Positions 1 to 64,000 of a stretch of DNA of 64,000 nt are shown piece by piece. The translations under genes and the position numbers were made by a program. This DNA is from a virus: positions 91,523 to 155,522 of IMG/VR virus record IMGVR_UViG_3300045988_125846. One strand, written 5' to 3'. The notes beneath the pieces are model-generated. The model did not search any database, was not told the DNA's origin, and saw nothing but the letters and a program-made list of their open reading frames with translations. How positions within the stretch are numbered: position 1 is the first letter of the stretch; every line of letters begins with the position of its first letter.

Positions 1-107
1 CGTGAAATATAATCCGTTTCCATTTTGCCGGTAAATCCTTCTGCGTTCCGTGCTTCCTGCATTTCCATTTCTGCTTCTTTTGCTGTTAAATAAACTCTCT
101 TACACAT
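1..107 (-). CDS. hypothetical protein, N-terminal part only (runs off window)
   Basis: ATG at 107 preceded by AGGAGG (rc of 113-118); frame open to window edge (MCKRVYLTAKEAEMEMQEARNAEG...). Confidence 0.4.
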   Translation of the reverse strand, partial: MCKRVYLTAKEAEMEMQEARNAEGFTGKMETDYIS

Positions 108-135
108 AATTGCGTCCTCCTAGTAGTTTTTTGCA

Positions 136-167
136 TTAAAATAGCGACTACTTATTTCGCAGTCGCT
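136..167 (-). terminator. intrinsic terminator (minus strand)
   Basis: 7-bp stem AGCGACT/AGTCGCT (143-149/161-167) followed on the minus strand by a U-tract (ATTTTAA). Confidence 0.5.
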
Positions 168-289
168 TTGATTTCTCTTGCCTTTACCATTGCATTATTC
201 ATTTCAATACAAATTCCATGACAAATTCTCCTGTCTCCACATCGCTTGCATAGTGAAACGAACAATGTTTCCTTAATTTCCTTTGCCAT
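152..289 (-). CDS. 45-aa Cys-rich small protein
   Basis: Below the track cutoff. ATG abuts the upstream stop (TAAATG). CxxC...CxxxC pattern. Sits in a tight operon. Confidence 0.4.
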   Translation of the reverse strand: MAKEIKETLFVSLCKRCGDRRICHGICIEMNNAMVKAREIKATAK

Positions 290-403
290 TTAGACCTCTT
301 CTCTCTCTAAAAGTGTTTCGTAATATTGGCTTTCGCTTTCAAAAAGCTGGTATTTTCCATTGATCCAACCCATATAACCATCCGGTACTTCATATCCTTT
401 CAT
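290..403 (-). CDS. 37-aa small protein
   Basis: ATG at 403 immediately follows the stop of ORF 404-595; its own stop abuts the next ATG. Confidence 0.35.
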   Translation of the reverse strand: MKGYEVPDGYMGWINGKYQLFESESQYYETLLEREEV

Positions 404-595
404 TTATTTTTTCGCCTCTCTTTCTGTTCTCCTTGCTAAATTATTTTCGCTATCTGGGCAAATTCCCATAGCTAATAATGCGTCTTTCGCTGTGCATCCT
501 GTAATAATCGCATAGAATAATGCGTCCCATGGTGCTTGATTATCCCGTAATGTTCTTGCCATGATTTTCACTCTCCCTTCTATAACAGTCCACAT
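404..595 (-). CDS. hypothetical small protein (63 aa)
   Basis: Track ORF, part of a back-to-back minus-strand operon. Confidence 0.5.
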   Translation of the reverse strand: MWTVIEGRVKIMARTLRDNQAPWDALFYAIITGCTAKDALLAMGICPDSENNLARRTEREAKK

Positions 596-756
596 GCGGC
601 TAATAATTTCTTTGCAAATGGATGCTTGTTTGCTTCCAATTTGCGTTTCAACTCTCTGTTGTAACGCTCCTCAAAATAATCACGCTCTGATTGTGCGATT
701 TCTGCTTCTGGACGATTATCAATAACATCATAACCATCCTTAATGATAATTATCAT
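580..756 (-). CDS. 58-aa small protein
   Basis: ATG at 756 with GGAGGAG 8 nt upstream (rc of 765-771); overlaps the next gene by 16 nt. Confidence 0.45.
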   Translation of the reverse strand: MIIIIKDGYDVIDNRPEAEIAQSERDYFEERYNRELKRKLEANKHPFAKKLLAACGLL

Positions 757-781
757 TTGACTTTTCTCCTCCTTTTGTGCA

Positions 782-955
782 TTAAAAAAGCGATGCTAAC
801 GTCTGCGCTAACATCGCTTTACTCATGTTGTTGGTTTTGATACCATGGTTTCGTTTTACTTCTGCCCGGACTGAATAGATCCGTGGTGGTCTGCTTGCTT
901 TTGCAATTTCATAATCACAATAAGCATTGTGAATTTGTTTTGCTTTCTCTGACAT
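782..955 (-). CDS. 57-aa small protein
   Basis: ATG at 955 preceded by AAGGAGG; the 3' end runs into the terminator hairpin. Confidence 0.45.
   Translation of the reverse strand: MSEKAKQIHNAYCDYEIAKASRPPRIYSVRAEVKRNHGIKTNNMSKAMLAQTLASLF
783..818 (-). terminator. intrinsic terminator (minus strand)
   Basis: Stem AGCGATG/CATCGCT (789-795/812-818) with a U-run on the minus strand (plus-strand A-run 784-788). Confidence 0.55.
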
Positions 956-974
956 GGTGATTCCTCCTTATTAT

Positions 975-1472
975 TTACCACTCTGCACCGCTATATCTGA
1001 CCTGTAAGATAATATCATCGGTTATCTTTTCTGTTCCGTTACTATCCATGAGCATAGATACTACATCTTCATCTTCATAGTCTTCACAGCCACGAAATTT
1101 CCATTTGTTTCCGCTATAATCCTGTACAGTGACAACGTTTTGCTTTTTGTTTGCCCTTATTACTTTCGCTGTCAAAGGATATGTTTTGTTTTCATCTAAA
1201 TCTTTAAGATGCGGAAGTTTCTCACAGATTTTTGAATACGAATATCCATCTGCCTTATTGAACTGCTTTGTTGTATCGCCAAGCTCAAAGCAGAGATATC
1301 CATATTTGTCATAGAAATAACCAGCAATGTCACAGATTGGGATTGCATTTGTTACACTGATCTGCTTTGGAGTTGAGGCATTGACTGTTTGCGTTTGTTG
1401 CATTGTGCCTACTGTGTAGGATGTAAGGATTGTTGCTGTTGTAAGAATGAGTGATAATAATTTCTTTTTCAT
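975..1472 (-). CDS. secreted or lipoprotein-like protein (165 aa from the internal ATG)
   Basis: Start moved to MKKKLLSLILTTATIL... (RBS AAGGAGAA). The N-terminus looks like a signal peptide. No recognisable domain. Confidence 0.55.
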   Translation of the reverse strand: MKKKLLSLILTTATILTSYTVGTMQQTQTVNASTPKQISVTNAIPICDIAGYFYDKYGYLCFELGDTTKQFNKADGYSYSKICEKLPHLKDLDENKTYPLTAKVIRANKKQNVVTVQDYSGNKWKFRGCEDYEDEDVVSMLMDSNGTEKITDDIILQVRYSGAEW

Positions 1473-1503
1473 ATTTGTTCTCCTTTTCTGATTGTTTTTG
1501 GGT

Positions 1504-1533
1504 ATAAAAAATAGCACCCGGAAATTGGGTGCT
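1504..1533 (-). terminator. intrinsic terminator after the XRE gene
   Basis: Stem AGCACCC/GGGTGCT (1513-1519/1527-1533); the minus strand reads stem + TATTTTTT. Confidence 0.6.
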
Positions 1534-1562
1534 TGATTGGTGCTGTGGTTATATTTGACGCA

Positions 1563-1853
1563 TTATTTGCCTTGTAATTGCTTTTTCTTTGCCTCAAGTT
1601 CTGCTATTTGTTGCTCTATTGAGGCAATTGCTTCGTTTGCCTTGTTATATTTTTCATCTGGTATCCATTCCATAATTTCCCCTGGTTGGACTTGGAGATA
1701 TTCGCAGATACGATTTAATGTATCTGTTTTAAATACTTCATTTTTACTTATTTTAGACACAACATTAGTGCTAATTCCTGTATCTTTACATAGTTGTGTT
1801 TTTGTTATTTTGCGTTCGCTTAAAAGTGTATCAAGTTTATAATATACTATCAT
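1563..1853 (-). CDS. XRE/Cro-CI family helix-turn-helix regulator
   Basis: LDTLLSERKITKTQLCKDTGISTNVVSKISKNE... is a classic HTH_3 pattern, with a C-terminal coiled coil. Confidence 0.8.
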   Translation of the reverse strand: MIVYYKLDTLLSERKITKTQLCKDTGISTNVVSKISKNEVFKTDTLNRICEYLQVQPGEIMEWIPDEKYNKANEAIASIEQQIAELEAKKKQLQGK

Positions 1854-1922
1854 ATAATTTTCGCCTCCTTTTATATATTCAAAGATAGCATATTATTTGA
1901 CTTTTTTCAAGTGCTATCATTT

Positions 1923-2090
1923 TTATTTACCATATGTCAATGCATATGGTTTTGCCTTGAACCATTTACGTATATTGTCAGTAAGTCCCCATGAAGTTTG
2001 TGCAAAGTCGTTTTGATCGTTTAGCACTTCTTTCATTGCTTCTTTTTTCGCTTTTGCATGTTTAATTGCCATGCTTCTATCTTTTCCCAT
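1923..2090 (-). CDS. hypothetical small basic protein (55 aa)
   Basis: Start moved to the internal MGKD..., which is preceded by AAGGAGG. Confidence 0.45.
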   Translation of the reverse strand: MGKDRSMAIKHAKAKKEAMKEVLNDQNDFAQTSWGLTDNIRKWFKAKPYALTYGK

Positions 2091-2107
2091 GATTTTATCC
2101 TCCTTTT

Positions 2108-2335
2108 TTAGAATCTCCAATGATGCTTGAATTTATCAGGTATAGCAGTTGCAGTTACAGTTCTACCCCAGCAGTCGGAAATTTTCCCTTCCATTAGACA
2201 ACCAAACTCATTTGCAGAGTTTGACAGTGTTACTAGCTGAGAAGTAACGGAGCAAATTTCATCTCCGAAAAGCTCAGAGTTGGCTGTGAGCTGATTTGCA
2301 AGTGCATGGATTTCATTTTTTCTGAATTTCAACAT
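2108..2335 (-). CDS. hypothetical protein (75 aa)
   Basis: Start moved to MLKFRK..., preceded by AAGGAGGG. Confidence 0.45.
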   Translation of the reverse strand: MLKFRKNEIHALANQLTANSELFGDEICSVTSQLVTLSNSANEFGCLMEGKISDCWGRTVTATAIPDKFKHHWRF

Positions 2336-2370
2336 GTCAATTCCCTCCTTAATTTTAAAAATGCACACTA

Positions 2371-2399
2371 TAAAAAGGGCAAAGTATTTGCCTTGCCCT
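2371..2399 (-). terminator. intrinsic terminator after the 222-aa gene
   Basis: Stem GGGCAA/TTGCCC (2377-82/2393-98) followed by a U-run on the minus strand. Confidence 0.55.
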
Positions 2400-2427
2400 C
2401 TCTAACTATGCATTTTATGGTTGCATA

Positions 2428-3096
2428 CTATTTGTTGTTTTTCTTAGATTTTTTTGTGTACTTGTCAGTTAATACGCTAGGAATATCGGCAGGTTTAATA
2501 GTTCCTGCTTCTACCATCCACTCAAAGCCTACACCGTAAAGGTTTTTAAGCGCATTTGTTACGTCATACTTGAGAGCCTTTGTACCGTTAGACTTTACAA
2601 CGGTTTTCGTGTCAATCTTCTTACCGATTGATTCCAGAACGGCAGTTTCAAATGTTGTACCTGCTACATCAAGTTTGTAAACTTTGTAGAAGTTCTCTAC
2701 TGCTGTCTTGACATCTTCTAAGCACTTAGCATCTTTCATAGCTTTGCGGAATTTTTTGTCGTGTTCGTTGTATTCAAAAGAAGCTTGTTCTTTGAGCAAC
2801 TTATCCCACTCAACCTTTAAGCCTTCATTGATAGTTACATAATTAGTACGCATCCGGTTCAGATCCTCAACTGTAATGTCAAGATTTCCCGAACCTTTTT
2901 CGAGCATGTCGTCAATGGCTGCAATACTGTTATTATTAGCATCAATTTTTGAGCCATAGATTGTATTCAGTTCGGCTTTTTTGATGATGCAACGGAAAAA
3001 TTCAGAAGTCCGTGTTGATAATGTGCGTGCTGACTGGAAAAAGTCAACTTTAGTGTTGTTTGTTGCTACTGTTGTGTTAGTTGTTGTTTTACTCAT
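2428..3096 (-). CDS. hypothetical protein (222 aa), first gene of the leftward operon
   Basis: Long ORF with RBS GGAGAAAGAG upstream. No recognisable motif. Confidence 0.6.
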   Translation of the reverse strand: MSKTTTNTTVATNNTKVDFFQSARTLSTRTSEFFRCIIKKAELNTIYGSKIDANNNSIAAIDDMLEKGSGNLDITVEDLNRMRTNYVTINEGLKVEWDKLLKEQASFEYNEHDKKFRKAMKDAKCLEDVKTAVENFYKVYKLDVAGTTFETAVLESIGKKIDTKTVVKSNGTKALKYDVTNALKNLYGVGFEWMVEAGTIKPADIPSVLTDKYTKKSKKNNK

Positions 3097-3640
3097 AATG
3101 TTCTCTTTCTCCGACTTGACGCAATCGGTGCTATGTATTTTTATTGTGTACGTTGTTATCCTCAGCTTTTAACAGACTTGGAACTGTCAATCTTTGCAGA
3201 CTGGTAGCTTTATAACGTCCTCCTCACCTTACCTAGTGCACCTCACACCGTTGTACTTTCGTACGCCCCTAAAGAGTATTCATGCTTAGTCTTGAGCATT
3301 CATGACCTCTAACCCCTTTAGGATATAGATACAGACCTCAATATTCAATTCCTACGAGTTGGGGAACGTAGGCACTCTATTTTCACCCCGAATTGCAATG
3401 CAAATAGTTAGAATACAAGCCGTAACTTATTTTCGTAGTGTGGTTTGTGCCGTAACACTTGCCACCTATCCGCAAAGGCATTTTTAAAGATATGCAAACT
3501 TTTTGTGGAATTTTTGCATGAAATATGCTAAGATATGTAATGCTATGGTGTAGCGTTTCATGCGTTCCACTATGTAAGGGTGTAAGGTGTGATAGACTTT
3601 GCACCCTATTTATAGGTTGCTACCCTATATATAAGCTATA
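3097..3640 (-). promoter_or_regulatory. long ORF-free, GC-richer 5' leader or ncRNA downstream of the three promoters
   Basis: No credible ORF. Minus-strand GAAA-capped hairpin GTAC-GAAA-GTAC (3253-3264), 6-bp hairpin CCTACG/CGTAGG (3351-3372), palindrome ATGCAAA/TTTGCAT (3492-3519). Confidence 0.35.
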
Positions 3641-3677
3641 AGTTTGAACATTTAAGTCAATCGCTTGACTTGTTTAA

Positions 3678-3706
3678 AGTATATCATGTTACTTGTCTGT
3701 TGTCAA
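3678..3706 (-). promoter_or_regulatory. sigma-A/sigma-70 type promoter P1 (leftward)
   Basis: Minus strand reads TTGACA (3706-3701), 17-nt spacer, TATACT (3683-3678). Confidence 0.7.
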
Positions 3707-3779
3707 GTATTATTTTAGGATTGCTTGCAAAGAAGTTTAAAGTCTTGTTACTTCCTAATTATTCACTTGACTTAATACA

Positions 3780-3808
3780 AGTATATCAGATATTCTTTTG
3801 CTTGTCAA
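3780..3808 (-). promoter_or_regulatory. sigma-A/sigma-70 type promoter P2 (leftward)
   Basis: Minus strand reads TTGACA (3808-3803), 17 nt, TATACT (3785-3780). Confidence 0.7.
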
Positions 3809-3858
3809 GAGTCAATCTCTAATTTCTTAAAAATTGTTTGTTCTCTTGACTTGATTAT

Positions 3859-3887
3859 ATACTATCACATGAATTGTCTAAAGTCAA
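3859..3887 (-). promoter_or_regulatory. sigma-A/sigma-70 type promoter P3 (leftward, extended -10)
   Basis: Minus strand reads TTGACT (3887-3882), 17 nt ending in TGA, TAGTAT (3864-3859). Confidence 0.55.
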
Positions 3888-4083
3888 GTATTATTTTTCA
3901 AAAAATACGATAAATTATAATACAAACATATGTTCTACTTGGATAATCCAGATCTGATTTTATAGAACGTTTGTTCTATCCAAAAACAATGTATAATATA
4001 TATCTATTATCCACTGTTTTTGCCTAACCCGGGGTAGTTAAAACTAATTAGATGGGCTGGAAATGTAGTAAACCTTATAGCTG

Positions 4084-4302
4084 ATTCATCCACACACCAA
4101 CTCAAAAATCTAACCCTTCCCAATATTCAAAATCCCAACAAAATCAAGCAAAATCCAAAATTTCACCCTTCAAACCACTTATCGTACCCCATATCGTCAA
4201 ATTCCACTAAAATCAAGCATTTCAGCCACTTCAACCCCAAAAAATTAAATTCCTATCTCACCAAAAATTCACCCATAATTTCAAAATTATCCTTATTTAT
4301 AA
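4084..4302 (+). other. G-depleted C/A-rich tract
   Basis: I counted 5 G in 219 nt on the plus strand. AAAATCAAGCA occurs twice (4141-4151, 4210-4220). Confidence 0.8.
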
Positions 4303-4481
4303 GCACTTTTGCCGATAACGATTTTTCCATCAAAAGTCACACTCAAGAATCTCAACATATGGGGGTATTAAAACCTTCGCACAAATCACCTTTTAAATAG
4401 AGATATCCATATATAAAACAGCAATAAAAAGGACTATAGCCAAAGCCATAGTCCAATAAACAAATATTCAACAATATACAA

Positions 4482-5357
4482 CTAATATAAATAAATTTCA
4501 ATTCTCTCAATATCATATTTTTCTTTCATATCCAATAAATAACGATCAGATATTTTTATTTTTTCACATGCTGGTATTTTATTTGTTTTTATACTATAAG
4601 AAGTATTTATGCAAATTGGTTTATTATCGCTATTGTAATACAATATAGAGCATAATGCTAATTGATTACGATTTGAATTATTACTAAATATAATATCTCT
4701 ATATTCAAAGTTTCCATTAGTATATGGATTAGATACGCTATACTCTATATCTATAGGATCGGCTCTATAAACATTGCTTAAGTTTATTCTTGTATATTCA
4801 TCATATGATATTGGAATAATAATATACCTGTTAGAATTTACAACACCTCTAATTTCACCACTTCCAATATAAAATCCGTCTTTATCGTAACGTTTACATT
4901 TAATTCTAGCTTCAACAGTAATATCATTGTTATTTATTATCTTAATAGCATTAGTATTATTTCTATTAAAATCTTTGTTTTCAGGAATATCAATCAACTC
5001 ATAACTTACATGATCTTTTAAAGCATCCTTAACAGTAACCTTACAAACATAATTTTTATCATTATATTTTGCGGTTATTTTAACAGAACCAGGTTTTAAT
5101 GCTTCTATATGCCCATAATTAGTAACTTTCACAACATTTTTATTAGAAGAAGACCATCTGGCAGAATATATTTCAGTTTTCCCTTCATATATTTTCAAAT
5201 TTTTTACTTCTCCAGCATACAAAGTAATTTTTGTATAATTCAATTTAACCTTCTTGGCAGCATAGGTATTTTGTGGTGCTAATTGAATAATGGTAATAGT
5301 CATTACAACACATAACACAAAACTAAATACCCTCTTTAATCTCTTTGATTTCTTCAT
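4482..5357 (-). CDS. secreted protein with a bacterial Ig-like (Big_2) domain
   Basis: Signal-like N-terminus (FSFVLCVVMTITIIQLA...AYA). KLNYTKITLYAGEVKNLKI...VVKVTNYGHIEALKPGSVKITA matches the Big_2 pattern. Confidence 0.65.
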   Translation of the reverse strand: MKKSKRLKRVFSFVLCVVMTITIIQLAPQNTYAAKKVKLNYTKITLYAGEVKNLKIYEGKTEIYSARWSSSNKNVVKVTNYGHIEALKPGSVKITAKYNDKNYVCKVTVKDALKDHVSYELIDIPENKDFNRNNTNAIKIINNNDITVEARIKCKRYDKDGFYIGSGEIRGVVNSNRYIIIPISYDEYTRINLSNVYRADPIDIEYSVSNPYTNGNFEYRDIIFSNNSNRNQLALCSILYYNSDNKPICINTSYSIKTNKIPACEKIKISDRYLLDMKEKYDIERIEIYLY

Positions 5358-5854
5358 AAATAAAAACCTCCTATATAAAATATTTGATTTAATTGTACTC
5401 TTATATAAAAAGAATTACAATAAGTATGTTTCAATATAAATGTTTTCATAAAATAAAATCTCACTAATATAATTCCTCAAAAATATTATATATCATTCTA
5501 ACGTATTTAAAAGCCGAAATAAGGCTTTTTAATTTTTACCCCAACAAGTTATCATAAAAGCAATAAAAAACATTTCTAGGGCTATTCTACGCTGTCAAAA
5601 ATGCATCTACTTAAGTTACTCATTGTAGATTTTTACCAAAATTATTTTCAGTACAAAACATTATTTTATACATAATTGCCAAATTATACATCAGATAATG
5701 TGCGTAGCACAAGATGTAGTCCCTTGATAGGGACGGTCTTTTCGCAGCGTTAGCAAGAAAAGAACATCTCTAGGGTAGACATATATAAAATAAACCAATA
5801 AATAGCAATCCTAACAGAGAATAATATATTATCAATCAAGAAAGGAATTATATC

Positions 5855-6271
5855 ATGAACAATACAAACAATATAACCAATTCAGAGACACCAAAGTACC
5901 TCAAACATAAAGAAAGTAATATATCCAAAGCAAAGAAGAAATCTAAGCATAAACATCAATATGAAGAATGTTTAATTCAATACAGATGGAATTTTAAAAG
6001 TAATGTATTTACACAAGAAGAAAAAGATAAAATTTACACATCATTGAGCAGTTACTGTGCCGTATGCGGAAAAATCAAAGGATATTTGCAAAACGGAAAA
6101 TATCATACTGAGATTGAAGAATTACAAAAAGAAAGACAAAAATGGAAACCGTATTGGGTTGGAATACCAGACGAAGAAATATATGAAAGATATCATGATA
6201 AATTACCAGTATTCTTTGTAGAGGATTATTGGAAAGACAGCTATGTGAATTTGGATGAGAATAAAAAATAG
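5855..6271 (+). CDS. hypothetical protein (138 aa)
   Basis: RBS AAAGGAA upstream. Basic N-terminus with one CxxC. No family recognised. Confidence 0.5.
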   Translation: MNNTNNITNSETPKYLKHKESNISKAKKKSKHKHQYEECLIQYRWNFKSNVFTQEEKDKIYTSLSSYCAVCGKIKGYLQNGKYHTEIEELQKERQKWKPYWVGIPDEEIYERYHDKLPVFFVEDYWKDSYVNLDENKK

Positions 6272-6387
6272 AAAAGAGAATAATCATATATGTACACTTC
6301 ATTGCCTACGGCGTTGTTGGTCAATCGCTTCTTACGAAGCTCATGCCCTTGTGTCCTGCTTACGCAGTCCACAAATATAAGAATTTT

Positions 6388-6526
6388 AATTTTAGAACTT
6401 TTATTATATCTTTTATAAGGGATAGCCCTAAAAACCCTTGATTTATAAGGCTTTTTTTTCAATTTTAGAACTTTTGCAAATTTGGCATATTTTTGCAAAA
6501 ACTTCAAAAACCCTTAATTTATAAGG
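6388..6526. repeat. cluster of direct repeats upstream of the ATPase gene
   Basis: AAAAACCCTT(G/A)ATTTATAAGG at 6430-6450 and 6506-6526 (20/21). AATTTTAGAACTTTT at 6388-6402 and 6461-6475 (15/15). TTTTGCAAA occurs twice. Confidence 0.8.
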
Positions 6527-6657
6527 GAAAAATCCAAGAACTTATTTTTTGAAAATGGTGTTAAAATTTTATGCCAAGCCAAACGGCAGTTGGAGGGATT
6601 TTTGTCGTTAAGTGGAGAATATAGTTATATACAAGTATTTAGAAAGGAGATTTTATA

Positions 6658-7911
6658 TTGGAATTTAATTGTAAAGTTAATATTGTAGATGCCATTATGG
6701 GTGCTGGTAAAACTCAGTCAATAATGAATTATATTAATCAATCAGATGAAGATGAGAAATTTTTGGTAATAACACCTTTCCTTGATGAAATAACCAGATA
6801 TAGGACGTATTGTAATGGTAAGAATTTTAAAGCACCTACATTTTTAAAAGATGAAAAGGATGATAGGGGCAGTAAACTTAGAGATCTTAAGAGATTGATC
6901 GGCAATGGTAATAACATAGTGTCAACCCATGCTCTATTTCAAAAATTCGACAATGAACTGATTGATTTATGTAGAGCGCAAAATTATACGCTTATAATGG
7001 ATGAAGTTGCAAATGTTATAGAAGAATATGATATTACCAAACAGGATTTTGAGATATTAAAAAATACATATGTTGAAATCAATCCTGATACAAAGCAGCT
7101 TACATGGAAAGATGAATATTCTGATTATCATGGTAAATTTGATAATGAAAAGCGTTTATGTGAGTTAGGAAGTCTTGTATGTTATGGAGACAACTTAATG
7201 GTATGGTTATTTCCTATAGAGACATTTAATTCATTTAGGAATATCTATATTCTTACATATTATTTTGATATGCAAATGCAGAAATATTACTATGACTATT
7301 ATGGAGTTCAATATACATACTGGTCTGTTCAAGGCGATTCTATGGAAAATTATCATCTTATTCCATATAGCTCAAATATCAGATATACATCTTATGATTA
7401 TAGTAAGCTAATTCATATTTGTGAGAATGAAAAATTAAATATGATTGGCGATAGAGATTCTGACTTGTCTTTTTCTTGGTATTCTCGAAATAAAAACAAC
7501 GCATCAATGAAGATATTAAAAAAGAATATATATAATTTCTTCCATAATGTGCGAAATACAAATTCAAATGACTACATATGGACTACATTTAAAGAATACC
7601 AACAAATATTAAAAGGGAAAGGATATACAAAAGGATATCTATCATGTAATTGCAGAGCCACCAATGAATATCGAGACAGAACTTCTGTAGCATATCTTAT
7701 AAATCGTTACCTCAATCCATTTATTAAAAATTTTTTCACAACAAATCATATTAGTGTAGACGAGAATGGTTATGCACTTTCTGAAATGCTTCAGTTTATA
7801 TGGCGATCAGCTATTCGTGATGGCAAGGAAATTTGGGTATATATCCCAAGTATACGAATGCGAAATCTTCTAAAAAAATGGATCAAAGACAATTCACCAC
7901 AAAATTCCTAA
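6658..7911 (+). CDS. P-loop NTPase, SF2 helicase-like
   Basis: TTG start after AAAGGAG. Walker A AIMGAGKTQS and Walker B-like LIMDEV. Confidence 0.5.
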   Translation: MEFNCKVNIVDAIMGAGKTQSIMNYINQSDEDEKFLVITPFLDEITRYRTYCNGKNFKAPTFLKDEKDDRGSKLRDLKRLIGNGNNIVSTHALFQKFDNELIDLCRAQNYTLIMDEVANVIEEYDITKQDFEILKNTYVEINPDTKQLTWKDEYSDYHGKFDNEKRLCELGSLVCYGDNLMVWLFPIETFNSFRNIYILTYYFDMQMQKYYYDYYGVQYTYWSVQGDSMENYHLIPYSSNIRYTSYDYSKLIHICENEKLNMIGDRDSDLSFSWYSRNKNNASMKILKKNIYNFFHNVRNTNSNDYIWTTFKEYQQILKGKGYTKGYLSCNCRATNEYRDRTSVAYLINRYLNPFIKNFFTTNHISVDENGYALSEMLQFIWRSAIRDGKEIWVYIPSIRMRNLLKKWIKDNSPQNS

Positions 7912-8007
7912 TAAATAGAGAATAAACATATGTAACCAATTAACACAGCACTTAAAAGGAGCTGATTACAATGAATAAAATTTTAAAAATCAAAGGAGAA
8001 CAATTAA

Positions 8008-8226
8008 ATGAACAAAACAGTAACAATCGAATCAAAGAATCATAAATACGCAAATACATACGGTGGGCTTATCTGTCAGTCCGATTTTTGTACTGACTAT
8101 GAAGGAAGTAAAAATATTGCAGATAAAATCGCTTCTGCTTGGAGATTTGATAGATCATGTAACATGCAAATGAAAAATAGTATTAGAAGTTATAAAGAAA
8201 AGGTTACAAATAATAAAAATAACTGA
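8008..8226 (+). CDS. hypothetical protein (72 aa)
   Basis: RBS AAAGGAGAA upstream. Confidence 0.45.
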   Translation: MNKTVTIESKNHKYANTYGGLICQSDFCTDYEGSKNIADKIASAWRFDRSCNMQMKNSIRSYKEKVTNNKNN

Positions 8227-8362
8227 GATACCATTTCTAGCTGAGAATTTATTATTCTGACAGTGCACAGAAAATTCTACACCATTCGGTGAACAAATAC
8301 TCGCCTAAAAATTATAACTGAAAAATTTACACAACTGTATTAAAGGAGAATGGAATAACTAT

Positions 8363-8599
8363 ATGTGTAGTCTATGTAACAGATATGATGGTACGCACGA
8401 TCCACGATGTCCTTACTATTCTCCTACTCGCCCAAGAATAACTTGCTGCTATTGCAACGAAGGAATTTATCAAGGCGAAAGGTATCTTGATAATGAACAA
8501 GGAGAATATATACATGAGGATTGCGTTGGATCTGCTGGAATTAATTGGATGATTAATTGGTTAGGATTTAGATATGAAACGGAGGAGAACGATGAATAA
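8363..8599 (+). CDS. Cys-rich zinc-finger-like small protein
   Basis: CSLCN...CPYY...CCYCNEG...C pattern; RBS AAAGGAGAA. Confidence 0.5.
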   Translation: MCSLCNRYDGTHDPRCPYYSPTRPRITCCYCNEGIYQGERYLDNEQGEYIHEDCVGSAGINWMINWLGFRYETEENDE

Positions 8600-8867
8600 G
8601 ATTATTAGAAAAATCAAGAAGATGTTCTGTAAATCTGGACAAGTATATAAGGTAAATATCAAAGACATTATTATATCAGAAGAATTCAGGGCTACTCACC
8701 CTAGATTCAAGAAAATGGTACAAAAACGTGAATTTTACCGTAAGAATAATATGTATGAGTCGCTGGTTATACTCAACAGAGATTTTATGCTGATAGATGG
8801 ATATACTACATATTTGCTCTGTTTAGAGAATGGTGAAAAATATGTTGATGTTTATTTTATGGATTAG
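8592..8867 (+). CDS. ParB/Srx-like N-terminal domain protein
   Basis: Start moved to the ATG after GGAGGAG. ...LVILNRDFMLIDGYTTYLLCLENG... resembles the ParB-N 'DGhHR' region, though weakly. Confidence 0.4.
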   Translation: MNKIIRKIKKMFCKSGQVYKVNIKDIIISEEFRATHPRFKKMVQKREFYRKNNMYESLVILNRDFMLIDGYTTYLLCLENGEKYVDVYFMD

Positions 8868-8937
8868 GAATAAATAGAAATTTCATTTGGAGAATATATA
8901 AGTGAAACATAATAAATAAAAGATAAAAGGAGGATTT

Positions 8938-9402
8938 ATGGCTGGTACAGTTGAAAAAGAAACCAATTTTTATCTATATAAGATTATAGATAAAGACGAA
9001 TTAGTGTATATTGGGAAGTCAACTAATATTGATAATAGAATTGAAGTTCATAGCGTTATAAATAATCATTTTGATAAAAACATGTATTTTACATGTAGAG
9101 GAGAAAGTATATCAAATTTAGTTATTTATATTGCCAACGTTCCTGACGAGTATCTTTTGTCAATATATGAAATAACATTAATTTCAAAATATAAACCACT
9201 ATATAATAACAGCGACAAGTATGATACAAAACATCTATTAAAGTTACCACAAATAAATTGGTTTCCATATGTATCAAAAGAAAATTGTGAAGTAATTTAT
9301 AACATGAAAACAGGCAAGATTATTGATCCTTGTTTAATAGATACACCATTAAAAAGATGGAATATTTTAAAAGATTTACATATGGAGGAAATTAAATGTT
9401 AG
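8938..9402 (+). CDS. GIY-YIG domain protein
   Basis: FYLYKIIDKDELVYIGKSTNIDNRIEVH carries GIY...YIG...R..E-type motifs. Confidence 0.6.
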   Translation: MAGTVEKETNFYLYKIIDKDELVYIGKSTNIDNRIEVHSVINNHFDKNMYFTCRGESISNLVIYIANVPDEYLLSIYEITLISKYKPLYNNSDKYDTKHLLKLPQINWFPYVSKENCEVIYNMKTGKIIDPCLIDTPLKRWNILKDLHMEEIKC

Positions 9403-12164
9403 ATACACAGATTAATATGTATTCGGTTGATACAGGTCATTTTTATAGCAATCATGAAAAATACTTACATCAAATGAACTGTAAATACAGACGTGAAAGA
9501 AATTATGTAAATAATATGCTTCCAAAATTAGAAGAAGAACTCGTAACGCAGGGTTACAACAAAGATGATTTTTCTGATTGGAAACGTTGTACCGTTGAAG
9601 ACTACTATGAACAAGAAAATGATTCTGTAAAAGAATATATGAAGTGGTGTTTGATTATAAAACACAAAAGAGAGAAAGCAAATTTATCAAAAGAAAAACT
9701 TCTGAATCTTTTATCAAATAAGACAATTCAAAAAGAGAATCTATCGAATAAAATCGAGTATTGCAAATCGCATAATATTCCATATAATAAAAAAATCGAA
9801 TTAAGAGAGTTAAGAAAAGATGAACTAAATGATAATAATATCATTTCAGTATTTGAATCTTCCCTTACACGTATTATTGGCATTAAAAAAGACGAACTAA
9901 CAGACGCTCTTATTGTAGTTCAAGTTTATTATTTTGATGTATTTAAAGATTTGTCTTTTTATGGGTTTATGTATAATGGCGAAAAATACAGATACTTTAC
10001 ATCTTCTGCTGGTCAAATCCGTAAGAAAAAAGCTGTTTTTATTAAAGAATCAGTATGGAATGAAGTTGAAAAGACAGTCATGTGTGGTCTTACTATTGAT
10101 AAAATAAACTCAAAGGGTGGAAACAATGTTAATAAACATCTTGCGTATATGGCATTGGCGAATTCAGCTACTGACCAGTGGAATGATTTTGATATAGACA
10201 GATGTATTGTTGTAGATGATTTTGAGACGAATGTGCCAGGAGAATTTGATTTTATTGATGAGACTGATTATTCGATTGAGAGAAAAACTGGTACTGTTCC
10301 GATTACTCATACTGATGGAGCTGGCATGATATTACCAAGCGTAATGACGAAAAACACAATGTTTCGTGCTCCATGGGTGAAAGGTTTATTGGGAGTATTT
10401 GATTTTAAAAAGTTTATTGAAGTAAATAATTGCTCTCCTATTATCACAGATATTTATGGGCAAGATCATGATGTAATTGCTGAAGATATTAGAATAATTT
10501 TCACAAAAAGTCAATTTAAGATGTATAAGTTTTATGATTCATGGGATGAGTATAAGACATATTTTAAGCAATATCATTGTCAAGCTGGTAGATGTAACAC
10601 TGAGGAAGATAGAATTAAAAATGCAAAAATCAATTATCAGATGTTGCAAACTCTCACAAATGTAACAGATGAAGAGATTGATTTACTTACAAAGAAGTCT
10701 GTGGAGCGAATCACAAATATCTGTAACTCTGTTGATACTATGAAAGATATTCTTGGAATTACACCTTATAATACAAATATGACAGCTTTTCAAAAAGCAG
10801 TAAAGATTTATCCTGCTCTACTCAACGATACATATGCAAAAGACGTGATCCGTGAAGTAAAGAATAGCCTTTTAAAAAAATATAGAAGTGGAAAACTTGA
10901 AATAAATGGAAAATATACTTTCTTACTTCCAGATTATTATGCAGCTTGTGAGTATTGGTTTGGACACATTGATACGCCTAAAGGATTGTTGGCAGACAAA
11001 GAGGTATTTTGTTGGTTATTTAAACAATATGATAAACTTGACTGTCTAAGAAGTCCTCACCTCTACAAAGAACATGCTATTCGTTTTAATGTAGCGAATA
11101 AAGTATATGAGGAACGAGTTGATAAAATCAGAGAATGGTTTACAACAAATGCGGTATATACAAGTACATATGACTTGATTAGTAAAATTCTTCAGTTTGA
11201 TGTTGATGGAGATAAATCATTGGTAGTTGCTGATCCTGATTTTGTAAGAATCGCAGAACGTAATATGAATGGTGTTGTACCACTCTATTATAATATGCGT
11301 AAAGCAGAGCCAAGAATTTTGAATAATCAAAGTATTTATGAAGGATTAAATGCGGCATTTACAGGTGGAAACATCGGTGTTTATAGCAACAATATTTCAA
11401 AAATCTGGAATAATGATGTATTTATCAATGGAACAGATGAGGAAAAAGAACATGCAACTAATTGTGTCAAGCGTTTATGCTGTCAGAATAATTTTGTTAT
11501 TGATTACGCTAAGACATTATACAAGCCTGAGTTTCCAGAAACAATTGGTGAAGAAATTAAAGAGTTTACCAATCAGAAACTTCCTGCATTCTTTGAATAC
11601 GCTAAAGACAAGGAAAAATCACAAGTTGATGATAGAAATGATAGTTTTGTAAATAAACTCTACTATCGTATTCCTAATAAATCAATTAATACAAGAGGTA
11701 TGAAACTTGGAGAATTAAAATATAAGGATATGATGAAAAATCCTGATATTGTATGTTCTAAAGAGGTATCTGATTTGTATGATGAATTGAACAAGAAGTA
11801 CCGCTATATGGTCAATATGAAGGATGAATATATTGATAATCTTCATTATGTGGCTTGCTCTATTAGAAATCAATTTGCAGAGCTTGGATATTCGGAAGAA
11901 ATGATTGCTGATATGCTCATTCAATATTTATATGGTGGGGAAAAACGTGCGAAACAATTGTTTTGGTTTTGTTATGGTCAGTATATTGTTACTAATTTAG
12001 AGAATAATCCAAATATCAAAAAGAAAAAGACTAAAATGATTCAATGTATTGATTGTGGTAAATGGATTGAAGTTGATTTTATGTCCAAGTCATGTAGATG
12101 TGAACTTTGTCAGCATGAATATCGAAAACAGCTTGATCGAGAAAGAAAAAGAAAAAACAAGTAA
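9396..12164 (+). CDS. single-subunit two-barrel RNA polymerase, YonO / cellular RdRP-like
   Basis: FDVDGDKSLVVADPD (DxDGD, nt 11199-11213) and an upstream YFTSSAGQIRKKK (nt 10002-10022) resembling the RdRP 'FSxSQLR' barrel motif. C-terminal Zn ribbon CIDCGK...CRCELC. 922 aa. Confidence 0.6.
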   Translation: MLDTQINMYSVDTGHFYSNHEKYLHQMNCKYRRERNYVNNMLPKLEEELVTQGYNKDDFSDWKRCTVEDYYEQENDSVKEYMKWCLIIKHKREKANLSKEKLLNLLSNKTIQKENLSNKIEYCKSHNIPYNKKIELRELRKDELNDNNIISVFESSLTRIIGIKKDELTDALIVVQVYYFDVFKDLSFYGFMYNGEKYRYFTSSAGQIRKKKAVFIKESVWNEVEKTVMCGLTIDKINSKGGNNVNKHLAYMALANSATDQWNDFDIDRCIVVDDFETNVPGEFDFIDETDYSIERKTGTVPITHTDGAGMILPSVMTKNTMFRAPWVKGLLGVFDFKKFIEVNNCSPIITDIYGQDHDVIAEDIRIIFTKSQFKMYKFYDSWDEYKTYFKQYHCQAGRCNTEEDRIKNAKINYQMLQTLTNVTDEEIDLLTKKSVERITNICNSVDTMKDILGITPYNTNMTAFQKAVKIYPALLNDTYAKDVIREVKNSLLKKYRSGKLEINGKYTFLLPDYYAACEYWFGHIDTPKGLLADKEVFCWLFKQYDKLDCLRSPHLYKEHAIRFNVANKVYEERVDKIREWFTTNAVYTSTYDLISKILQFDVDGDKSLVVADPDFVRIAERNMNGVVPLYYNMRKAEPRILNNQSIYEGLNAAFTGGNIGVYSNNISKIWNNDVFINGTDEEKEHATNCVKRLCCQNNFVIDYAKTLYKPEFPETIGEEIKEFTNQKLPAFFEYAKDKEKSQVDDRNDSFVNKLYYRIPNKSINTRGMKLGELKYKDMMKNPDIVCSKEVSDLYDELNKKYRYMVNMKDEYIDNLHYVACSIRNQFAELGYSEEMIADMLIQYLYGGEKRAKQLFWFCYGQYIVTNLENNPNIKKKKTKMIQCIDCGKWIEVDFMSKSCRCELCQHEYRKQLDRERKRKNK

Positions 12165-12204
12165 AATTCCGCATATCTTTAATGATATTTTGCACCCATT
12201 AGTA

Positions 12205-12243
12205 ATGGACTATTTTTAAATGTTATTTTTCTAAATAGTCCAT
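12205..12243. repeat. 11-bp perfect inverted repeat
   Basis: ATGGACTATTT (12205-15) / AAATAGTCCAT (12233-43) with a 17-nt loop. A third TTATGGACT lies at 12247-55. There is no U-tract. Confidence 0.8.
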
Positions 12244-12365
12244 TCATTATGGACTTTCATTTGTGTCTATATGGAGAACAACATATCATATAGGCATAAG
12301 CCTAATTTACAAATTAAGATATGTTTCTATAAACGAATTCGTGCAGTTGGGAGGAATGATTATTT

Positions 12366-12662
12366 TTGACAATTACACAGGAAAAGATTATTAAAGAAAT
12401 CGCAGAGAAGGAAGATATAAATGTAGCGACAGTCCGTAAAGTATTCAAAAGGGCAGAGAAATGTATATTCGCCTACCTATCTTCTACTACTCCCACTGAT
12501 AATACAGTGGTAAAAATTTTAGATGGATTAAGTTTGGAATGTAAATATATTCCAGAAAAAGAAATCCATACATATGATAATATCCAATGTGAGGCAAAAA
12601 TTTGGACGAAACCAAAAATAACTCGTTATTACAATAGAAAGCTAAATGGATATTTTGATTAA
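12366..12662 (+). CDS. HU/IHF-like DNA-binding protein (divergent)
   Basis: TTG start after GGGAGG. The N-terminus (KIIKEIAEKEDINVATVRKVFKRAEKCI...) parallels the HU helix-turn-helix arm layout. Confidence 0.4.
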   Translation: MTITQEKIIKEIAEKEDINVATVRKVFKRAEKCIFAYLSSTTPTDNTVVKILDGLSLECKYIPEKEIHTYDNIQCEAKIWTKPKITRYYNRKLNGYFD

Positions 12663-13068
12663 AACAATGAAATCAGCTTTTCTTGGCTGATAAAACAGAG
12701 AATATATAATTGTCGGAAGACATTAGAACAACGTCCTATACGGACGCAATATAACACAAATTAAATTCAGAACAGTGATTTAGATCTCGTATCATACTGA
12801 GGCAATAAAGTCCATAGAGACAATGTATGTGGTGCAAGCAGCCATAACTGCTAACTTTAATGTTAGGTTGGTAAACCTACGGATAATCAGCTTATTTGGT
12901 GAACTGATAAAATCTAAGAGATTCCATCGCTACTAATTCATTGGCGGTTCTGAACAATTCTAAAGATCATTTCTAAGATTGGTACATATTCATATTGTAC
13001 TCCTCTTCTTATATGTATCGGTGACTGTGCTACAATTCTTGCAGTATGGTTGCCGATTATTCTTTTAA
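12663..13068 (+). ncRNA. ORF-free structured segment upstream of tRNA-Asn (possible 5' part of a large ncRNA)
   Basis: No ORF. Hairpins at 12837-52 (AGCAG/CTGCT), 12864-79 (TAGGTT-GGTA-AACCTA) and 12886-908 (ATCAG/CTGAT). Confidence 0.3.
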
Positions 13069-13141
13069 TCTCTTATAGCTCAGTTGGTAGAGCATCGCAC
13101 TGTTAATGCGAAAGTCGTAAGTTCGAGTCTTACTGGGAGAG
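13069..13141 (+). tRNA. tRNA-Asn (GUU)
   Basis: Hand-folded cloverleaf: acceptor TCTCTTA/TGGGAGA, D arm GCTC..GAGC, anticodon loop CTGTTAA, T arm GTAAG-TTCGAGT-CTTAC. Confidence 0.85.
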
Positions 13142-13976
13142 CTTTTCTACTTTTGTAGGACTGGTTGGTTTCGGATCAGGAGATGTTAAATCTCAAAAAT
13201 AAGCATGGCGACATGTATAAAGTGGTTCTTATCGTATTATAAGGCTGCGACTGTGAAATACAGTTTAACGGAAAACACATAAAATCTACGCCCAACCTTC
13301 TATTCAAGGACAACTGTTGGCGAATATGGTTGATTGGTGGGTGTCTTGAAATAGGCACTGTAGTAACACAGAAATGTGGGTATGATTTGTGTACTATTGG
13401 TGGGAATACCGCAAGTATAACCGCTGGTAGGATTTTGGTAATATCTCTTAAGTTGAAAAACAGGGATGGAATCAAAAGGCAAGGAGATCGCAATTCGAGC
13501 AGGATGGTGATGATTGGGCTGTACTCAAAAGGTACGGATGATCAAATGTACACCTCATCGTCCATAATAAGTACATGCTTTTGAAAGAAATCAAATTATT
13601 TTAGGTAAATAATATTTAAAAGAAAATTACAAAACAGCAAAAGTGTGTGCGACCGCAAAGAGAAAAACAACTTATTCACCTGTAATATGGTGACATATAG
13701 CACTCGCAAGGTGTTATATGAGAAAGTACAAGTACGTGCAATTCTAATAGGCTGCAACCTATGAATCTCGCAAGGAAGAATGTGCCGAAAGAAAATCTAT
13801 AATACTTTGTGGTAAGAGTTTGCCGGTTATGTCAAAACTGGTGTTGTTGCTAACTACAAGTTAATCGCTTGTGTGATAAACTGTGTCCAACCACAGTAGA
13901 TGTTAGTGTATTGAGTCAAATATCTCAGCTCATATTAAGTAATGATCTCATACTTCGGTATGGGATTTTTTATTTA
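13142..13976 (+). ncRNA. candidate large structured ncRNA (about 0.83 kb, GOLLD/ROOL-like context)
   Basis: No credible ORF and visibly GC-richer. Many hairpins (13292-320, 13521-35, 13666-83, 13881-96), GCAA and UUCG loops on the plus strand. Ends in the terminator at 13947-75 and is flanked by tRNAs. Confidence 0.4.
13947..13975 (+). terminator. intrinsic terminator (UUCG-capped)
   Basis: 7-bp stem CTCATAC/GTATGGG with a TTCG loop, then ATTTTTTATTT. Confidence 0.65.
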
Positions 13977-14051
13977 GAGTGTGTAGCTCAGTTTGGCAGA
14001 GCACTCGACTTTTAATCGAGTTGTCGATGGGTTCAAATCCCTCCACGCTCA
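13977..14051 (+). tRNA. tRNA-Lys (UUU)
   Basis: Acceptor GAGTGTG/CACGCTC, D arm GCTC..GAGC, anticodon arm CTCGA-CTTTTAA-TCGAG. The T stem is imperfect (ATGGG/CCCTC). Confidence 0.65.
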
Positions 14052-14305
14052 CTCTCTTCTGCTATTCGGCAGGAAATAAATCAAGAAAGAAGTGAAAATT
14101 ATTTTATTAATTAACAAAACAGAAGCCTTTGCAATGAGGAAACTTGTTGGAAATGAGAATGTAAAAAAGACTTATAGTGGTCATTCTAAATACTATCTGG
14201 TTGAGTCTTATCAGAATTTAAAGGCTTTAAGTAATTATAGAAAAAGTAAAATCGTTGGATAGAGACGAAATCTAAAATGAAAGGTGGTCGGAAACCATCG
14301 GTACA

Positions 14306-15535
14306 ATGAAATTTTATGATACTAATGCTATTTTAAAACTACAGGACAAAATTTTTGAGGAAGATTTTATCATAAGTTCTGTAACATTACAAGAATTAGA
14401 GCATATTAAAGTATCTCGAAACAAAGATGATCATGTAAAGTATGAAGCACGAAAAGTTTTGCACCTACTTGATGATAATTCGGATAAATATGAAGTTGTT
14501 GTATATGACAACGCAATTGAAAATTACATACTTGAGAAAAATATGGAAATAACACCTGATACTAAAATAGTTGGTAGTTGTGCATTTGTAAATACAATGA
14601 AGGATGTTATTTTTATTACAGATGATATTGCTTGTAAAATGATTGCAAGTAAGATATTTAATCTTACTGTAAAAGGTGTAAATGATGAGCCAGTAGATGA
14701 TTATAGTGGATTTATTGAGAAGACACTTTCAGAGTCAGAAATGGCTTATTTTTATGAACATTTGCAGGAAAATACCTATGGATTACTTGAAAATGAGTAT
14801 CTTATCTTAAAAGATTCTAATACTCATGCCGTTGATACTCTCGTTTGGCGAGAAGGAATGTACCAAAATATTAAATTCCCTAATATTAAATCAGATTATT
14901 TTGGCGTAGTTAAACCTCTTAATGGAGATATTTATCAGCAAATGGCTTTAAATAGTTTCTCTAATAATCAAATTACTATGATTAAAGGTTCTGCTGGTAC
15001 AGGAAAATCATATCTTGCGGTTGGATATATGATGTGGTTACTCGAAAAACACAAGATTGATAAAATTGTGATTTTTGCCAACCCAACTCCTACTATGAAT
15101 TCGGCTAAGATTGGATTTCTGCCAGGAACACAGCTAGATAAGCTCGTTGATTCAAGTATTGGTAATATGCTTGCTGGAAAACTTGGAGACAAGTTTATGA
15201 TTGAACAGCTTGTGTCAAGAAACAAGCTTTCTATATTACCGATGTGTGATATTCGAGGATTTGATACAAGTGGTTTAAATTGTGCGGTCTATATTACAGA
15301 GGCGCAGAATTTAGATATATCACTCATGAAACTTGCATTACAGAGAATTGGAGAAGATTCAATCTGTATTATAGATGGCGACTATAACACTCAGGTCGAT
15401 CTCAATCAATATGCAGGCAATAATAATGGTATGAGAAGAATGTCTGAGGTATTCAGAGGACATGATTTCTATGGAGAAATTGAATTACAGAACATCTACA
15501 GAAGTAAGATTGCTGCTGTAGCTGATGACATGTAA
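14306..15535 (+). CDS. phoH: PIN domain + PhoH-like ATPase
   Basis: YDTNAIL... PIN-like N-terminus; Walker A GSAGTGKSYLAVG; PhoH-like C-terminal half (ITEAQNL..., IIDGDYNTQVDL). Confidence 0.8.
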   Translation: MKFYDTNAILKLQDKIFEEDFIISSVTLQELEHIKVSRNKDDHVKYEARKVLHLLDDNSDKYEVVVYDNAIENYILEKNMEITPDTKIVGSCAFVNTMKDVIFITDDIACKMIASKIFNLTVKGVNDEPVDDYSGFIEKTLSESEMAYFYEHLQENTYGLLENEYLILKDSNTHAVDTLVWREGMYQNIKFPNIKSDYFGVVKPLNGDIYQQMALNSFSNNQITMIKGSAGTGKSYLAVGYMMWLLEKHKIDKIVIFANPTPTMNSAKIGFLPGTQLDKLVDSSIGNMLAGKLGDKFMIEQLVSRNKLSILPMCDIRGFDTSGLNCAVYITEAQNLDISLMKLALQRIGEDSICIIDGDYNTQVDLNQYAGNNNGMRRMSEVFRGHDFYGEIELQNIYRSKIAAVADDM

Positions 15536-15558
15536 AATATTATGAAATTGGAGGCTAA

Positions 15559-16197
15559 ATGCCTATGAATAAAGATTATTTACAGTTAGAGTTTGATAGT
15601 TTAGGAAATGAAGCAAATTATAAACTTGCAGATCCGACTCTTGTTGATTATTATAAGCGATTAAATAATCGTGAAATTCTCATCAATCAAGATATTGATG
15701 ACGGAATTGTAGAATGGACTCAGGAAATAGTTGAATGGAATAGAGAAGACAAGGATATAGCAATTGCCGAAAGAAAGTCAATTAAGATTTGGATTAATTC
15801 AAATGGTGGTTCTCTTAATGCAATAAACGAGCTTATTAATATCTGTAATCTTTCTAAGACACCAGTTTATGCTATTGGAATGGGAAAATGTTACTCCGCA
15901 GGAGGGCTTTTGCTTATGGGTATCCCAAGGGGCAACAGATATATCCTGTCGTCTACCGAAGCACTTATTCATGATGGTTCTACAGGTAGTTACGGAGATA
16001 CTGGCAAGGTACTTGATGATTTAGAGAGAACTAAGAAAATCGAGGAAGACACAAAACAGTTTATTTTAAGTCATACAAAGATTATTGAGAGTGAATATGA
16101 TAAAAATTATCGTAAAAATTGGTGGCTAGACGCTAACGAGATTATTGAAAAAGGTGTAGCTGACCACATTATTACAGATATTGAGGAATTATTTTAA
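15559..16197 (+). CDS. ClpP-family (S14) serine protease-like protein
   Basis: INSNGGSLNAINELINICNLSKTPVYAIGMGKCYSAGGLLLMG...ALIHDGS matches the ClpP core. Start may be the ATG at 15565. Confidence 0.75.
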   Translation: MPMNKDYLQLEFDSLGNEANYKLADPTLVDYYKRLNNREILINQDIDDGIVEWTQEIVEWNREDKDIAIAERKSIKIWINSNGGSLNAINELINICNLSKTPVYAIGMGKCYSAGGLLLMGIPRGNRYILSSTEALIHDGSTGSYGDTGKVLDDLERTKKIEEDTKQFILSHTKIIESEYDKNYRKNWWLDANEIIEKGVADHIITDIEELF

Positions 16198-16222
16198 GGA
16201 GGGCGCACTGCTCTCCTATTTT
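16198..16222 (+). terminator. hairpin + U-tract carrying the CTCTCCTATTT element
   Basis: GGAGGGC/GCTCTCC stem (16198-204/16210-16), then TATTTT. Confidence 0.55.
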
Positions 16223-16243
16223 ATTGGAGAAAAAGGAGAAAAT

Positions 16244-16453
16244 ATGGTAGATAGTAAAATTAAGAAAGCAACTGTTAGTGCGGCTAAAAAGAATATCACA
16301 GCAAGTGGAGTAAGAATTGAAAATGGAACCTTCGTTGACGATGAAGGTTCTATTGTAGATCGTATTGCTGAGAAGTTACCAAAAGGTACAACTATCTTTG
16401 ATATTAAAATCAGTATTGAGATTTCAGATGAAGAGTCTGAGTCTGCTGAATAG
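16244..16453 (+). CDS. hypothetical protein (69 aa), acidic C-terminus
   Basis: Start moved to the ATG after AAAGGAGAA. Confidence 0.5.
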   Translation: MVDSKIKKATVSAAKKNITASGVRIENGTFVDDEGSIVDRIAEKLPKGTTIFDIKISIEISDEESESAE

Positions 16454-16460
16454 AGAGTAG

Positions 16461-17456
16461 GTGGATGTTATAATCGACTTACATAGATTAGAAAATGAAA
16501 CAGGTTTTGAATGGAAATTAAGATGTTGTCTTGCAAAGAAACGTAAAGAGACAGATATGGATTGGATTGAAATTCGAGATATGCTTGGATTGAACATTAC
16601 ACCAGATCAGCTTAGAAAACAGGCAGTCGGATATGAAGAATATGATAATTATATTCACAACTGCGAGGGTGCATCTGAAAGAATTTTATGTGTGTCAGAT
16701 GTTCATATTCCGTTTAATTTACCTATTGATATTTTTACAAGCTATAAGGGAATTGTAGATACTTTAATAGTCAATGGTGATTTATTGGATTGTTTTTCAT
16801 GTTCTGCATTTCCTAAAAAATTCAAAGTAAATCTTGATGAAGAACTTGTTTTAGGAAGACAGTATATTATTGATTTAATCAATCTGACTACACCTAAAAA
16901 GGTAATGTTTGTGATGGGAAATCATGAATACCGTATGCAAAGATACTGTTCTGATAGATTATCAAACGAATTACTTGGCATCATCCCAACAGATCCGCTA
17001 GGAATGATTGTAGACGATGGATTCAAAGTTAATGATGAAAGAAATAAAACCCAGACACAATACTCTTCTATTCGTGAAGTGTTTGAAGATTCAAATATTG
17101 AAATCGTTTATGATAAAGAATGGTGGATAAAAGAAGGTAATGTAATTTTCTGTCACCCATTAAATTATTCATCTGGTATGTTAAAAACAACAGAAAAGGC
17201 AGTCAATTATTTCTTGCGTGTAGATCGCACATTTACTGGAATCGTAATGGCTCATACCCATAAAGTAGGAAGTTTTACTCAAGGTGGAATAAAAATGTAT
17301 GAGCAAGGTTGTGTGTGTGATTTGGATAAGCTGGATTATAACAACGGTAAACTTATAATTCCAAATCAGAACGGGTTTATGTATCTTGCATTGGATTCAA
17401 ATGGTGACATTATTGATTCCAAGACAAGAATTATTACTAATTTCATGACAAAGTAG
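16461..17456 (+). CDS. calcineurin-like metallophosphoesterase
   Basis: VSDVHIPF, GDLLD, GNHEY and AHTH motifs occur in the canonical order. GTG start. Confidence 0.75.
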   Translation: MDVIIDLHRLENETGFEWKLRCCLAKKRKETDMDWIEIRDMLGLNITPDQLRKQAVGYEEYDNYIHNCEGASERILCVSDVHIPFNLPIDIFTSYKGIVDTLIVNGDLLDCFSCSAFPKKFKVNLDEELVLGRQYIIDLINLTTPKKVMFVMGNHEYRMQRYCSDRLSNELLGIIPTDPLGMIVDDGFKVNDERNKTQTQYSSIREVFEDSNIEIVYDKEWWIKEGNVIFCHPLNYSSGMLKTTEKAVNYFLRVDRTFTGIVMAHTHKVGSFTQGGIKMYEQGCVCDLDKLDYNNGKLIIPNQNGFMYLALDSNGDIIDSKTRIITNFMTK

Positions 17457-17482
17457 ACCAAGTACAAGTGACTTGGTTTTTA
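17457..17482 (+). terminator. intrinsic terminator
   Basis: ACCAAGT/ACTTGGT stem followed by TTTTT. Confidence 0.7.
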
Positions 17483-17663
17483 TATTATGCATAAGTAACT
17501 ATGAAAATTGGGCTAATTTTCTACTTTTAATTAGTCCGATTGTATAGAAATTGTGATGTTGCTGTCACAATTGTATGTATCGGAGGGAGTGTACTCAAAT
17601 GAGACACTACCTTCTTTTTGTATTAAAAAAATAAATAATTGAGAAAAAAAGGAGAAAATTAAA

Positions 17664-17948
17664 ATGACAAAGAACGAGGTATTAAAGGCAGTAGTAAATA
17701 AAGTTGAGGGAGCTTCACAGAAGGATATCGCAGTTATTCTTGATGCTTTTGCTGATGTAATCACAGAGACATTAACAGCAAACCACGCAGAATCAGTTGC
17801 AGTTGGAAAACTTGGAAAGTTTAAGGTCAAGACAGTTCCAGAGCGTAGAGGAAAAATTATGATGGGCAATCGCAAAGGTGAGGAGTATGTAACTCCACAG
17901 CATGATGAGATTTGCTTTAAGATGTCAAAGTCTGCAAAACAGCTCTAA
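17664..17948 (+). CDS. HU family DNA-binding protein
   Basis: MTKNEVLKAVVNKVEGASQKDIAVILDAFADVITETL...GKFKVKTVPERRG... is a typical HU signature. Confidence 0.85.
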   Translation: MTKNEVLKAVVNKVEGASQKDIAVILDAFADVITETLTANHAESVAVGKLGKFKVKTVPERRGKIMMGNRKGEEYVTPQHDEICFKMSKSAKQL

Positions 17949-17969
17949 TTCTAAGGTGGTGAAAATATA

Positions 17970-18644
17970 TTGAAAACATTTGGTTTTACAGATACAAATG
18001 ATTTTGCTGAATTTTTAGCAGATACTTTTGACAAGCTGGATGTTTGTACAAGAGATTATGACGATGATTGTTCAGAAATTGTAGTTGTGGCTAAGTATGA
18101 TGTGATGAAAGATGTTCTTAATTCTGTTATTAAGAATACGAATTTTAAACTTGCTTCTTGTAACGATTTGAATGATCCTTATTTGGACGGTTATGATGAT
18201 GCATTTATTCTTAGTATTGATTCTGAAATGAATGTATGTGTTCAGGTTGTTAAGTATGAGGGAAGTGATACTTATATCAATATGAATGAGACAGACATTG
18301 TGTTTATTCATGGAGATGTAAGTTCAGCTTTTGTTAAGGACAATAAAGATTCTGGATGCATTATTCATGAATTCAACATTGGTGATGACGCTGAAGATGT
18401 AGACGATGATTGTGATGGTAATTGTAAGAATTGCAGTTGCAGTGACGTAAGTGATAATTCTCATAAAAATATTACATTTGATAAAGATGAAAACGGAAAA
18501 ATTCACGGATTTACTTCTGTTAAAAGTGATGTTAATGGATATGAAAAGCGTGAATTTTATTCTAGTAAGCCGATTGATTTAAGTGATTTTGACGAATATA
18601 ATTCGGTTGGAAGATTATTTGATTTGCTTGATTTTATTTTTTAA
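17970..18644 (+). CDS. highly acidic protein (candidate DNA mimic)
   Basis: I counted 39 Asp + 11 Glu against 19 Lys/Arg in 224 aa. TTG start after AAGGTGGTG. Confidence 0.5.
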   Translation: MKTFGFTDTNDFAEFLADTFDKLDVCTRDYDDDCSEIVVVAKYDVMKDVLNSVIKNTNFKLASCNDLNDPYLDGYDDAFILSIDSEMNVCVQVVKYEGSDTYINMNETDIVFIHGDVSSAFVKDNKDSGCIIHEFNIGDDAEDVDDDCDGNCKNCSCSDVSDNSHKNITFDKDENGKIHGFTSVKSDVNGYEKREFYSSKPIDLSDFDEYNSVGRLFDLLDFIF

Positions 18645-18651
18645 ATATTTG

Positions 18652-18683
18652 GAGTGTGCGGTGTATGCTGCACACTCTTTTTT
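18652..18683 (+). terminator. intrinsic terminator
   Basis: GAGTGTGC/GCACACTC stem followed by TTTTTT. Confidence 0.75.
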
Positions 18684-18687
18684 GTAT

Positions 18688-18771
18688 GGGTAATTAAACA
18701 ACTACGGAGATTGGCGAAACTGTAAATTTCGTGGCTTTTGCATCGAGTGGGTTCGACTCCCTCATTACCCA
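18688..18771 (+). tRNA. tRNA-Tyr (GUA), long variable arm
   Basis: Acceptor GGGTAAT/ATTACCC, anticodon arm CGAAA-CTGTAAA-TTTCG, long variable arm, T arm GTGGG-TTCGACT-CCCTC (one mismatch). Confidence 0.7.
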
Positions 18772-18936
18772 CTTTTGATGTTTCTGTGAATGGAAACAGG
18801 GAATAGATATATGTGCTCATGATTAGTGTCATAGCTGATTGTGGGATTTATGATGAATATATAAAAATGCGACAAGAAGCGGTTAGTTAATGATACTACT
18901 GCTTCTTTTTTGTTATATGAAAGGAAGTGAGATTTA

Positions 18937-19971
18937 ATGGGTAGAAAAATACAGCATAACAATATTGTTACTGATGAGTTATTGGCTCAGTGCAATAAAG
19001 AGAATATAAAGTTAGGAAATGACTTTTTGGATTATCTTCGTTCAGTTGATAGATCCCCAAATACAATCAATGCGTATAGGCGTGACCTTTTTATTTTTTG
19101 GGTTTATCTGCTTCAGCATTGTGACAACAAATTCTTTATTGATTTATCTAAGAGGGATATTGCTCATTATCAGAGTTTTTGCCTTACTGAATATAAATGG
19201 TCGCCAGCTAGAATGCGTAGAGTAAAATCTACTCTTTCTTCTCTTTCAAATTATGTGGAAGCTATATTGGACGATGAGTATGAAAATTTTAAACCGATTA
19301 TACGCAAGATTGAAAATCCTGCAAATGAGAAAGTATTTACTAAAACTGTATTATCCGATGAACAAGTACAGGGTATGCTTGATTTTTGGGTTGAAAAAGG
19401 TAAATATGACAAGGCTTGTATTTTAGCATTAGCTGCATTTAGTGGCAGACGTAAGAGTGAGTTACCACGATTTAAAGTATCTTATTTCGATGATGAAAAT
19501 ATTATATACGGTTCTTTATATAAAACACCTGAAAAGATTCAAACAAAGGGAAGAGGCTCTAGGGGCAAAATGTTGACGGTATATACACTTGCAAAACCGT
19601 TTAAGCCATATTTTGATTTGTGGATGAATTATAGAAAAGAACACGGAATTGAATCAGAATGGTTATTTCCAAAGAAAGTAAATGGAGAATATATAGATGA
19701 ACCTATGGATTCAAGCACTCTTGACAGTTGGGCTGATACATTTAGTAAGCATTTAGGAGAAGACTTTTATTTTCACAGTCTTCGTCACTTCTTTACAACT
19801 TCTTGTTCTCGAAGCGGTCTTCCTGATGATGTAATTCAAATGCTAGTTGGTTGGAGTTCGCTAGATATGGTATCAGTGTACAAAGATATTGACGCTGATG
19901 AGCAATTTGCAAAATATTTTGCTGATGGAGAAATAAAACAAGTAGAACAAAAATCACTTTCTGATTTGTAG
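18937..19971 (+). CDS. tyrosine recombinase / phage integrase
   Basis: SAM-like N-terminal domain; catalytic-domain motifs ...AFSGRRKSEL..., HSLRHFFTT, LVGWSSLDMVSVY. Confidence 0.85.
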   Translation: MGRKIQHNNIVTDELLAQCNKENIKLGNDFLDYLRSVDRSPNTINAYRRDLFIFWVYLLQHCDNKFFIDLSKRDIAHYQSFCLTEYKWSPARMRRVKSTLSSLSNYVEAILDDEYENFKPIIRKIENPANEKVFTKTVLSDEQVQGMLDFWVEKGKYDKACILALAAFSGRRKSELPRFKVSYFDDENIIYGSLYKTPEKIQTKGRGSRGKMLTVYTLAKPFKPYFDLWMNYRKEHGIESEWLFPKKVNGEYIDEPMDSSTLDSWADTFSKHLGEDFYFHSLRHFFTTSCSRSGLPDDVIQMLVGWSSLDMVSVYKDIDADEQFAKYFADGEIKQVEQKSLSDL

Positions 19972-20227
19972 ACAATCCCGATGAAACTTTTGTCTAACAT
20001 TATTTTTCCACTATCAGCCATAGAAATGTTCGTGCTTCTCTGCGTTAATGAGAACCTTAATTGTCGGATGAGAGACAATAAACCTTATCAACTGGTCTTT
20101 GCTCCGAAGACTGAAAATATGTGGAGAATAATCAATAAGCATGAATGGATTGCGAAAGTTTTCTAATTTAAAACTGCATGTGTACAGTGCAATATCAGCT
20201 AGTTAGTGCTTTATGCTGATTATACTT

Positions 20228-20299
20228 GGCTCTATAGTATAAAGGTAATTATATCCGACTGTCTATCAGAAGATTTGGGTTCGATTCCCAATAGAGTCG
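20228..20299 (+). tRNA. tRNA-Asp (GUC)
   Basis: Acceptor GGCTCTA/TAGAGTC, T arm TTGGG-TTCGATT-CCCAA, anticodon loop CTGTCTA. The anticodon stem has one C.A mismatch. Confidence 0.65.
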
Positions 20300-20301
20300 C
20301 T

Positions 20302-20375
20302 GTGTTAGTAGCTTAGTAGGTTAAAGCGTCAGATTGTGGTTCTGAATATCGTGGGTTCAAATCCCACCTAACACC
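20302..20375 (+). tRNA. tRNA-His (GUG)
   Basis: Acceptor GTGTTAG/CTAACAC, D arm GCTT..AAGC, anticodon arm TCAGA-TTGTGGT-TCTGA, T arm GTGGG-TTCAAAT-CCCAC. Confidence 0.85.
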
Positions 20376-20424
20376 TAATGATTAAAAGGAAAACGAAAAA
20401 ATAAAAGAAAGGAGTGTACATACA

Positions 20425-20718
20425 ATGGCAAGTAGATTATCTATTGAAAATGATAGATTAAAAGTCGGTCAAGTAAAACGAGTAACATCGAATAATGGAA
20501 ATAAAATTGATTCTATTACTCTTCTGCTTAATGAATCTGTGGAAGTTTTATTTGCACCAAATGGAAATACATTGGAATTTACGGTATCAAATCCAAATAT
20601 TGATATGAGCAATTTGGACTGTACTATTGATAAAGAGACTTTAAGGGACTTAGTAATCAGTTTCAAAGATGCTTATAATCAGATAATTTCAAACGAAAGT
20701 GAGGGGACAAATTCATGA
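20425..20718 (+). CDS. hypothetical protein (97 aa)
   Basis: RBS AAAGGAG upstream; overlaps the next gene (ATGA). Confidence 0.5.
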   Translation: MASRLSIENDRLKVGQVKRVTSNNGNKIDSITLLLNESVEVLFAPNGNTLEFTVSNPNIDMSNLDCTIDKETLRDLVISFKDAYNQIISNESEGTNS

Positions 20719-21188
20719 AATTAGATCAGAAATTTAATGTAGAAAATGACATCGCAAGTGTAGATATTACTGTTACAAGTCTTGGCACTGCTGATTTGAC
20801 AAGTGAGCAGGAAAAAGAATTACTTGCAAATTACAATAAGTATATCGAGTATAGTAAAATACAGTTCAAGGGAAATATCAAGCTTAATAATGGTGTTCCA
20901 GAAGTAACAACAGATCCAAAAGACGATTCTACTATTGTTGAATTGGAGATTACGGATGTAACAAATGAGAGAAAACTTGTCAATGAAGATTTAGCATTTC
21001 ATTTTGAAAGAGATGTAACAAAATATCCTGATACAGTATTAAATACTGTTCTTGATAAGAAGGAACTGTATGCACAGGCTCAGTGTGTATTATTTGCTAC
21101 AAAAGTTAAGGAAGCTGTTACTGAGAAGTTAGCTGAAATTCGTGCGTTGAATAATACTTTCGAAGGAACTACAGAATATACTCTGTAA
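20715..21188 (+). CDS. hypothetical protein (157 aa)
   Basis: Translationally coupled to the previous ORF. Confidence 0.5.
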   Translation: MKLDQKFNVENDIASVDITVTSLGTADLTSEQEKELLANYNKYIEYSKIQFKGNIKLNNGVPEVTTDPKDDSTIVELEITDVTNERKLVNEDLAFHFERDVTKYPDTVLNTVLDKKELYAQAQCVLFATKVKEAVTEKLAEIRALNNTFEGTTEYTL

Positions 21189-21222
21189 AAAATAATGGGT
21201 GGTACTCTTCCACCCTAAATAT

Positions 21223-21293
21223 GGGGCATTAGTCAAAAGGTAAGACAATGGATTTTCATTCCATGAGTATCGGTTCGAGTCCGTTATGCCCTA
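21223..21293 (+). tRNA. tRNA-Glu (UUC)
   Basis: Acceptor GGGGCAT/ATGCCCT, anticodon arm ATGGA-TTTTCAT-TCCAT, T loop TTCGAGT. Confidence 0.75.
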
Positions 21294-21484
21294 TTTTTTA
21301 TGCGGTAAGCCTGATGTGAAAGCTTATCTTTTGGATGCATACGAAATTTAGTGTGTAAGTTCAACACTTACTACCGCCCTATGCCCTTTGCGGTCTTCGG
21401 ACTGGTACTGTTGTAACAATAGGATACGTCCTATGCAGTTTAGATGAAAGCTCGCCATTCGAGGATGGAATGAGAAAGGCAATA

Positions 21485-22153
21485 TCATTTTGGAATTTTA
21501 TCAAATATCAATTTTCTTAACTTGAGTTGATATTTATCATAATGAGATTCCCAATCAAATTCTTTTGTATTATCTAAGATATCTTGTTTGAGATTTTTGA
21601 GTTGTTGTTTATCTGTTTTATGCTTCATGATAATCGGTAATTCGTTAATCTCGTTCTCATAAAATAAAATGGTTGCAATAATACAATTCTTATTGGCAAA
21701 CAACGCAACTAATTCTTGTTTTGTACCCAATACAATTTCAGCCATACCTACTACTCTATTCGTAGTCATAGCTTTACGAAGAAGTTCATATTCGATTTCT
21801 GACTCCATTTCAGGAATTAAATAATATGATTTATCTATGAGTAGGTCTGATATTTCTTTTGATTTACAGAAATATTTTATTGAAAGTGTTCTATCTTTGT
21901 TTGATGTAATTGATTCTATATCATATTGTTCCAAAATAACATACTTATCTTCTGCATATTTATATCCTTTTACAATATCTTCATTGTGGATTTCTTTATT
22001 ACAAGATGGACAAAATTTGATATAACGCACTCTTTCTTTGGAGTCTTTGCAGAGTTGATTAAGTTCTATAGAACTGTTGTGTGATGTTTTTAACATTTTT
22101 ACGGGAATATATAAATCTTTGAATTGAATTGCAGTTTTATATGAAGCGTTCAT
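21485..22153 (-). CDS. ku: Ku-like DNA end-binding protein
   Basis: The N-terminus (YKTAIQFKDLYIPVKMLKTS...IELNQLCKDSKERVRYIKFCPSCNKEI..EDIVKGYKY..DKYVIL) parallels bacterial Ku (AISFGLVNIPVKLY...RIRYKRVC..CGKEV..EDIVKGYEY). Confidence 0.8.
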   Translation of the reverse strand: MNASYKTAIQFKDLYIPVKMLKTSHNSSIELNQLCKDSKERVRYIKFCPSCNKEIHNEDIVKGYKYAEDKYVILEQYDIESITSNKDRTLSIKYFCKSKEISDLLIDKSYYLIPEMESEIEYELLRKAMTTNRVVGMAEIVLGTKQELVALFANKNCIIATILFYENEINELPIIMKHKTDKQQLKNLKQDILDNTKEFDWESHYDKYQLKLRKLIFDKIPK

Positions 22154-22211
22154 GATAGTTTCTCCTTAGATACTTTTGGTTTAGTATATGGAGAAATTTG
22201 AAAAATATTAT

Positions 22212-22285
22212 CTGGATATAGGACAATTTGGTAGTCCGCTAGTTTTGGGAACTAGACGTTGTAGGTTCGAGTCCTACTATCCAGA
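22212..22285 (+). tRNA. tRNA-Pro (UGG)
   Basis: Acceptor CTGGATA/TATCCAG, D arm GGAC..GTCC, anticodon arm CTAGT-TTTGGGA-ACTAG, T arm GTAGG-TTCGAGT-CCTAC. Confidence 0.85.
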
Positions 22286-22378
22286 CTACTGCTCTATACA
22301 GTTATAACCGGTTTGGCGACTGATTGGTAAATATTGGAAGAAAGAGTCATTTCCTTTGGAGTGGCACTTTTATTATAT

Positions 22379-22451
22379 ACACCTTTAGCTTAATTGGTAG
22401 AGCAACGATCTCCAAAATCGTCAGGTCTATGTTCGAATCGTAGAAGGTGTG
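22379..22451 (+). tRNA. tRNA-Trp (CCA)
   Basis: Acceptor ACACCTT/AAGGTGT, anticodon arm ACGAT-CTCCAAA-ATCGT, T arm CTATG-TTCGAAT-CGTAG. Confidence 0.85.
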
Positions 22452-22555
22452 CTAAGTGAAGTGAACTAAATTGTCAAAACATTCAAAATATTTGTACAAA
22501 TGGTTTTATATACAAAAAATAGAGAGTATTGTCAACTCTCCATTTAATTATACTA

Positions 22556-22855
22556 TTACCATAAATCAACGGTATTTTCTTTATTTACTTCTACCAAGTA
22601 ATCTTCATCTACATTAAATGGTTCGGGTTTCTTATTGCACTCATAGCATAATGGAATTATGTACCATTTATTGCTTTCATGTGTTTTCTTAACGTGTGCT
22701 CCCACTTTTGCACGATTATAGCATTCCTCACATTGACAATATGTTGGGAATGGGAGTAAAGATTTATTTTCCCAATATGTTATCCAAGAGGAGCAACCTT
22801 TAGGATTTGAATATCTATCTTTTGATGTTCCGTTGATGTTTTTAACTTCAACCAT
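22556..22855 (-). CDS. small Cys/His-rich protein, possibly an HNH-like (beta-beta-alpha-Me) finger
   Basis: C..W...CQCEEC...GAHV...WYIIPLCYECN pattern. RBS AAAGGAGA. Confidence 0.35.
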   Translation of the reverse strand: MVEVKNINGTSKDRYSNPKGCSSWITYWENKSLLPFPTYCQCEECYNRAKVGAHVKKTHESNKWYIIPLCYECNKKPEPFNVDEDYLVEVNKENTVDLW

Positions 22856-23100
22856 TATATCATCTCCTTTTATAAGTTTGACATATTTTATCGCAATCTG
22901 TCGAATTAGTCAAGTGTAAATTGTGTAAAAGAGAATAAATATATAGCCAACTATGAGAGGATTGTTACTGTTTCGGTTGCAGGTAGTTGGATTATGGAGT
23001 GAGAAGCCTTTGACTGATCATCTTAGGTATAGTAGATACTCGCACTACTCTCTCACTCTATTTTAATTGGTTTTGCGAGTGGAAAGCGAGAAAAGAATAT

Positions 23101-24114
23101 ATGGGTAATTATAAAAGAAATGAAGAAAACAAAAAAGATAGTAATCAATGTGGAATTTATTCTATAACCAATAAATTAAATGGTAAAAGATATATAGGTC
23201 AAACCTACAATTTTAAATATAGATGGATGAGACATAGAAGTTATCTAAAGCACAATACTGAACACAATGCACATTTACAAAATGCATGGAATAAATATGG
23301 TGCAGAAAACTTTGAATTTGAAATTATTGAAAGATGTAAATTTGAACAGCTAGATGAACGAGAAATTTATTGGATAAACTATTATGATTCCAAAAATGCG
23401 GGATATAACTTTGCAGATGGTGGACTCGGATGTAAAGGTTATAAACACACTGATGAAGAAATTGCAAAAATGAGAATGATTCAAAATCCTGAACCAATTG
23501 TAATGCTTGATCTAAATGGTGAGTATATAAGAACTTTCGTCAGTGCAGGTGAAGCATGTGATTTTTTAGGCAAAAAGTCAACAAGTGGAATTAAAAGATG
23601 TTGTGAAAAAGATAAATATAAAAAGGCTTATGGATATATTTGGATCTATGAAAAAGATTATAAATCAGGAAACATAGATTGGAATTATTATTTATCTAAA
23701 AATAAAAATCTTCCTAAGCCAGTATTGCAATACAACTTTAATATGGAACTAATCAAAGAATATGCTTCTGCTTACGATACAAGCAGAGAAGGATTTAATT
23801 CTGCAACAGTATCGGCAGCTTGTAATGGTAAGTATGATACATATAAAGGTTATATTTGGATTTGGAAAGATAATCCAGAAATCTATTATAAAAATAAAGC
23901 CAAACGAAAAGAAAAGGCTTTAAATAATAAAAAAAGTAGAGAAAGAATTATTTTACAATATTCAAAAGAAATGGAATACTTAAAAGAGTGGACTTATGAT
24001 GAGATTTTAAACAATAATTTTAATTTAAGAGCAATTCAAAGCAATTGCTCTGGACATACAAAAACATCACAAGGTTATATATGGAGATATAAATCAGAAG
24101 AGTCGGTTGCTTAA
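23101..24114 (+). CDS. free-standing GIY-YIG homing endonuclease (I-TevI-like) with repeated DNA-binding modules
   Basis: GIYSITN...KRYIGQT...RWMRHRS...NAWNKYG..NFEFEIIE...EREIYWINYY, plus three (K/T/S)xxGYIW(I/R)(Y/W)K modules. Confidence 0.85.
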   Translation: MGNYKRNEENKKDSNQCGIYSITNKLNGKRYIGQTYNFKYRWMRHRSYLKHNTEHNAHLQNAWNKYGAENFEFEIIERCKFEQLDEREIYWINYYDSKNAGYNFADGGLGCKGYKHTDEEIAKMRMIQNPEPIVMLDLNGEYIRTFVSAGEACDFLGKKSTSGIKRCCEKDKYKKAYGYIWIYEKDYKSGNIDWNYYLSKNKNLPKPVLQYNFNMELIKEYASAYDTSREGFNSATVSAACNGKYDTYKGYIWIWKDNPEIYYKNKAKRKEKALNNKKSRERIILQYSKEMEYLKEWTYDEILNNNFNLRAIQSNCSGHTKTSQGYIWRYKSEESVA

Positions 24115-24158
24115 ACTACTCTTCTTTTTTATTGGAATAAAAGGAAGGAAGTGACAGA

Positions 24159-25217
24159 ATGGCTAAATTAATACAGCCTTTATCAGAACAAGAATTAAAG
24201 CAGGCTACATTAGTCAGTCTGCGCAAAGATTATGGTAAGCTATCCAATTTCTATCAAAGAATCATAAATGGGGAACTTACACTTTGTCCTAAATGCGGTC
24301 AATGGAAATCCACAAAGATAAATTTTTATCAGTCAAATACGAGTCCTGATGGCGTAGAACATTATGGATGTCGTGAATGTATCCTTAATGATTGTACAGA
24401 TTATGACAAAGCCACAGATACAAGAATTGATAACAGAGAAAAAACGATTGAAACTTTTAAGCGTCTCAATTGGTATTTTGATGAAAATGTATATAATGAC
24501 CAATTGAAAATATTAGCAGATGGTGTAGGTGAAAAGGTTCGTGGTACTGCCGCACAACAGTGGATTACTATTAGGGCTAGTCTTAATGACTATAAGTTTA
24601 AGACTTTTGCTGATTCCGTATTCTCAGATGAAGATGAAGAAACTTTGCAACTTACTTCCAAAAGATCACCTAGAAAAGAAATTATTAAAATATTCGGCTC
24701 AGGTTTTACATCGGAGGATTACTTGTATTTGCAAGATCAGTATGATGATTGGCGTAGTCGCACACAAGTTGATAGTAAATCACAGGAAACCTACATCATA
24801 CAGATATGTTTTAAGCAGTTAGAAATTTGGAAGGCGCAGAAAGTAGGAAAAGATACTGACAAATTAGTAAAATCATTAAATGACCTTATGAATGGTGCAA
24901 ATTTACAGCCACGTCAGAATGTTGGAAACGCTGCTACTGACAGTCTTACTTTTGGACAGCTCATCGAAAAATGGGAGTTGGAGTCACCTATACCAGAAGC
25001 CCAAGGTGAATTTGCTGATCCAGATCATATTGGAAAATTTTTACGAGTATGGTTCAAGGGAAGCTTAATGCGAGCCTTGGGGTTGGATGGTGGTTATTCA
25101 AAAGAGTACGATGATTATGTCCAGAAATATACAGTTGAAAAACCTCAAAATATTGATGATGACGATTCTGTTGATGAAACCATGTATGAAAAAGTATTTG
25201 GAAAAAACGAGGTCTAA
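24159..25217 (+). CDS. putative terminase small subunit / DNA-recognition protein
   Basis: Lies immediately upstream of and abutting terL. Has Zn-ribbon CPKCG...CRECI. Assigned by position only. Confidence 0.4.
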   Translation: MAKLIQPLSEQELKQATLVSLRKDYGKLSNFYQRIINGELTLCPKCGQWKSTKINFYQSNTSPDGVEHYGCRECILNDCTDYDKATDTRIDNREKTIETFKRLNWYFDENVYNDQLKILADGVGEKVRGTAAQQWITIRASLNDYKFKTFADSVFSDEDEETLQLTSKRSPRKEIIKIFGSGFTSEDYLYLQDQYDDWRSRTQVDSKSQETYIIQICFKQLEIWKAQKVGKDTDKLVKSLNDLMNGANLQPRQNVGNAATDSLTFGQLIEKWELESPIPEAQGEFADPDHIGKFLRVWFKGSLMRALGLDGGYSKEYDDYVQKYTVEKPQNIDDDDSVDETMYEKVFGKNEV

Positions 25218-26990
25218 ATGCTTATGGGTAAAAAATTAACAGATAAACAGATTAAAGAAGATCGTACTAGTAAGATTATGAATACTGTTGCTCAAAGAGC
25301 ATCCTATTACCGAGCCAACCCGCATAGATTTTGCAGTGATTATTTGTTCCCAGATACTCCAAATTTTTTAAAGACATTCCAAAAGATTTTAATTTGGGCG
25401 ATGGTACATTCAGACTCATTTTGTTTTATTGCTTGTAGAGGTATTGGAAAAACTTTCTTAGTTGCCTTGTTTTCGGTAATAAAATGTATTTTATATCCAG
25501 GTACAAAGATAGTTGTAAGTTCTGCAACTTTCAAACAAAGTAAAGAATTGGTAGGTAAGATAACTGATGATTTTATGCATAGATCAGCTATGTTAAGGTC
25601 TGAAATAGAACGAACTAGTACAGGACAAAACGATTGTGGTGTATGGTTCAAAAATGGCTCATTTCTAGTTTGTAGAGTTGCAAATGAAAATGCCAGAGGC
25701 GCAAGGTGTAACGTACTTATAATTGATGAAAGTCGGCTTGTTCCAAAGAATATTATTGATGATATTTTTGTGCCTATGTTAAATGCCCCAAGGTCGCCTG
25801 GATATTTAAGTAAACCTGAATATTCTCATCTCGCAGAAGTTGGACAAAAATTGTTTTTAAGTTCGGCTTGGTATAAGCAAAGTGAATTATACTCTATGCT
25901 TAAAGGATATACAATAAACATGTTAAAAGATAATTCTAAATTCTTTGCATGCGACCTTCCTTATCAGTTATCTATCGCATCTAACATTATGATGCGTGAA
26001 ACTATCGAAAATGTTATGGCAGATCCAGATTTTAATGATATTTCATTTATGATGGAATACGAAGGAAAATTTTATGGTTCTGGTGAAGATAGTTTATTTA
26101 AGCTTGATGTTCTTGAAAATAGAAGAAATTTAAAAACAAGTTTTAGGAGTTTAGAATATTATCGAAACACGAATACTAAACCACCTATGAAACAGGCAGG
26201 TGAAAAAAGGATTTTATCTGTGGATATTGCTTTGTTAGCTTCACGAAAACATAACAACGATGCTTCTTGTTTTATAATCAATCAGCTTCTTCCAAATGGA
26301 GAAATGGATTATATAAGTAATATTGTTTATATAGATACTGCTGAAGGTCTTGTTACAGATGAACTTGGAATTATGATTATGAGATATTTTTATCAGTATG
26401 ATTGTGATTATTTGTCTTTAGATGCAAATGGTGTTGGGCAGTCGTGTTTGGATTTCTGTTTTGCAGATAGATATGATGCCATATATGGATGTACATACCC
26501 TGCTATTCAAACAGTTAATTCAGAAGATTTAAATGAACGATGTAAAATTAAGAATGCACCAAAAGTCATTTATGCTATTAAAGCAAATGCTAAATCAAAT
26601 AATGATATGGCACTCGCATTAAGAGCAGGTTTTCAAAATGGAAACATCAATCTTCTTATTAGCGAAAACAATATTGAAGATGAATTATCTAATGTTATTA
26701 AAGGGTATAATAAATTATCCATTCCGCAACAAGTCAGAGAAAAAATCCCATATTTGCAAACAACATTTTTAATAGAGGAACTTATCAATCTTGAACATGA
26801 TATTGTAAATGGCTTAGTAAAAGTCAAAGAAAAATCAGGTATGAGAAAAGATAGATATAGTTCTCTTGAATATAATTATTTTGTTGCACAAGAATTGGCG
26901 AGAAAACTAAAGCCTAAGAAAAACAATTTTGACATCACCAAAATGGTCGGTGTCTCAAAACGCCCTAAAAAATGGGGATTCTATAACTAA
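25218..26990 (+). CDS. terL: terminase large subunit
   Basis: Walker A-like ACRGIGKTF, Walker B LIIDES, C-terminal nuclease-like half. Size and position precede the portal. Confidence 0.8.
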   Translation: MLMGKKLTDKQIKEDRTSKIMNTVAQRASYYRANPHRFCSDYLFPDTPNFLKTFQKILIWAMVHSDSFCFIACRGIGKTFLVALFSVIKCILYPGTKIVVSSATFKQSKELVGKITDDFMHRSAMLRSEIERTSTGQNDCGVWFKNGSFLVCRVANENARGARCNVLIIDESRLVPKNIIDDIFVPMLNAPRSPGYLSKPEYSHLAEVGQKLFLSSAWYKQSELYSMLKGYTINMLKDNSKFFACDLPYQLSIASNIMMRETIENVMADPDFNDISFMMEYEGKFYGSGEDSLFKLDVLENRRNLKTSFRSLEYYRNTNTKPPMKQAGEKRILSVDIALLASRKHNNDASCFIINQLLPNGEMDYISNIVYIDTAEGLVTDELGIMIMRYFYQYDCDYLSLDANGVGQSCLDFCFADRYDAIYGCTYPAIQTVNSEDLNERCKIKNAPKVIYAIKANAKSNNDMALALRAGFQNGNINLLISENNIEDELSNVIKGYNKLSIPQQVREKIPYLQTTFLIEELINLEHDIVNGLVKVKEKSGMRKDRYSSLEYNYFVAQELARKLKPKKNNFDITKMVGVSKRPKKWGFYN

Positions 26991-27015
26991 GGAAAGGAGG
27001 AAATCAGAAATATAA

Positions 27016-28608
27016 ATGACAACACAGAAAACAAATAATTCTGCAAAGAAATCAGTACAGACAGAACCATCGCCAACTCGTAAAAATGAGCTGACTACTT
27101 CTACTCAGAAGTATGCACAGATGATTAACTTTCAGGAATTACAACGTATCTTACAGCAGAATATATCCAAAGGTACATCGAAGACATATACTCAATACAC
27201 AAAAGAAAAATTACAATCATACATAAAAAGTCCTCTTGCCAATATTGACAATCTTCGTGATATATCTGCTTTCTTATATCGTATCAGTCATAACTATAAA
27301 AAGATTATAGAATATTATGCTTACACTCCTATCTTTAGTTATAACGTATCTTACAATACTCCCGATTGGGCAAATCCCCCACAGGATGCATCTGAATATA
27401 TTAAAGGATATCAAGAACTCTGTACTCGATTAGAAAATATGGATTTGAAAGAAATGGGTTCGCAAATGATTGCCACTTGTCTAAGAGATGGTATTTATTG
27501 TGGATTTTGTTATGATGATGGAGATTCGTTCTTTATACATCCACTTGATCCAAAATATTATAAAATCGGTTCTCGTGCAGAAAAAGATACATGGATTGTA
27601 AAATTCGATGCCTCTTATTTTGATTCTGGTAACAACAAGGATTTCTTATATGGTACTGGTAGTGAAACAGATTCAGAGGAAGGATTATGGGATGATGTTT
27701 TTGTAGAAGGCTACGAAACATATAAATCAAAAGGTAATGATTATAAATGGTTTGAATTACCACCAGAAAAAACTATATGTATTATATGTGGTGATGATCC
27801 AGTTGTACCACTGCCCTACTTCCTACCTGTATTCGTATCTCTCTTAGATTTGCTTGATTACGAAGCTCTTATTCGTTCTAAAACAGAACTTGAAAATTAT
27901 GTTCTTCTCTTATCAAAAATCCCTATGAATGAAAATTCAGGCGAAGTAAATGACTTTGCTGTAGACCTTGAAATTGTACAAGCTACTCAAGCTGCAATTG
28001 ATGAAGTATTACCAAGTCTTGTTGGTTCAGCATGGACTCCATGTGAAGTTGAAAAAATTGAGTTTGGTAATAAAAATCAGGTTGATGATACCAATGTATA
28101 TTCACAGGCAATTAAGAACTTGTTCTCTTCTCTCGGTATATCTGAAATGATATTCAATGGTCAAAAATCAGGTTCTGTTGGTCTTAAACATTCTATCACA
28201 GTTGATATGACTCTTCCTATGGAGTTATTAAAAAGAATCGAAGCGAATATTCAAAGATATGTCAAATTAAATATCACAGAGGATTTTGAATTTTATTTCC
28301 ATTATGTATCTGTATTTGACCTTGATGAAAAGATGTCTCAAAGAAAAGATAAAGCTACGTTGGGTATAGATACAATGGATTATGCAACGTTGGATGGTTC
28401 TTCACCTTCAAGAGTTGTTAATAACGCTTTTATGATGAGGTCATTAGGATTAATGAATTACTTTACTCCTCTCTCATCTTCGTATACGCAAAGTGGCATG
28501 GGTGATAATGAAGGTGGTGGTCAGACTAAGAATGAAGATGACCTTTCAGATGAGGGACTTGCTACCAGAGAGGGTGAAAAAGATGTTGGCACACAAGCTG
28601 GTAATTAA
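27016..28608 (+). CDS. portal protein
   Basis: 530 aa directly after terL, with an acidic/Gly-rich C-terminus. Assigned by position and size. Confidence 0.6.
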   Translation: MTTQKTNNSAKKSVQTEPSPTRKNELTTSTQKYAQMINFQELQRILQQNISKGTSKTYTQYTKEKLQSYIKSPLANIDNLRDISAFLYRISHNYKKIIEYYAYTPIFSYNVSYNTPDWANPPQDASEYIKGYQELCTRLENMDLKEMGSQMIATCLRDGIYCGFCYDDGDSFFIHPLDPKYYKIGSRAEKDTWIVKFDASYFDSGNNKDFLYGTGSETDSEEGLWDDVFVEGYETYKSKGNDYKWFELPPEKTICIICGDDPVVPLPYFLPVFVSLLDLLDYEALIRSKTELENYVLLLSKIPMNENSGEVNDFAVDLEIVQATQAAIDEVLPSLVGSAWTPCEVEKIEFGNKNQVDDTNVYSQAIKNLFSSLGISEMIFNGQKSGSVGLKHSITVDMTLPMELLKRIEANIQRYVKLNITEDFEFYFHYVSVFDLDEKMSQRKDKATLGIDTMDYATLDGSSPSRVVNNAFMMRSLGLMNYFTPLSSSYTQSGMGDNEGGGQTKNEDDLSDEGLATREGEKDVGTQAGN

Positions 28609-28620
28609 GGAGAAAAAAGG

Positions 28621-28800
28621 ATGAAACAGAATTTTATAAAGACATCAGATTCTGAAACAGCTTCTAAGATGACAAATCTTGGCTTTCAGAAAATTGATGA
28701 ACAAAATGGTATTTATACTTTTCTGAATACTGATAAATTGATGTTTTCAGATGATATAGATAAATCAAAGATTCAGTATAGTAATATGCTGAACATTTAG
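28621..28800 (+). CDS. 59-aa small protein
   Basis: Below the track cutoff. ATG follows GGAGAAAAAAGG; the stop abuts the terminator. Confidence 0.45.
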   Translation: MKQNFIKTSDSETASKMTNLGFQKIDEQNGIYTFLNTDKLMFSDDIDKSKIQYSNMLNI

Positions 28801-28831
28801 CCACTCTCCTATTTCGAGTGGTTTTATTTTT
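28801..28831 (+). terminator. intrinsic terminator containing CTCTCCTATTT
   Basis: CCACTC/GAGTGG stem followed by TTTTATTTTT. Confidence 0.65.
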
Positions 28832-28859
28832 GCCTAAATTTTGAAGAAAGGAGAAGAAA

Positions 28860-30566
28860 ATGGCTAAGAAAAGACTTCGTTATATAGAAGATTTGTATGA
28901 TTTCTATTCAAATAAATACAAACGTTCTACGAAATTCAGTGCCGAAAAAACTGGTGAACCATTGGTTGTTCAAGTACATGGGCGTATAAATTTTGATGAG
29001 TCAAACAAGAACAAAGATGGGCTTCTTCCAGTTCATTTACAGTCATGCCATACAGATTTAAATGTAAACGGCTCTAATATTGAATCTTCTGTCATGGAAG
29101 CTGCTCTTCCATCTTTTAGCAATCGTCCTATTCTTGGATACATTCACAAGGTAACAACCGATGAAAATCCAGAAGGTCAGTGGGAATTTTATTCTCATAA
29201 TATGCATGAAGACGAGAATGGTGATGTGGTTTATGATGAATATCCTATTGGAATCATACCTGAAAGTTGTAATGCACAGTTAGTTTATGATGAAGAAAAA
29301 AAGAAAACTTATTGTGAAGTCGATGGATATATTTTTGAGGAATATTCTAAAGCTGCTGAAATTTTACAGCGTGAAGAAGAATGCTCTGTATCAGTCGAAT
29401 TGTCAATCCGAGAACTCAGTTATGACGCAAAGCAGAAGTTTTTAAATATTGAAGATTTTTGGTTTTCTGGTGTGACAATTCTAGGAAAAACACCTCAAGG
29501 CAATGAAGTAAAGCCTGGAATGACTGGTTCAAATATTAAGTTGGCAGATTTCAGTTCTAAGAATAACAGTTTATTTGAAGATTATGAGTCAAAAATGGTT
29601 GAACTACAAGCACGAATTGAAAATTTAGAGACTGCTTGTTTCAATAAAGAACAGAATTCTTCTGTTCGCACATTATCAAAGGAAGGAGGAAATAAAGAAA
29701 GTATGACAAAATTTGAAAAGTTACTTGCTAAATACAATAAAACAGTTGAAGATGTAACCTTTGATTATTCAGAATTATCAGACGAAGAATTAGAGGCTAA
29801 ATTTGCAGAAGTGTTTGGTGAAGACAATAATACAGATGGTGACAATTCTGGTGACAATACAGTGAATGAACCTTCTAATGATAATGAAGGTGATGAAGAA
29901 AACACTACTGAGCCAGAAGGAACTACTGATGGAGATAATGAGGGCGAAGGTCAGAATTTTGAGAATATGACAAAGACATTTGAAATTTCTCATGATGACA
30001 TTCGTTATGCTTTATATAATCTCTTGTCTTCTTATGAAGACGCAGATAATGAGTGGTATTACATTACTGGTGTATATGATTCTTACTTTGTTTATGAAAG
30101 TTGGGATGGCGGTAAAATCTATGGTCAGAAATATACAAAAGATAATGACAATGTATCATTTGATGGCGAACGCTATAATCTGCACAAAGAATATCTTACC
30201 GATTCAGAATATACAGAAATTCAGGATATGCGTTCCAACTACTCTTCTGTTGTAGAGGAATTAAACACATATAAATCTGCTGAAGTATTTGCAGACAAGA
30301 TGACTGTATTTGATGACGAAGCATATTCAGAATATCTTGATACAGATGAGTTCAAAGCACTTATGTCTGAGGATTCTGTAAACAAATATTCTAAGGAAGA
30401 GTTATCTGAGAAGGCTGATGCTACTCTTGGAAAACTTGTTAAAAAGAATAAGACATTCTCTTTTGCAGGTGAAACACCACAAAAGAAACATGTGAGCAGA
30501 GTTGCATTTAATGCAGAAAAAGAAACGGAAGATACATATAAACCATATGGCGATCTGTTTGATTAA
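28860..30566 (+). CDS. putative prohead protease/scaffold-type head morphogenesis protein
   Basis: Lies between the portal and capsid genes. Has a long acidic low-complexity middle and helical C-terminal half. The N-terminal domain is unassigned. Confidence 0.4.
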   Translation: MAKKRLRYIEDLYDFYSNKYKRSTKFSAEKTGEPLVVQVHGRINFDESNKNKDGLLPVHLQSCHTDLNVNGSNIESSVMEAALPSFSNRPILGYIHKVTTDENPEGQWEFYSHNMHEDENGDVVYDEYPIGIIPESCNAQLVYDEEKKKTYCEVDGYIFEEYSKAAEILQREEECSVSVELSIRELSYDAKQKFLNIEDFWFSGVTILGKTPQGNEVKPGMTGSNIKLADFSSKNNSLFEDYESKMVELQARIENLETACFNKEQNSSVRTLSKEGGNKESMTKFEKLLAKYNKTVEDVTFDYSELSDEELEAKFAEVFGEDNNTDGDNSGDNTVNEPSNDNEGDEENTTEPEGTTDGDNEGEGQNFENMTKTFEISHDDIRYALYNLLSSYEDADNEWYYITGVYDSYFVYESWDGGKIYGQKYTKDNDNVSFDGERYNLHKEYLTDSEYTEIQDMRSNYSSVVEELNTYKSAEVFADKMTVFDDEAYSEYLDTDEFKALMSEDSVNKYSKEELSEKADATLGKLVKKNKTFSFAGETPQKKHVSRVAFNAEKETEDTYKPYGDLFD

Positions 30567-30664
30567 ATCAAAAACTAAATAACTTTATGAATTAGCACTT
30601 ATGGAAAATCCATAGGTGTTTTTTATTGCACAAAAATTAGAAATTTTAAGGAGGAAATAAAACT

Positions 30665-31186
30665 ATGGCTAGTAATTTCATTTCATATACTAAGCACGGT
30701 GTTGCTGAGTCAACTTTACTTAAGGCTACAAAAGTTGGTCATCACTACAACTTAGTAAATGAGTCTAAGGATATTGACAATGGTTCTGTTGCTGTAATTG
30801 GTGACAGAAAGAAAGCAGATGTGTTTGAAGCAAAAGTTCCTGCAAAGGGAGACAAAATTGTTCTCATTTTAACTGCTCCAAAGATTTATGAGGAATATAC
30901 AACAAAGATGCAGGAGGAATCTAACTTCTACAACGGTAAGGGTGAAGTTATGAGAGCTTACGAGATTCAGGACACTGATAGATTCACACTTTCTACAGAA
31001 GCTTTCAATTCTGATGCAGAATTAGCTGTTGGAAAATATGTATTTGTAGATGGTACAGACTTCAAGCTTACAACTGGTGAGAAACCAAGTATGACTGAGT
31101 ATGGTTTTGTGGGACATATCTACGAAGTTGCTGCAAATGGAAATTATCGTATTTGGGTAGATAAGAATGCCCAGGTATATGCGTAA
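30665..31186 (+). CDS. head-associated protein (decoration or scaffold-like)
   Basis: Lies directly upstream of the capsid gene with a strong RBS. Confidence 0.35.
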   Translation: MASNFISYTKHGVAESTLLKATKVGHHYNLVNESKDIDNGSVAVIGDRKKADVFEAKVPAKGDKIVLILTAPKIYEEYTTKMQEESNFYNGKGEVMRAYEIQDTDRFTLSTEAFNSDAELAVGKYVFVDGTDFKLTTGEKPSMTEYGFVGHIYEVAANGNYRIWVDKNAQVYA

Positions 31187-31213
31187 TTCGGTAGAAAGGA
31201 GGATTAATATACT

Positions 31214-32314
31214 ATGCAGAGATTAAGATTTAATGAAATGAGCGATGTAATCGTTGAAAAGTTTGATGAGACAAAATATAAGAACTTCTCTCGTCTGTGT
31301 GTTGACACAGCAAAAGGTACTGTAAAGCAGTATTCTATCGAAGAAGCAAATGATAAGATTCGTAAGACAATTATCGAGATGGCAGGTCTTTCTGAGACTC
31401 CGACTCCTAATGAGGTAAGAAAGGCATTTAAGAAACAGTCTGTAAGAGAAGCCGTATTCGAGGTTATCGAGGAGACTGTTGAAGATACTCTTGTATCTGG
31501 TTGGACAAGCTCACCTGTATTCCAGAAGTATGTAGAGGTTAAGACTCTTGCTCTTGGACAGACAAATAAGTTCTATACAAAAGATCCTTGCATTATCACT
31601 GTTGCTGAGATTGCTGATGGTCATCACAGCATTGAGAGACAGAGACTTGGTGCTGGTAAGGAATTCGGTGTAACTGTTAAGTCTTATGGCGCAAAGGTTT
31701 ACATGGAAATGTCAAGATTCCTTCAGGGCGTTGAGGATTGGAGCGAGTTAATCAATAAGATTGCAGAAGCTTTCACAAGATTAATCAATACTCTTCTTCA
31801 TGAAGCTGTTATGAGTGCTGGTACTTCTCTTCCTGTTCCTACTAAGTGGAATATCCGTGGTGAGTTAAATGCAGCTAACCATGATAAGTTTGTAAAGCTT
31901 ATTTCTGATGTTCAGCTTGCTACAGGTGGTGTTGCTACTATCGTTGGTACAAAGGTTGCTCTTGCAGGATTAAAGAACCTTGGAGATATTCAGTGGGTTT
32001 CTGAAGCTGCAAAGAACGATGTTTATAACACTGGTAGAATTGGTACATTTGAGGGTACTCAGATTATCGAGCTTCCACAGGCATTTAAGGAGAATGACGT
32101 AGAACATTATCTTGAAGATGATACAAAGCTTCTTATTCTTCCATCTAACATTGACAAGTTTGTTAAGATGTACTATGAGGGAATGGATGAGACTAAGGAA
32201 GTATCTGAGTCTGGTGATAATGCCGATGATACAAAAGAGTACGAGTTCAAGTCTCGTTTTGGTATCAAGACTATGACTAACACAAGATTTGGTACTTGGA
32301 CAATCGGTGCGTAA
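31214..32314 (+). CDS. major capsid protein
   Basis: 366 aa in the expected position, with a strong RBS (AAAGGAGGA) and a strong terminator directly after it. Confidence 0.6.
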   Translation: MQRLRFNEMSDVIVEKFDETKYKNFSRLCVDTAKGTVKQYSIEEANDKIRKTIIEMAGLSETPTPNEVRKAFKKQSVREAVFEVIEETVEDTLVSGWTSSPVFQKYVEVKTLALGQTNKFYTKDPCIITVAEIADGHHSIERQRLGAGKEFGVTVKSYGAKVYMEMSRFLQGVEDWSELINKIAEAFTRLINTLLHEAVMSAGTSLPVPTKWNIRGELNAANHDKFVKLISDVQLATGGVATIVGTKVALAGLKNLGDIQWVSEAAKNDVYNTGRIGTFEGTQIIELPQAFKENDVEHYLEDDTKLLILPSNIDKFVKMYYEGMDETKEVSESGDNADDTKEYEFKSRFGIKTMTNTRFGTWTIGA

Positions 32315-32329
32315 TCCATAGAAATATTG

Positions 32330-32363
32330 GGACTGTATATCTAAATGATATGCAGTCCTTTTT
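32330..32363 (+). terminator. intrinsic terminator after the capsid gene
   Basis: GGACTGTATAT.../...ATATGCAGTCC stem followed by TTTTT. Confidence 0.7.
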
Positions 32364-32387
32364 GATTGAGTGAAAGGAGAAATATAA

Positions 32388-32957
32388 ATGCCATATCAGA
32401 AAAAAGCTACAACTACTTCTGCTACAAAAACAAAGGCAGAAGATACAAAGGTTGAAAAAGATACGATAAAGGAAACAGTTGCAGAGGTTAAGAAACCTAA
32501 GAAGTATGAACCAGATGATTTAATTCCATGTCGCTCTATGTACGCAGGTACTCTTCTATTTACTGGTGATAAGACAAAGATTACATATGAGTTTAGTAAC
32601 ATGGGTGATTTCAGATATATTGAGTATCAGGACTTACTCTCAGCTTTACTTGTTCGTAAGAAGTCTTTATTTGCACCTTATATCATTATTGAGGACGAAG
32701 AGTTACTTGAAAATGTACATTGGCAGGAAGTTAAAAAAGTATATGATGGTTTATATGATAGAGAGGATTTAATAAATCTTATCAATCTTCCGACTATGCG
32801 TTTTAGTGAAGAGTTTAGAAAACTTCCATCTGGTTTCAAAAATACAATCGCAACAATGGTTTCTGAAATGATTTCAGAAGGAACTTTTGACAGTATGAAT
32901 AAAATCAAGATTATTGATGAGGAATGTGGTACTGATTTAAAGTTACTTGCTGAGTAA
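32388..32957 (+). CDS. hypothetical structural-module protein (189 aa)
   Basis: RBS AAAGGAGAA. Lys/Thr-rich N-terminus. Confidence 0.45.
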   Translation: MPYQKKATTTSATKTKAEDTKVEKDTIKETVAEVKKPKKYEPDDLIPCRSMYAGTLLFTGDKTKITYEFSNMGDFRYIEYQDLLSALLVRKKSLFAPYIIIEDEELLENVHWQEVKKVYDGLYDREDLINLINLPTMRFSEEFRKLPSGFKNTIATMVSEMISEGTFDSMNKIKIIDEECGTDLKLLAE

Positions 32958-32974
32958 TATATTGGAGGTGTTAT

Positions 32975-33430
32975 ATGAATATCTCCTACGAAAAAGTATT
33001 TGACAGATACTTTGGTTTAATTGATGATGTCAAAGAATTGTCTTTAAAAGAGTCTGATTTGCATGAAATATTAGCAGAACGTTTACATTCTACTATCTCT
33101 AGTCCATTTATTCGTAGATTATTTTCCACATTAAAACTTGATGATGAAATGGAACAGTTTGAATTTGAATTAACAACTTCTGTTGATGAGTATTCTGACG
33201 AAGAATTTGTTATTGAACTATTTAGCAAAGGTATGGCTATAAAATGGCTTGAGCCAAAAGTTAAATCATTGGAAAATACTGTGAAGTTTTTCGGTGGAAA
33301 AGAAGAGAAAAAATTGAAAGACGATTTTTCACTAAATAAGGCATTGCTGAAAGAAATGAAAATTGAACAGCAGAAACTTATTCGTGATTATGGTTTTGCT
33401 TTTAAACCATATTCGTCAACGGAGTCTTAA
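32975..33430 (+). CDS. putative head-tail connector/adaptor
   Basis: Assigned by position and size only. Confidence 0.35.
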   Translation: MNISYEKVFDRYFGLIDDVKELSLKESDLHEILAERLHSTISSPFIRRLFSTLKLDDEMEQFEFELTTSVDEYSDEEFVIELFSKGMAIKWLEPKVKSLENTVKFFGGKEEKKLKDDFSLNKALLKEMKIEQQKLIRDYGFAFKPYSSTES

Positions 33431-33431
33431 T

Positions 33432-33797
33432 ATGCAATACATATATGGAGACTTCACAGATAAGCAAATCAATGAAGCAGTTCGTGCAATGCATGGTGAT
33501 ATTCACAAACTACTGCTCTATAAAGACAAGACAATTGAAGAGAAAATATTTGAAGATGATGAAGCATTTCTCGTCTTCTTTAAAAACGTTATGTTTAAAT
33601 TAGGTGGCACAAAAACCTTATTTAATGATAACGGACTTATGGTTACTCTTATTGCAACCTTACAAGGTGCTATGGATAATTTCAAGAGCGACCATTTTAG
33701 TTACAAAAAATTCCGTAGGGCAATCTTAGATTCTCACGGATATATTAAGCAGATGTTTGAAGGAGGTGTAAGCGATGCCGAGTCTACAAACAGCTAG
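33432..33797 (+). CDS. putative head-tail joining protein
   Basis: Start moved to MQYIYGDF..., directly after the previous stop. Confidence 0.35.
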   Translation: MQYIYGDFTDKQINEAVRAMHGDIHKLLLYKDKTIEEKIFEDDEAFLVFFKNVMFKLGGTKTLFNDNGLMVTLIATLQGAMDNFKSDHFSYKKFRRAILDSHGYIKQMFEGGVSDAESTNS

Positions 33798-35037
33798 GCG
33801 TGTCGCAAATGCCAAGAACAACGGTGCTAAAACGATTGGTCAGATTTATAAGGAACAGTCTGATTGGGCGATGGAACAGACATTTGAAAACGACATCGCT
33901 ACAAAGACTTGTTACATCTATGACTATTTTCATGACGATTTTTTCACAGATGAACATGGAATTACACGTTCACTTGCTGAAGGTATGACTTATGAAAATA
34001 CTAATAAGACAAAAATAGATGCAAAGTTTATTGTCAAATCTTATCAGTCAATGGACAAAGATCAAGTGGAATACTATCTTATGTTTCGTCCAAGTCAGCC
34101 TGTAAGATTTAATGAGGGCGATGACCTTTATTATTATGAGACTGATTTCAGGAAACGCTATGGAGCGACATTTCCGATAGGACTTTTCGTGGACGTTCCA
34201 GATGATAGAGGAATTTATCATAAGTGGATTGTCTGTCGTGATGAACCTGCAAATCAGTTTCCAAAGTATCTGATTTTACCAGTAAATTATGAACTTACAT
34301 GGATTGAAAAGAATGATGATAAACGTATCAAGAGACGTATGTGGTGTTGTTTAAGACAACAGAATTCTTACACGATTGGAACTTACACAGACCGATATTT
34401 TACACATACAGATAATCAGGATAAGATATGGTTGCCAATGAACTCTATTACAGAGAAGTTTTGGTACACTTCTGAAGATTCTAAAAATATGCGAGTTGTA
34501 GTAAGTGCTTTGACAGAACATCCTACAGTATGGACAGTGACCAAGGTTGAAAATTCAATGCCATTTGGCATTCAAAAGCTTACTATATATACAGCATTTT
34601 GGAACGAGCATACTGATTATGTCAATCTTGAAACAGGCGAAATGTATGCGAACTATTTCGATTCAGAAATTGCCCCAACCGATCCATCCACACCAATTCC
34701 TGCTCCATCTTCTATCACAGCTAAGATTTCTGCATCCACTTCAACAATCAAAGTAGGTGGCTCTTATAAAAATTTTACCGTAAATTTCTACAACGATTCC
34801 AATGAAGATATTACAACTGAATATGCTGATGCAACCTTTACATGGACTTGCTTTATTGATAATGAAGATTGGACTGATAAAGTCACATGGCGAACTGGTA
34901 CAGAGTACAACCAAAAGAAAGCAAAGTTTCCTAACGACACTTCTACTATCGGCAAAATATTGTCTATTAAGTGTGAAATTGTTAAGGATAGCTTGCCGAT
35001 TAAATCCGAAATTTTGTCGTTAGAATTAACTGAATAG
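33775..35037 (+). CDS. structural protein with a C-terminal Ig-like domain
   Basis: RBS GGAGGTG. The C-terminus (...ITAKISASTSTIKVGGSYKNFTVNF...KCEIV) looks Ig-like. Confidence 0.4.
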   Translation: MPSLQTARRVANAKNNGAKTIGQIYKEQSDWAMEQTFENDIATKTCYIYDYFHDDFFTDEHGITRSLAEGMTYENTNKTKIDAKFIVKSYQSMDKDQVEYYLMFRPSQPVRFNEGDDLYYYETDFRKRYGATFPIGLFVDVPDDRGIYHKWIVCRDEPANQFPKYLILPVNYELTWIEKNDDKRIKRRMWCCLRQQNSYTIGTYTDRYFTHTDNQDKIWLPMNSITEKFWYTSEDSKNMRVVVSALTEHPTVWTVTKVENSMPFGIQKLTIYTAFWNEHTDYVNLETGEMYANYFDSEIAPTDPSTPIPAPSSITAKISASTSTIKVGGSYKNFTVNFYNDSNEDITTEYADATFTWTCFIDNEDWTDKVTWRTGTEYNQKKAKFPNDTSTIGKILSIKCEIVKDSLPIKSEILSLELTE

Positions 35038-35047
35038 GAGGTGTTTT

Positions 35048-35698
35048 ATGGCAGAAAAATTAGTTACAAAGAATGATTTGTTAAATAAGCTTCGTGCATA
35101 TAGAATTACTCCTGACGATGAAAATATTCAGTATAAGAAAAAGATTGAAAAAGCACTTATGCTTAATCCATGTCTTTTATATGCACTCAATGAGAAGTCA
35201 TTAGAGTCTGAACTTTTCGATGATGATGGAAATATCAACTGGGAATGGAACGAAGATACAAAAGAGTATGAACCTCTTGGGGAATGGGATAGATATTTTG
35301 GTGGAACTTCTAATATTCGTCCTTATTTATTTATTCCTGATACTCAGACTGAGGTAAAACATTATATCTGTTACCAAGTATCTTTTGATGAAATGCCTCG
35401 TTATCAAGATACATTAAAGTACACAAATATTACATTTACAATATTTGTTCACGGTAATGACAGAAATGACAAATTAACAGGTATTCCAAGGCATGATCTT
35501 ATTGCTTCTATTATAAGAGAGCGATTTAATTGGTCTAATATATTTGGAATGCAAACACATCTTGTATCATCAAAGGAATCTACAACAGATAATAATTATC
35601 TTGTTCGCACTCTCGTATTCCAAGTTGTTGACACTAATGGAATTCATAAAACAACAGATAAAAAATCTTCTATCATGAATTACGGTATAAGGCGGTGA
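35048..35698 (+). CDS. putative tail completion / neck protein
   Basis: Assigned by position only. Confidence 0.3.
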   Translation: MAEKLVTKNDLLNKLRAYRITPDDENIQYKKKIEKALMLNPCLLYALNEKSLESELFDDDGNINWEWNEDTKEYEPLGEWDRYFGGTSNIRPYLFIPDTQTEVKHYICYQVSFDEMPRYQDTLKYTNITFTIFVHGNDRNDKLTGIPRHDLIASIIRERFNWSNIFGMQTHLVSSKESTTDNNYLVRTLVFQVVDTNGIHKTTDKKSSIMNYGIRR

Positions 35699-35702
35699 TT
35701 AT

Positions 35703-36536
35703 TTGGATGTATTAGAAACGTTAAATAATCTTCAATCTGCTGCTGAAGAAGATATAAAAAAGAAACAAGAAAAAAGTCATAATCCAGAATACCATTTTGA
35801 CAAACTTAAAATGTATTTTGGTGAGGATTATACAATAAATGGTATAACTGTTTCAATTCCAACCATAGGAGATATTTTAAATATTGGCGAATCAAAATTT
35901 TACCAAGCAATCTCTCCTTTTCTGAGTAATTCTACTTCTATTCGAGTTCTTCTTTATGATGTATTTAAAAAGGATTGGAACAAAACAAAAGATATTGAAG
36001 TGTTTTATATCTTATATCAATTGCTCGAAGATAAAGAGCCGTTAAAGCTACTATTCAAAGATTTTAGTTTTGATGGTTTTGAGCTGATTCAAGCAAGAAA
36101 AAATGTTGACGATCCAGAATACAATCATCTTGCGCTTTTAAATCAAGATAAAAATATGATTATTTATGATGACGAATATATGGAAATTGCCGAATTTATT
36201 CGAGCGATGATGAATGTTCATCCAAAGGTGGAAAAAGCAAAAGGTAAAACAACAAAACAATGGATACTACAGGAAGATAGAATGAAAGCTGAACAGGATG
36301 ATAAAAAGAAGGGCGTATCGACTCTTTTACCACTTGTTTCGAGTTGTATAAATCATCCTGGGTTTAAATATAAGTTGGAAGAATTAAAACAAGTGAATAT
36401 ATGTCAGTTTATGGATTCTGTAAACAGAATTCAAAAATACGAACAGGGAACGGCTGCTCTACACGGAATTTACGGTGGTATGGTGTCAGCCAAAGACATT
36501 CCTGAAGATTTAATCAATTTTATGGGCGATATTTAA
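35703..36536 (+). CDS. hypothetical tail-module protein
   Basis: TTG start after GGCGGTG. Assigned by position only. Confidence 0.3.
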   Translation: MDVLETLNNLQSAAEEDIKKKQEKSHNPEYHFDKLKMYFGEDYTINGITVSIPTIGDILNIGESKFYQAISPFLSNSTSIRVLLYDVFKKDWNKTKDIEVFYILYQLLEDKEPLKLLFKDFSFDGFELIQARKNVDDPEYNHLALLNQDKNMIIYDDEYMEIAEFIRAMMNVHPKVEKAKGKTTKQWILQEDRMKAEQDDKKKGVSTLLPLVSSCINHPGFKYKLEELKQVNICQFMDSVNRIQKYEQGTAALHGIYGGMVSAKDIPEDLINFMGDI

Positions 36537-36588
36537 TCGCTCATTTTTTATTGCATAAAAATAACAATTTTAAAGGAGGAAAATAATT

Positions 36589-37437
36589 ATGGCATTTAAA
36601 TTAGGTGACGTAATCGTAGATAGACTTCAGTTTGGTTACGGTGCAAAGTCTAATGGTACACCTCTGTACGCTTTAACACAGCTTACACAGGCAAATATTG
36701 ATATTACTGCTGACTCAACAGATATCAATGATAAGGATGGAAACCTTGTATATCGTAAGTATACAGGTAAGAAAGGTGAGGTTACTGCAACTAATGCATT
36801 CCTTAACCTCGCTGTTGTAGAAGCTATTTCTGCTACTGATGCTGAGATTGCAACCGCAGATAAGGGTATTGTTATGCCAATGATTCAGATTGTAAAAGCT
36901 GGCGAGACACTTGATATTACTGATTATGTAGATGGTTCAATCCATGTAAATGCCCTTTCACCAAAGGGATCTATGGGCAAGGATGAGTTTGCAAAAGGAT
37001 CTAAATCATCTGCTACAGAGTACGGAATTACACATACTGATGAGGTAAAAGATCCAGGAGATCAGCATGTAATAACTCCTGCGAGTGATGTTTTAACACC
37101 GCCTACAGCAGATGGTGAAACTCAGTATATTGTCAAGTATAAAAAGACAGTTACAAGCGGTGCAAAAATTACTAACTCTGGTAAGAAATTTCCAAAAGCA
37201 CATGAGTTATTCTTCAAAGCTCTTGTAGTAGATAAATGTGAGAACGAAGTGCTTAAAGCAGCAATTATTCATATTCCATCATTTATGCCTTCACCAGAAT
37301 TCACTCTGGCATTACAGGGTGGAGACTCACAGACTATGGATTATAAGGGCGCAATGATGCTTAATGCTTGCTCTACAGATGCAGAACTTTTCTCTATTTA
37401 TTACATTGATGAGGAAGAGGACGACATCGAATTATAA
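36589..37437 (+). CDS. major tail (tube) protein
   Basis: Strong RBS and a terminator after the gene. The N-terminus resembles siphophage major tail proteins. Acidic C-terminal tail. Confidence 0.5.
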   Translation: MAFKLGDVIVDRLQFGYGAKSNGTPLYALTQLTQANIDITADSTDINDKDGNLVYRKYTGKKGEVTATNAFLNLAVVEAISATDAEIATADKGIVMPMIQIVKAGETLDITDYVDGSIHVNALSPKGSMGKDEFAKGSKSSATEYGITHTDEVKDPGDQHVITPASDVLTPPTADGETQYIVKYKKTVTSGAKITNSGKKFPKAHELFFKALVVDKCENEVLKAAIIHIPSFMPSPEFTLALQGGDSQTMDYKGAMMLNACSTDAELFSIYYIDEEEDDIEL

Positions 37438-37444
37438 GGACATG

Positions 37445-37473
37445 TAGGGCAGTTAAATTACTGCCCTATTCTT
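37445..37473 (+). terminator. intrinsic terminator
   Basis: 9-bp stem TAGGGCAGT/ACTGCCCTA followed by a T-rich tail. Confidence 0.6.
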
Positions 37474-37486
37474 ACAAGGAGGAATA

Positions 37487-37852
37487 ATGTCAAAGAAAGA
37501 ATTGAGAACTTGTGTGCTTTGCGGTAAAACTTATTCGTTTTGTCCAGTTTGTAATCCAGAAGACCGTTTGAAGCCAACATGGTATTTTTGTTGGTGTTCA
37601 GATAATTGTCATGAAATTGACGAAGTGGCTTCCGCATTTGAAGATGGACGCATGACAGATATCGAAGCAAAAGCAAAATTAGAAAAATTAGATTTAAGCA
37701 GAAAAGAATACTTTGGCGAAAGTTATAAGAATTCTATCGTTTCTATCATGAAGGCAAAAGCACAAGTTATGAAGAAAGAAAATAAAAAGACAGATGCTAA
37801 ATCTGTCAAAAAGGATATTGTTACAAAAGTCGAAAAAGAGGCTGAAAAGTAA
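37487..37852 (+). CDS. zinc-ribbon protein (121 aa)
   Basis: CVLCGK...CPVCN...CWCSDNCH pattern. RBS AAGGAGGA. Confidence 0.5.
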   Translation: MSKKELRTCVLCGKTYSFCPVCNPEDRLKPTWYFCWCSDNCHEIDEVASAFEDGRMTDIEAKAKLEKLDLSRKEYFGESYKNSIVSIMKAKAQVMKKENKKTDAKSVKKDIVTKVEKEAEK

Positions 37853-37875
37853 TGTTGAATAGTGATTTTAAATAA

Positions 37876-37921
37876 GGGATTATAACATACCACTATTCAA
37901 TGTTGTAATCCCTATTTTTTA
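37876..37921 (+). terminator. intrinsic terminator
   Basis: 13-bp stem GGGATTATAACAT/ATGTTGTAATCCC followed by TATTTTTT. Confidence 0.75.
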
Positions 37922-37948
37922 CGCTATTCAACCGAGGAATAAAAAAGG

Positions 37949-38173
37949 ATGATAATTGAAAGTAATTTAAAACCAAGAAATTACACCGAAAAAGAAGTTG
38001 TTCGTATATATAATCGAGATCAACAAACTTTTTACATCGACTCTAATGTTTATCCAGTGGATGTATATACGAGTTATAGCCCCAAATGTGAAAAGAAAAT
38101 TATAATAATGACTTTTATTAGAAACGACACAAAAGACGTTTATAAGAAATGGTGTAATTATGAATTAACATAG
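37949..38173 (+). CDS. hypothetical protein (74 aa)
   Basis: Track ORF with a weak RBS. Confidence 0.4.
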   Translation: MIIESNLKPRNYTEKEVVRIYNRDQQTFYIDSNVYPVDVYTSYSPKCEKKIIIMTFIRNDTKDVYKKWCNYELT

Positions 38174-38189
38174 GAAGGAGGAAACTATT

Positions 38190-38939
38190 ATGGCAGTAAC
38201 CGAAAAAGATATTACAATCAGTGGTCACGGATCAGGAACTCCGTCTACTAAAAATATGTACGCATATCTTGAAAGCCGATATAAAAGTATTGCTCCAAAC
38301 GGAAAACATAAAGGCGTTGTTGCAGTAAGACGATTAAAGAAAATTACCGATTCTGGACGTAAAAAGTTCCATGACACATATAAAACTATTCTAGGTCGGA
38401 ACTCATATAATCAGTCGTTACGATCATATGTATATACTCCATATAAGGGGAAGTATTATTCAGACTGCTCTTCTAGTGGATGTGCTACGTTTAAGAAAAT
38501 TGGATATAATGTACCATTATTAAACACGGCAGGAATTTATACAAGTTCATTGTTTGAAACTGTTCAAGTAAAGATTAAAAATGGTCATATTACAAATCCT
38601 GAAATTTTAAAGGTTGGAGATGCAATATTGTTTGTTGGATCTGATCCGTCTCGTCCAAAACAAATCGGGCATGTTGAGTATATCTATTCTATCAACAAAG
38701 AAACAACCACAACAAAACCATCTTCTACTTCTACAAGCAATTCAGCTTATTATCCAAAATGTAATAAATCATATACAACTCTTGCAAAAGCCTTAGAGTC
38801 TGTGCATATTGATTCTTCTAAAGAAACAAGAACAAAGATTGCAAAGGCAAACGAAATTAAAGATTACAAATTTACGGCAGAACAGAATAATCAGATGTTA
38901 ATTCTTCTGAAAGCTGGCAAGTTAAAAAAGTTTAAATAA
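38190..38939 (+). CDS. endolysin, NlpC/P60- or CHAP-type cysteine peptidase
   Basis: YYSDCSSSGCATF (catalytic Cys context) ... GDAILFVG...IGHVEYI. Lies immediately upstream of the holin. Confidence 0.6.
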   Translation: MAVTEKDITISGHGSGTPSTKNMYAYLESRYKSIAPNGKHKGVVAVRRLKKITDSGRKKFHDTYKTILGRNSYNQSLRSYVYTPYKGKYYSDCSSSGCATFKKIGYNVPLLNTAGIYTSSLFETVQVKIKNGHITNPEILKVGDAILFVGSDPSRPKQIGHVEYIYSINKETTTTKPSSTSTSNSAYYPKCNKSYTTLAKALESVHIDSSKETRTKIAKANEIKDYKFTAEQNNQMLILLKAGKLKKFK

Positions 38940-38953
38940 AAGGAGGAAAAATT

Positions 38954-39211
38954 ATGGATGTAACATTTTTAACAAATTTTGCAGTGCCAATTATTGTTGG
39001 TATTTGCTTATGTATTGGATATGTATTAAAGAACATTGTAACAACTGACGCTGTAAATAAATATATTCCACTTATTATGGCTGTTTTAGGCGTTATATTA
39101 AATTCATGGATTAACATGTCTTTTACACCGGAAATTTTATTAGGCGGTTTGTTTAGTGGTTTGGCTAGTACCGGATTATATGAAGCATTTAAACAGCTTA
39201 TTAAGAATTAG
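38954..39211 (+). CDS. holin (phi LC3 / Phage_holin_1-like)
   Basis: 85 aa with two or three TM segments. KYIPLIMAVLGVILN...GLASTGLYEAFK matches the family pattern. Confidence 0.75.
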   Translation: MDVTFLTNFAVPIIVGICLCIGYVLKNIVTTDAVNKYIPLIMAVLGVILNSWINMSFTPEILLGGLFSGLASTGLYEAFKQLIKN

Positions 39212-39228
39212 AAGGGATGATTATATGA

Positions 39229-39753
39229 ATGGAAGCGATAGAAGAATTAAGTAAAATTGATTTTAATTATTTTATCCTAACTTGTTTTATAATTATGTCT
39301 GGATCTATTTCTATATTTGCAATTATTGGAAAATTTTCTGAGATGATCGGAAGACCTGTAAAATGGCTTAGGCAAAAAAAAGAAGACCATGATCTTTTAG
39401 TTAAAACGGCAGAAAATCTTAGCATATTACAAAGTAAAGAGCTTGAAGATGTAAAACAGTCAATTCGACATGATGAAATGATTAAAAGAGATATTACAAA
39501 GTTATCAGAAACGGTCGAAGGAATTGCTGCGACTCTCAATGATATGAAAGAAAAAGATAATATCACCGAAGTTAAAAAATTAAAAGAGAAACTTGTTGGA
39601 TATTATAATAAGTATAAAAATTCTGATGGATGGACGAAGGTTGAAAAGGATGTCTTTTGGGATTTGTTTGAAGAGTATGAAAATCGCGGAGGTGATGGCT
39701 ATATTCACTCAATTGTCGAACCAGTTATGAGAGAATTAAAAGAAATTGATTAA
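39229..39753 (+). CDS. membrane-anchored coiled-coil protein (lysis accessory?)
   Basis: N-terminal TM segment followed by a helical charged region. Adjacent to the holin. Confidence 0.35.
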   Translation: MEAIEELSKIDFNYFILTCFIIMSGSISIFAIIGKFSEMIGRPVKWLRQKKEDHDLLVKTAENLSILQSKELEDVKQSIRHDEMIKRDITKLSETVEGIAATLNDMKEKDNITEVKKLKEKLVGYYNKYKNSDGWTKVEKDVFWDLFEEYENRGGDGYIHSIVEPVMRELKEID

Positions 39754-39854
39754 CCCATATTCCTCTATTATACCAAATATTTCATAAACCATGCTTATAT
39801 ATTTTTCCATTATTATACAGTTATAAAAGAATAACTTATACACATACTTATTGT

Positions 39855-40052
39855 ATGGATAATAAAATCGGAGAATATCGGTATAAAAATGACCTAACCC
39901 TCAAAGAACTATCTATACGAAGTGGAATATCTACTACAACTCTTTCTAATTTAGAAAATGGATTAACAAAGGATATATTACTTAGTCATGCCATTACATT
40001 ATCAAGGGTATTACATGTAGATTTGTATGAACTATTCTGTATAAGGAGATGA
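39855..40052 (+). CDS. XRE-family HTH protein (65 aa)
   Basis: LTLKELSIRSGISTTTLSNLENG pattern. No obvious SD, so possibly leaderless. Confidence 0.7.
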   Translation: MDNKIGEYRYKNDLTLKELSIRSGISTTTLSNLENGLTKDILLSHAITLSRVLHVDLYELFCIRR

Positions 40053-40065
40053 GGAGGCGAGGTTT

Positions 40066-40236
40066 ATGACGTATTTTAATTTAATTTGTGAGGAACATGA
40101 AATTACAGGAGGCAAGGTTATTCATATTGATAAAAATGTTGAAAATATGAATGACGTACATAAAATTGTAATCGAAAATGTAGATAAGTATCCCAACGCC
40201 AAATGGGAACTTTATCCAATGATTATTAACAACTAA
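40066..40236 (+). CDS. 56-aa small protein
   Basis: Below the track cutoff. ATG lies 5 nt after GAGGAGGCGAGG. Confidence 0.5.
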   Translation: MTYFNLICEEHEITGGKVIHIDKNVENMNDVHKIVIENVDKYPNAKWELYPMIINN

Positions 40237-40273
40237 CCAAATACATATGACAATTAAATATAAGAATTATGAA

Positions 40274-40303
40274 AGAGCGGTTTCTTCGGGAACTGCTCTT
40301 TTT
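40274..40303 (+). terminator. intrinsic terminator (UUCG tetraloop)
   Basis: 11-bp stem AGAGCGGTTTC/GGAACTGCTCT around TTCG, then TTTTT. Confidence 0.8.
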
Positions 40304-40317
40304 ATATTGGAGGAATA

Positions 40318-40887
40318 ATGGGAAATATTTTAAAACTTACTTCTCCTCTCCCGCCTTCGGTCAATCATTACACTTCAGTTAGAACTATAATGAAAAATGG
40401 TAGACCTATGGCTATGGTATATGAAACGAAGGAAGCAAAAGATTATAAAAAGAAATTTAAGAAAATAATTGAAGAACAAGTTAAATTACAAAATTGGGAT
40501 TTGGAAGTAAACAGTACACAGCATTTTAATATAGATGCTGTTTTTTATTTTGACAGAATTGACAAGGATTGTGCGAACTATGAAAAGTGTTTAGATGACA
40601 CTATTACTGAAACACAATTAATCTGGAAAGATGACAATGTAGCTTTATTTAGACCACATAGAATTTATTATGATTCAGAGAATCCTAGAATTGAACTGAC
40701 TATCTATCCTGTTGACTATATTGGAGTTTTTGACAATGCTTCACAGTTTGATGAATTTAAATCTCACTGCATCGGATGTAAAAGATACAAACGAAACTGT
40801 AGTCTTCTAAAAAAAGCTATAGAAGGTCGAATTCAGAGTGAAATAAATAATGGAGAATGCAATAAATTCTCACCAATAAATGATTAA
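40318..40887 (+). CDS. rusA: RusA-like Holliday junction resolvase with a C-terminal Zn-finger extension
   Basis: LPPSVNHYT... start plus a D-rich catalytic region (DKDCANYEKCLDD). CIGCKRYKRNC tail. Confidence 0.6.
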   Translation: MGNILKLTSPLPPSVNHYTSVRTIMKNGRPMAMVYETKEAKDYKKKFKKIIEEQVKLQNWDLEVNSTQHFNIDAVFYFDRIDKDCANYEKCLDDTITETQLIWKDDNVALFRPHRIYYDSENPRIELTIYPVDYIGVFDNASQFDEFKSHCIGCKRYKRNCSLLKKAIEGRIQSEINNGECNKFSPIND

Positions 40888-40904
40888 AAGGAGAAAAAGG
40901 AATT

Positions 40905-41492
40905 ATGACAATTAAAGAATTTTGTGAAAAGTATAATAATATTGCTAATCAGAAACTTAAGGATGATTTTATTAAGAGTAATGTCAAGATTACACCTTAT
41001 GTACCATTTGTTAAGAAGGATGCTCTTATTAGTAATTTACTCAAAGCAACTATGATTGACAAAGAGACAGGAAATGTAAAAGTAAACTCTTCTGCTGAGT
41101 ATTTACTTAAAACAAGAATTTTCGTTGAACAGTATACAAACCTTACTGTAGAGACCGATGGATTCTTTGAAGAATATGATGAGTTAAAGAAATCAGGATT
41201 ATTTGACATTTTATTTATTGGAAATGGTGCAGAAGATATTCCACCAATGATTCCATTTGCAGAAATGGCTGAATTCAATCATCTTTTGGAAGCAAAGAAA
41301 AATGATTTACTTGTCAATAAGTACGAGATTCACAGTTTTATCACAGAACAGGTAGATAGATTCAAGGCTCTTGGCGAAGCTACTCTCACACCGCTTATGG
41401 ACGTTGTAAGTAAGAAACTCGATGAGATTCCAAAGGAAGATTTAGATAAGATTGTTGAGATTGCTAAGAATGGTGGATTTAAAGAAGTCTAA
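40905..41492 (+). CDS. putative tail assembly chaperone
   Basis: Lies upstream of the tape-measure gene and is acidic. Assigned by position only. Confidence 0.4.
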   Translation: MTIKEFCEKYNNIANQKLKDDFIKSNVKITPYVPFVKKDALISNLLKATMIDKETGNVKVNSSAEYLLKTRIFVEQYTNLTVETDGFFEEYDELKKSGLFDILFIGNGAEDIPPMIPFAEMAEFNHLLEAKKNDLLVNKYEIHSFITEQVDRFKALGEATLTPLMDVVSKKLDEIPKEDLDKIVEIAKNGGFKEV

Positions 41493-41521
41493 GTAAATTC
41501 AAATTTCTTTGGAGGATTTAT

Positions 41522-41698
41522 ATGATTGAAGGAATAATTTATGGACTTATTGGTGCATGGTTTCTCAGTCTATTTGGAGTTGATAATATCTTTGTAGAAG
41601 CGTTGCAGTCGTTTGTGAATTTCACATTAACAACAAGTCATTATTATTTCGTATTTGGATTTGTAGGGTTAATATACGGAATTATACATAATTATTAA
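41522..41698 (+). CDS. 58-aa two-TM membrane protein
   Basis: Below the track cutoff. RBS GGAGGA upstream; two hydrophobic stretches. Confidence 0.45.
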   Translation: MIEGIIYGLIGAWFLSLFGVDNIFVEALQSFVNFTLTTSHYYFVFGFVGLIYGIIHNY

Positions 41699-41705
41699 AT
41701 ATTAG

Positions 41706-41772
41706 GCTCTATACGTGTCAAAGCGTATAGGGCTTTTCTTATGGAGAGTGGTTACTACTGCTCTCCTATTTT
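41706..41772 (+). terminator. tandem hairpins; the second carries CTCTCCTATTT
   Basis: GCTCTATACG/CGTATAGGGC + TTTT, then GGAGAG/CTCTCC + TATTTT. Confidence 0.6.
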
Positions 41773-41814
41773 AGTTTTAGTGTAAAAATAGTGAAATTTT
41801 TGGAGGTGAGATGA

Positions 41815-42237
41815 ATGGGATTAAATAAAGACACTATTAAATATTTGGGAAAACAGGCTCAGAAAAAAGCTTCTGAATTAGCACATGAAGCTCAACAGAG
41901 ATTAACAGATGGTTACGTGTCATTTATTGATTTATATTATAGCGATTACACGCCACAACAATATGTAAGAACGCATAACTTATATAGATCTTATAACAAA
42001 TTTTATAAAAATAGCCACGGTACTATTTTTTATGGTGGTGTAGAAGTAACACCTGAAAGAATGTTTGATAACTATGATCAAATCACACCTTCAGATCTTA
42101 TGTCAGATTTTATTTACAATCCAAAAGGTACTTATCATGGTTGGTATAACATTCCTGCTAGTTTCAGTGTGTATAGAGAAATGCATAAGTATCATGAACG
42201 ATTAAAGGATGAGTATAGAAAACGTTGCACAATTTAG
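41815..42237 (+). CDS. hypothetical protein upstream of the tape-measure gene (140 aa)
   Basis: RBS GGAGGTGAG. Assigned by position only. Confidence 0.4.
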   Translation: MGLNKDTIKYLGKQAQKKASELAHEAQQRLTDGYVSFIDLYYSDYTPQQYVRTHNLYRSYNKFYKNSHGTIFYGGVEVTPERMFDNYDQITPSDLMSDFIYNPKGTYHGWYNIPASFSVYREMHKYHERLKDEYRKRCTI

Positions 42238-42251
42238 AAAGGATGTGAATT

Positions 42252-43981
42252 ATGGCAAGTTCAGATATTATCAAGATTGGTTTTGATTACAGATCCAGTC
42301 TTGCACAATTTGAAAAAGATACAAATGGTGTATTTGACGGAATTAGTTCTAAGGCTGGTAAACAGAAAATTACAATTCAGTTAGATGCAAAAGATGATAA
42401 GGTAATTGATAAAATTAAGGAATTACAGAAACTTAAATTAGATAAATTCACATTCGAGTTTGGTAATTCTGGATTAAAAGAACAGTTACAAACATTTGAC
42501 AAATTAGAGAATAAGATAAATGAGATTATTAATTTATCAAAAGGAATTGGAAACTCTTCTGCTCCTATTGTTGATGTTAATAAATCGTCAAAGGAAATTG
42601 ATAAACTAGAGAATAAAATCTCAGAATTAAATAAGAAATATGACGAATTACAAAAGAAATCTGCTACTGGCGGTATTTCTGGTAAAGAAGTTAATCTTGT
42701 TGACAATGATGAATTTAAGAAATTATCACAAGAAGTATCTGAATTAAAAGATCAGTTTGATGATTTAAAAACTCATATGAGTTTACTTGACGATTATACT
42801 GTTCCTACTGATAGATTCTTTGAACTTCAAACGCAAGTTGAGGCTACATCTGTCAAGGTTTCTAATTTAGTTGATGAAATGACCAGATTATCCAATGTTC
42901 AGAAAAATATTGGGGTTGAAACGAATATTTCATCTACTTCTACAGAATCTGTTACCAATTCCATCAAAGAAGAGAATAATGTATTAGAACAGAACACTCA
43001 GAAAGTTAAGGAAAATACACAGGCAAAAAAACAGAATGCAAATGTAAATCTTAATAAGTATGATAAACGGTTAGATTCATATAACGGCAAAATTGACAAA
43101 TATAAAACAACTATTGACAGATTTAATGATGGTGGTTGGACAAGTAGTACATATTTAGAAAATGTACAGGCTGTCAAGAATGCTGTTAAAGAGTATGAAA
43201 CTCTGCTTAATGAATTAAAGGGTAAAGATGCTAGTTTGGTGACGAGTGATGATATCAACCGATTAGATAACTATGAAAAGAAAATCAAAGATACTATCGC
43301 TACTGTTACCAATATGTCGGCTTCTGAGAAGGGATATAACTTTGTTTCAGGTCAGAAAGAATTAGACAAGATTCATAAGCTTCTCAATGAAAATAGCAAG
43401 ATGTCTTCTGAGGCAAAAGCTAAGATTAAAGCTTACTATGCGGAAATTGAAAGTGGTAATCCTAGCATGAGTCTTGACAAGATTCATGGTGAAATCTTAA
43501 AGATTTATAATGCCGAAGTCGAAGCTGGTCGTGCTGGCAGAACATTGTTTGACACTTTAAAGAATAGCGGATTCCATCAAATTGCTGCACAGATGGCAGG
43601 AATGGTTGGTGTTTATGATGTTATTAATGTAATCAAGCAAGCTGCGTCTACTGTGACTGAGTTGAATACACAGATTACAGAACTTGCGAAAGTATCTGAA
43701 CAGTCATCAAAACAGATTTATGCCGACTTTGACAGTTATGCAGATATTGCAAAAGAAGTCAGAGGTACAATTTCTGATACTATTGCTGCCACTGCGGATT
43801 GGTCTAAAAATGGATATAGTATTCCAGACGCTAAACAATTAGCAGAAATCTCACAGCTTTATAAAAATGTTGGTGATGGAATTGACATTGATACAGCTAA
43901 CGAGTCACTTATCTCAACCTTAAAAGGTTTTCAGCTTGAAGCAGATCAAGCAGAACACATTGTAGACGTATTTAATGAGGT
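42252..43981 (+). CDS. tail tape-measure protein, exon 1
   Basis: Coiled-coil N-terminus, then the TMP core ...ADWSKNGYSIPDAKQLAEISQLYKNVGDGI...AEHIVDVFNEV. The frame decays after 43981. Confidence 0.8.
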
Positions 43982-44129
43982 AGACTTACTTGCCTCCTAT
44001 TACAGTAATGTAATAGCTTTATGCATTTACATGCATATTGACAGTAACTATATAGGTTAAAGTCCTGAGAAGGATAAGACCTAGGAAAGATTGCAATATT
44101 ATTTTTCATATATGGGGATATATGAATGA

Positions 44130-44300
44130 ATGGAAAAAATTAAAATTAAAAATAAACGATTAGCAAAGTATCTATATTCTCTTGGATTTGATCGAGAATG
44201 TGGATTTGACAAAAATGAATATTGGTTATTTTCGAAATCAAGTGAATTAGATGAGGCACTTGATTTTTATTTTTATATGAGAAAGAAAAACAGAGAATAA
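44130..44300 (+). CDS. 56-aa intron-internal small ORF
   Basis: MEKIKIKNKRLAKYLYSLGFDRE...; below the track cutoff; function unknown. Confidence 0.35.
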   Translation: MEKIKIKNKRLAKYLYSLGFDRECGFDKNEYWLFSKSSELDEALDFYFYMRKKNRE

Positions 44301-44322
44301 CTAATAATAAGGAGATGTTATT

Positions 44323-45519
44323 ATGACAAAAGAAGATTATATAAAATTAGACAATGATACAAAAATAATGTGTAATGATTGTGGTAAGATTTTACATAAA
44401 GAATACTTTTCGTGCAAAAATATTTTTAAAAATCTAACCGGAAGATGTTGTGTATGTGATTGGATAAAGAGACATAATGGTGTTCCGCTTATAGAAGGAT
44501 TTACTCAAGATCAAATACATAAAACACTTGAATTTATTCTTTATAATAAATCTGCTTATATAAACGATTTGGCAAAATATTTAAATATTGATTTAGATGA
44601 TTCAATGGAGCTTTTTCGTAGATTAAAAATTGGTAATAGAAAAATGAGAATCTTGTCTAATTGTGATTATTGTGGAAGACAAATAGAAGATTTTTTAAGT
44701 ACAAACAAAATTAATTCACATAATTATTGTTCAAGAGAATGTTATTGGAAACATAAGAAAATTATAATAGGAAAAGGTAAAAATAATAAACAATACAATA
44801 GAATAAAAGTATTATGTACGAATTGTGGAAAAGAAATGGAAATTATTCCATATGATTATAACAAAGTAAATTCAAAAGGTGACAATCACAACTTTTGCTC
44901 ACAAGAATGTTATTGGGAATTTCGTAAGAGATATTATGTAGGCGAAAATGGAGCAATGTATAACTATAAATTTTCAGATGAACAAAAAGAACATTCAAGA
45001 ACAAAATTATTAGAACGGTTAAAAAATGATAATAGACTAGAAACAGGAATTCAATTAAAAGTCAATTCTATGCTGGATAACTTAAATATTAAATATGAAA
45101 GAGAAAAAGTGTTTGATTATTATGCTGTTGATAATTATATTCCTACATATAATGGTATCATTGAAGTAATGGGTGATTATTGGCACGTTTCTCCATTACG
45201 TTATAATGAAGAAAAATATTTTATGAATGAGATGCAACAAAAACAACTACATAGAGATAAAATAAAATATTCTTATATTATAAATCATTATAAAATTCCT
45301 ATTTTATATTTGTGGGAAACAGATATAAACAATAATCCAAATCTTTGTATTAAATTAATTGATAAATATATACAAAATGGTAAAATTCTTGAAAATTATC
45401 ATTCTTTCAATTGGCAATTAGAAAACGACACTTTATCTATTAAGGAAGATATTATTATCCCTTATCAAAATATATCTGTTAATGAATACAGGCATTTAAT
45501 TAAAAAGAAAGTAGGATAA
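44323..45519 (+). CDS. intron-encoded homing endonuclease: Zn fingers + Vsr-like (PD-(D/E)xK, EDxHD-type) nuclease
   Basis: Several CxxC...CxxxC(Y)W modules. The C-terminus IEVMGDYWH...LHRDKIK...IPILYLWETD parallels Vsr FVHGCFWH...RD...VLIVWE. Confidence 0.65.
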   Translation: MTKEDYIKLDNDTKIMCNDCGKILHKEYFSCKNIFKNLTGRCCVCDWIKRHNGVPLIEGFTQDQIHKTLEFILYNKSAYINDLAKYLNIDLDDSMELFRRLKIGNRKMRILSNCDYCGRQIEDFLSTNKINSHNYCSRECYWKHKKIIIGKGKNNKQYNRIKVLCTNCGKEMEIIPYDYNKVNSKGDNHNFCSQECYWEFRKRYYVGENGAMYNYKFSDEQKEHSRTKLLERLKNDNRLETGIQLKVNSMLDNLNIKYEREKVFDYYAVDNYIPTYNGIIEVMGDYWHVSPLRYNEEKYFMNEMQQKQLHRDKIKYSYIINHYKIPILYLWETDINNNPNLCIKLIDKYIQNGKILENYHSFNWQLENDTLSIKEDIIIPYQNISVNEYRHLIKKKVG

Positions 45520-45748
45520 TCCCCAATCCATAAAATAATATTGCAAAATCCTTAACGACTGCGGTGGAGTATATAGTAATATATATTCCGAAGTTACTCT
45601 CCTACTCTACTATTTTTAGAAGAAAGAGGATGAATATACAGTCTGACCTCACGAAATAATCTAACAGCGAAACGTGAGACATAGCTAGAAATGACTATGC
45701 GCCATAGAAATATGGTCAGTAGGCTTACAACCGAAAGTAACAGATGTG

Positions 45749-46483
45749 AAGTAATAACGAAGCTATATCAAGCGGAGGCATAGGCGAAGCCCTTCAGCGT
45801 TCTGCCGCTTCATTTAACGCTGCTTCCACCTCACTTGAAAAGTCAGTTTCGCTCGTAACGGCAACGAACTCAGTTTTGCAGAACCCAGAAAAGGTTGGAA
45901 ATATGTGGCGTACAGTTTCAGCCAGATTGCGTGGATCAGAAACAGAGCTTAAAGAGATGGGCGAAGACACAGATGGTCTTGTAACTTCTACATCAAAACT
46001 ACAAGCACTTGTAAAAGGAATTACAGGTTTTGATATTATGAAGGACAAAGATACTTATAAGGATATATATGATATTGTCCTTGGTATTGGAGAAAAATGG
46101 AAGGATCTTAGTGACATTGATCGTGCTTCGCTTTTAGAGGCTTTGGCAGGTAAGCAGCAAAGTAATGCCCTAGCTGCCGCCCTTAGTAATATTGATATCC
46201 TTAAGAAGAGCTACGAAGAAGCAACACATGCAGAAGGTTCAGCTCGTGAGGAAAATGAAGAATATAGTAAATCAATTCGGGCTTCAATTGACTTAGCTCA
46301 GGCAAAGTTGGAACAGCTTGCGAATGACACTTTAAATTCGAATTTCCTTAAAGGTGCAATTGACGCAGGTGGAAAATTAATTGAAGTTTTAGATGGTATT
46401 GTAAAAAGTGGTAATGCAATACCTACTTTATTAGCTGCTATTGGAGCAGGTCTTAGTTTTAAAAACATCGGTAAATGTTACGT
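45749..46483 (+). CDS. tail tape-measure protein, exon 2
   Basis: Frame open from 45750: SNNEAISSGGIGEALQRSAASFNAA...VLQNPEKVGNMWRTVSARLRG... (conserved TMP core), ending in the hydrophobic AIPTLLAAIGAGLSFKNIGKCYV. Confidence 0.75.
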
Positions 46484-47341
46484 GAGTGCGTAATTTTTCA
46501 AATTATTGTTATTGTTTTGAATATGCCCACCTAACTCAAGACAACAATCAAGAGTTGGGAAGATTAGGTCTAGTCAACCTATAGATGTTTCAAAATAAAT
46601 CGTAATTGTGAGTTGCTATCTCACAGTGCTGGGAAGAAATAAAATATACCGTATATATAAAATAACACACTACAACGTGGCTAGAAATGGCGAACGTGAA
46701 TGTATTCCGAAAGGATGTTGGTAACAACAAGAAAAGTCAAATCCAGAAATGGAGGTTATTTGGGTATATGGGGAAACCCTAAGTATCATGTCCTTAATGG
46801 ACTAAATCGGCAATCAGCAACGGATTCTATTGTAATAGAGAATATTATAGTGGAGGTGTTCAGAGAGTCTAAACGATTTTGAGTTATTACAAAATAGCTT
46901 GTAAAAGGGACTCCATACGTAGTTATCGCACTACTCTCGTGACTGAGATATAAAAGCGTAAAAGAGTGTTGCTACTCTAACCCTATTAAATAGCACATTG
47001 TTAATAGGACAACAGCAGGGTTCGTGTGTACCGTAAGTTTGAAGAAACACACAAAACCAAGAATTCTTGATTTCAATCGAGTAAAATAGAGAATAATAAA
47101 ATAGCACCACAAGTTGCTGTTCTTGTAGTGCTAATGTCTTTGAGATTATTGAAAATCAAAGACTCCCTATATTGTAACATTGGGGTAGTACATAAAAATA
47201 AAATTGGTTGTATGTACAAATTTATTGTATCAAACATCAATGATTATTTCAACAGTAAAAAGAGAATAAATAAAATGAGGACTGTCGTGATGACCAGCCC
47301 TTGTATATAAAGTGATATAATATTCCCTCACTAGATATCAA

Positions 47342-47419
47342 TTAAAACTTAAGTACAGCAACAAAAACCGTAAGTGCAATTACAAGCCTTGTTAAACTGT
47401 CTATGTTGATATTCAACAT
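47342..47419 (-). CDS. 25-aa hydrophobic peptide (type I toxin-like)
   Basis: GGAGGTG lies 5 nt before the ATG. MLNINIDSLTRLVIALTVFVAVLKF. Confidence 0.35.
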   Translation of the reverse strand: MLNINIDSLTRLVIALTVFVAVLKF

Positions 47420-47742
47420 ATTCACACCTCCTTTTAATATGCATGTAATAAACACACATATCCAAATAGATATGTTTATACATATACTAGAAGAGTGAAC
47501 TTAAGACCTAGTAAATAGCGACCGTAACTGATATCTAGTTCCCATTTCGCACTGTTTTCAGTGCATCCACCTCAAAGCTTATTGTACCACTTTACCATAA
47601 TTTTACAATCCAGAACGTAAGTTTGTCGAATAATGCAGAAAGAAAAATATTCAAATTTTGAATAATTCTATTTACAAAATTTTACAATTATGCTATTGTG
47701 AAAATATAAAAATTTTTGCATTTTTTGAAGGAGGCAAACTGG

Positions 47743-48753
47743 ATGGAAGATATTAAAACAAGTCCGAAAAGTTTAAGATCGTTGGTTGGTGAAATCAATA
47801 AGGGAAAATATAATTTTGACTTACCAATTCAACGTAGAGCTGGTATTTGGAAACCAAAAGAGAAGTCATTGTTTATTGATACTTTGTTAAGAAACTACCC
47901 TATTTACCCTGCACTTGTGAATAAACACAGTGACACAAAAGAGATTGATGTAGTTGATTTTAAGCAACGTTTTACTACAATCGCAGCCTTTGCTAATGAC
48001 GAATTTAAATTATCAAAGAATTTAAAACCATTAACAATTGATGGGACTGAATACGAAATCGCAGGAAAGAAATTTTCTAAGCTTGACGAAGCTGTTCAGT
48101 CAAGATTTAATGACAGAGATATTTCTATTATAACAATGACAGATGCAACCGAAGAAGAAATTGTTGATATTTTTGAAAGAATAAATATGGGACACCAACT
48201 TTCAAACGGACAGAAAAGAAGCACTATTGAAAGCAATGAAGTTAGAAAAATTATTTACTCTATTGCTGATCATCCATTCTTTGAAAAAGTTTTATCTCCT
48301 GCTCAGTTTAAAAAGAACCTTGACAGAGATATTGTTATTCAATGTTTAATGCTTACAGAAAAGACAGATAAAAACAATTTTACTTCATTTAGAGATGTAG
48401 ATATGAATAAATTTATTATGTATTATAATGATAAGATTGCAGATCCAAATGAAAAACAATTTGCAGAAAAGAAAATTGAAAATCTGCGCAAAGCATTAGA
48501 TAAGTTGAATGAAGAACTTCCAGAAGATGTAAAAATAAAAGCAAGTACAATTCCAATGTGCATTTATGGAATGTACCGTATGGTTAGAGATTCTAAATCT
48601 ACTTCTAAATATATGGAATGGTTGAACAAATTTTTAGCATCATATGATACGAACTTGGATTATTTGCAATACTGCTCTAATGGAACATCTAATAGCGATA
48701 TGGTAAATGGACGATTGCAGTTCTTTAAAGATGCTATAAAGGAAATTGGATAA
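47743..48753 (+). CDS. DUF262 (ParB-like NTPase/nuclease superfamily, GmrSD N-terminal type) protein
   Basis: Start moved to the ATG after AGGAGG. FDLPIQRRAGIWKPKEKSLFIDTLLRNYPIYP and VVDFKQRFTTI (DGQQR-like) motifs. No DUF1524/HNH half. Confidence 0.6.
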   Translation: MEDIKTSPKSLRSLVGEINKGKYNFDLPIQRRAGIWKPKEKSLFIDTLLRNYPIYPALVNKHSDTKEIDVVDFKQRFTTIAAFANDEFKLSKNLKPLTIDGTEYEIAGKKFSKLDEAVQSRFNDRDISIITMTDATEEEIVDIFERINMGHQLSNGQKRSTIESNEVRKIIYSIADHPFFEKVLSPAQFKKNLDRDIVIQCLMLTEKTDKNNFTSFRDVDMNKFIMYYNDKIADPNEKQFAEKKIENLRKALDKLNEELPEDVKIKASTIPMCIYGMYRMVRDSKSTSKYMEWLNKFLASYDTNLDYLQYCSNGTSNSDMVNGRLQFFKDAIKEIG

Positions 48754-48760
48754 AAGATAA

Positions 48761-48788
48761 AGAGTAGTCGATTGACTACTCTTTTAAT
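48761..48788. terminator. bidirectional terminator between convergent genes
   Basis: 9-bp stem AGAGTAGTC/GACTACTCT with loop GATT; A/T runs on both sides. Confidence 0.65.
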
Positions 48789-48808
48789 ATGTATGTGTTT
48801 TATTAAAT

Positions 48809-49381
48809 TTATGGGTTACAAACACTACAAGGTTCATATCCTTCTGCTATAGCATCGTTTATATCAATTGCAATTTTACTATTCCATAAATATCTACATC
48901 CATCTTTATGATATTTTGAGCCATTTTCGGTGATATAAACTGTATATGTATTATTTTCTTCAGAATAATCATTATTATAATAATCACTGTCATAATAAGC
49001 ATCTTCATATGATTTATAAGATTCTATTTGTTTTTTAAGATCAGAAATTGTATCATCTTTTTCGTCAAGAAGCTTATTTAGATCATCTATTGTAGATTGT
49101 TTGTCTTTTAAATTAGACAGTTGCTTATCCTTTTCGTTTAATTTTATTTCTAATCCAATTCTATTGTTTGTTAATTCTTTTATTCTGGACAAATATTCAT
49201 TGTTTTTTGATTTTAAATTCGATTTTTCTTTTTGTAACTTTGAATTTTTTGATTTAAGTTCAATTATTTGATTATTTTCTGAATTTAATTCGTATAAAGA
49301 GTAAATATCTGTACCAGTTAATATAGTGATAATTAAAAGTAGAAAAATTACAAGCTTCTTTTCTTTTGTGAATTTTTTCAT
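48809..49381 (-). CDS. membrane-anchored coiled-coil protein with a C-terminal Cys/His metal-binding motif
   Basis: N-terminal TM segment, long Lys/Glu/Asn coiled coil, C-terminus GSKYHKDGCRYL...GYEPCSVCNP. Confidence 0.55.
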   Translation of the reverse strand: MKKFTKEKKLVIFLLLIITILTGTDIYSLYELNSENNQIIELKSKNSKLQKEKSNLKSKNNEYLSRIKELTNNRIGLEIKLNEKDKQLSNLKDKQSTIDDLNKLLDEKDDTISDLKKQIESYKSYEDAYYDSDYYNNDYSEENNTYTVYITENGSKYHKDGCRYLWNSKIAIDINDAIAEGYEPCSVCNP

Positions 49382-49532
49382 AATTAAAACTTCCTTATAA
49401 CTGTTGAAATAAATATATCTAAAAAGAGAATATATAAATATGAGGATAACATAATGTCATCCTCATACCATTGTGCACCGTGTTACACTAAACACTCAAA
49501 TTTTCTAGCAGAAATTAAAATAATTATGTAAG

Positions 49533-49706
49533 TTATTTGCGTTTAATTTTGAACCAGAGATGTTTGCCAGCATGTAGTTCAAAATACTTTACACTTCTTA
49601 CAACATTGCAAGCTAATAATATCGCAATTATTGCAAGTAAGGTAAACGCAAAGGCAATTGCGATCGTGCAAAAACACGAAAGCAAAATTGTAAAAATCTG
49701 TTCCAT
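49533..49706 (-). CDS. 57-aa membrane protein
   Basis: GGGAGGTGAG RBS. One long hydrophobic stretch then a basic tail. Preferred over track ORFs 49537-49731(+) and 49579-49887(-). Confidence 0.5.
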   Translation of the reverse strand: MEQIFTILLSCFCTIAIAFAFTLLAIIAILLACNVVRSVKYFELHAGKHLWFKIKRK

Positions 49707-49915
49707 ATCTCACCTCCCTTCTGATTATTAAGTAATCGTCTGGGGAAGTTATATGGGACAGAACGTCCAGAATTGTATAAACTTCTGATGTGAATACACC
49801 TTCGCTTTCTATGGTTCTAAGCCATTGGTGTATGGTTAATGAGTTACATCTGTATATATACAGGTTAAATTTATTGTAGCACAGCATTACATATTATGAT
49901 AGTCTGAACATATGT

Positions 49916-50386
49916 TTACCATTTTGCTCCACAATTTTTACAGTGCATTGTGTTTCTTACATCTGAACTGAACAATCCAAATATTACACCGCCAAATATT
50001 TTCTTACCAGTTGAAATCTTTTCTACATTAAGTGAGCCACAGGTAGGGCATTTTGGCATGTTCTTACCACCATTGCGAAAAGCTGTTTTAACATCCGCAC
50101 CTTGACGTATTGCATCACCGATAGCCATATCTCGTTCATATTCGGCAGATTTTTGTGCTTTGATTCTGTCTCGATTATTAAAGAGATATTCATCAAATTC
50201 TGGTGAAGATTTTATGCACTCTTCTATGAATTGGTCTTTTTTGTTTTCATTCAAATTATTTTTATAAATTTTTCCATTATATAGTAATAGATATTCTTCA
50301 GGAACTTCATATGTTATAGAGTTGCAAATGTCACATTTTTTTGAATCTATAATTGTTCTTCCACATTTTTTACAATACATTAACAT
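49916..50386 (-). CDS. double zinc-ribbon protein (156 aa)
   Basis: Start moved to MLMYCKKCG... after GGAGGTG. CKKCG..CDIC at the N-terminus, CPTCGS...CKNCG at the C-terminus, with a hydrophobic segment between. Confidence 0.55.
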   Translation of the reverse strand: MLMYCKKCGRTIIDSKKCDICNSITYEVPEEYLLLYNGKIYKNNLNENKKDQFIEECIKSSPEFDEYLFNNRDRIKAQKSAEYERDMAIGDAIRQGADVKTAFRNGGKNMPKCPTCGSLNVEKISTGKKIFGGVIFGLFSSDVRNTMHCKNCGAKW

Positions 50387-50467
50387 GATGACACACCTCC
50401 AATTTATGAAAATTGTATCACATATAATAAAATTCAACAAGTCCTCAAACAACTTGTAATAAAATAG

Positions 50468-53400
50468 TATGATATTCAAAACATTTGACAGTGATAAAGA
50501 TACATTTTCATCGAAATTTGGAATATTGGGGAAATCATTTGAAGATATTGGGAATAGATTTAAAAAAGTTTCTGATGAATTAATTGTGACAAATGATTAT
50601 ACAATATCTAATATTGCAAATGCGTGGAGAAATTCTTCCGTTAAGAAAGACTTAAGTGATAAATTTATTATTACTAAATCTGATATACAAGATAAATTAA
50701 AAGATCTTTCTGTTTATGAAAAAAATCCGCAAGGTATTTTAGATAATCTATTGGAACAAAAAGAATTAGTTGATTCTAATCAGTCTAGTTGGCAAAAATA
50801 CTTTGAAGGATTATCAGAAGGTGAAAAATGGCAAACAAAATTCGTTCAAGAAAATGACTTGACCAAAGTATCTCTTGATGATGTAAAAAATGCTCAGAAT
50901 GCAGCAAAACAGTCTGCTATTGCTTACAATAATGGATTAGAGCAAATGACCATTAGTGCTAAAACTGCTAACATTGCTTTAGAAGGATTAAAGATGGCAG
51001 CAAATATGATTGTTGGTATGCTTGTCGCAGAAGGCATCAAACTGGCTATCACAGCAATAGATAACTGGATTCATCGTGTAGAAAAAGCAAATGACGCAAT
51101 GGATGAAGCTGTAAGTAAGTATGATTCTGCTAAAACAGCATTAAAAGATACAACCTCTCAATTAGAAGAACAAAATAAACGTATTGATGAACTCAATAAA
51201 AAAGATAAACTCACATACGTTGAACAGGAAGAATTAGACAAATTAAAAGAAGCTACTCGACAGTTAGAACTTCAAAAAAATATTGAAGAAAAAGAGAAGG
51301 CTAATTCTGCACGAGAGGCGGCAGATAAAACAGTAACTGCATTTAATAAACAATATGGGAAAGGTGATATTGATAAAAATGCGGTTGATACTCAACTTGC
51401 TCAGTCAAAAGCAACTGGTGTATTTCAGGAAGCTCGAAACAGCGATGATATTGTTGGCAATTTAGCATCTTTTGAATATTATACGGAGCAGATGGAAAAG
51501 ACACAAAAGAGATATAACAAAGCCTTGAAATCTGGTTCTAAGGATGATATTAAGTATTATGAAGAGAATTTACAAGATTATATTGATACTGTAGATGAAT
51601 ATACAACATCATTAAATAATAATATTGAAGATCTCACAAAGAAGAAGAACAATCTTCAAGATGCCTATGATAATGCTGTCAAAAAGAAGTCTAATGGAGA
51701 ATCTTTGTCTTCCGATGAAAAAAATACAATTTCAAAATATCAAGAAATTGCAGACATAATTAAGTTAATCTACTCTTACACTGACGAAGCAGGATGGAAT
51801 AATTCTCAGATTTCAGAAATTTTCAATACAAACGGAATTGAAAAATCAAAAGAAGATCTTCAACAATTGGCACAAGAAGGTAAGCTTACAGAGGAAGAAT
51901 TACAAAAATATCCTAACCTCATAAATGCGATTAATAGCGCAGAGTTTTTAGGAGAAAAAGATTCTAATCTTAAAGTTTTCTGTAATGATTTGAACGCTGG
52001 TGTAGATGCCATTGAAGATACGGGTAATGCTGCTGATTCTGCTACCCCATCTATCGCTTCTTTTGACGAAGCATGGCTCAATCTCAAAAATACAGACAAC
52101 TCAGATTTAAAAGGTGCGGCAGATGACCTTCTTGACCTTGCAAATGCAGGACAATTAACAGGAAACGCACTTGAAAGTTTGGCTGGTGGTCAGCAGTTGA
52201 TGAATGAAACAGGTTTATCAGCAGAGGCACTTGCACAAAAAATTAACGGTCTTGTAAACGCTTCTACACAACTCTCTTCTATGTCTGCACAGATTTCTAA
52301 GATGTCTGATATGCTTGCTGACAAGAAGAATGGTACAGTTGCATCCGCTTCTGATTTAGCAGGATTTGATGTTTCAGTCCGTGGTCTTGAATCTTGGGAT
52401 AAGTTTGAAGAGGTAATGGGTAGTTCTGAATCTAGCATGGATCAGTGCCAGAAAGCTGCCAATGCTCTTGCTACTGAATGGGTAAACGATGGCAATTTCT
52501 TGGCAAACCTTACTGATGAAAACAAACAGTATTATATCACTCAGCTTGAAGATATGGGTGTTAAAAATGCCGAGCAAATTGTAACAGAGGCTTTGACAAA
52601 AAAGGAAGAAGAACTTAGATTTGAAAAACTTCTTTCTGCCGATGCATCCACAGATTTGCAAAATGCCACAGTTGCTGATATTCTTAAACTTCAAAATCTT
52701 GGTGATATTACAGAACAGGAAAAAGCAAAACTTGCAGCTTTCACATTAGAAAAACAGTATTGTAACAAAAACACTATTGTAACTGATGCAGATTGTCAAA
52801 ATATTTACACTCTTGCTAAAATGGCTGGCGCAGGTACAGAAGCTTTAAATAAACTTGCAGCATTAAAACAAAGACTATCAGACAATCCAATTATGTCTAA
52901 TGAAATGCGCAACAATATTAACAGTGCAATTCAAGGCATTGTAAATGGTGTAACAACTTCTGCTGGTGCAAAGTTAGATATACCACAAGTGAAAGTAAAT
53001 TCTTCTGGTTCATCAAGTTATAAATCTCCGTCATCAAAAAAATCAAAATCTAAATCAAAAACAAAGTCTGACGCTGCCGAAGTATTTGATTTTATTGAGA
53101 TTAAACTTAACAATCTTACAGACAAGGCTTCAAAAGCAAAGGATAAAATTGATGATCTTCTCACATTTGGTCAGAAGAAAAATCAAACCAAAAAAGCTAT
53201 TGAAGCTACTACCAAAGCTATTACTGCACAGGAAAAAGCATACAAGAAATACATGGCATATGCCAATAAAGCTGCGAAAACACAGAACAGTAAAAAGACA
53301 ACTTCTTCATCCTCCTCATCTTCTTCAGGTGGAAACGCTGTATATGATACTGCTACAGATTATCTTGGGCTGAAATATGTTTGGGGTGGAGCAAGTCTTA

Positions 53401-56400
53401 CGAAAGGTGCTGACTGTTCTGGATTTACACAGCAGATTTATAAGAAGTTTGGTGTAAGTTTACCACATCATGCGGCTGACCAGGCTAAGATGGGAACAAA
53501 AATCACATCGAAGAAAAATTTGCAAGCTGGTGACTTAGTATTCTTTGGTAGTAAGAGCAACATCACACATGTAGGTATTTATGGTGGAGACGATAAGTTT
53601 ATTGAATCCCCTCATACTGGTGCATCTGTAAGAGTTTCCAAGCTTTCATCTCGTAAGGATTTTGTATCTGGTTCACGTTTTAGTGGAATAAGTGGTTCTA
53701 CAAAGACAAGCGGAAAGAATGTAAAAAAGGTCAAAGGTGTATCATCCAAGACACTTGAACATTATAAGAGACTTATCCGTGAAGGAACACTTGGTTCAGA
53801 TGGTATTGCTTCTATTAAGAATGAAAACCTGAAAAATGCATTAAAGGATTATCAGACCTATTATGAGAAAGCAAAAGCTTGTAAGGAACAAGTTGCCAGT
53901 CTTACGGATCAATTAAAGGATTTATATGAGACTTTAGCGAACAACCCGGTTGACAATGCTTCTGATAAGATTGAAAAACTTGGAACTAAGATGGATATTC
54001 TGAATGCCAAGGTAGGTAATCTTACATTTAATCCAACAAAGAAAATCAGTACATCTGACATTGATGATTTGTATAAACAGATTATTAAGAACTACGATAG
54101 TCAGTTGTCAGCTTCAAAAACTGCTTATACTGGTGCAACAAAGAGTTATAAATCCAATAAGAGTTCTCTTACAAAGTCTCTTAAAAAAACAAAAGCTAAA
54201 AACATTGGTCTTACTCAAAAGGAATTTAATTCTATTAAGAGTAATTTAAAATCCAATAAGTCAATTTCGTATAATCTTATTAACAAGATTGAAAATGACA
54301 GTCTTAGGGAAAAGTGCATAGCACATAATGAATATCTTCTTGCAAAGAATACCGCAACTGATAATTATAATCAGGCTAAAGAGGATCACACTTCTAATGT
54401 GCGTCAGGTTAGAAAAGACCGCTTTGATGATGTACAGGAACGGTACGACAATAAAGCTGGGCTGATTGAGCAGAGAAAGAACGCTGTCTCCAATTCTCTT
54501 AATATAGCTGAAGCAAAAGGTCAGTTGATTGGTGAGGCTTACTATACACGTCAGGCAAATGCTGTCAAATCTGACATGAAGCTTAAACAAGAAGAAGCTG
54601 GAAAACTTGCAAAGAAATTATCTACAATTAAGTTTGGCAGTAATGAATGGTATGAAGCGCAAGAAGCTTTAAATGGTGTCTATGAAGCCATTCAACAGGA
54701 CGAACAGGAACTTGCAGAGTTTCAAAAATCTATCAATGAGTTGAAGTTTGACCGTTTTGACGAGTTACTTAATAAGCTTGGAGACATCACAGACGAGACG
54801 GATTTCTTAATTGATATGCTTGATTCTGACAATCTGTTTGACAGTGATACAGGAATGATTACGCAGGATGGCATTACTGCTATGGGATTGACTGCACAGA
54901 ATTATGATACATATCTTGCGGAGGCTCAAAAGTACAAAGATGCTATTGCTGATCTGAATGAGATGTATAATAGTGGAAAAATTGGTCTTACTGATTATAA
55001 CTCTAAACTTCGTGAATATCAGCAAGGTCAACGTGATTCTATTAAGTCCGCAAATGAAGCGAAGAAGTCGTTAGTTGCTTATGTAAAGCAAGGATTAGAT
55101 GCGCAGAATGATGCTTTGGAAGAAGCAATTTCGAAGAAAAAGGAATTGTTAGAAACAGAGAAGGACTTAAAGGATTTTCAGGATAAGATTGCTGATCAAA
55201 ACAAGAACATTGCTAATTTGCGCAAGCAGATTGCGGCACTGGAAGGTGATTCATCAGAATCGAATCGTAAAAGGCTTCAGCAATTGAAATCCGATTTGAA
55301 AGATGCCGAAAAAGAACAGTCAGATACTTTGTACGATCGTTCCGTATCCGACCAAGAAAAAGCTCTCGATGATATGCTCACCAAGAGTAAAGAGTCTGCC
55401 GAAAGTTATTTAAAGGATACCAATAAGGTATTCTCTGATGCTCTCACATATGTTAATGCTAACTCTTCACAGGTTGCATCAAACATTGAGAAAATTGCAA
55501 AGGATACTGGATATGATGTATCTACTTATATTGTGAATGCTTGGAAAGACGGTGGAAACGCTGTAGGCGATTATGCAAGCACATTATCGTCTAACGTATC
55601 TGGTATTACAGCACAACTTAGTTTGATTGCATCTTCATGGCAATCTATTTGTGATGCTGCTGACAGAGCCGCTGAAGCAAGTGCCAAGTATGCAGAGACA
55701 AAAGTTACAGACACACAAGGCATTGGATCGCCAAACGATTCAGGAACTTCAAGCGGAAACGGTTCTGTTTCTTCTGGAAGTAATGATGATGACAAGCAAC
55801 AGGAATTGAATAAACTCAGAAAGAAAGCAAATGATATTACAGAATGGATATCTAAGCATTCAGTATCGGCAACACACAAGAAATCGTATTACGGTGCTCT
55901 TAATCAGTACCTTTATGAGAAACAGCATAAACAAGTTCTAAGTAAGGCTAATGAAGTTGCTCTTGCGAAGAAACTTGGTGTATCTGTAAAAAGTGATTTG
56001 TCTGGTAAAAACGATAGAGAGAAAATTACTTCAGCTCTCAAGAAACTTATAAAAGACGCTTCGTTCTCAACTGGCGGTGTGATTAAGGATCTTGTTAAAC
56101 TTTCTGGTGAAGATGGTATTAGTTTCTTACAACGTGGCGAAGCTGTACTTTCTAAGGAACAGACACAAGCATTGTTGAATTTTAAGCCTGTTATTCCACA
56201 GATTAACTCTATTATTGGCAATCTGAAGAACATTCCAGAGAAAGTTTCATCACAATCTCCTACTTATCAAATCGACAACAGAACTATTGTTGAAGGTGTC
56301 GCTACAGACCAGATTGTTAAACAAATGGAAGGTGTTGCTCAGAAACAGGCTGAAAATGTTGTAAGAAAGATCAACCAAGCAACTTATGCCAAAGGTGTAA

Positions 56401-56408
56401 GAAAATAA
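50468..56408 (+). CDS. tail tape-measure protein, exon 3 (with an embedded NlpC/P60 peptidase domain)
   Basis: No RBS before the ATG at 50469. Long coiled-coil protein. YLGLKYVWGGASLTKGADCSGF...GDLVFF...HVGIYGG at about 53.35-53.68 kb. Confidence 0.75.
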
Positions 56409-56413
56409 TTTAT

Positions 56414-56442
56414 GGAGAGGATGTAATAGTCCTCTCCTATTT
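56414..56442 (+). terminator. intrinsic terminator carrying CTCTCCTATTT
   Basis: GGAGAGGA/TCCTCTCC stem followed by TATTT. Confidence 0.65.
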
Positions 56443-56458
56443 GATTGGAGGAAAACAT

Positions 56459-56713
56459 ATGTCAGAAGTGACTAATGAAAGAAAAGTAAGTATTCTCGAA
56501 AAACTGCTTCTTGAACGTGATGAACAGATTCGGAAGTTACAGGAAGAGAACACTGAATTAGAGAAAGAAATTGAAAGTTTTGGAAATGATATTCAGGAAT
56601 TACAAGATATTATTTCTGAGACACAAAAGTTAAATAGAGAGTTTTCTGGCACTAACAGAGAAATGAAAAAACTCAAAAAGAAATATGAAAAAGAAATGAA
56701 GAAAATGATGTAA
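56459..56713 (+). CDS. coiled-coil small protein (84 aa)
   Basis: Start moved to the ATG after GGAGGAAAA. Confidence 0.5.
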   Translation: MSEVTNERKVSILEKLLLERDEQIRKLQEENTELEKEIESFGNDIQELQDIISETQKLNREFSGTNREMKKLKKKYEKEMKKMM

Positions 56714-56730
56714 AAAGAAAGGAGGTTACC

Positions 56731-57528
56731 ATGACAATTCAAACTCGTGGTTTTACTTTTGATAATAAGACATCCGATGAGTATGGACTGATGGTATGTG
56801 AATTTGACGGGAATACTCCATCTGATACAATAGGTGGCAATATTGAATTTACACTAACCTCCTCTCCTATTCAAAATAGATGGTGTAAAAATGGAAATGC
56901 AAATTATTCAGAAGCGATTAAGTTTGAATTCCAAGTTATGAAACAGAATTTTGAGCCAATTGATTCATATGAGTATTCTGCAATTGCTCGATGGTTACAG
57001 AGGAAAGATGATTATAAGGAATTCACAGTTACACGATTAGATTATGATACAGTTCATTTTAACGCACAATTAAATGTATCCCCTATTTCTATAGCTGGTG
57101 ATATTATGGGAATTGCAATCACAGGGATAACCGATGCTCCATTTGGATTTGGACAGTTAATAACATTAAAAGCAACAACAGAAAATGGTATTGGTGTGCT
57201 AAAACTTGTAGATATGAGTGATGAAATTGGTTATATTTATCCCGATATAGAAATCGACATTTCCAGTGATTGTAACCTTAAAATTACCAATGAAACATCG
57301 GGTGAATTTTTTAAGCTGGATAATTGCATAAATAATGAAGTTATAAAAATTGATGGAACAATCTTAGAAATCACTTCTACAGCTATATCCCATAAAATCT
57401 ATAATGATACAAACTACAAAATACCACGTATTGTAAACGACTTAAATAAAAGGACAAATATATTTAAAATTGATGGTAATTGCACTCTTACGATGAAATA
57501 TAGACCAATAAGGAAGGTGGTGATCTGA
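56731..57528 (+). CDS. distal tail protein (Dit)
   Basis: Lies immediately after the TMP. The N-terminus (RGFTFDNKTSDEYGLMV) is typical of siphophage Dit. Confidence 0.6.
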   Translation: MTIQTRGFTFDNKTSDEYGLMVCEFDGNTPSDTIGGNIEFTLTSSPIQNRWCKNGNANYSEAIKFEFQVMKQNFEPIDSYEYSAIARWLQRKDDYKEFTVTRLDYDTVHFNAQLNVSPISIAGDIMGIAITGITDAPFGFGQLITLKATTENGIGVLKLVDMSDEIGYIYPDIEIDISSDCNLKITNETSGEFFKLDNCINNEVIKIDGTILEITSTAISHKIYNDTNYKIPRIVNDLNKRTNIFKIDGNCTLTMKYRPIRKVVI

Positions 57529-60440
57529 TGGCAGTTCAATCATTCAATTTACCAGTTGATTTTTTGAATAATCTTGAAAAACCAATTATCTACATTGCTA
57601 AAAAGGATAAAACTTTTCTTGGTGCAGTAAGTATTTATGATGATTTATCTCTTACTTTTAATCTAAATTCTTATCAGACTGCTTCTTTTAAAATCTATAG
57701 AGACATCAATGGTAAGAAATATGAACATTATGACGATTTTCAAGAAGACCGTCTGATTATGATTCAGGGTATTGGTTGGTACAAAATTCATGTGGAGACT
57801 AATATTGAGAACACTGGTATTTCGAAAAATATTACTGCAAACTCATTGGAATGTACTTTATGTAATAAGCGACTTATTGATTTTGAATGTAATACAGGGG
57901 AGATTTTGTATGATGATTATGTAAAGACCATCTTCTACGATCCTGCCAACCCAAAGGGAAGTCTGTTGAATCGAGTATTAAATGTTGCTCCAAGTTGGTC
58001 AGTTGGTCATGTAGATGCTACTCTTGCTAACAAACAGAGAAGTTTTGATATTGACGATACTGATGTATATTCATTTCTTACAGGTGACGTTTCTGAGGCT
58101 TTTAATTGTCTGTTCGTATTTGACACGTTCAATCAGACCATAAATGCATATGACCTGGATAATTATGGTGAAGATACGAGCATTTATGTATCTATGGATA
58201 ACTTGGCTCAGTCAATGACAGAAACTATTGATGAAAATAGTATTATCACATGCTATCGTGTAAATGGCGGTGATGGAATTTATATCAATGAAGTCAACCC
58301 AAATAGCACAAATAAGATTTACAATTTTGAGTATTATCTACCAGAAATGGAAGAATCTATTCAGAATAAGGTGAAGGCATATAATGAAAAATATCAGTCT
58401 TTGAAACCACAATATGAAGAAATTATGAAACGTCTTGGTGATCAGATTAGCGTAATCCAGGATCTCGAAACACGATTACCTGATAGTTTGGATTCTAAGG
58501 ATTGGACTAAATATGGATTAGAGTTTTTGGATTCTAAGGTTAAATCATTCAAGAATACAGATGAAGTTTATTGTGCCCAAGGCATGAACAAACCAGACTC
58601 TTTTAACTATAATCTATATCAACAGAACCTTGAAAATTTGAATAGTGTTACTGCCGAATACAACAAAAGAAAAACCGAGGTTGATTCTGCTACAGAAGTT
58701 TATAATTCTATTATCGCAGAAAGAAATACTGTTCAATCTCAGTTAGCTATGGATAAATGGTTTACTAAGGATGAATGGAAAACACTTGATTCTTATGTTG
58801 TAGAAGAAACATATAGTAATGATAACTATATCACCACAGATAATACAACAGACACAGAAAGATTTGATATTGAGCGACAGTTATATGATGTTGCATGGAA
58901 GGATTTATCTAAAAAATGTAGACCACAATATCAATACTCTTCTACTCTTTCTAATGTTCTTACTATTCCTCAGTTCAAAGGATTCTTGAAGTATTTTCAA
59001 CTTGGCAACTTCATAAGAATGGCTACTGATTACGACACCATTATTAAACTGAGGCTAATTAGTTTTACAGTTGATTATAATGACACGAGTAAGATTGATG
59101 TAACATTCTCTGATGCTATTCGTGTACACGATATTTATGAAGATGCATCTAGTATTCAAGCGCAAGCTAATTCGGCTGCTATGAGTTTTCAATTTAATAA
59201 AGATCAATATGATAAGTCTGTAAATCAAAGTAATTTTGTCGAAGAAATGCGGAAATATGGATTGGATGTTGCAACTGTCCAGATTCAAAATGCAAAAAAT
59301 CAGAGTCAAGTCTGGGATGAAACTGGTATGACTTTCAGACAGTGGAATGATCAAAGAAATGACTTCGATCCTGAACAGATTAAGATTATCAACAATCTTA
59401 TGGCTTTTACAGATAGTGATGGACAAGTCAGAATGGCTATCGGAAAGATTCCAATAGATAAAAATGGCAATACTGCCTTTGGATTTAATGCAGAAGTTTT
59501 GTTTGGTAAAGCAATTTTTGGCGAAAATCTTACTATTCAGAATGACTCTGGCAAGTTTTTATTTGATAATAATGGATTCTCTGCTACAAGTGGAAATAAT
59601 TCAGTAAGAATCAATCCTGATAAATCGGGTGAGTTGTTTTCAATATATAAAGGATCGAGTAGGCAGTTTTATGTTGACTCAGATGGTAATGTTCATTTCA
59701 AAGGCGATTTGACTGGTTCTTCTGGCATTTTCAGCGGTCAGTTAAAAGGTGGTTCTATTAACATCGGTAATGGAACGTTTATGGTTGATAAAGATGGTAA
59801 TTTGACCGCTAACAAAGGTACATTTAGTGGAGATATTATTGGTGGAAGCATCAATATAAACAATGGCAATTTTCTTGTAGACAAATATGGAAATATGAAA
59901 GCAAATGCAGGGTTAATTGGTGACTGGGGAATCACAAATGGATATTTGTGGTATGACGGTAGCTATGGAACAAGTATAATATCTCCAAGCTTAATACAGT
60001 TACTATCTAACGGAAGTAATAGTGGAACAATAATAAGCAATAATAGTATATTCTCTAATTCTATGAATTGTAATTATATAAATGGTTCTAACGAATTAAA
60101 TATTCGATCAAATGTTATCAATCTAAATGGAACAATTTTTGCAAATGGCGAACAACTTATCACTTCTTCTTCACTTCCTAAAAGTACAGAAGACATTGAA
60201 GCATCTTATTCTAGTGCGATAGGAACATATGGTGTGGGGGCTAGACTTATTATTTTTTCGAATTGTAAGTCTGGTATTTTAACAGGAGCGACAGCAGACT
60301 ATGTACAGACATATGTTAATGAATATGTTGCAGCTAAATTAAGTGATATATATAGAAAATTTGATAATTATGTTACGTCTTCAAGATTGAGTAACTATGC
60401 AACAAAATCATGGTGTAACAGTACATTTAAAAAGAAGTAA
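57528..60440 (+). CDS. tail-associated lysin / Tal-type baseplate protein with C-terminal repeats
   Basis: 970 aa following Dit (ATGA overlap). Two tandem copies of G.FSG...GGSINI.NG.F.VDK.GN. Confidence 0.6.
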   Translation: MAVQSFNLPVDFLNNLEKPIIYIAKKDKTFLGAVSIYDDLSLTFNLNSYQTASFKIYRDINGKKYEHYDDFQEDRLIMIQGIGWYKIHVETNIENTGISKNITANSLECTLCNKRLIDFECNTGEILYDDYVKTIFYDPANPKGSLLNRVLNVAPSWSVGHVDATLANKQRSFDIDDTDVYSFLTGDVSEAFNCLFVFDTFNQTINAYDLDNYGEDTSIYVSMDNLAQSMTETIDENSIITCYRVNGGDGIYINEVNPNSTNKIYNFEYYLPEMEESIQNKVKAYNEKYQSLKPQYEEIMKRLGDQISVIQDLETRLPDSLDSKDWTKYGLEFLDSKVKSFKNTDEVYCAQGMNKPDSFNYNLYQQNLENLNSVTAEYNKRKTEVDSATEVYNSIIAERNTVQSQLAMDKWFTKDEWKTLDSYVVEETYSNDNYITTDNTTDTERFDIERQLYDVAWKDLSKKCRPQYQYSSTLSNVLTIPQFKGFLKYFQLGNFIRMATDYDTIIKLRLISFTVDYNDTSKIDVTFSDAIRVHDIYEDASSIQAQANSAAMSFQFNKDQYDKSVNQSNFVEEMRKYGLDVATVQIQNAKNQSQVWDETGMTFRQWNDQRNDFDPEQIKIINNLMAFTDSDGQVRMAIGKIPIDKNGNTAFGFNAEVLFGKAIFGENLTIQNDSGKFLFDNNGFSATSGNNSVRINPDKSGELFSIYKGSSRQFYVDSDGNVHFKGDLTGSSGIFSGQLKGGSINIGNGTFMVDKDGNLTANKGTFSGDIIGGSININNGNFLVDKYGNMKANAGLIGDWGITNGYLWYDGSYGTSIISPSLIQLLSNGSNSGTIISNNSIFSNSMNCNYINGSNELNIRSNVINLNGTIFANGEQLITSSSLPKSTEDIEASYSSAIGTYGVGARLIIFSNCKSGILTGATADYVQTYVNEYVAAKLSDIYRKFDNYVTSSRLSNYATKSWCNSTFKKK

Positions 60441-60454
60441 AGAAAGGGCTTAGT

Positions 60455-60658
60455 ATGGAACAAGAACAAAATAACACACAAGAACAGGAAGTTGTTTCTT
60501 ATTCAAAAGATAAGATTCAGCTTCTTTTTAATATACTGAACTCTATGAGTTTTACAGGGATTCAGCAAGCACAGGGAATTGCACAGATTAGTGTAATTCT
60601 GAACAATCCAATTGTAAAGGACAAAACAAAAAATGTAACAAAGGAGTCACAAGAATAA
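60455..60658 (+). CDS. hypothetical protein (67 aa)
   Basis: Track ORF in the tail-tip module. Confidence 0.4.
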   Translation: MEQEQNNTQEQEVVSYSKDKIQLLFNILNSMSFTGIQQAQGIAQISVILNNPIVKDKTKNVTKESQE

Positions 60659-60670
60659 TGAGGTAATCAA

Positions 60671-61024
60671 ATGTCATGCGAAGTATTTAATAATTCAGAC
60701 TTTGGTATGATTGAAGGATCACAACAGACAATTACGCTAGATTTATATACAATTCTTGGAGAAGAATTTAAAAATGTAGCAATAGAATCTGTTGAATGGC
60801 GAATGAGTAGCTACGGAGAAACAGAATGTTTGGCATCTAAAACTTCAACAGATAGTCCAGATGAAGTCAAATATGAGGAAAATGTAATTACTATTACTCT
60901 TCTCCCATCAGACACTATGAACTTATTTGGGAAATTCACACATCAAATCATAATTCGAGATATTCACAATTCTATCTTTGTTGCTGATCTCGGCAAAATT
61001 TCAATCAAACCTTTAATCAAATAA
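60671..61024 (+). CDS. hypothetical tail-tip module protein (117 aa)
   Basis: Assigned by position only. Confidence 0.4.
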   Translation: MSCEVFNNSDFGMIEGSQQTITLDLYTILGEEFKNVAIESVEWRMSSYGETECLASKTSTDSPDEVKYEENVITITLLPSDTMNLFGKFTHQIIIRDIHNSIFVADLGKISIKPLIK

Positions 61025-61048
61025 TTAAAAATAAGGAGGAAAGCTATT

Positions 61049-61468
61049 ATGGCAATGACCACATATTTAAAAAATAAAACACTTGATAATCAGTTCAGAG
61101 GAGAAAGTTATACTCCACCAAGCATTATTTACGTTGCGTTGAGTAAATCAGCTCCTGCAAGCAATGGATCAAATTGTACTGAACCAGACGCAGCAAGTTA
61201 TAAACGATTAGCCATTTCTTCTAATTCCGTAAATTGGAACGCAGCTAATGGTGGAAGTATTTCAAATTCTAGTACACTTCGTTTTGCTGAGGCAGAAGAA
61301 TCATGGACAACACAAGCCGCACCAATTACTCACTGGGCTATGTTCGATCAAGAAACTGGTGGCAATATGCTTTTTTATGGACAGCTTACTAAAACACAGG
61401 AAGTTCCAAGAGGTGCAATTTTAGAGTTTCCTGAGAATGGATTGACCACCACTATTCTTGATAATTAA
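61049..61468 (+). CDS. conserved phage tail-fibre-associated protein (tail-collar-like)
   Basis: LKNKTLDNQFRG...YVALSKSAP...EP..ASYKR...F.EA...W....THWAMFD...GGNMLFYGQL resembles a family seen next to fibre genes (from memory). Confidence 0.45.
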   Translation: MAMTTYLKNKTLDNQFRGESYTPPSIIYVALSKSAPASNGSNCTEPDAASYKRLAISSNSVNWNAANGGSISNSSTLRFAEAEESWTTQAAPITHWAMFDQETGGNMLFYGQLTKTQEVPRGAILEFPENGLTTTILDN

Positions 61469-61488
61469 AAAAGATGTGAGGTAATAAT

Positions 61489-62106
61489 ATGAGAAGTAAT
61501 TACCATAGCATCAAGGCTATTATAAATAATTCACATGGTTATTCTGAGATGATACATGGAATTACTGCTTATACTCAAGGATTGTTTAGGGCGAATGTCA
61601 TTAAAATTAAAAATACAGTTGTAACAAGACTGAGACTTGGATTAAAAACAAAACCAAATGTCATTAAAATTACAACCAAAACCGTTGACAGTTCTCTTAA
61701 AATTTATCCTAAGATAACAGAAAACAATATCATTGTAAAGAATAACTTTTTAAACAAACTGATGGTAAAATTACATCCATCAGAATCAAATCTAAAAATC
61801 GTAAACACTTTCTGGATCTATATTGCCAAAGTTTCCGAGATGATTAATGAAGTAAAAATTAAAAACGATGTAAAACATAATGTTGCTATTCCTGAGAAAA
61901 TGAAAGATAATTCTATCATTTTCGATGGAGTGGCTAACACTTCTGTTAGCAGTGTACTTCGTATTGCAAATAATGATATTTCAATTGATAATCCACCTGT
62001 AAATTCAGCGGCTTGGTATTTTTTAAAGTTAGGAAATTTATCTGGTACTTTAGGCGAAATCCCAAATGAATCAATAGAAACTTTGGGAAGAAAGAAAGCA
62101 ATTTAA
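61489..62106 (+). CDS. hypothetical protein (205 aa)
   Basis: Track ORF between fibre-module genes. Confidence 0.4.
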   Translation: MRSNYHSIKAIINNSHGYSEMIHGITAYTQGLFRANVIKIKNTVVTRLRLGLKTKPNVIKITTKTVDSSLKIYPKITENNIIVKNNFLNKLMVKLHPSESNLKIVNTFWIYIAKVSEMINEVKIKNDVKHNVAIPEKMKDNSIIFDGVANTSVSSVLRIANNDISIDNPPVNSAAWYFLKLGNLSGTLGEIPNESIETLGRKKAI

Positions 62107-62121
62107 TGAAAGGAGAATTAA

Positions 62122-63642
62122 ATGTCTGAAATATTACAGAATACTGGTGTAACATTGTGGTCTATTAGAGATGACTATGATGAGTTACAGACAAGTGTGT
62201 TTGAAGCCTTAACTGGTACTGGTGGCAAAAGTAACATTCGGCTGATTGACGAAGCTATTGGAAATATTAATAGCAAGCTAAATGGATATTACTTTGAATA
62301 CTCAGATGATAGATTGTATATTTGTAAGAAAAGTGAAAATGAGAATATAAAAAGATATCCTGTTACTCTTGATGATAATAATGGACATATTGCATCCAAA
62401 GTAGATGGAAGCACAATTACTATTGACGAGAATGGCATTGTTAGAGGATTGCCTGTTGATGATGCTCTCTCTTCTATCTCAACAAATCCGATTCAGAATA
62501 AAGTCGTAAAGGCAAAAGTTGATGAAATTGAGAAAAATGTGTCAAAGAATACAGAAGATATTTCAAAAAATGGCACAAATATCTCAAACAATACCCAAAA
62601 AATCACCTCACTTGAAACAGCGGTTTCTTCGGAAAAAACACGAGCAGAAATTGTGGAAAATCAACTAAAAACAGACCTTGAAAATGGAAAAAAGGTTTGG
62701 GATGACAAATATACCAAATCTGAGGTAGATAACAAGTTTTCTACTTTCGAAACCAATATCGAATGGAAAGATGCTGTTAGTACTTTTGATGACATTGCAA
62801 CTACATATCCTGCTCCAAATGACGGATGGACGGTTAATGTAAAAGACACTGATTATACATATCGTTATAATGGTACTAAATGGGTTGCAATTTCTGCTAA
62901 CGCCATTCCAAAGGCTACAAATGAAGTCGATGGACTTATGACAAAGGAATACGCAAAGAAGTTAGATGGACTGACAAAATATACACCTGACGGTACTACT
63001 ATCACTGCTGACGAAGACGGAACTCTTCATGGTGCAGACACAATTCAAGTTGACGGAATCACAATCACAAGAGACGATGCTACAAAAGTAATTGCCCTAG
63101 CTAAAACATTGCAAGATAAAATAGCCTTGGTTGATAATAAGATTGATAAAGCTAATGTTGCAAATAATCTTACTACAACCGAGGCTAATTTTGTATTGGA
63201 TGCAAGACAGGGCAAGGCTTTACAGGATCAATTAATTTCTTTAAACGGCAGTCTAAATAGTAAGAAAGTACCGACAATCGGCATCGAAAACATATTTACT
63301 GGAAATCCGTTTGCTGTCATAGTCGATAGTGGTGGTTTGGCAACTGTTGGCGGTACAAAATGGGAACAAGATAATGGCGGGTATCACGTTGAAGATATAA
63401 AATATCCTGCCGGCGGATCAGTATCTCTAACTGTTAGTATGACATTGCCGGCTAATAGCATTGTGTTAATCGATGTAAATACGTTAAATTATGAAAATAT
63501 TAAACTACAGGGTACGTGTATAAAATACAATTTAACAAGCAGCCCGTCCAATACTAGTTTGTCGATATTTTTTAGCGGAAGAAATGCAATTGTAACAGTA
63601 TCAACAATTAGATATATGCCGTTAGTTATTCATTTAGGTTAA
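62122..63642 (+). CDS. tail fibre / receptor-binding protein
   Basis: Coiled-coil repeats (NVSKNTEDISKNGTNISNNTQKITSLE) and the fibre motif ATNEVDGLMTKEYAKKLDGL. Last late gene. Confidence 0.65.
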   Translation: MSEILQNTGVTLWSIRDDYDELQTSVFEALTGTGGKSNIRLIDEAIGNINSKLNGYYFEYSDDRLYICKKSENENIKRYPVTLDDNNGHIASKVDGSTITIDENGIVRGLPVDDALSSISTNPIQNKVVKAKVDEIEKNVSKNTEDISKNGTNISNNTQKITSLETAVSSEKTRAEIVENQLKTDLENGKKVWDDKYTKSEVDNKFSTFETNIEWKDAVSTFDDIATTYPAPNDGWTVNVKDTDYTYRYNGTKWVAISANAIPKATNEVDGLMTKEYAKKLDGLTKYTPDGTTITADEDGTLHGADTIQVDGITITRDDATKVIALAKTLQDKIALVDNKIDKANVANNLTTTEANFVLDARQGKALQDQLISLNGSLNSKKVPTIGIENIFTGNPFAVIVDSGGLATVGGTKWEQDNGGYHVEDIKYPAGGSVSLTVSMTLPANSIVLIDVNTLNYENIKLQGTCIKYNLTSSPSNTSLSIFFSGRNAIVTVSTIRYMPLVIHLG

Positions 63643-63717
63643 AGAAAGGAAGGTAATAAACAGAGAATAGACGAAAATGGAACGGACAAATGTTGTAATA
63701 TGATGTAATAATAATTT

Positions 63718-63756
63718 AGGGACAAGTAGATGAATTTCTACCTGTCCCTATTTTTT
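63718..63756 (+). terminator. intrinsic terminator ending the late operon
   Basis: AGGGACAAGTAG/CTACCTGTCCCT stem followed by ATTTTTT. Confidence 0.7.
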
Positions 63757-63797
63757 ACGATTTTGCAAAAGTTCTTTGCGGCAAAACTGTTATATTA

Positions 63798-63843
63798 TTT
63801 TGTCTCCATTTGATTTTTCAGGAATCTCCATTTTGTCTCCATT
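63798..63843. repeat. direct repeat TTTTGTCTCCATT x2
   Basis: Exact 13-mers at 63798-810 and 63831-843. ATATCAA repeats follow at 63857 and 63877. Confidence 0.8.
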
Positions 63844-63936
63844 GATATATAAAACTATATCAATTTATACGAAAATATATCAACTTATCTTGGTTTTCAC
63901 GATTTTTAAAATTATTGTCAAGCCCTTTAAATACCG

Positions 63937-64000
63937 CTATTTCCCAATGATTTCATCGGTATTGATAAACTCATACGGTGTCTGCTGGTAAACGTAATAA
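63937..64000 (-). CDS. C-terminal end of a minus-strand ORF that starts beyond the window
   Basis: Frame open from the window edge (...YYVYQQTPYEFINTDEIIGK*). Only 20 codons are visible. Confidence 0.25.
   Translation of the reverse strand, partial: YYVYQQTPYEFINTDEIIGK

What the first reader, a model, noticed from the sequence alone, without database searches (positions are those of the whole stretch)
47342..50386. Intron-borne cargo: orphan DUF262 protein convergent with membrane, zinc-ribbon and micro-peptide genes (candidate defence, exclusion or toxin module)
The cargo comprises five ORFs:
- A 336-aa DUF262 protein (47743-48753, +). It has QR...W and D..QR motifs of the GmrSD N-terminal/ParB-like fold but lacks the usual DUF1524 nuclease partner.
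- A convergent membrane-anchored coiled-coil protein ending in a KYH..C...PC..C metal site (48809-49381, -).
- A 57-aa membrane protein (49533-49706, -).
- A double zinc-ribbon protein with a hydrophobic segment (49916-50386, -).
- A 25-aa hydrophobic peptide with a perfect RBS (47342-47419, -), reminiscent of type I toxins.

None of these has a virion or replication role. DUF262 proteins are known from type IV restriction and other anti-phage systems. The combination and its location in a ribozyme inside a tail gene look undescribed.
Basis: inference. Interest (0 to 1): 0.75.

Follow-up and report, generated by a model that had tools for sequence, protein, structure and literature searches.

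The report
Accessory-gene hotspot inside a phage intron
A 4-kb self-splicing (group I) intron that interrupts a phage tail tape-measure gene carries, behind its ribozyme, a swappable set of small stand-alone genes; related phages hold known anti-phage toxin systems in the same slot, so the intron seems to serve as a safe storage site for conflict genes inside an essential gene.

Summary
All five ORFs exist at the stated coordinates with the stated features. They lie inside a 3,999-nt intervening sequence (46473-50471) that splits the tape-measure gene.

Comparison with about 60 related loci makes this a group I intron:
- The guide sequence pairs with the last bases of exon 2 and the first 12 bases of exon 3, and it covaries with them.
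- The last intron base is an invariant G.
- Many relatives have ACG instead of ATG at the start of exon 3, and no ribosome-binding site.
- The P3-P9 core shows compensatory changes.
- One lineage has natural intron-less alleles.

The ribozyme fills the first ~580 nt. The remaining ~3.4 kb is a cargo bay, closed by a covarying terminal hairpin.

The five genes are not one module. They are separate cassettes that are shuffled between close relatives. Only the zinc-ribbon gene (next to the 3' splice site) and the DUF262 gene recur often. In relatives the same bay holds ToxIN/AbiQ, MazF, a HEC-09 NYN nuclease, DUF3800 and an IS21.

The DUF262 protein is NsnA-like (ParB-DUF262 plus a helical domain) and has no nuclease, ATPase or effector partner. 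A defence or exclusion role is plausible by position but is not shown. I found no published precedent.

The parts
45752..46472 (+). Tape-measure exon 2. It ends ...AAA AAC ATC GGT (KNIG). The 5' splice site follows U46472.
   Evidence: phrog_4211 is colinear over the three pieces. Homology among all relatives stops exactly after GG(T/C). The spliced ORF is 2,795 aa with one stop.
46473..47050 (+). Group I ribozyme. Helices:
- P10 strand TGTTTTGAATAT, 46513-46524
- P1 strand GCC, 46525-46527
- P2, 46530-37 / 46552-59
- P3, 46597-603 / 46873-79
- P4, 46627-31 / 46815-19
- P5, 46649-56 / 46764-71
- P6, 46824-28 / 46839-43
- P7, 46865-69 / 46909-13
- P8, 46881-88 / 46893-900
- P9, 46919-23 / 46930-34

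The classical conserved elements are also present: P (gtgctgggaag), Q (aatcagcaacgg), R (gttcagagagtctaaacg) and S (gggactcc).
   Evidence: The hand-built structure, counted on alignment A1, has 96.4% of cells paired and 14 pairs with compensatory changes, against 2 or fewer for the slid controls. The P1/P10 table covers 23 loci. Rfam gives no hit.
47051..47234 (.). Conserved left border of the cargo bay. It includes a minus-strand terminator-like hairpin at 47102-47133.
   Evidence: It is 94-99% identical in L047/L048/L051, even where the ribozyme differs. The terminator scan is.
47342..47419 (-). 25-aa hydrophobic peptide gene with a strong ribosome-binding site. A promoter-like site lies at 47581-47608. 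The segment 47235-47578 is absent from the closest relative.
   Evidence: Homologues at 62% (L001) and 48% (L014/15) sit at the same position.
47579..47742 (+). Conserved upstream region of the DUF262 cassette. It holds a promoter-like site at 47671-47699 (TTTACA-17-TATTGT with TG) and the palindrome ATTCAAATTTTGAAT at 47649-47663.
   Evidence: It is 95-98% identical in L006/L020/L023, although the downstream proteins are only about 35% identical. The promoter scan is.
47743..48753 (+). NsnA-like stand-alone DUF262 protein: ParB-DUF262 domain plus a helical C-terminal domain.
   Evidence: Pfam GmrSD_N 6.4e-15. PADLOC NsnA 1.1e-34 over the full length and PD-T4-2_A 5.4e-14. phrog_2598 3.2e-41. 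AF2 model with pLDDT 90. Foldseek top hits are BrxU, ParB/Noc and SspE.
48759..48784 (.). Bidirectional terminator-like hairpin between the convergent DUF262 and 190-aa genes.
   Evidence: It is conserved together with the DUF262 cassette in L047.
48809..49381 (-). Membrane-anchored coiled-coil protein with a C-terminal Cys/His (Ada-like) mini-domain.
   Evidence: Homologues at 99% and 92% identity again sit in tape-measure intron bays (L061, L062).
49437..49469 (-). Terminator-like hairpin downstream of the 57-aa gene.
49533..49706 (-). 57-aa protein with one hydrophobic helix and a basic tail, resembling a type I toxin. The cassette 49421-49917 is shared with L014.
   Evidence: (88.8% nucleotide identity).
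49916..50386 (-). Double zinc-ribbon protein, the recurrent 'anchor' gene next to the 3' splice site. Its function is unknown.
   Evidence: It is present in 12 of 16 inventoried bays and in other lineages. It has 870 homologues and no Pfam family. AF2 gives pLDDT 75 and there is no meaningful fold match.
50437..50457 (+). Terminal intron hairpin ACAAGT-CCTCAAACA-ACTTGT, 14 nt before the 3' splice site.
   Evidence: In 14 distinct versions 98.8% of cells are paired, all 6 pairs covary, and the loop CAAAC is invariant.
50471..50471 (+). Omega-G, the last intron base. It is the G of the apparent ATG, which is ACG in many relatives.
50472..56408 (+). Tape-measure exon 3. Its first 12 nt, ATATTCAAAACA, are complementary to 46513-46524 (P10).

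Best explanation
Window 46473-50471 is a group I intron in the tape-measure gene of an SPbeta-like phage that is probably temperate.

Layout:
- The catalytic RNA sits in the first ~580 nt.
- Everything from there to a conserved terminal hairpin and the final G is a 'cargo bay'.
- The bay holds at least four separate transcription units with host-type promoters and terminators: the 25-aa peptide, DUF262, the 190-aa membrane protein, and the 57-aa plus zinc-ribbon genes.

Shown:
- The exon boundaries.
- The guide-sequence pairings P1 and P10.
- The P3-P9 core and the terminal hairpin.
- The bay is a recombination hotspot whose contents differ between near-identical phages, and it carries bona fide abortive-infection or toxin-antitoxin genes in relatives.

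Inferred:
- In lysogens or early infection, the host RNA polymerase expresses the cassettes from their own promoters.
- Late in infection, the phage's processive YonO-like polymerase (9396-12164) reads through the whole intron.
- The ribozyme then aligns exon 2 (P1) and exon 3 (12-bp P10) across 3.4 kb and splices, giving one 2,795-aa tape-measure protein.
- The intron therefore makes a multi-kb insertion harmless inside an essential gene.
- The window's DUF262 protein is an NsnA-like NTP-dependent DNA sensor or binder without an effector. Together with the envelope-located 190-aa protein and the small hydrophobic peptides, it most likely acts in phage-phage or phage-host conflict (superinfection exclusion or defence), not in intron mobility.
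For: Tape-measure gene:
- The three pieces are colinear with phrog_4211.
- The doubly spliced ORF is 2,795 aa with a single stop.
- Tape-measure proteins of cultured phages (phiCD211 and others) align in one piece across the junction.

Splice sites:
- Exon homology ends exactly at GG(T/C) in all relatives.
- Exon 3 begins after the invariant AGTA(T/C)G. About half of the loci have ACG there, and none has a ribosome-binding site.
- The guide sequence covaries with both exons. P1: GTCGGT/GCCGAC, GTAGGT/GCCTAC, GTCGGC/ACCGAC. P10: ATATTCAAA/TTTGAATAT, ACATTCAAA/TTTGAATGT.
- L027/L028 are intron-less alleles of L026 with a U|...G| junction.

RNA structure:
- The core structure has 14 compensatory pairs.
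- The terminal hairpin covaries.

Cargo:
- Cargo is a mosaic across relatives.
- ToxN/AbiQ with a 34-nt repeat array, MazF, HEC-09 NYN, DUF3800 and IS21 occupy the same bay.
- The same synteny occurs in other lineages.
- DUF262 resembles NsnA (PMC12065111).

Transcription:
- The window has a YonO-like gene. YonO transcribes the SPbeta late operon and is highly processive (PMC5467207).
- IStrons give a precedent for a 5' ribozyme with 3' cargo (PMC4227781).
Against: - Rfam's group I model does not hit the window or 7 relatives.
- P1 in the window's intron type is weak: ATCGGT/GCCCAC has 4 of 6 pairs, only 3 of them contiguous.
- The bay contains a plus-strand-competent terminator (48759-48784) and three or four antisense genes, which should hinder synthesis and folding of a 4-kb intron.
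- No intron-less allele of this lineage was found, so the junction is inferred and not observed for the window's own lineage.
- No RNA data are available.
- Nothing shows a phenotype for any of the five genes. None except DUF262 hits PADLOC beyond coiled-coil noise.
- NsnA-like sensors are known to work only with partners that are absent here.
Confidence: 0.75

Rival explanations
1. There is no splicing. The tape-measure function is split into two separately translated genes (N part ending at 46493, C part starting at ATG 50469), and the stretch between them is an ordinary intergenic moron island.
For: In the window an in-frame ATG sits at 50469 and a stop at 46491-46493. Gene callers annotate two genes everywhere. 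Rfam finds no intron.
Against: - About half of the relatives have ACG at that codon, and none has a ribosome-binding site.
- The post-GGT tails of the N part are unrelated between intron types.
- A 12-nt exact complement of the exon 3 start lies next to the complement of the exon 2 end, and both covary with the exons.
- Intron-less L027/L028 fuse the two parts exactly at U|G.
Confidence: 0.06
2. The intron was once functional but the cargo insertions have crippled it. These are defective prophages, or splicing needs a trans-acting factor or happens in trans between two transcripts.
For: - P1 is weak in the window type.
- The bay has internal terminators and antisense promoters.
- Bays reach up to 9 kb.
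- Close relatives lie in 680-776 kb contigs, so they are prophages.
Against: - The same intron type with different cargo is kept in many independent contigs.
- The 2,795-aa reading frame is intact.
- P10 and the terminal hairpin are conserved.
- IMG/VR viral contigs of 90-200 kb carry it.
Confidence: 0.1
3. The element is, or descends from, an IStron-like chimera of a group I ribozyme fused to a transposon. The terminal hairpin would be a transposon end, and the cargo would be passenger genes.
For: - The architecture is the same: ribozyme at the 5' end, cargo at the 3' end, and a subterminal hairpin near the 3' end (PMC4227781).
- IStrons occur in Fusobacterium, Clostridium and C. botulinum phages.
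- An inverted second copy of the hairpin plus junction motif exists inside some bays.
Against: - No TnpA, TnpB or IS607 gene is present in any of about 30 cargo proteins scanned. The only IS is an IS21 inserted in L002.
- The element sits at one fixed site of one gene and not in dispersed copies.
Confidence: 0.1
4. The five ORFs form one multi-gene defence or toxin system.
For: - DUF262 and the zinc-ribbon gene co-occur in many bays.
- L062 has the same DUF262, 190-aa, 57-aa gene order as the window.
Against: - Each gene has its own promoter and terminator signals.
- The closest relative swaps the 190-aa and 57-aa genes for others and lacks the 25-aa segment.
- DUF262 alleles are replaced independently of the flanks.
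- A more distant DUF262 homologue sits beside an integrase, outside the tape-measure gene.
Confidence: 0.08
5. DUF262, or the zinc-ribbon protein, is the intron's own mobility or maturation factor (a homing nuclease or maturase), not a conflict gene.
For: - DUF262 is on the intron's strand directly after the ribozyme.
- The zinc-ribbon gene is the most constant resident and abuts the 3' splice site.
- ParB-like domains include nucleases (general knowledge).
Against: - Neither protein has a recognisable nuclease motif or fold.
- DUF262 is absent from 9 of 16 bays.
- The intron is fixed in this lineage, so homing is not being selected.
- Typical HNH-like homing genes occupy the other tape-measure introns.
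Confidence: 0.08

Closest known systems
IStrons (CdISt1, BcISt1, FnISt1 and others; PMC4227781)
   Same: A group I ribozyme is compressed at the 5' end, and a long protein-coding cargo lies between the core and a distant 3' splice site. A hairpin sits near the 3' end. They are found in low-GC Gram-positive bacteria, Fusobacteria and their phages. The insertion is rendered harmless by splicing.
   Different: - IStron cargo is an IS200/605 or IS607 transposon (TnpA/TnpB) on the intron strand, about 1.5 kb long, and the copies are dispersed.
- Here the cargo is 2-9 kb of unrelated accessory genes on both strands.
- No transposase is present.
- The site is one fixed position in the tape-measure gene.
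- The contents are hypervariable.
Phage group I introns with one homing-endonuclease ORF, including introns in tape-measure genes (for example Bacillus phage Moonbeam, PMC4299906) and T4 nrdD/sunY with its ORF 3' of the core (my own knowledge)
   Same: The host gene class, the U/omega-G splice rules, the P1/P10 guide pairing, and an ORF tolerated outside the core.
   Different: Known cases carry one ORF, rarely two, and it is a nuclease on the sense strand. Here there are 4-10 genes, mostly not nucleases, many antisense, and each with its own promoter and terminator.
Defence and accessory hotspots of temperate phages and satellites (P2/P4 hotspots, PMC9122126) and 'morons'
   Same: Conserved flanks with highly variable cargo. 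Toxin-antitoxin and abortive-infection genes (AbiQ/ToxIN, MazF, RnlAB). Autonomous promoters and terminators inside a late operon.
   Different: Known hotspots lie between genes. This one lies inside an essential gene, enclosed by a ribozyme.
Menshen NsnA (PMC12065111); GmrSD/BrxU; PD-T4-2 component A
   Same: The DUF262 protein matches the NsnA profile over its full length. It keeps the QRxxxW, D(G/F)xQR and FxRxN motifs and has the helical 'ParBDB'-like C-terminal domain. The best structural match is BrxU.
   Different: No NsnB ATPase, no NsnC effector and no DUF1524 nuclease is present in the bay. The protein is phage-encoded and solitary.

Membership tests
Group I intron | The 5' exon ends in U, which is wobble-paired to a G of an internal guide sequence (P1). 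| tested here: met
   The window has GGU/GCC (46470-72 / 46525-27), only 4 of 6 positions paired. Most relatives pair 6 of 6, with covariation GTCGGT/GCCGAC, GTAGGT/GCCTAC and GTCGGC/ACCGAC.
Group I intron | The intron ends in G (omega-G), and the guide sequence pairs with the start of the 3' exon (P10). | tested here: met
   G50471 is invariant in more than 20 loci. P10 is 12 nt in the window (46513-24 with 50472-83) and covaries in L001 and L044.
Group I intron | A conserved core P3-P9 with the P3/P7 pseudoknot order and the P, Q, R and S elements. | tested here: met
   The hand-built structure on A1 has 96.4% of cells paired and 14 compensatory pairs (P3 3, P7 2, P9 2, P8 1), against 2 or fewer for the slid controls. 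The alignment holds only two independent lineages.
Group I intron | A match to the curated covariance model (Rfam RF00028). | tested here: not met
   There is no hit, even at E<=10, in 43500-51000, nor at the gathering score in the window or 7 relatives. That this model is insensitive to such introns is my own knowledge.
Group I intron | Intron-less alleles that join the exons exactly at the predicted sites. | tested here: inconclusive
   Met for the L026 (with intron) versus L027/L028 (without) lineage. No intron-less allele of the window's KNIG|IFK junction was found in IMG/VR or JGI metagenomes.
Group I intron | Self-splicing with guanosine. | not testable with these tools
   Needs in-vitro transcription or RNA-seq.
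IStron | A group I ribozyme at the 5' end with the cargo between the core and the 3' splice site. | tested here: met
   The core lies at 46473-~46950 and the 3' splice site at 50471.
IStron | The cargo is an IS200/605 or IS607 element (TnpA and/or TnpB). | tested here: not met
   Pfam scans of the window cargo and about 30 relatives' cargo proteins found no such transposase. The only IS is an IS21 in L002.
Menshen (NsnABC) | An NsnA-like protein: ParB-DUF262 plus a helical DNA-binding domain. | tested here: met
   PADLOC NsnA at 1.1e-34 covers residues 3-335 against profile positions 45-382 of 385. The motifs are invariant. The AF2 model and Foldseek agree.
Menshen (NsnABC) | An adjacent NsnB ABC ATPase and an NsnC effector. 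| tested here: not met
   There is no ATPase or effector ORF in 46473-50471. PADLOC and Pfam are negative for the other ORFs.
GmrSD type IV restriction enzyme | A DUF262 domain fused to a DUF1524 HNH nuclease. | tested here: not met
   Only GmrSD_N is matched, over residues 17-155. The C-terminal half is helical and has no nuclease match.
Type I toxin-antitoxin (25-aa and 57-aa peptides) | A small hydrophobic toxin with an overlapping antisense RNA antitoxin. | tested here: inconclusive
   The peptides are hydrophobic, conserved, and have their own signals. No antisense RNA gene was identified, and Rfam gives only chance-level hits. Toxicity cannot be tested here.
Phage accessory/defence hotspot | Conserved flanks, variable cargo, and known defence genes at the same position in relatives. 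| tested here: met
   About 110 ORF clusters occur in 16 bays. Boundaries are mosaic. AbiQ/ToxIN with its repeat array, MazF and HEC-09 are present.

The most novel reading that the evidence does not exclude
Group I introns of this family are not just tolerated insertions. They would be a dedicated, evolvable container: a ribozyme-bounded 'cargo bay' that lets temperate phages store and exchange multi-gene defence, toxin and exclusion cassettes inside an essential late gene. Cassette exchange would occur by recombination at the conserved ribozyme, promoter and 3'-hairpin borders. There could also be functional coupling, with antisense cargo transcription or cargo proteins gating tape-measure splicing and hence virion production. 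That would be a new class of defence island, and the largest and most gene-rich bacterial group I introns known.
Probability: 0.3. Interest if true: 0.9.

Novelty: new variant of a known kind. Interest (0 to 1): 0.8.

Why it matters
Phage genomes are tightly packed, and known hotspots for defence and counter-defence genes lie between genes. Here a self-splicing RNA appears to open a multi-kb, bidirectionally transcribed, hypervariable slot in the middle of an essential structural gene. The arrangement is kept in hundreds of gut and oral metagenomic phage contigs across several lineages.

If splicing is confirmed:
- It extends what a bacterial group I intron can carry, from one homing nuclease or an IS to 4-10 unrelated genes and up to about 9 kb.
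- It gives a simple sequence rule for mining new conflict genes: the tape-measure N part, the ribozyme, ..., the hairpin, then AGTAYG|ATATTCAAA.
- It raises testable questions about how a ribozyme finds a 3' splice site several kb away, through terminators and antisense transcription.
- It provides a natural set of solitary NsnA-like DUF262 proteins for asking what this sensor does without its Menshen partners.

Tried and rejected
- Rfam at the gathering score and at E<=10 on the window and 7 relatives found no group I or II model. I treat this as model insensitivity (my own knowledge), because the hand-built structure covaries.
- Megablast of 42000-51500 against GenBank phages found nothing.
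- PDB sequence searches with the three larger proteins gave nothing useful. The DUF262 profile gave only BrxU at E=0.02.
- The zinc-ribbon AF2 model has no fold match, so its function is left open.
- NCBIfam gave nothing.
- A search for tape-measure relatives in one-genome-per-species contigs found none. Zinc-ribbon relatives there point to Lachnospiraceae and Eubacterium MAGs. The host of the window phage is therefore unresolved, and the Fusobacteriales-1 motif in L032 is only a hint.
- I looked for a long-range helix closing the cargo loop in the window and found none beyond P10.
- I looked for intron-less alleles of the window's junction in IMG/VR and JGI metagenomes and found only chance hits.
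- I considered a leaderless-mRNA or promoter reading of the AGTATG motif and rejected it, because ACG is as frequent as ATG there.
- I considered an intein and rejected it, because the insert has stops in all frames and carries antisense genes.
- The 102-aa ORF 49579-49887 overlaps the 57-aa gene and has no support, so I treat it as spurious.

Full report
**Observation.**
- The 336-aa protein (47743-48753, +) matches Pfam GmrSD_N at 6.4e-15 over residues 17-155.
- In an alignment of 35 homologues, Q30, R31, W36, D72, Q75, R76, R146 and N148 are invariant. The three DUF262 motifs are therefore intact, with F replacing G in D(G/F)xQR in the close subfamily.
- No nuclease domain follows. The AF2 model (pLDDT 90) has an all-helical C-terminal half. 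Foldseek ranks BrxU (a GmrSD-family enzyme, 3.6e-5), then ParB/Noc CTPases and SspE.
- The 190-aa protein has an N-terminal hydrophobic segment, coiled-coil hits, and a C-terminal Cys/His mini-domain. That mini-domain is found at the end of secreted nucleases, PG-binding, SLH and other envelope proteins.
- The 57-aa and 25-aa products are hydrophobic. Both have diverged homologues at the same positions in relatives, with the hydrophobic pattern kept, so they are real genes.
- The 156-aa protein has two CxxC...CxxC ribbons and 870 homologues, but no Pfam family and no fold match.

**What surrounds them.** The window is a low-GC phage genome. It has eight tRNAs, a structural module on the plus strand, and a YonO-like single-chain RNA polymerase (9396-12164, PF05183 at 3.6e-12), which makes it SPbeta-like.
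- The tape-measure protein comes in three pieces that are colinear with one PHROG profile: positions 563-721, 765-946 and 957-2615 of phrog_4211.
- Joining 42252-43981, 45752-46472 and 50472-56408 gives one 2,795-aa ORF with a single terminal stop.
- Tape-measure proteins of cultured relatives (phiCD211, phiCDIF1296T, Bacillus SPbeta-like phages) align in one piece across the second junction.
- The first gap (43982-45751) holds a DUF5659 ORF and a 398-aa HNH-like ORF. It is absent from most of 38 related IMG/VR loci, where the two exons abut. It is an ordinary optional intron with a homing-endonuclease gene.

**The second gap is an intron too.**
- In every relative, exon 2 homology stops after ...AA(T/C)(G/A)T(C/A/G)GG(T/C). 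Beyond that point, at least four unrelated sequence types follow.
- Each type carries, 40-60 nt downstream, the motif TTTGAAT(A/G)T-(G/A)CC(G/C/T)AC. Its 3' half pairs with the last six exon bases, with a U.G wobble at the junction. Its 5' half pairs with the first nine bases of the third piece.
- Both halves covary with the exons. For P1: GTCGGT/GCCGAC, GTAGGT/GCCTAC, and GTCGGC/ACCGAC (a C.A in place of U.G). For P10: ATATTCAAA/TTTGAATAT versus ACATTCAAA/TTTGAATGT.
- In the window, P10 is 12 bp (46513-46524 with 50472-50483). P1 is only GGU/GCC plus one U-A.
- The third piece is always preceded by AGTA(T/C)G. The G is invariant, but the apparent start codon is ACG in L002, L007, L014/15, L023, L024, L039-43 and L062. 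No Shine-Dalgarno sequence precedes it. Independent translation is therefore not credible.
- L027 and L028 lack the insertion that L026 has at the corresponding site. They join ...CATGGT|GCAGTA... exactly at a U and after a G, and the L026 guide sequence GTACTGC pairs with GCAGTAC.
- The window's first ~480 nt contain the classical P, Q, R and S elements. A hand-built P1-P9 structure with the P3/P7 pseudoknot order was counted on the window type plus the 71%-identical L017. It has 96.4% of cells paired and 14 pairs with compensatory changes, against at most 2 when partners are slid.
- A 6-bp hairpin with an invariant CAAAC loop lies 8-17 nt before the 3' splice site. In 14 distinct versions, 98.8% of cells are paired and all six pairs covary.
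- Against this, Rfam detects nothing. No intron-less allele of this particular junction exists in IMG/VR or JGI metagenomes. No RNA evidence is available.

**The cargo is a hotspot, not a module.**
- An inventory of 16 relatives' introns (2.0-6.7 kb) gave 200 ORFs of at least 45 aa, in about 110 clusters. Only the zinc-ribbon gene (12/16, always antisense and adjacent to the 3' splice site) and DUF262 (7/16, always sense and first after the ribozyme) recur widely.
- The closest relative, L047, is a prophage in a 680-kb contig. It is 99% identical over the ribozyme and 97.5% over the DUF262 and zinc-ribbon genes. It lacks 47235-47578 (the 25-aa gene) and has a 176-aa gene and a DUF6173 gene in place of 48795-49896.
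- L006 and L023 have exon 2 100% identical to the window's, and ribozymes 99.7% and 97.6% identical. Their DUF262 alleles are only about 35% identical to the window's, yet they sit behind a 95-98% identical upstream region.
- The 57-aa cassette (49421-49917) reappears at 88.8% identity in L014. The 190-aa gene reappears at 99% and 92% in the bays of L061 and L062.
- Promoter-like and terminator-like sites delimit separate units.
- The same order occurs in other lineages found through DUF262 homologues at 58-64% identity, with bays up to 9 kb: tape-measure N part, then a bay with DUF262 and other genes, then the antisense zinc-ribbon gene, then the tape-measure C part.
- A DUF262 homologue at 41% identity sits next to an integrase instead, so the gene is a general accessory gene of SPbeta-like phages.

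**What the slot is used for.** Pfam and PADLOC scans of relatives' cargo found:
- ToxN/AbiQ (2.7e-42 and 3e-21), preceded by a perfect 34-nt x2.4 tandem repeat, which makes it a complete type III toxin-antitoxin system;
- MazF/PemK (4e-20);
- an NYN nuclease matching HEC-09 (1.2e-15);
- DUF3800, DUF3825, DUF2513, a GNAT, Peptidase_M78, ORF6N/C and DUF6173;
- an IS21 (IstA/IstB).

In the P0096 lineage, the island after the tape-measure N part exceeds 10 kb and contains RnlA/RnlB and CI-like repressors. By position, the window's genes are therefore in the company of abortive-infection and toxin genes.

Their own functions remain inferred.
- The DUF262 protein matches the PADLOC NsnA profile over its full length (1.1e-34), and also PD-T4-2_A.
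- NsnA is proposed to be the DNA sensor of the three-gene Menshen system (PMC12065111). The ATPase and effector partners are absent here.

**How it probably works.** The following steps are inference.
1. The cassettes carry host-type signals and would be expressed in the lysogen or early in infection.
2. Late in infection, a YonO-like polymerase would read through the bay. In SPbeta, YonO transcribes the whole late operon and is highly processive with little pausing (PMC5467207).
3. The 5' ribozyme holds exon 2 through P1 and captures exon 3 through the unusually long P10 and the terminal hairpin and omega-G.
4. Splicing then restores the tape-measure mRNA.

IStrons show that a group I core can use a 3' splice site beyond about 1.5 kb of cargo (PMC4227781). 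This element stretches that to 3.4 kb here and about 9 kb elsewhere. It also adds antisense genes.

**Comparison and novelty.** The nearest known things are:
- IStrons, which have the same architecture but carry transposon cargo and occur as dispersed copies;
- ordinary phage introns with homing-endonuclease genes, including ones in tape-measure genes (PMC4299906);
- intergenic defence hotspots (PMC9122126).

Full-text searches for intron-borne cargo, defence hotspots in introns, or DUF262 in introns found no precedent. I rate this a new variant of known kinds. Interest is high because it is widespread, rule-based and directly testable.

Noticed in passing
window 43982-45751: A first, optional group I intron in the same tape-measure gene (5' splice site after U43981, omega-G 45751). 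It carries a DUF5659 ORF (44130-44300) and a 398-aa HNH-like ORF (44323-45519). Most relatives lack it, and others have introns with homing-endonuclease genes at different positions of exon 2 (after residues ~38, ~50, ~60 and ~133). The gene is therefore an intron hotspot.
   Followed up: partly
window 9396-12164: A 922-aa protein hits the eukaryotic-type RdRP family (PF05183, 3.6e-12), as expected for a YonO-like single-chain phage RNA polymerase. Together with YomN/YomO/YonB/D/G hits in relatives, this marks the phage group as SPbeta-like.
   Followed up: partly
L024 12548-13213: A complete ToxIN/AbiQ-type system: a 34-nt perfect tandem repeat (x2.4) directly upstream of a ToxN gene, inside the tape-measure intron bay of a relative.
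   Followed up: yes
L007 ~11600-11660, L008, L039-L043 ~7215-7290 (minus strand): An inverted second copy of the intron end: the hairpin with the CCTCAAACA loop, then CCTATAGTATG, then the first ~14 nt of exon 3. It sits upstream of an 81-aa antisense gene just after the ribozyme. On the pre-mRNA it would be complementary to the real 3' splice-site region. Its meaning is unknown: a cargo-loop closing helix, a decoy, or a recombination scar.
   Followed up: partly
L044 12829 and 14708: Two 3'-splice-site-like motifs (hairpin plus AGTA(C/T)G|ATATT(C/T)AAAACATTTGAC) lie 1.9 kb apart in one bay. Each is preceded by an antisense gene. This suggests growth of the bay by recombination between intron copies.
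   Followed up: no
L001, L002, L010, L039, L044 versus window, L017, L020, L021, L026, L032 (first ~500 nt of the intron): Two clearly different ribozyme sequence classes occupy the same tape-measure site with the same guide sequence. Class 1 has the canonical GTTCAGAGACTA...TAGTCC elements. Class 2 has ...GCAGGGAAGCC...CCCTCACTG...GGTAGATAAGATGGAAC and was not folded here.
   Followed up: no
window 47579-47742: The region upstream of DUF262, with the palindrome ATTCAAATTTTGAAT at 47649-47663, is 95-98% identical in phages whose DUF262 proteins are only about 35% identical. It looks like a conserved recombination border or operator for swapping alleles.
   Followed up: partly
L032 12280-12406: A Fusobacteriales-1 RNA motif (RF02920, 73.5 bits, above the gathering score) lies inside a relative's cargo bay. 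It is the only Rfam hit other than tRNAs, and it may hint at the host.
   Followed up: no
L002 13592-15921: An IS21-family element (IstA with rve and Mu-transposase C domains, plus IstB) is inserted in a relative's cargo bay. The bay therefore tolerates transposon insertion.
   Followed up: no
window 49707-49915: A 209-nt leader between the zinc-ribbon stop and the 57-aa gene is conserved with L014 at 88.8% identity. It contains the palindrome CTGTATATATACAG and could encode a regulatory or antitoxin RNA. The overlapping 102-aa ORF 49579-49887 is probably spurious.
   Followed up: no
window 13069-22452: A cluster of eight tRNA genes (Asn, Lys, Tyr, Asp, His, Glu, Pro, Trp) lies upstream of the structural module.
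   Followed up: no
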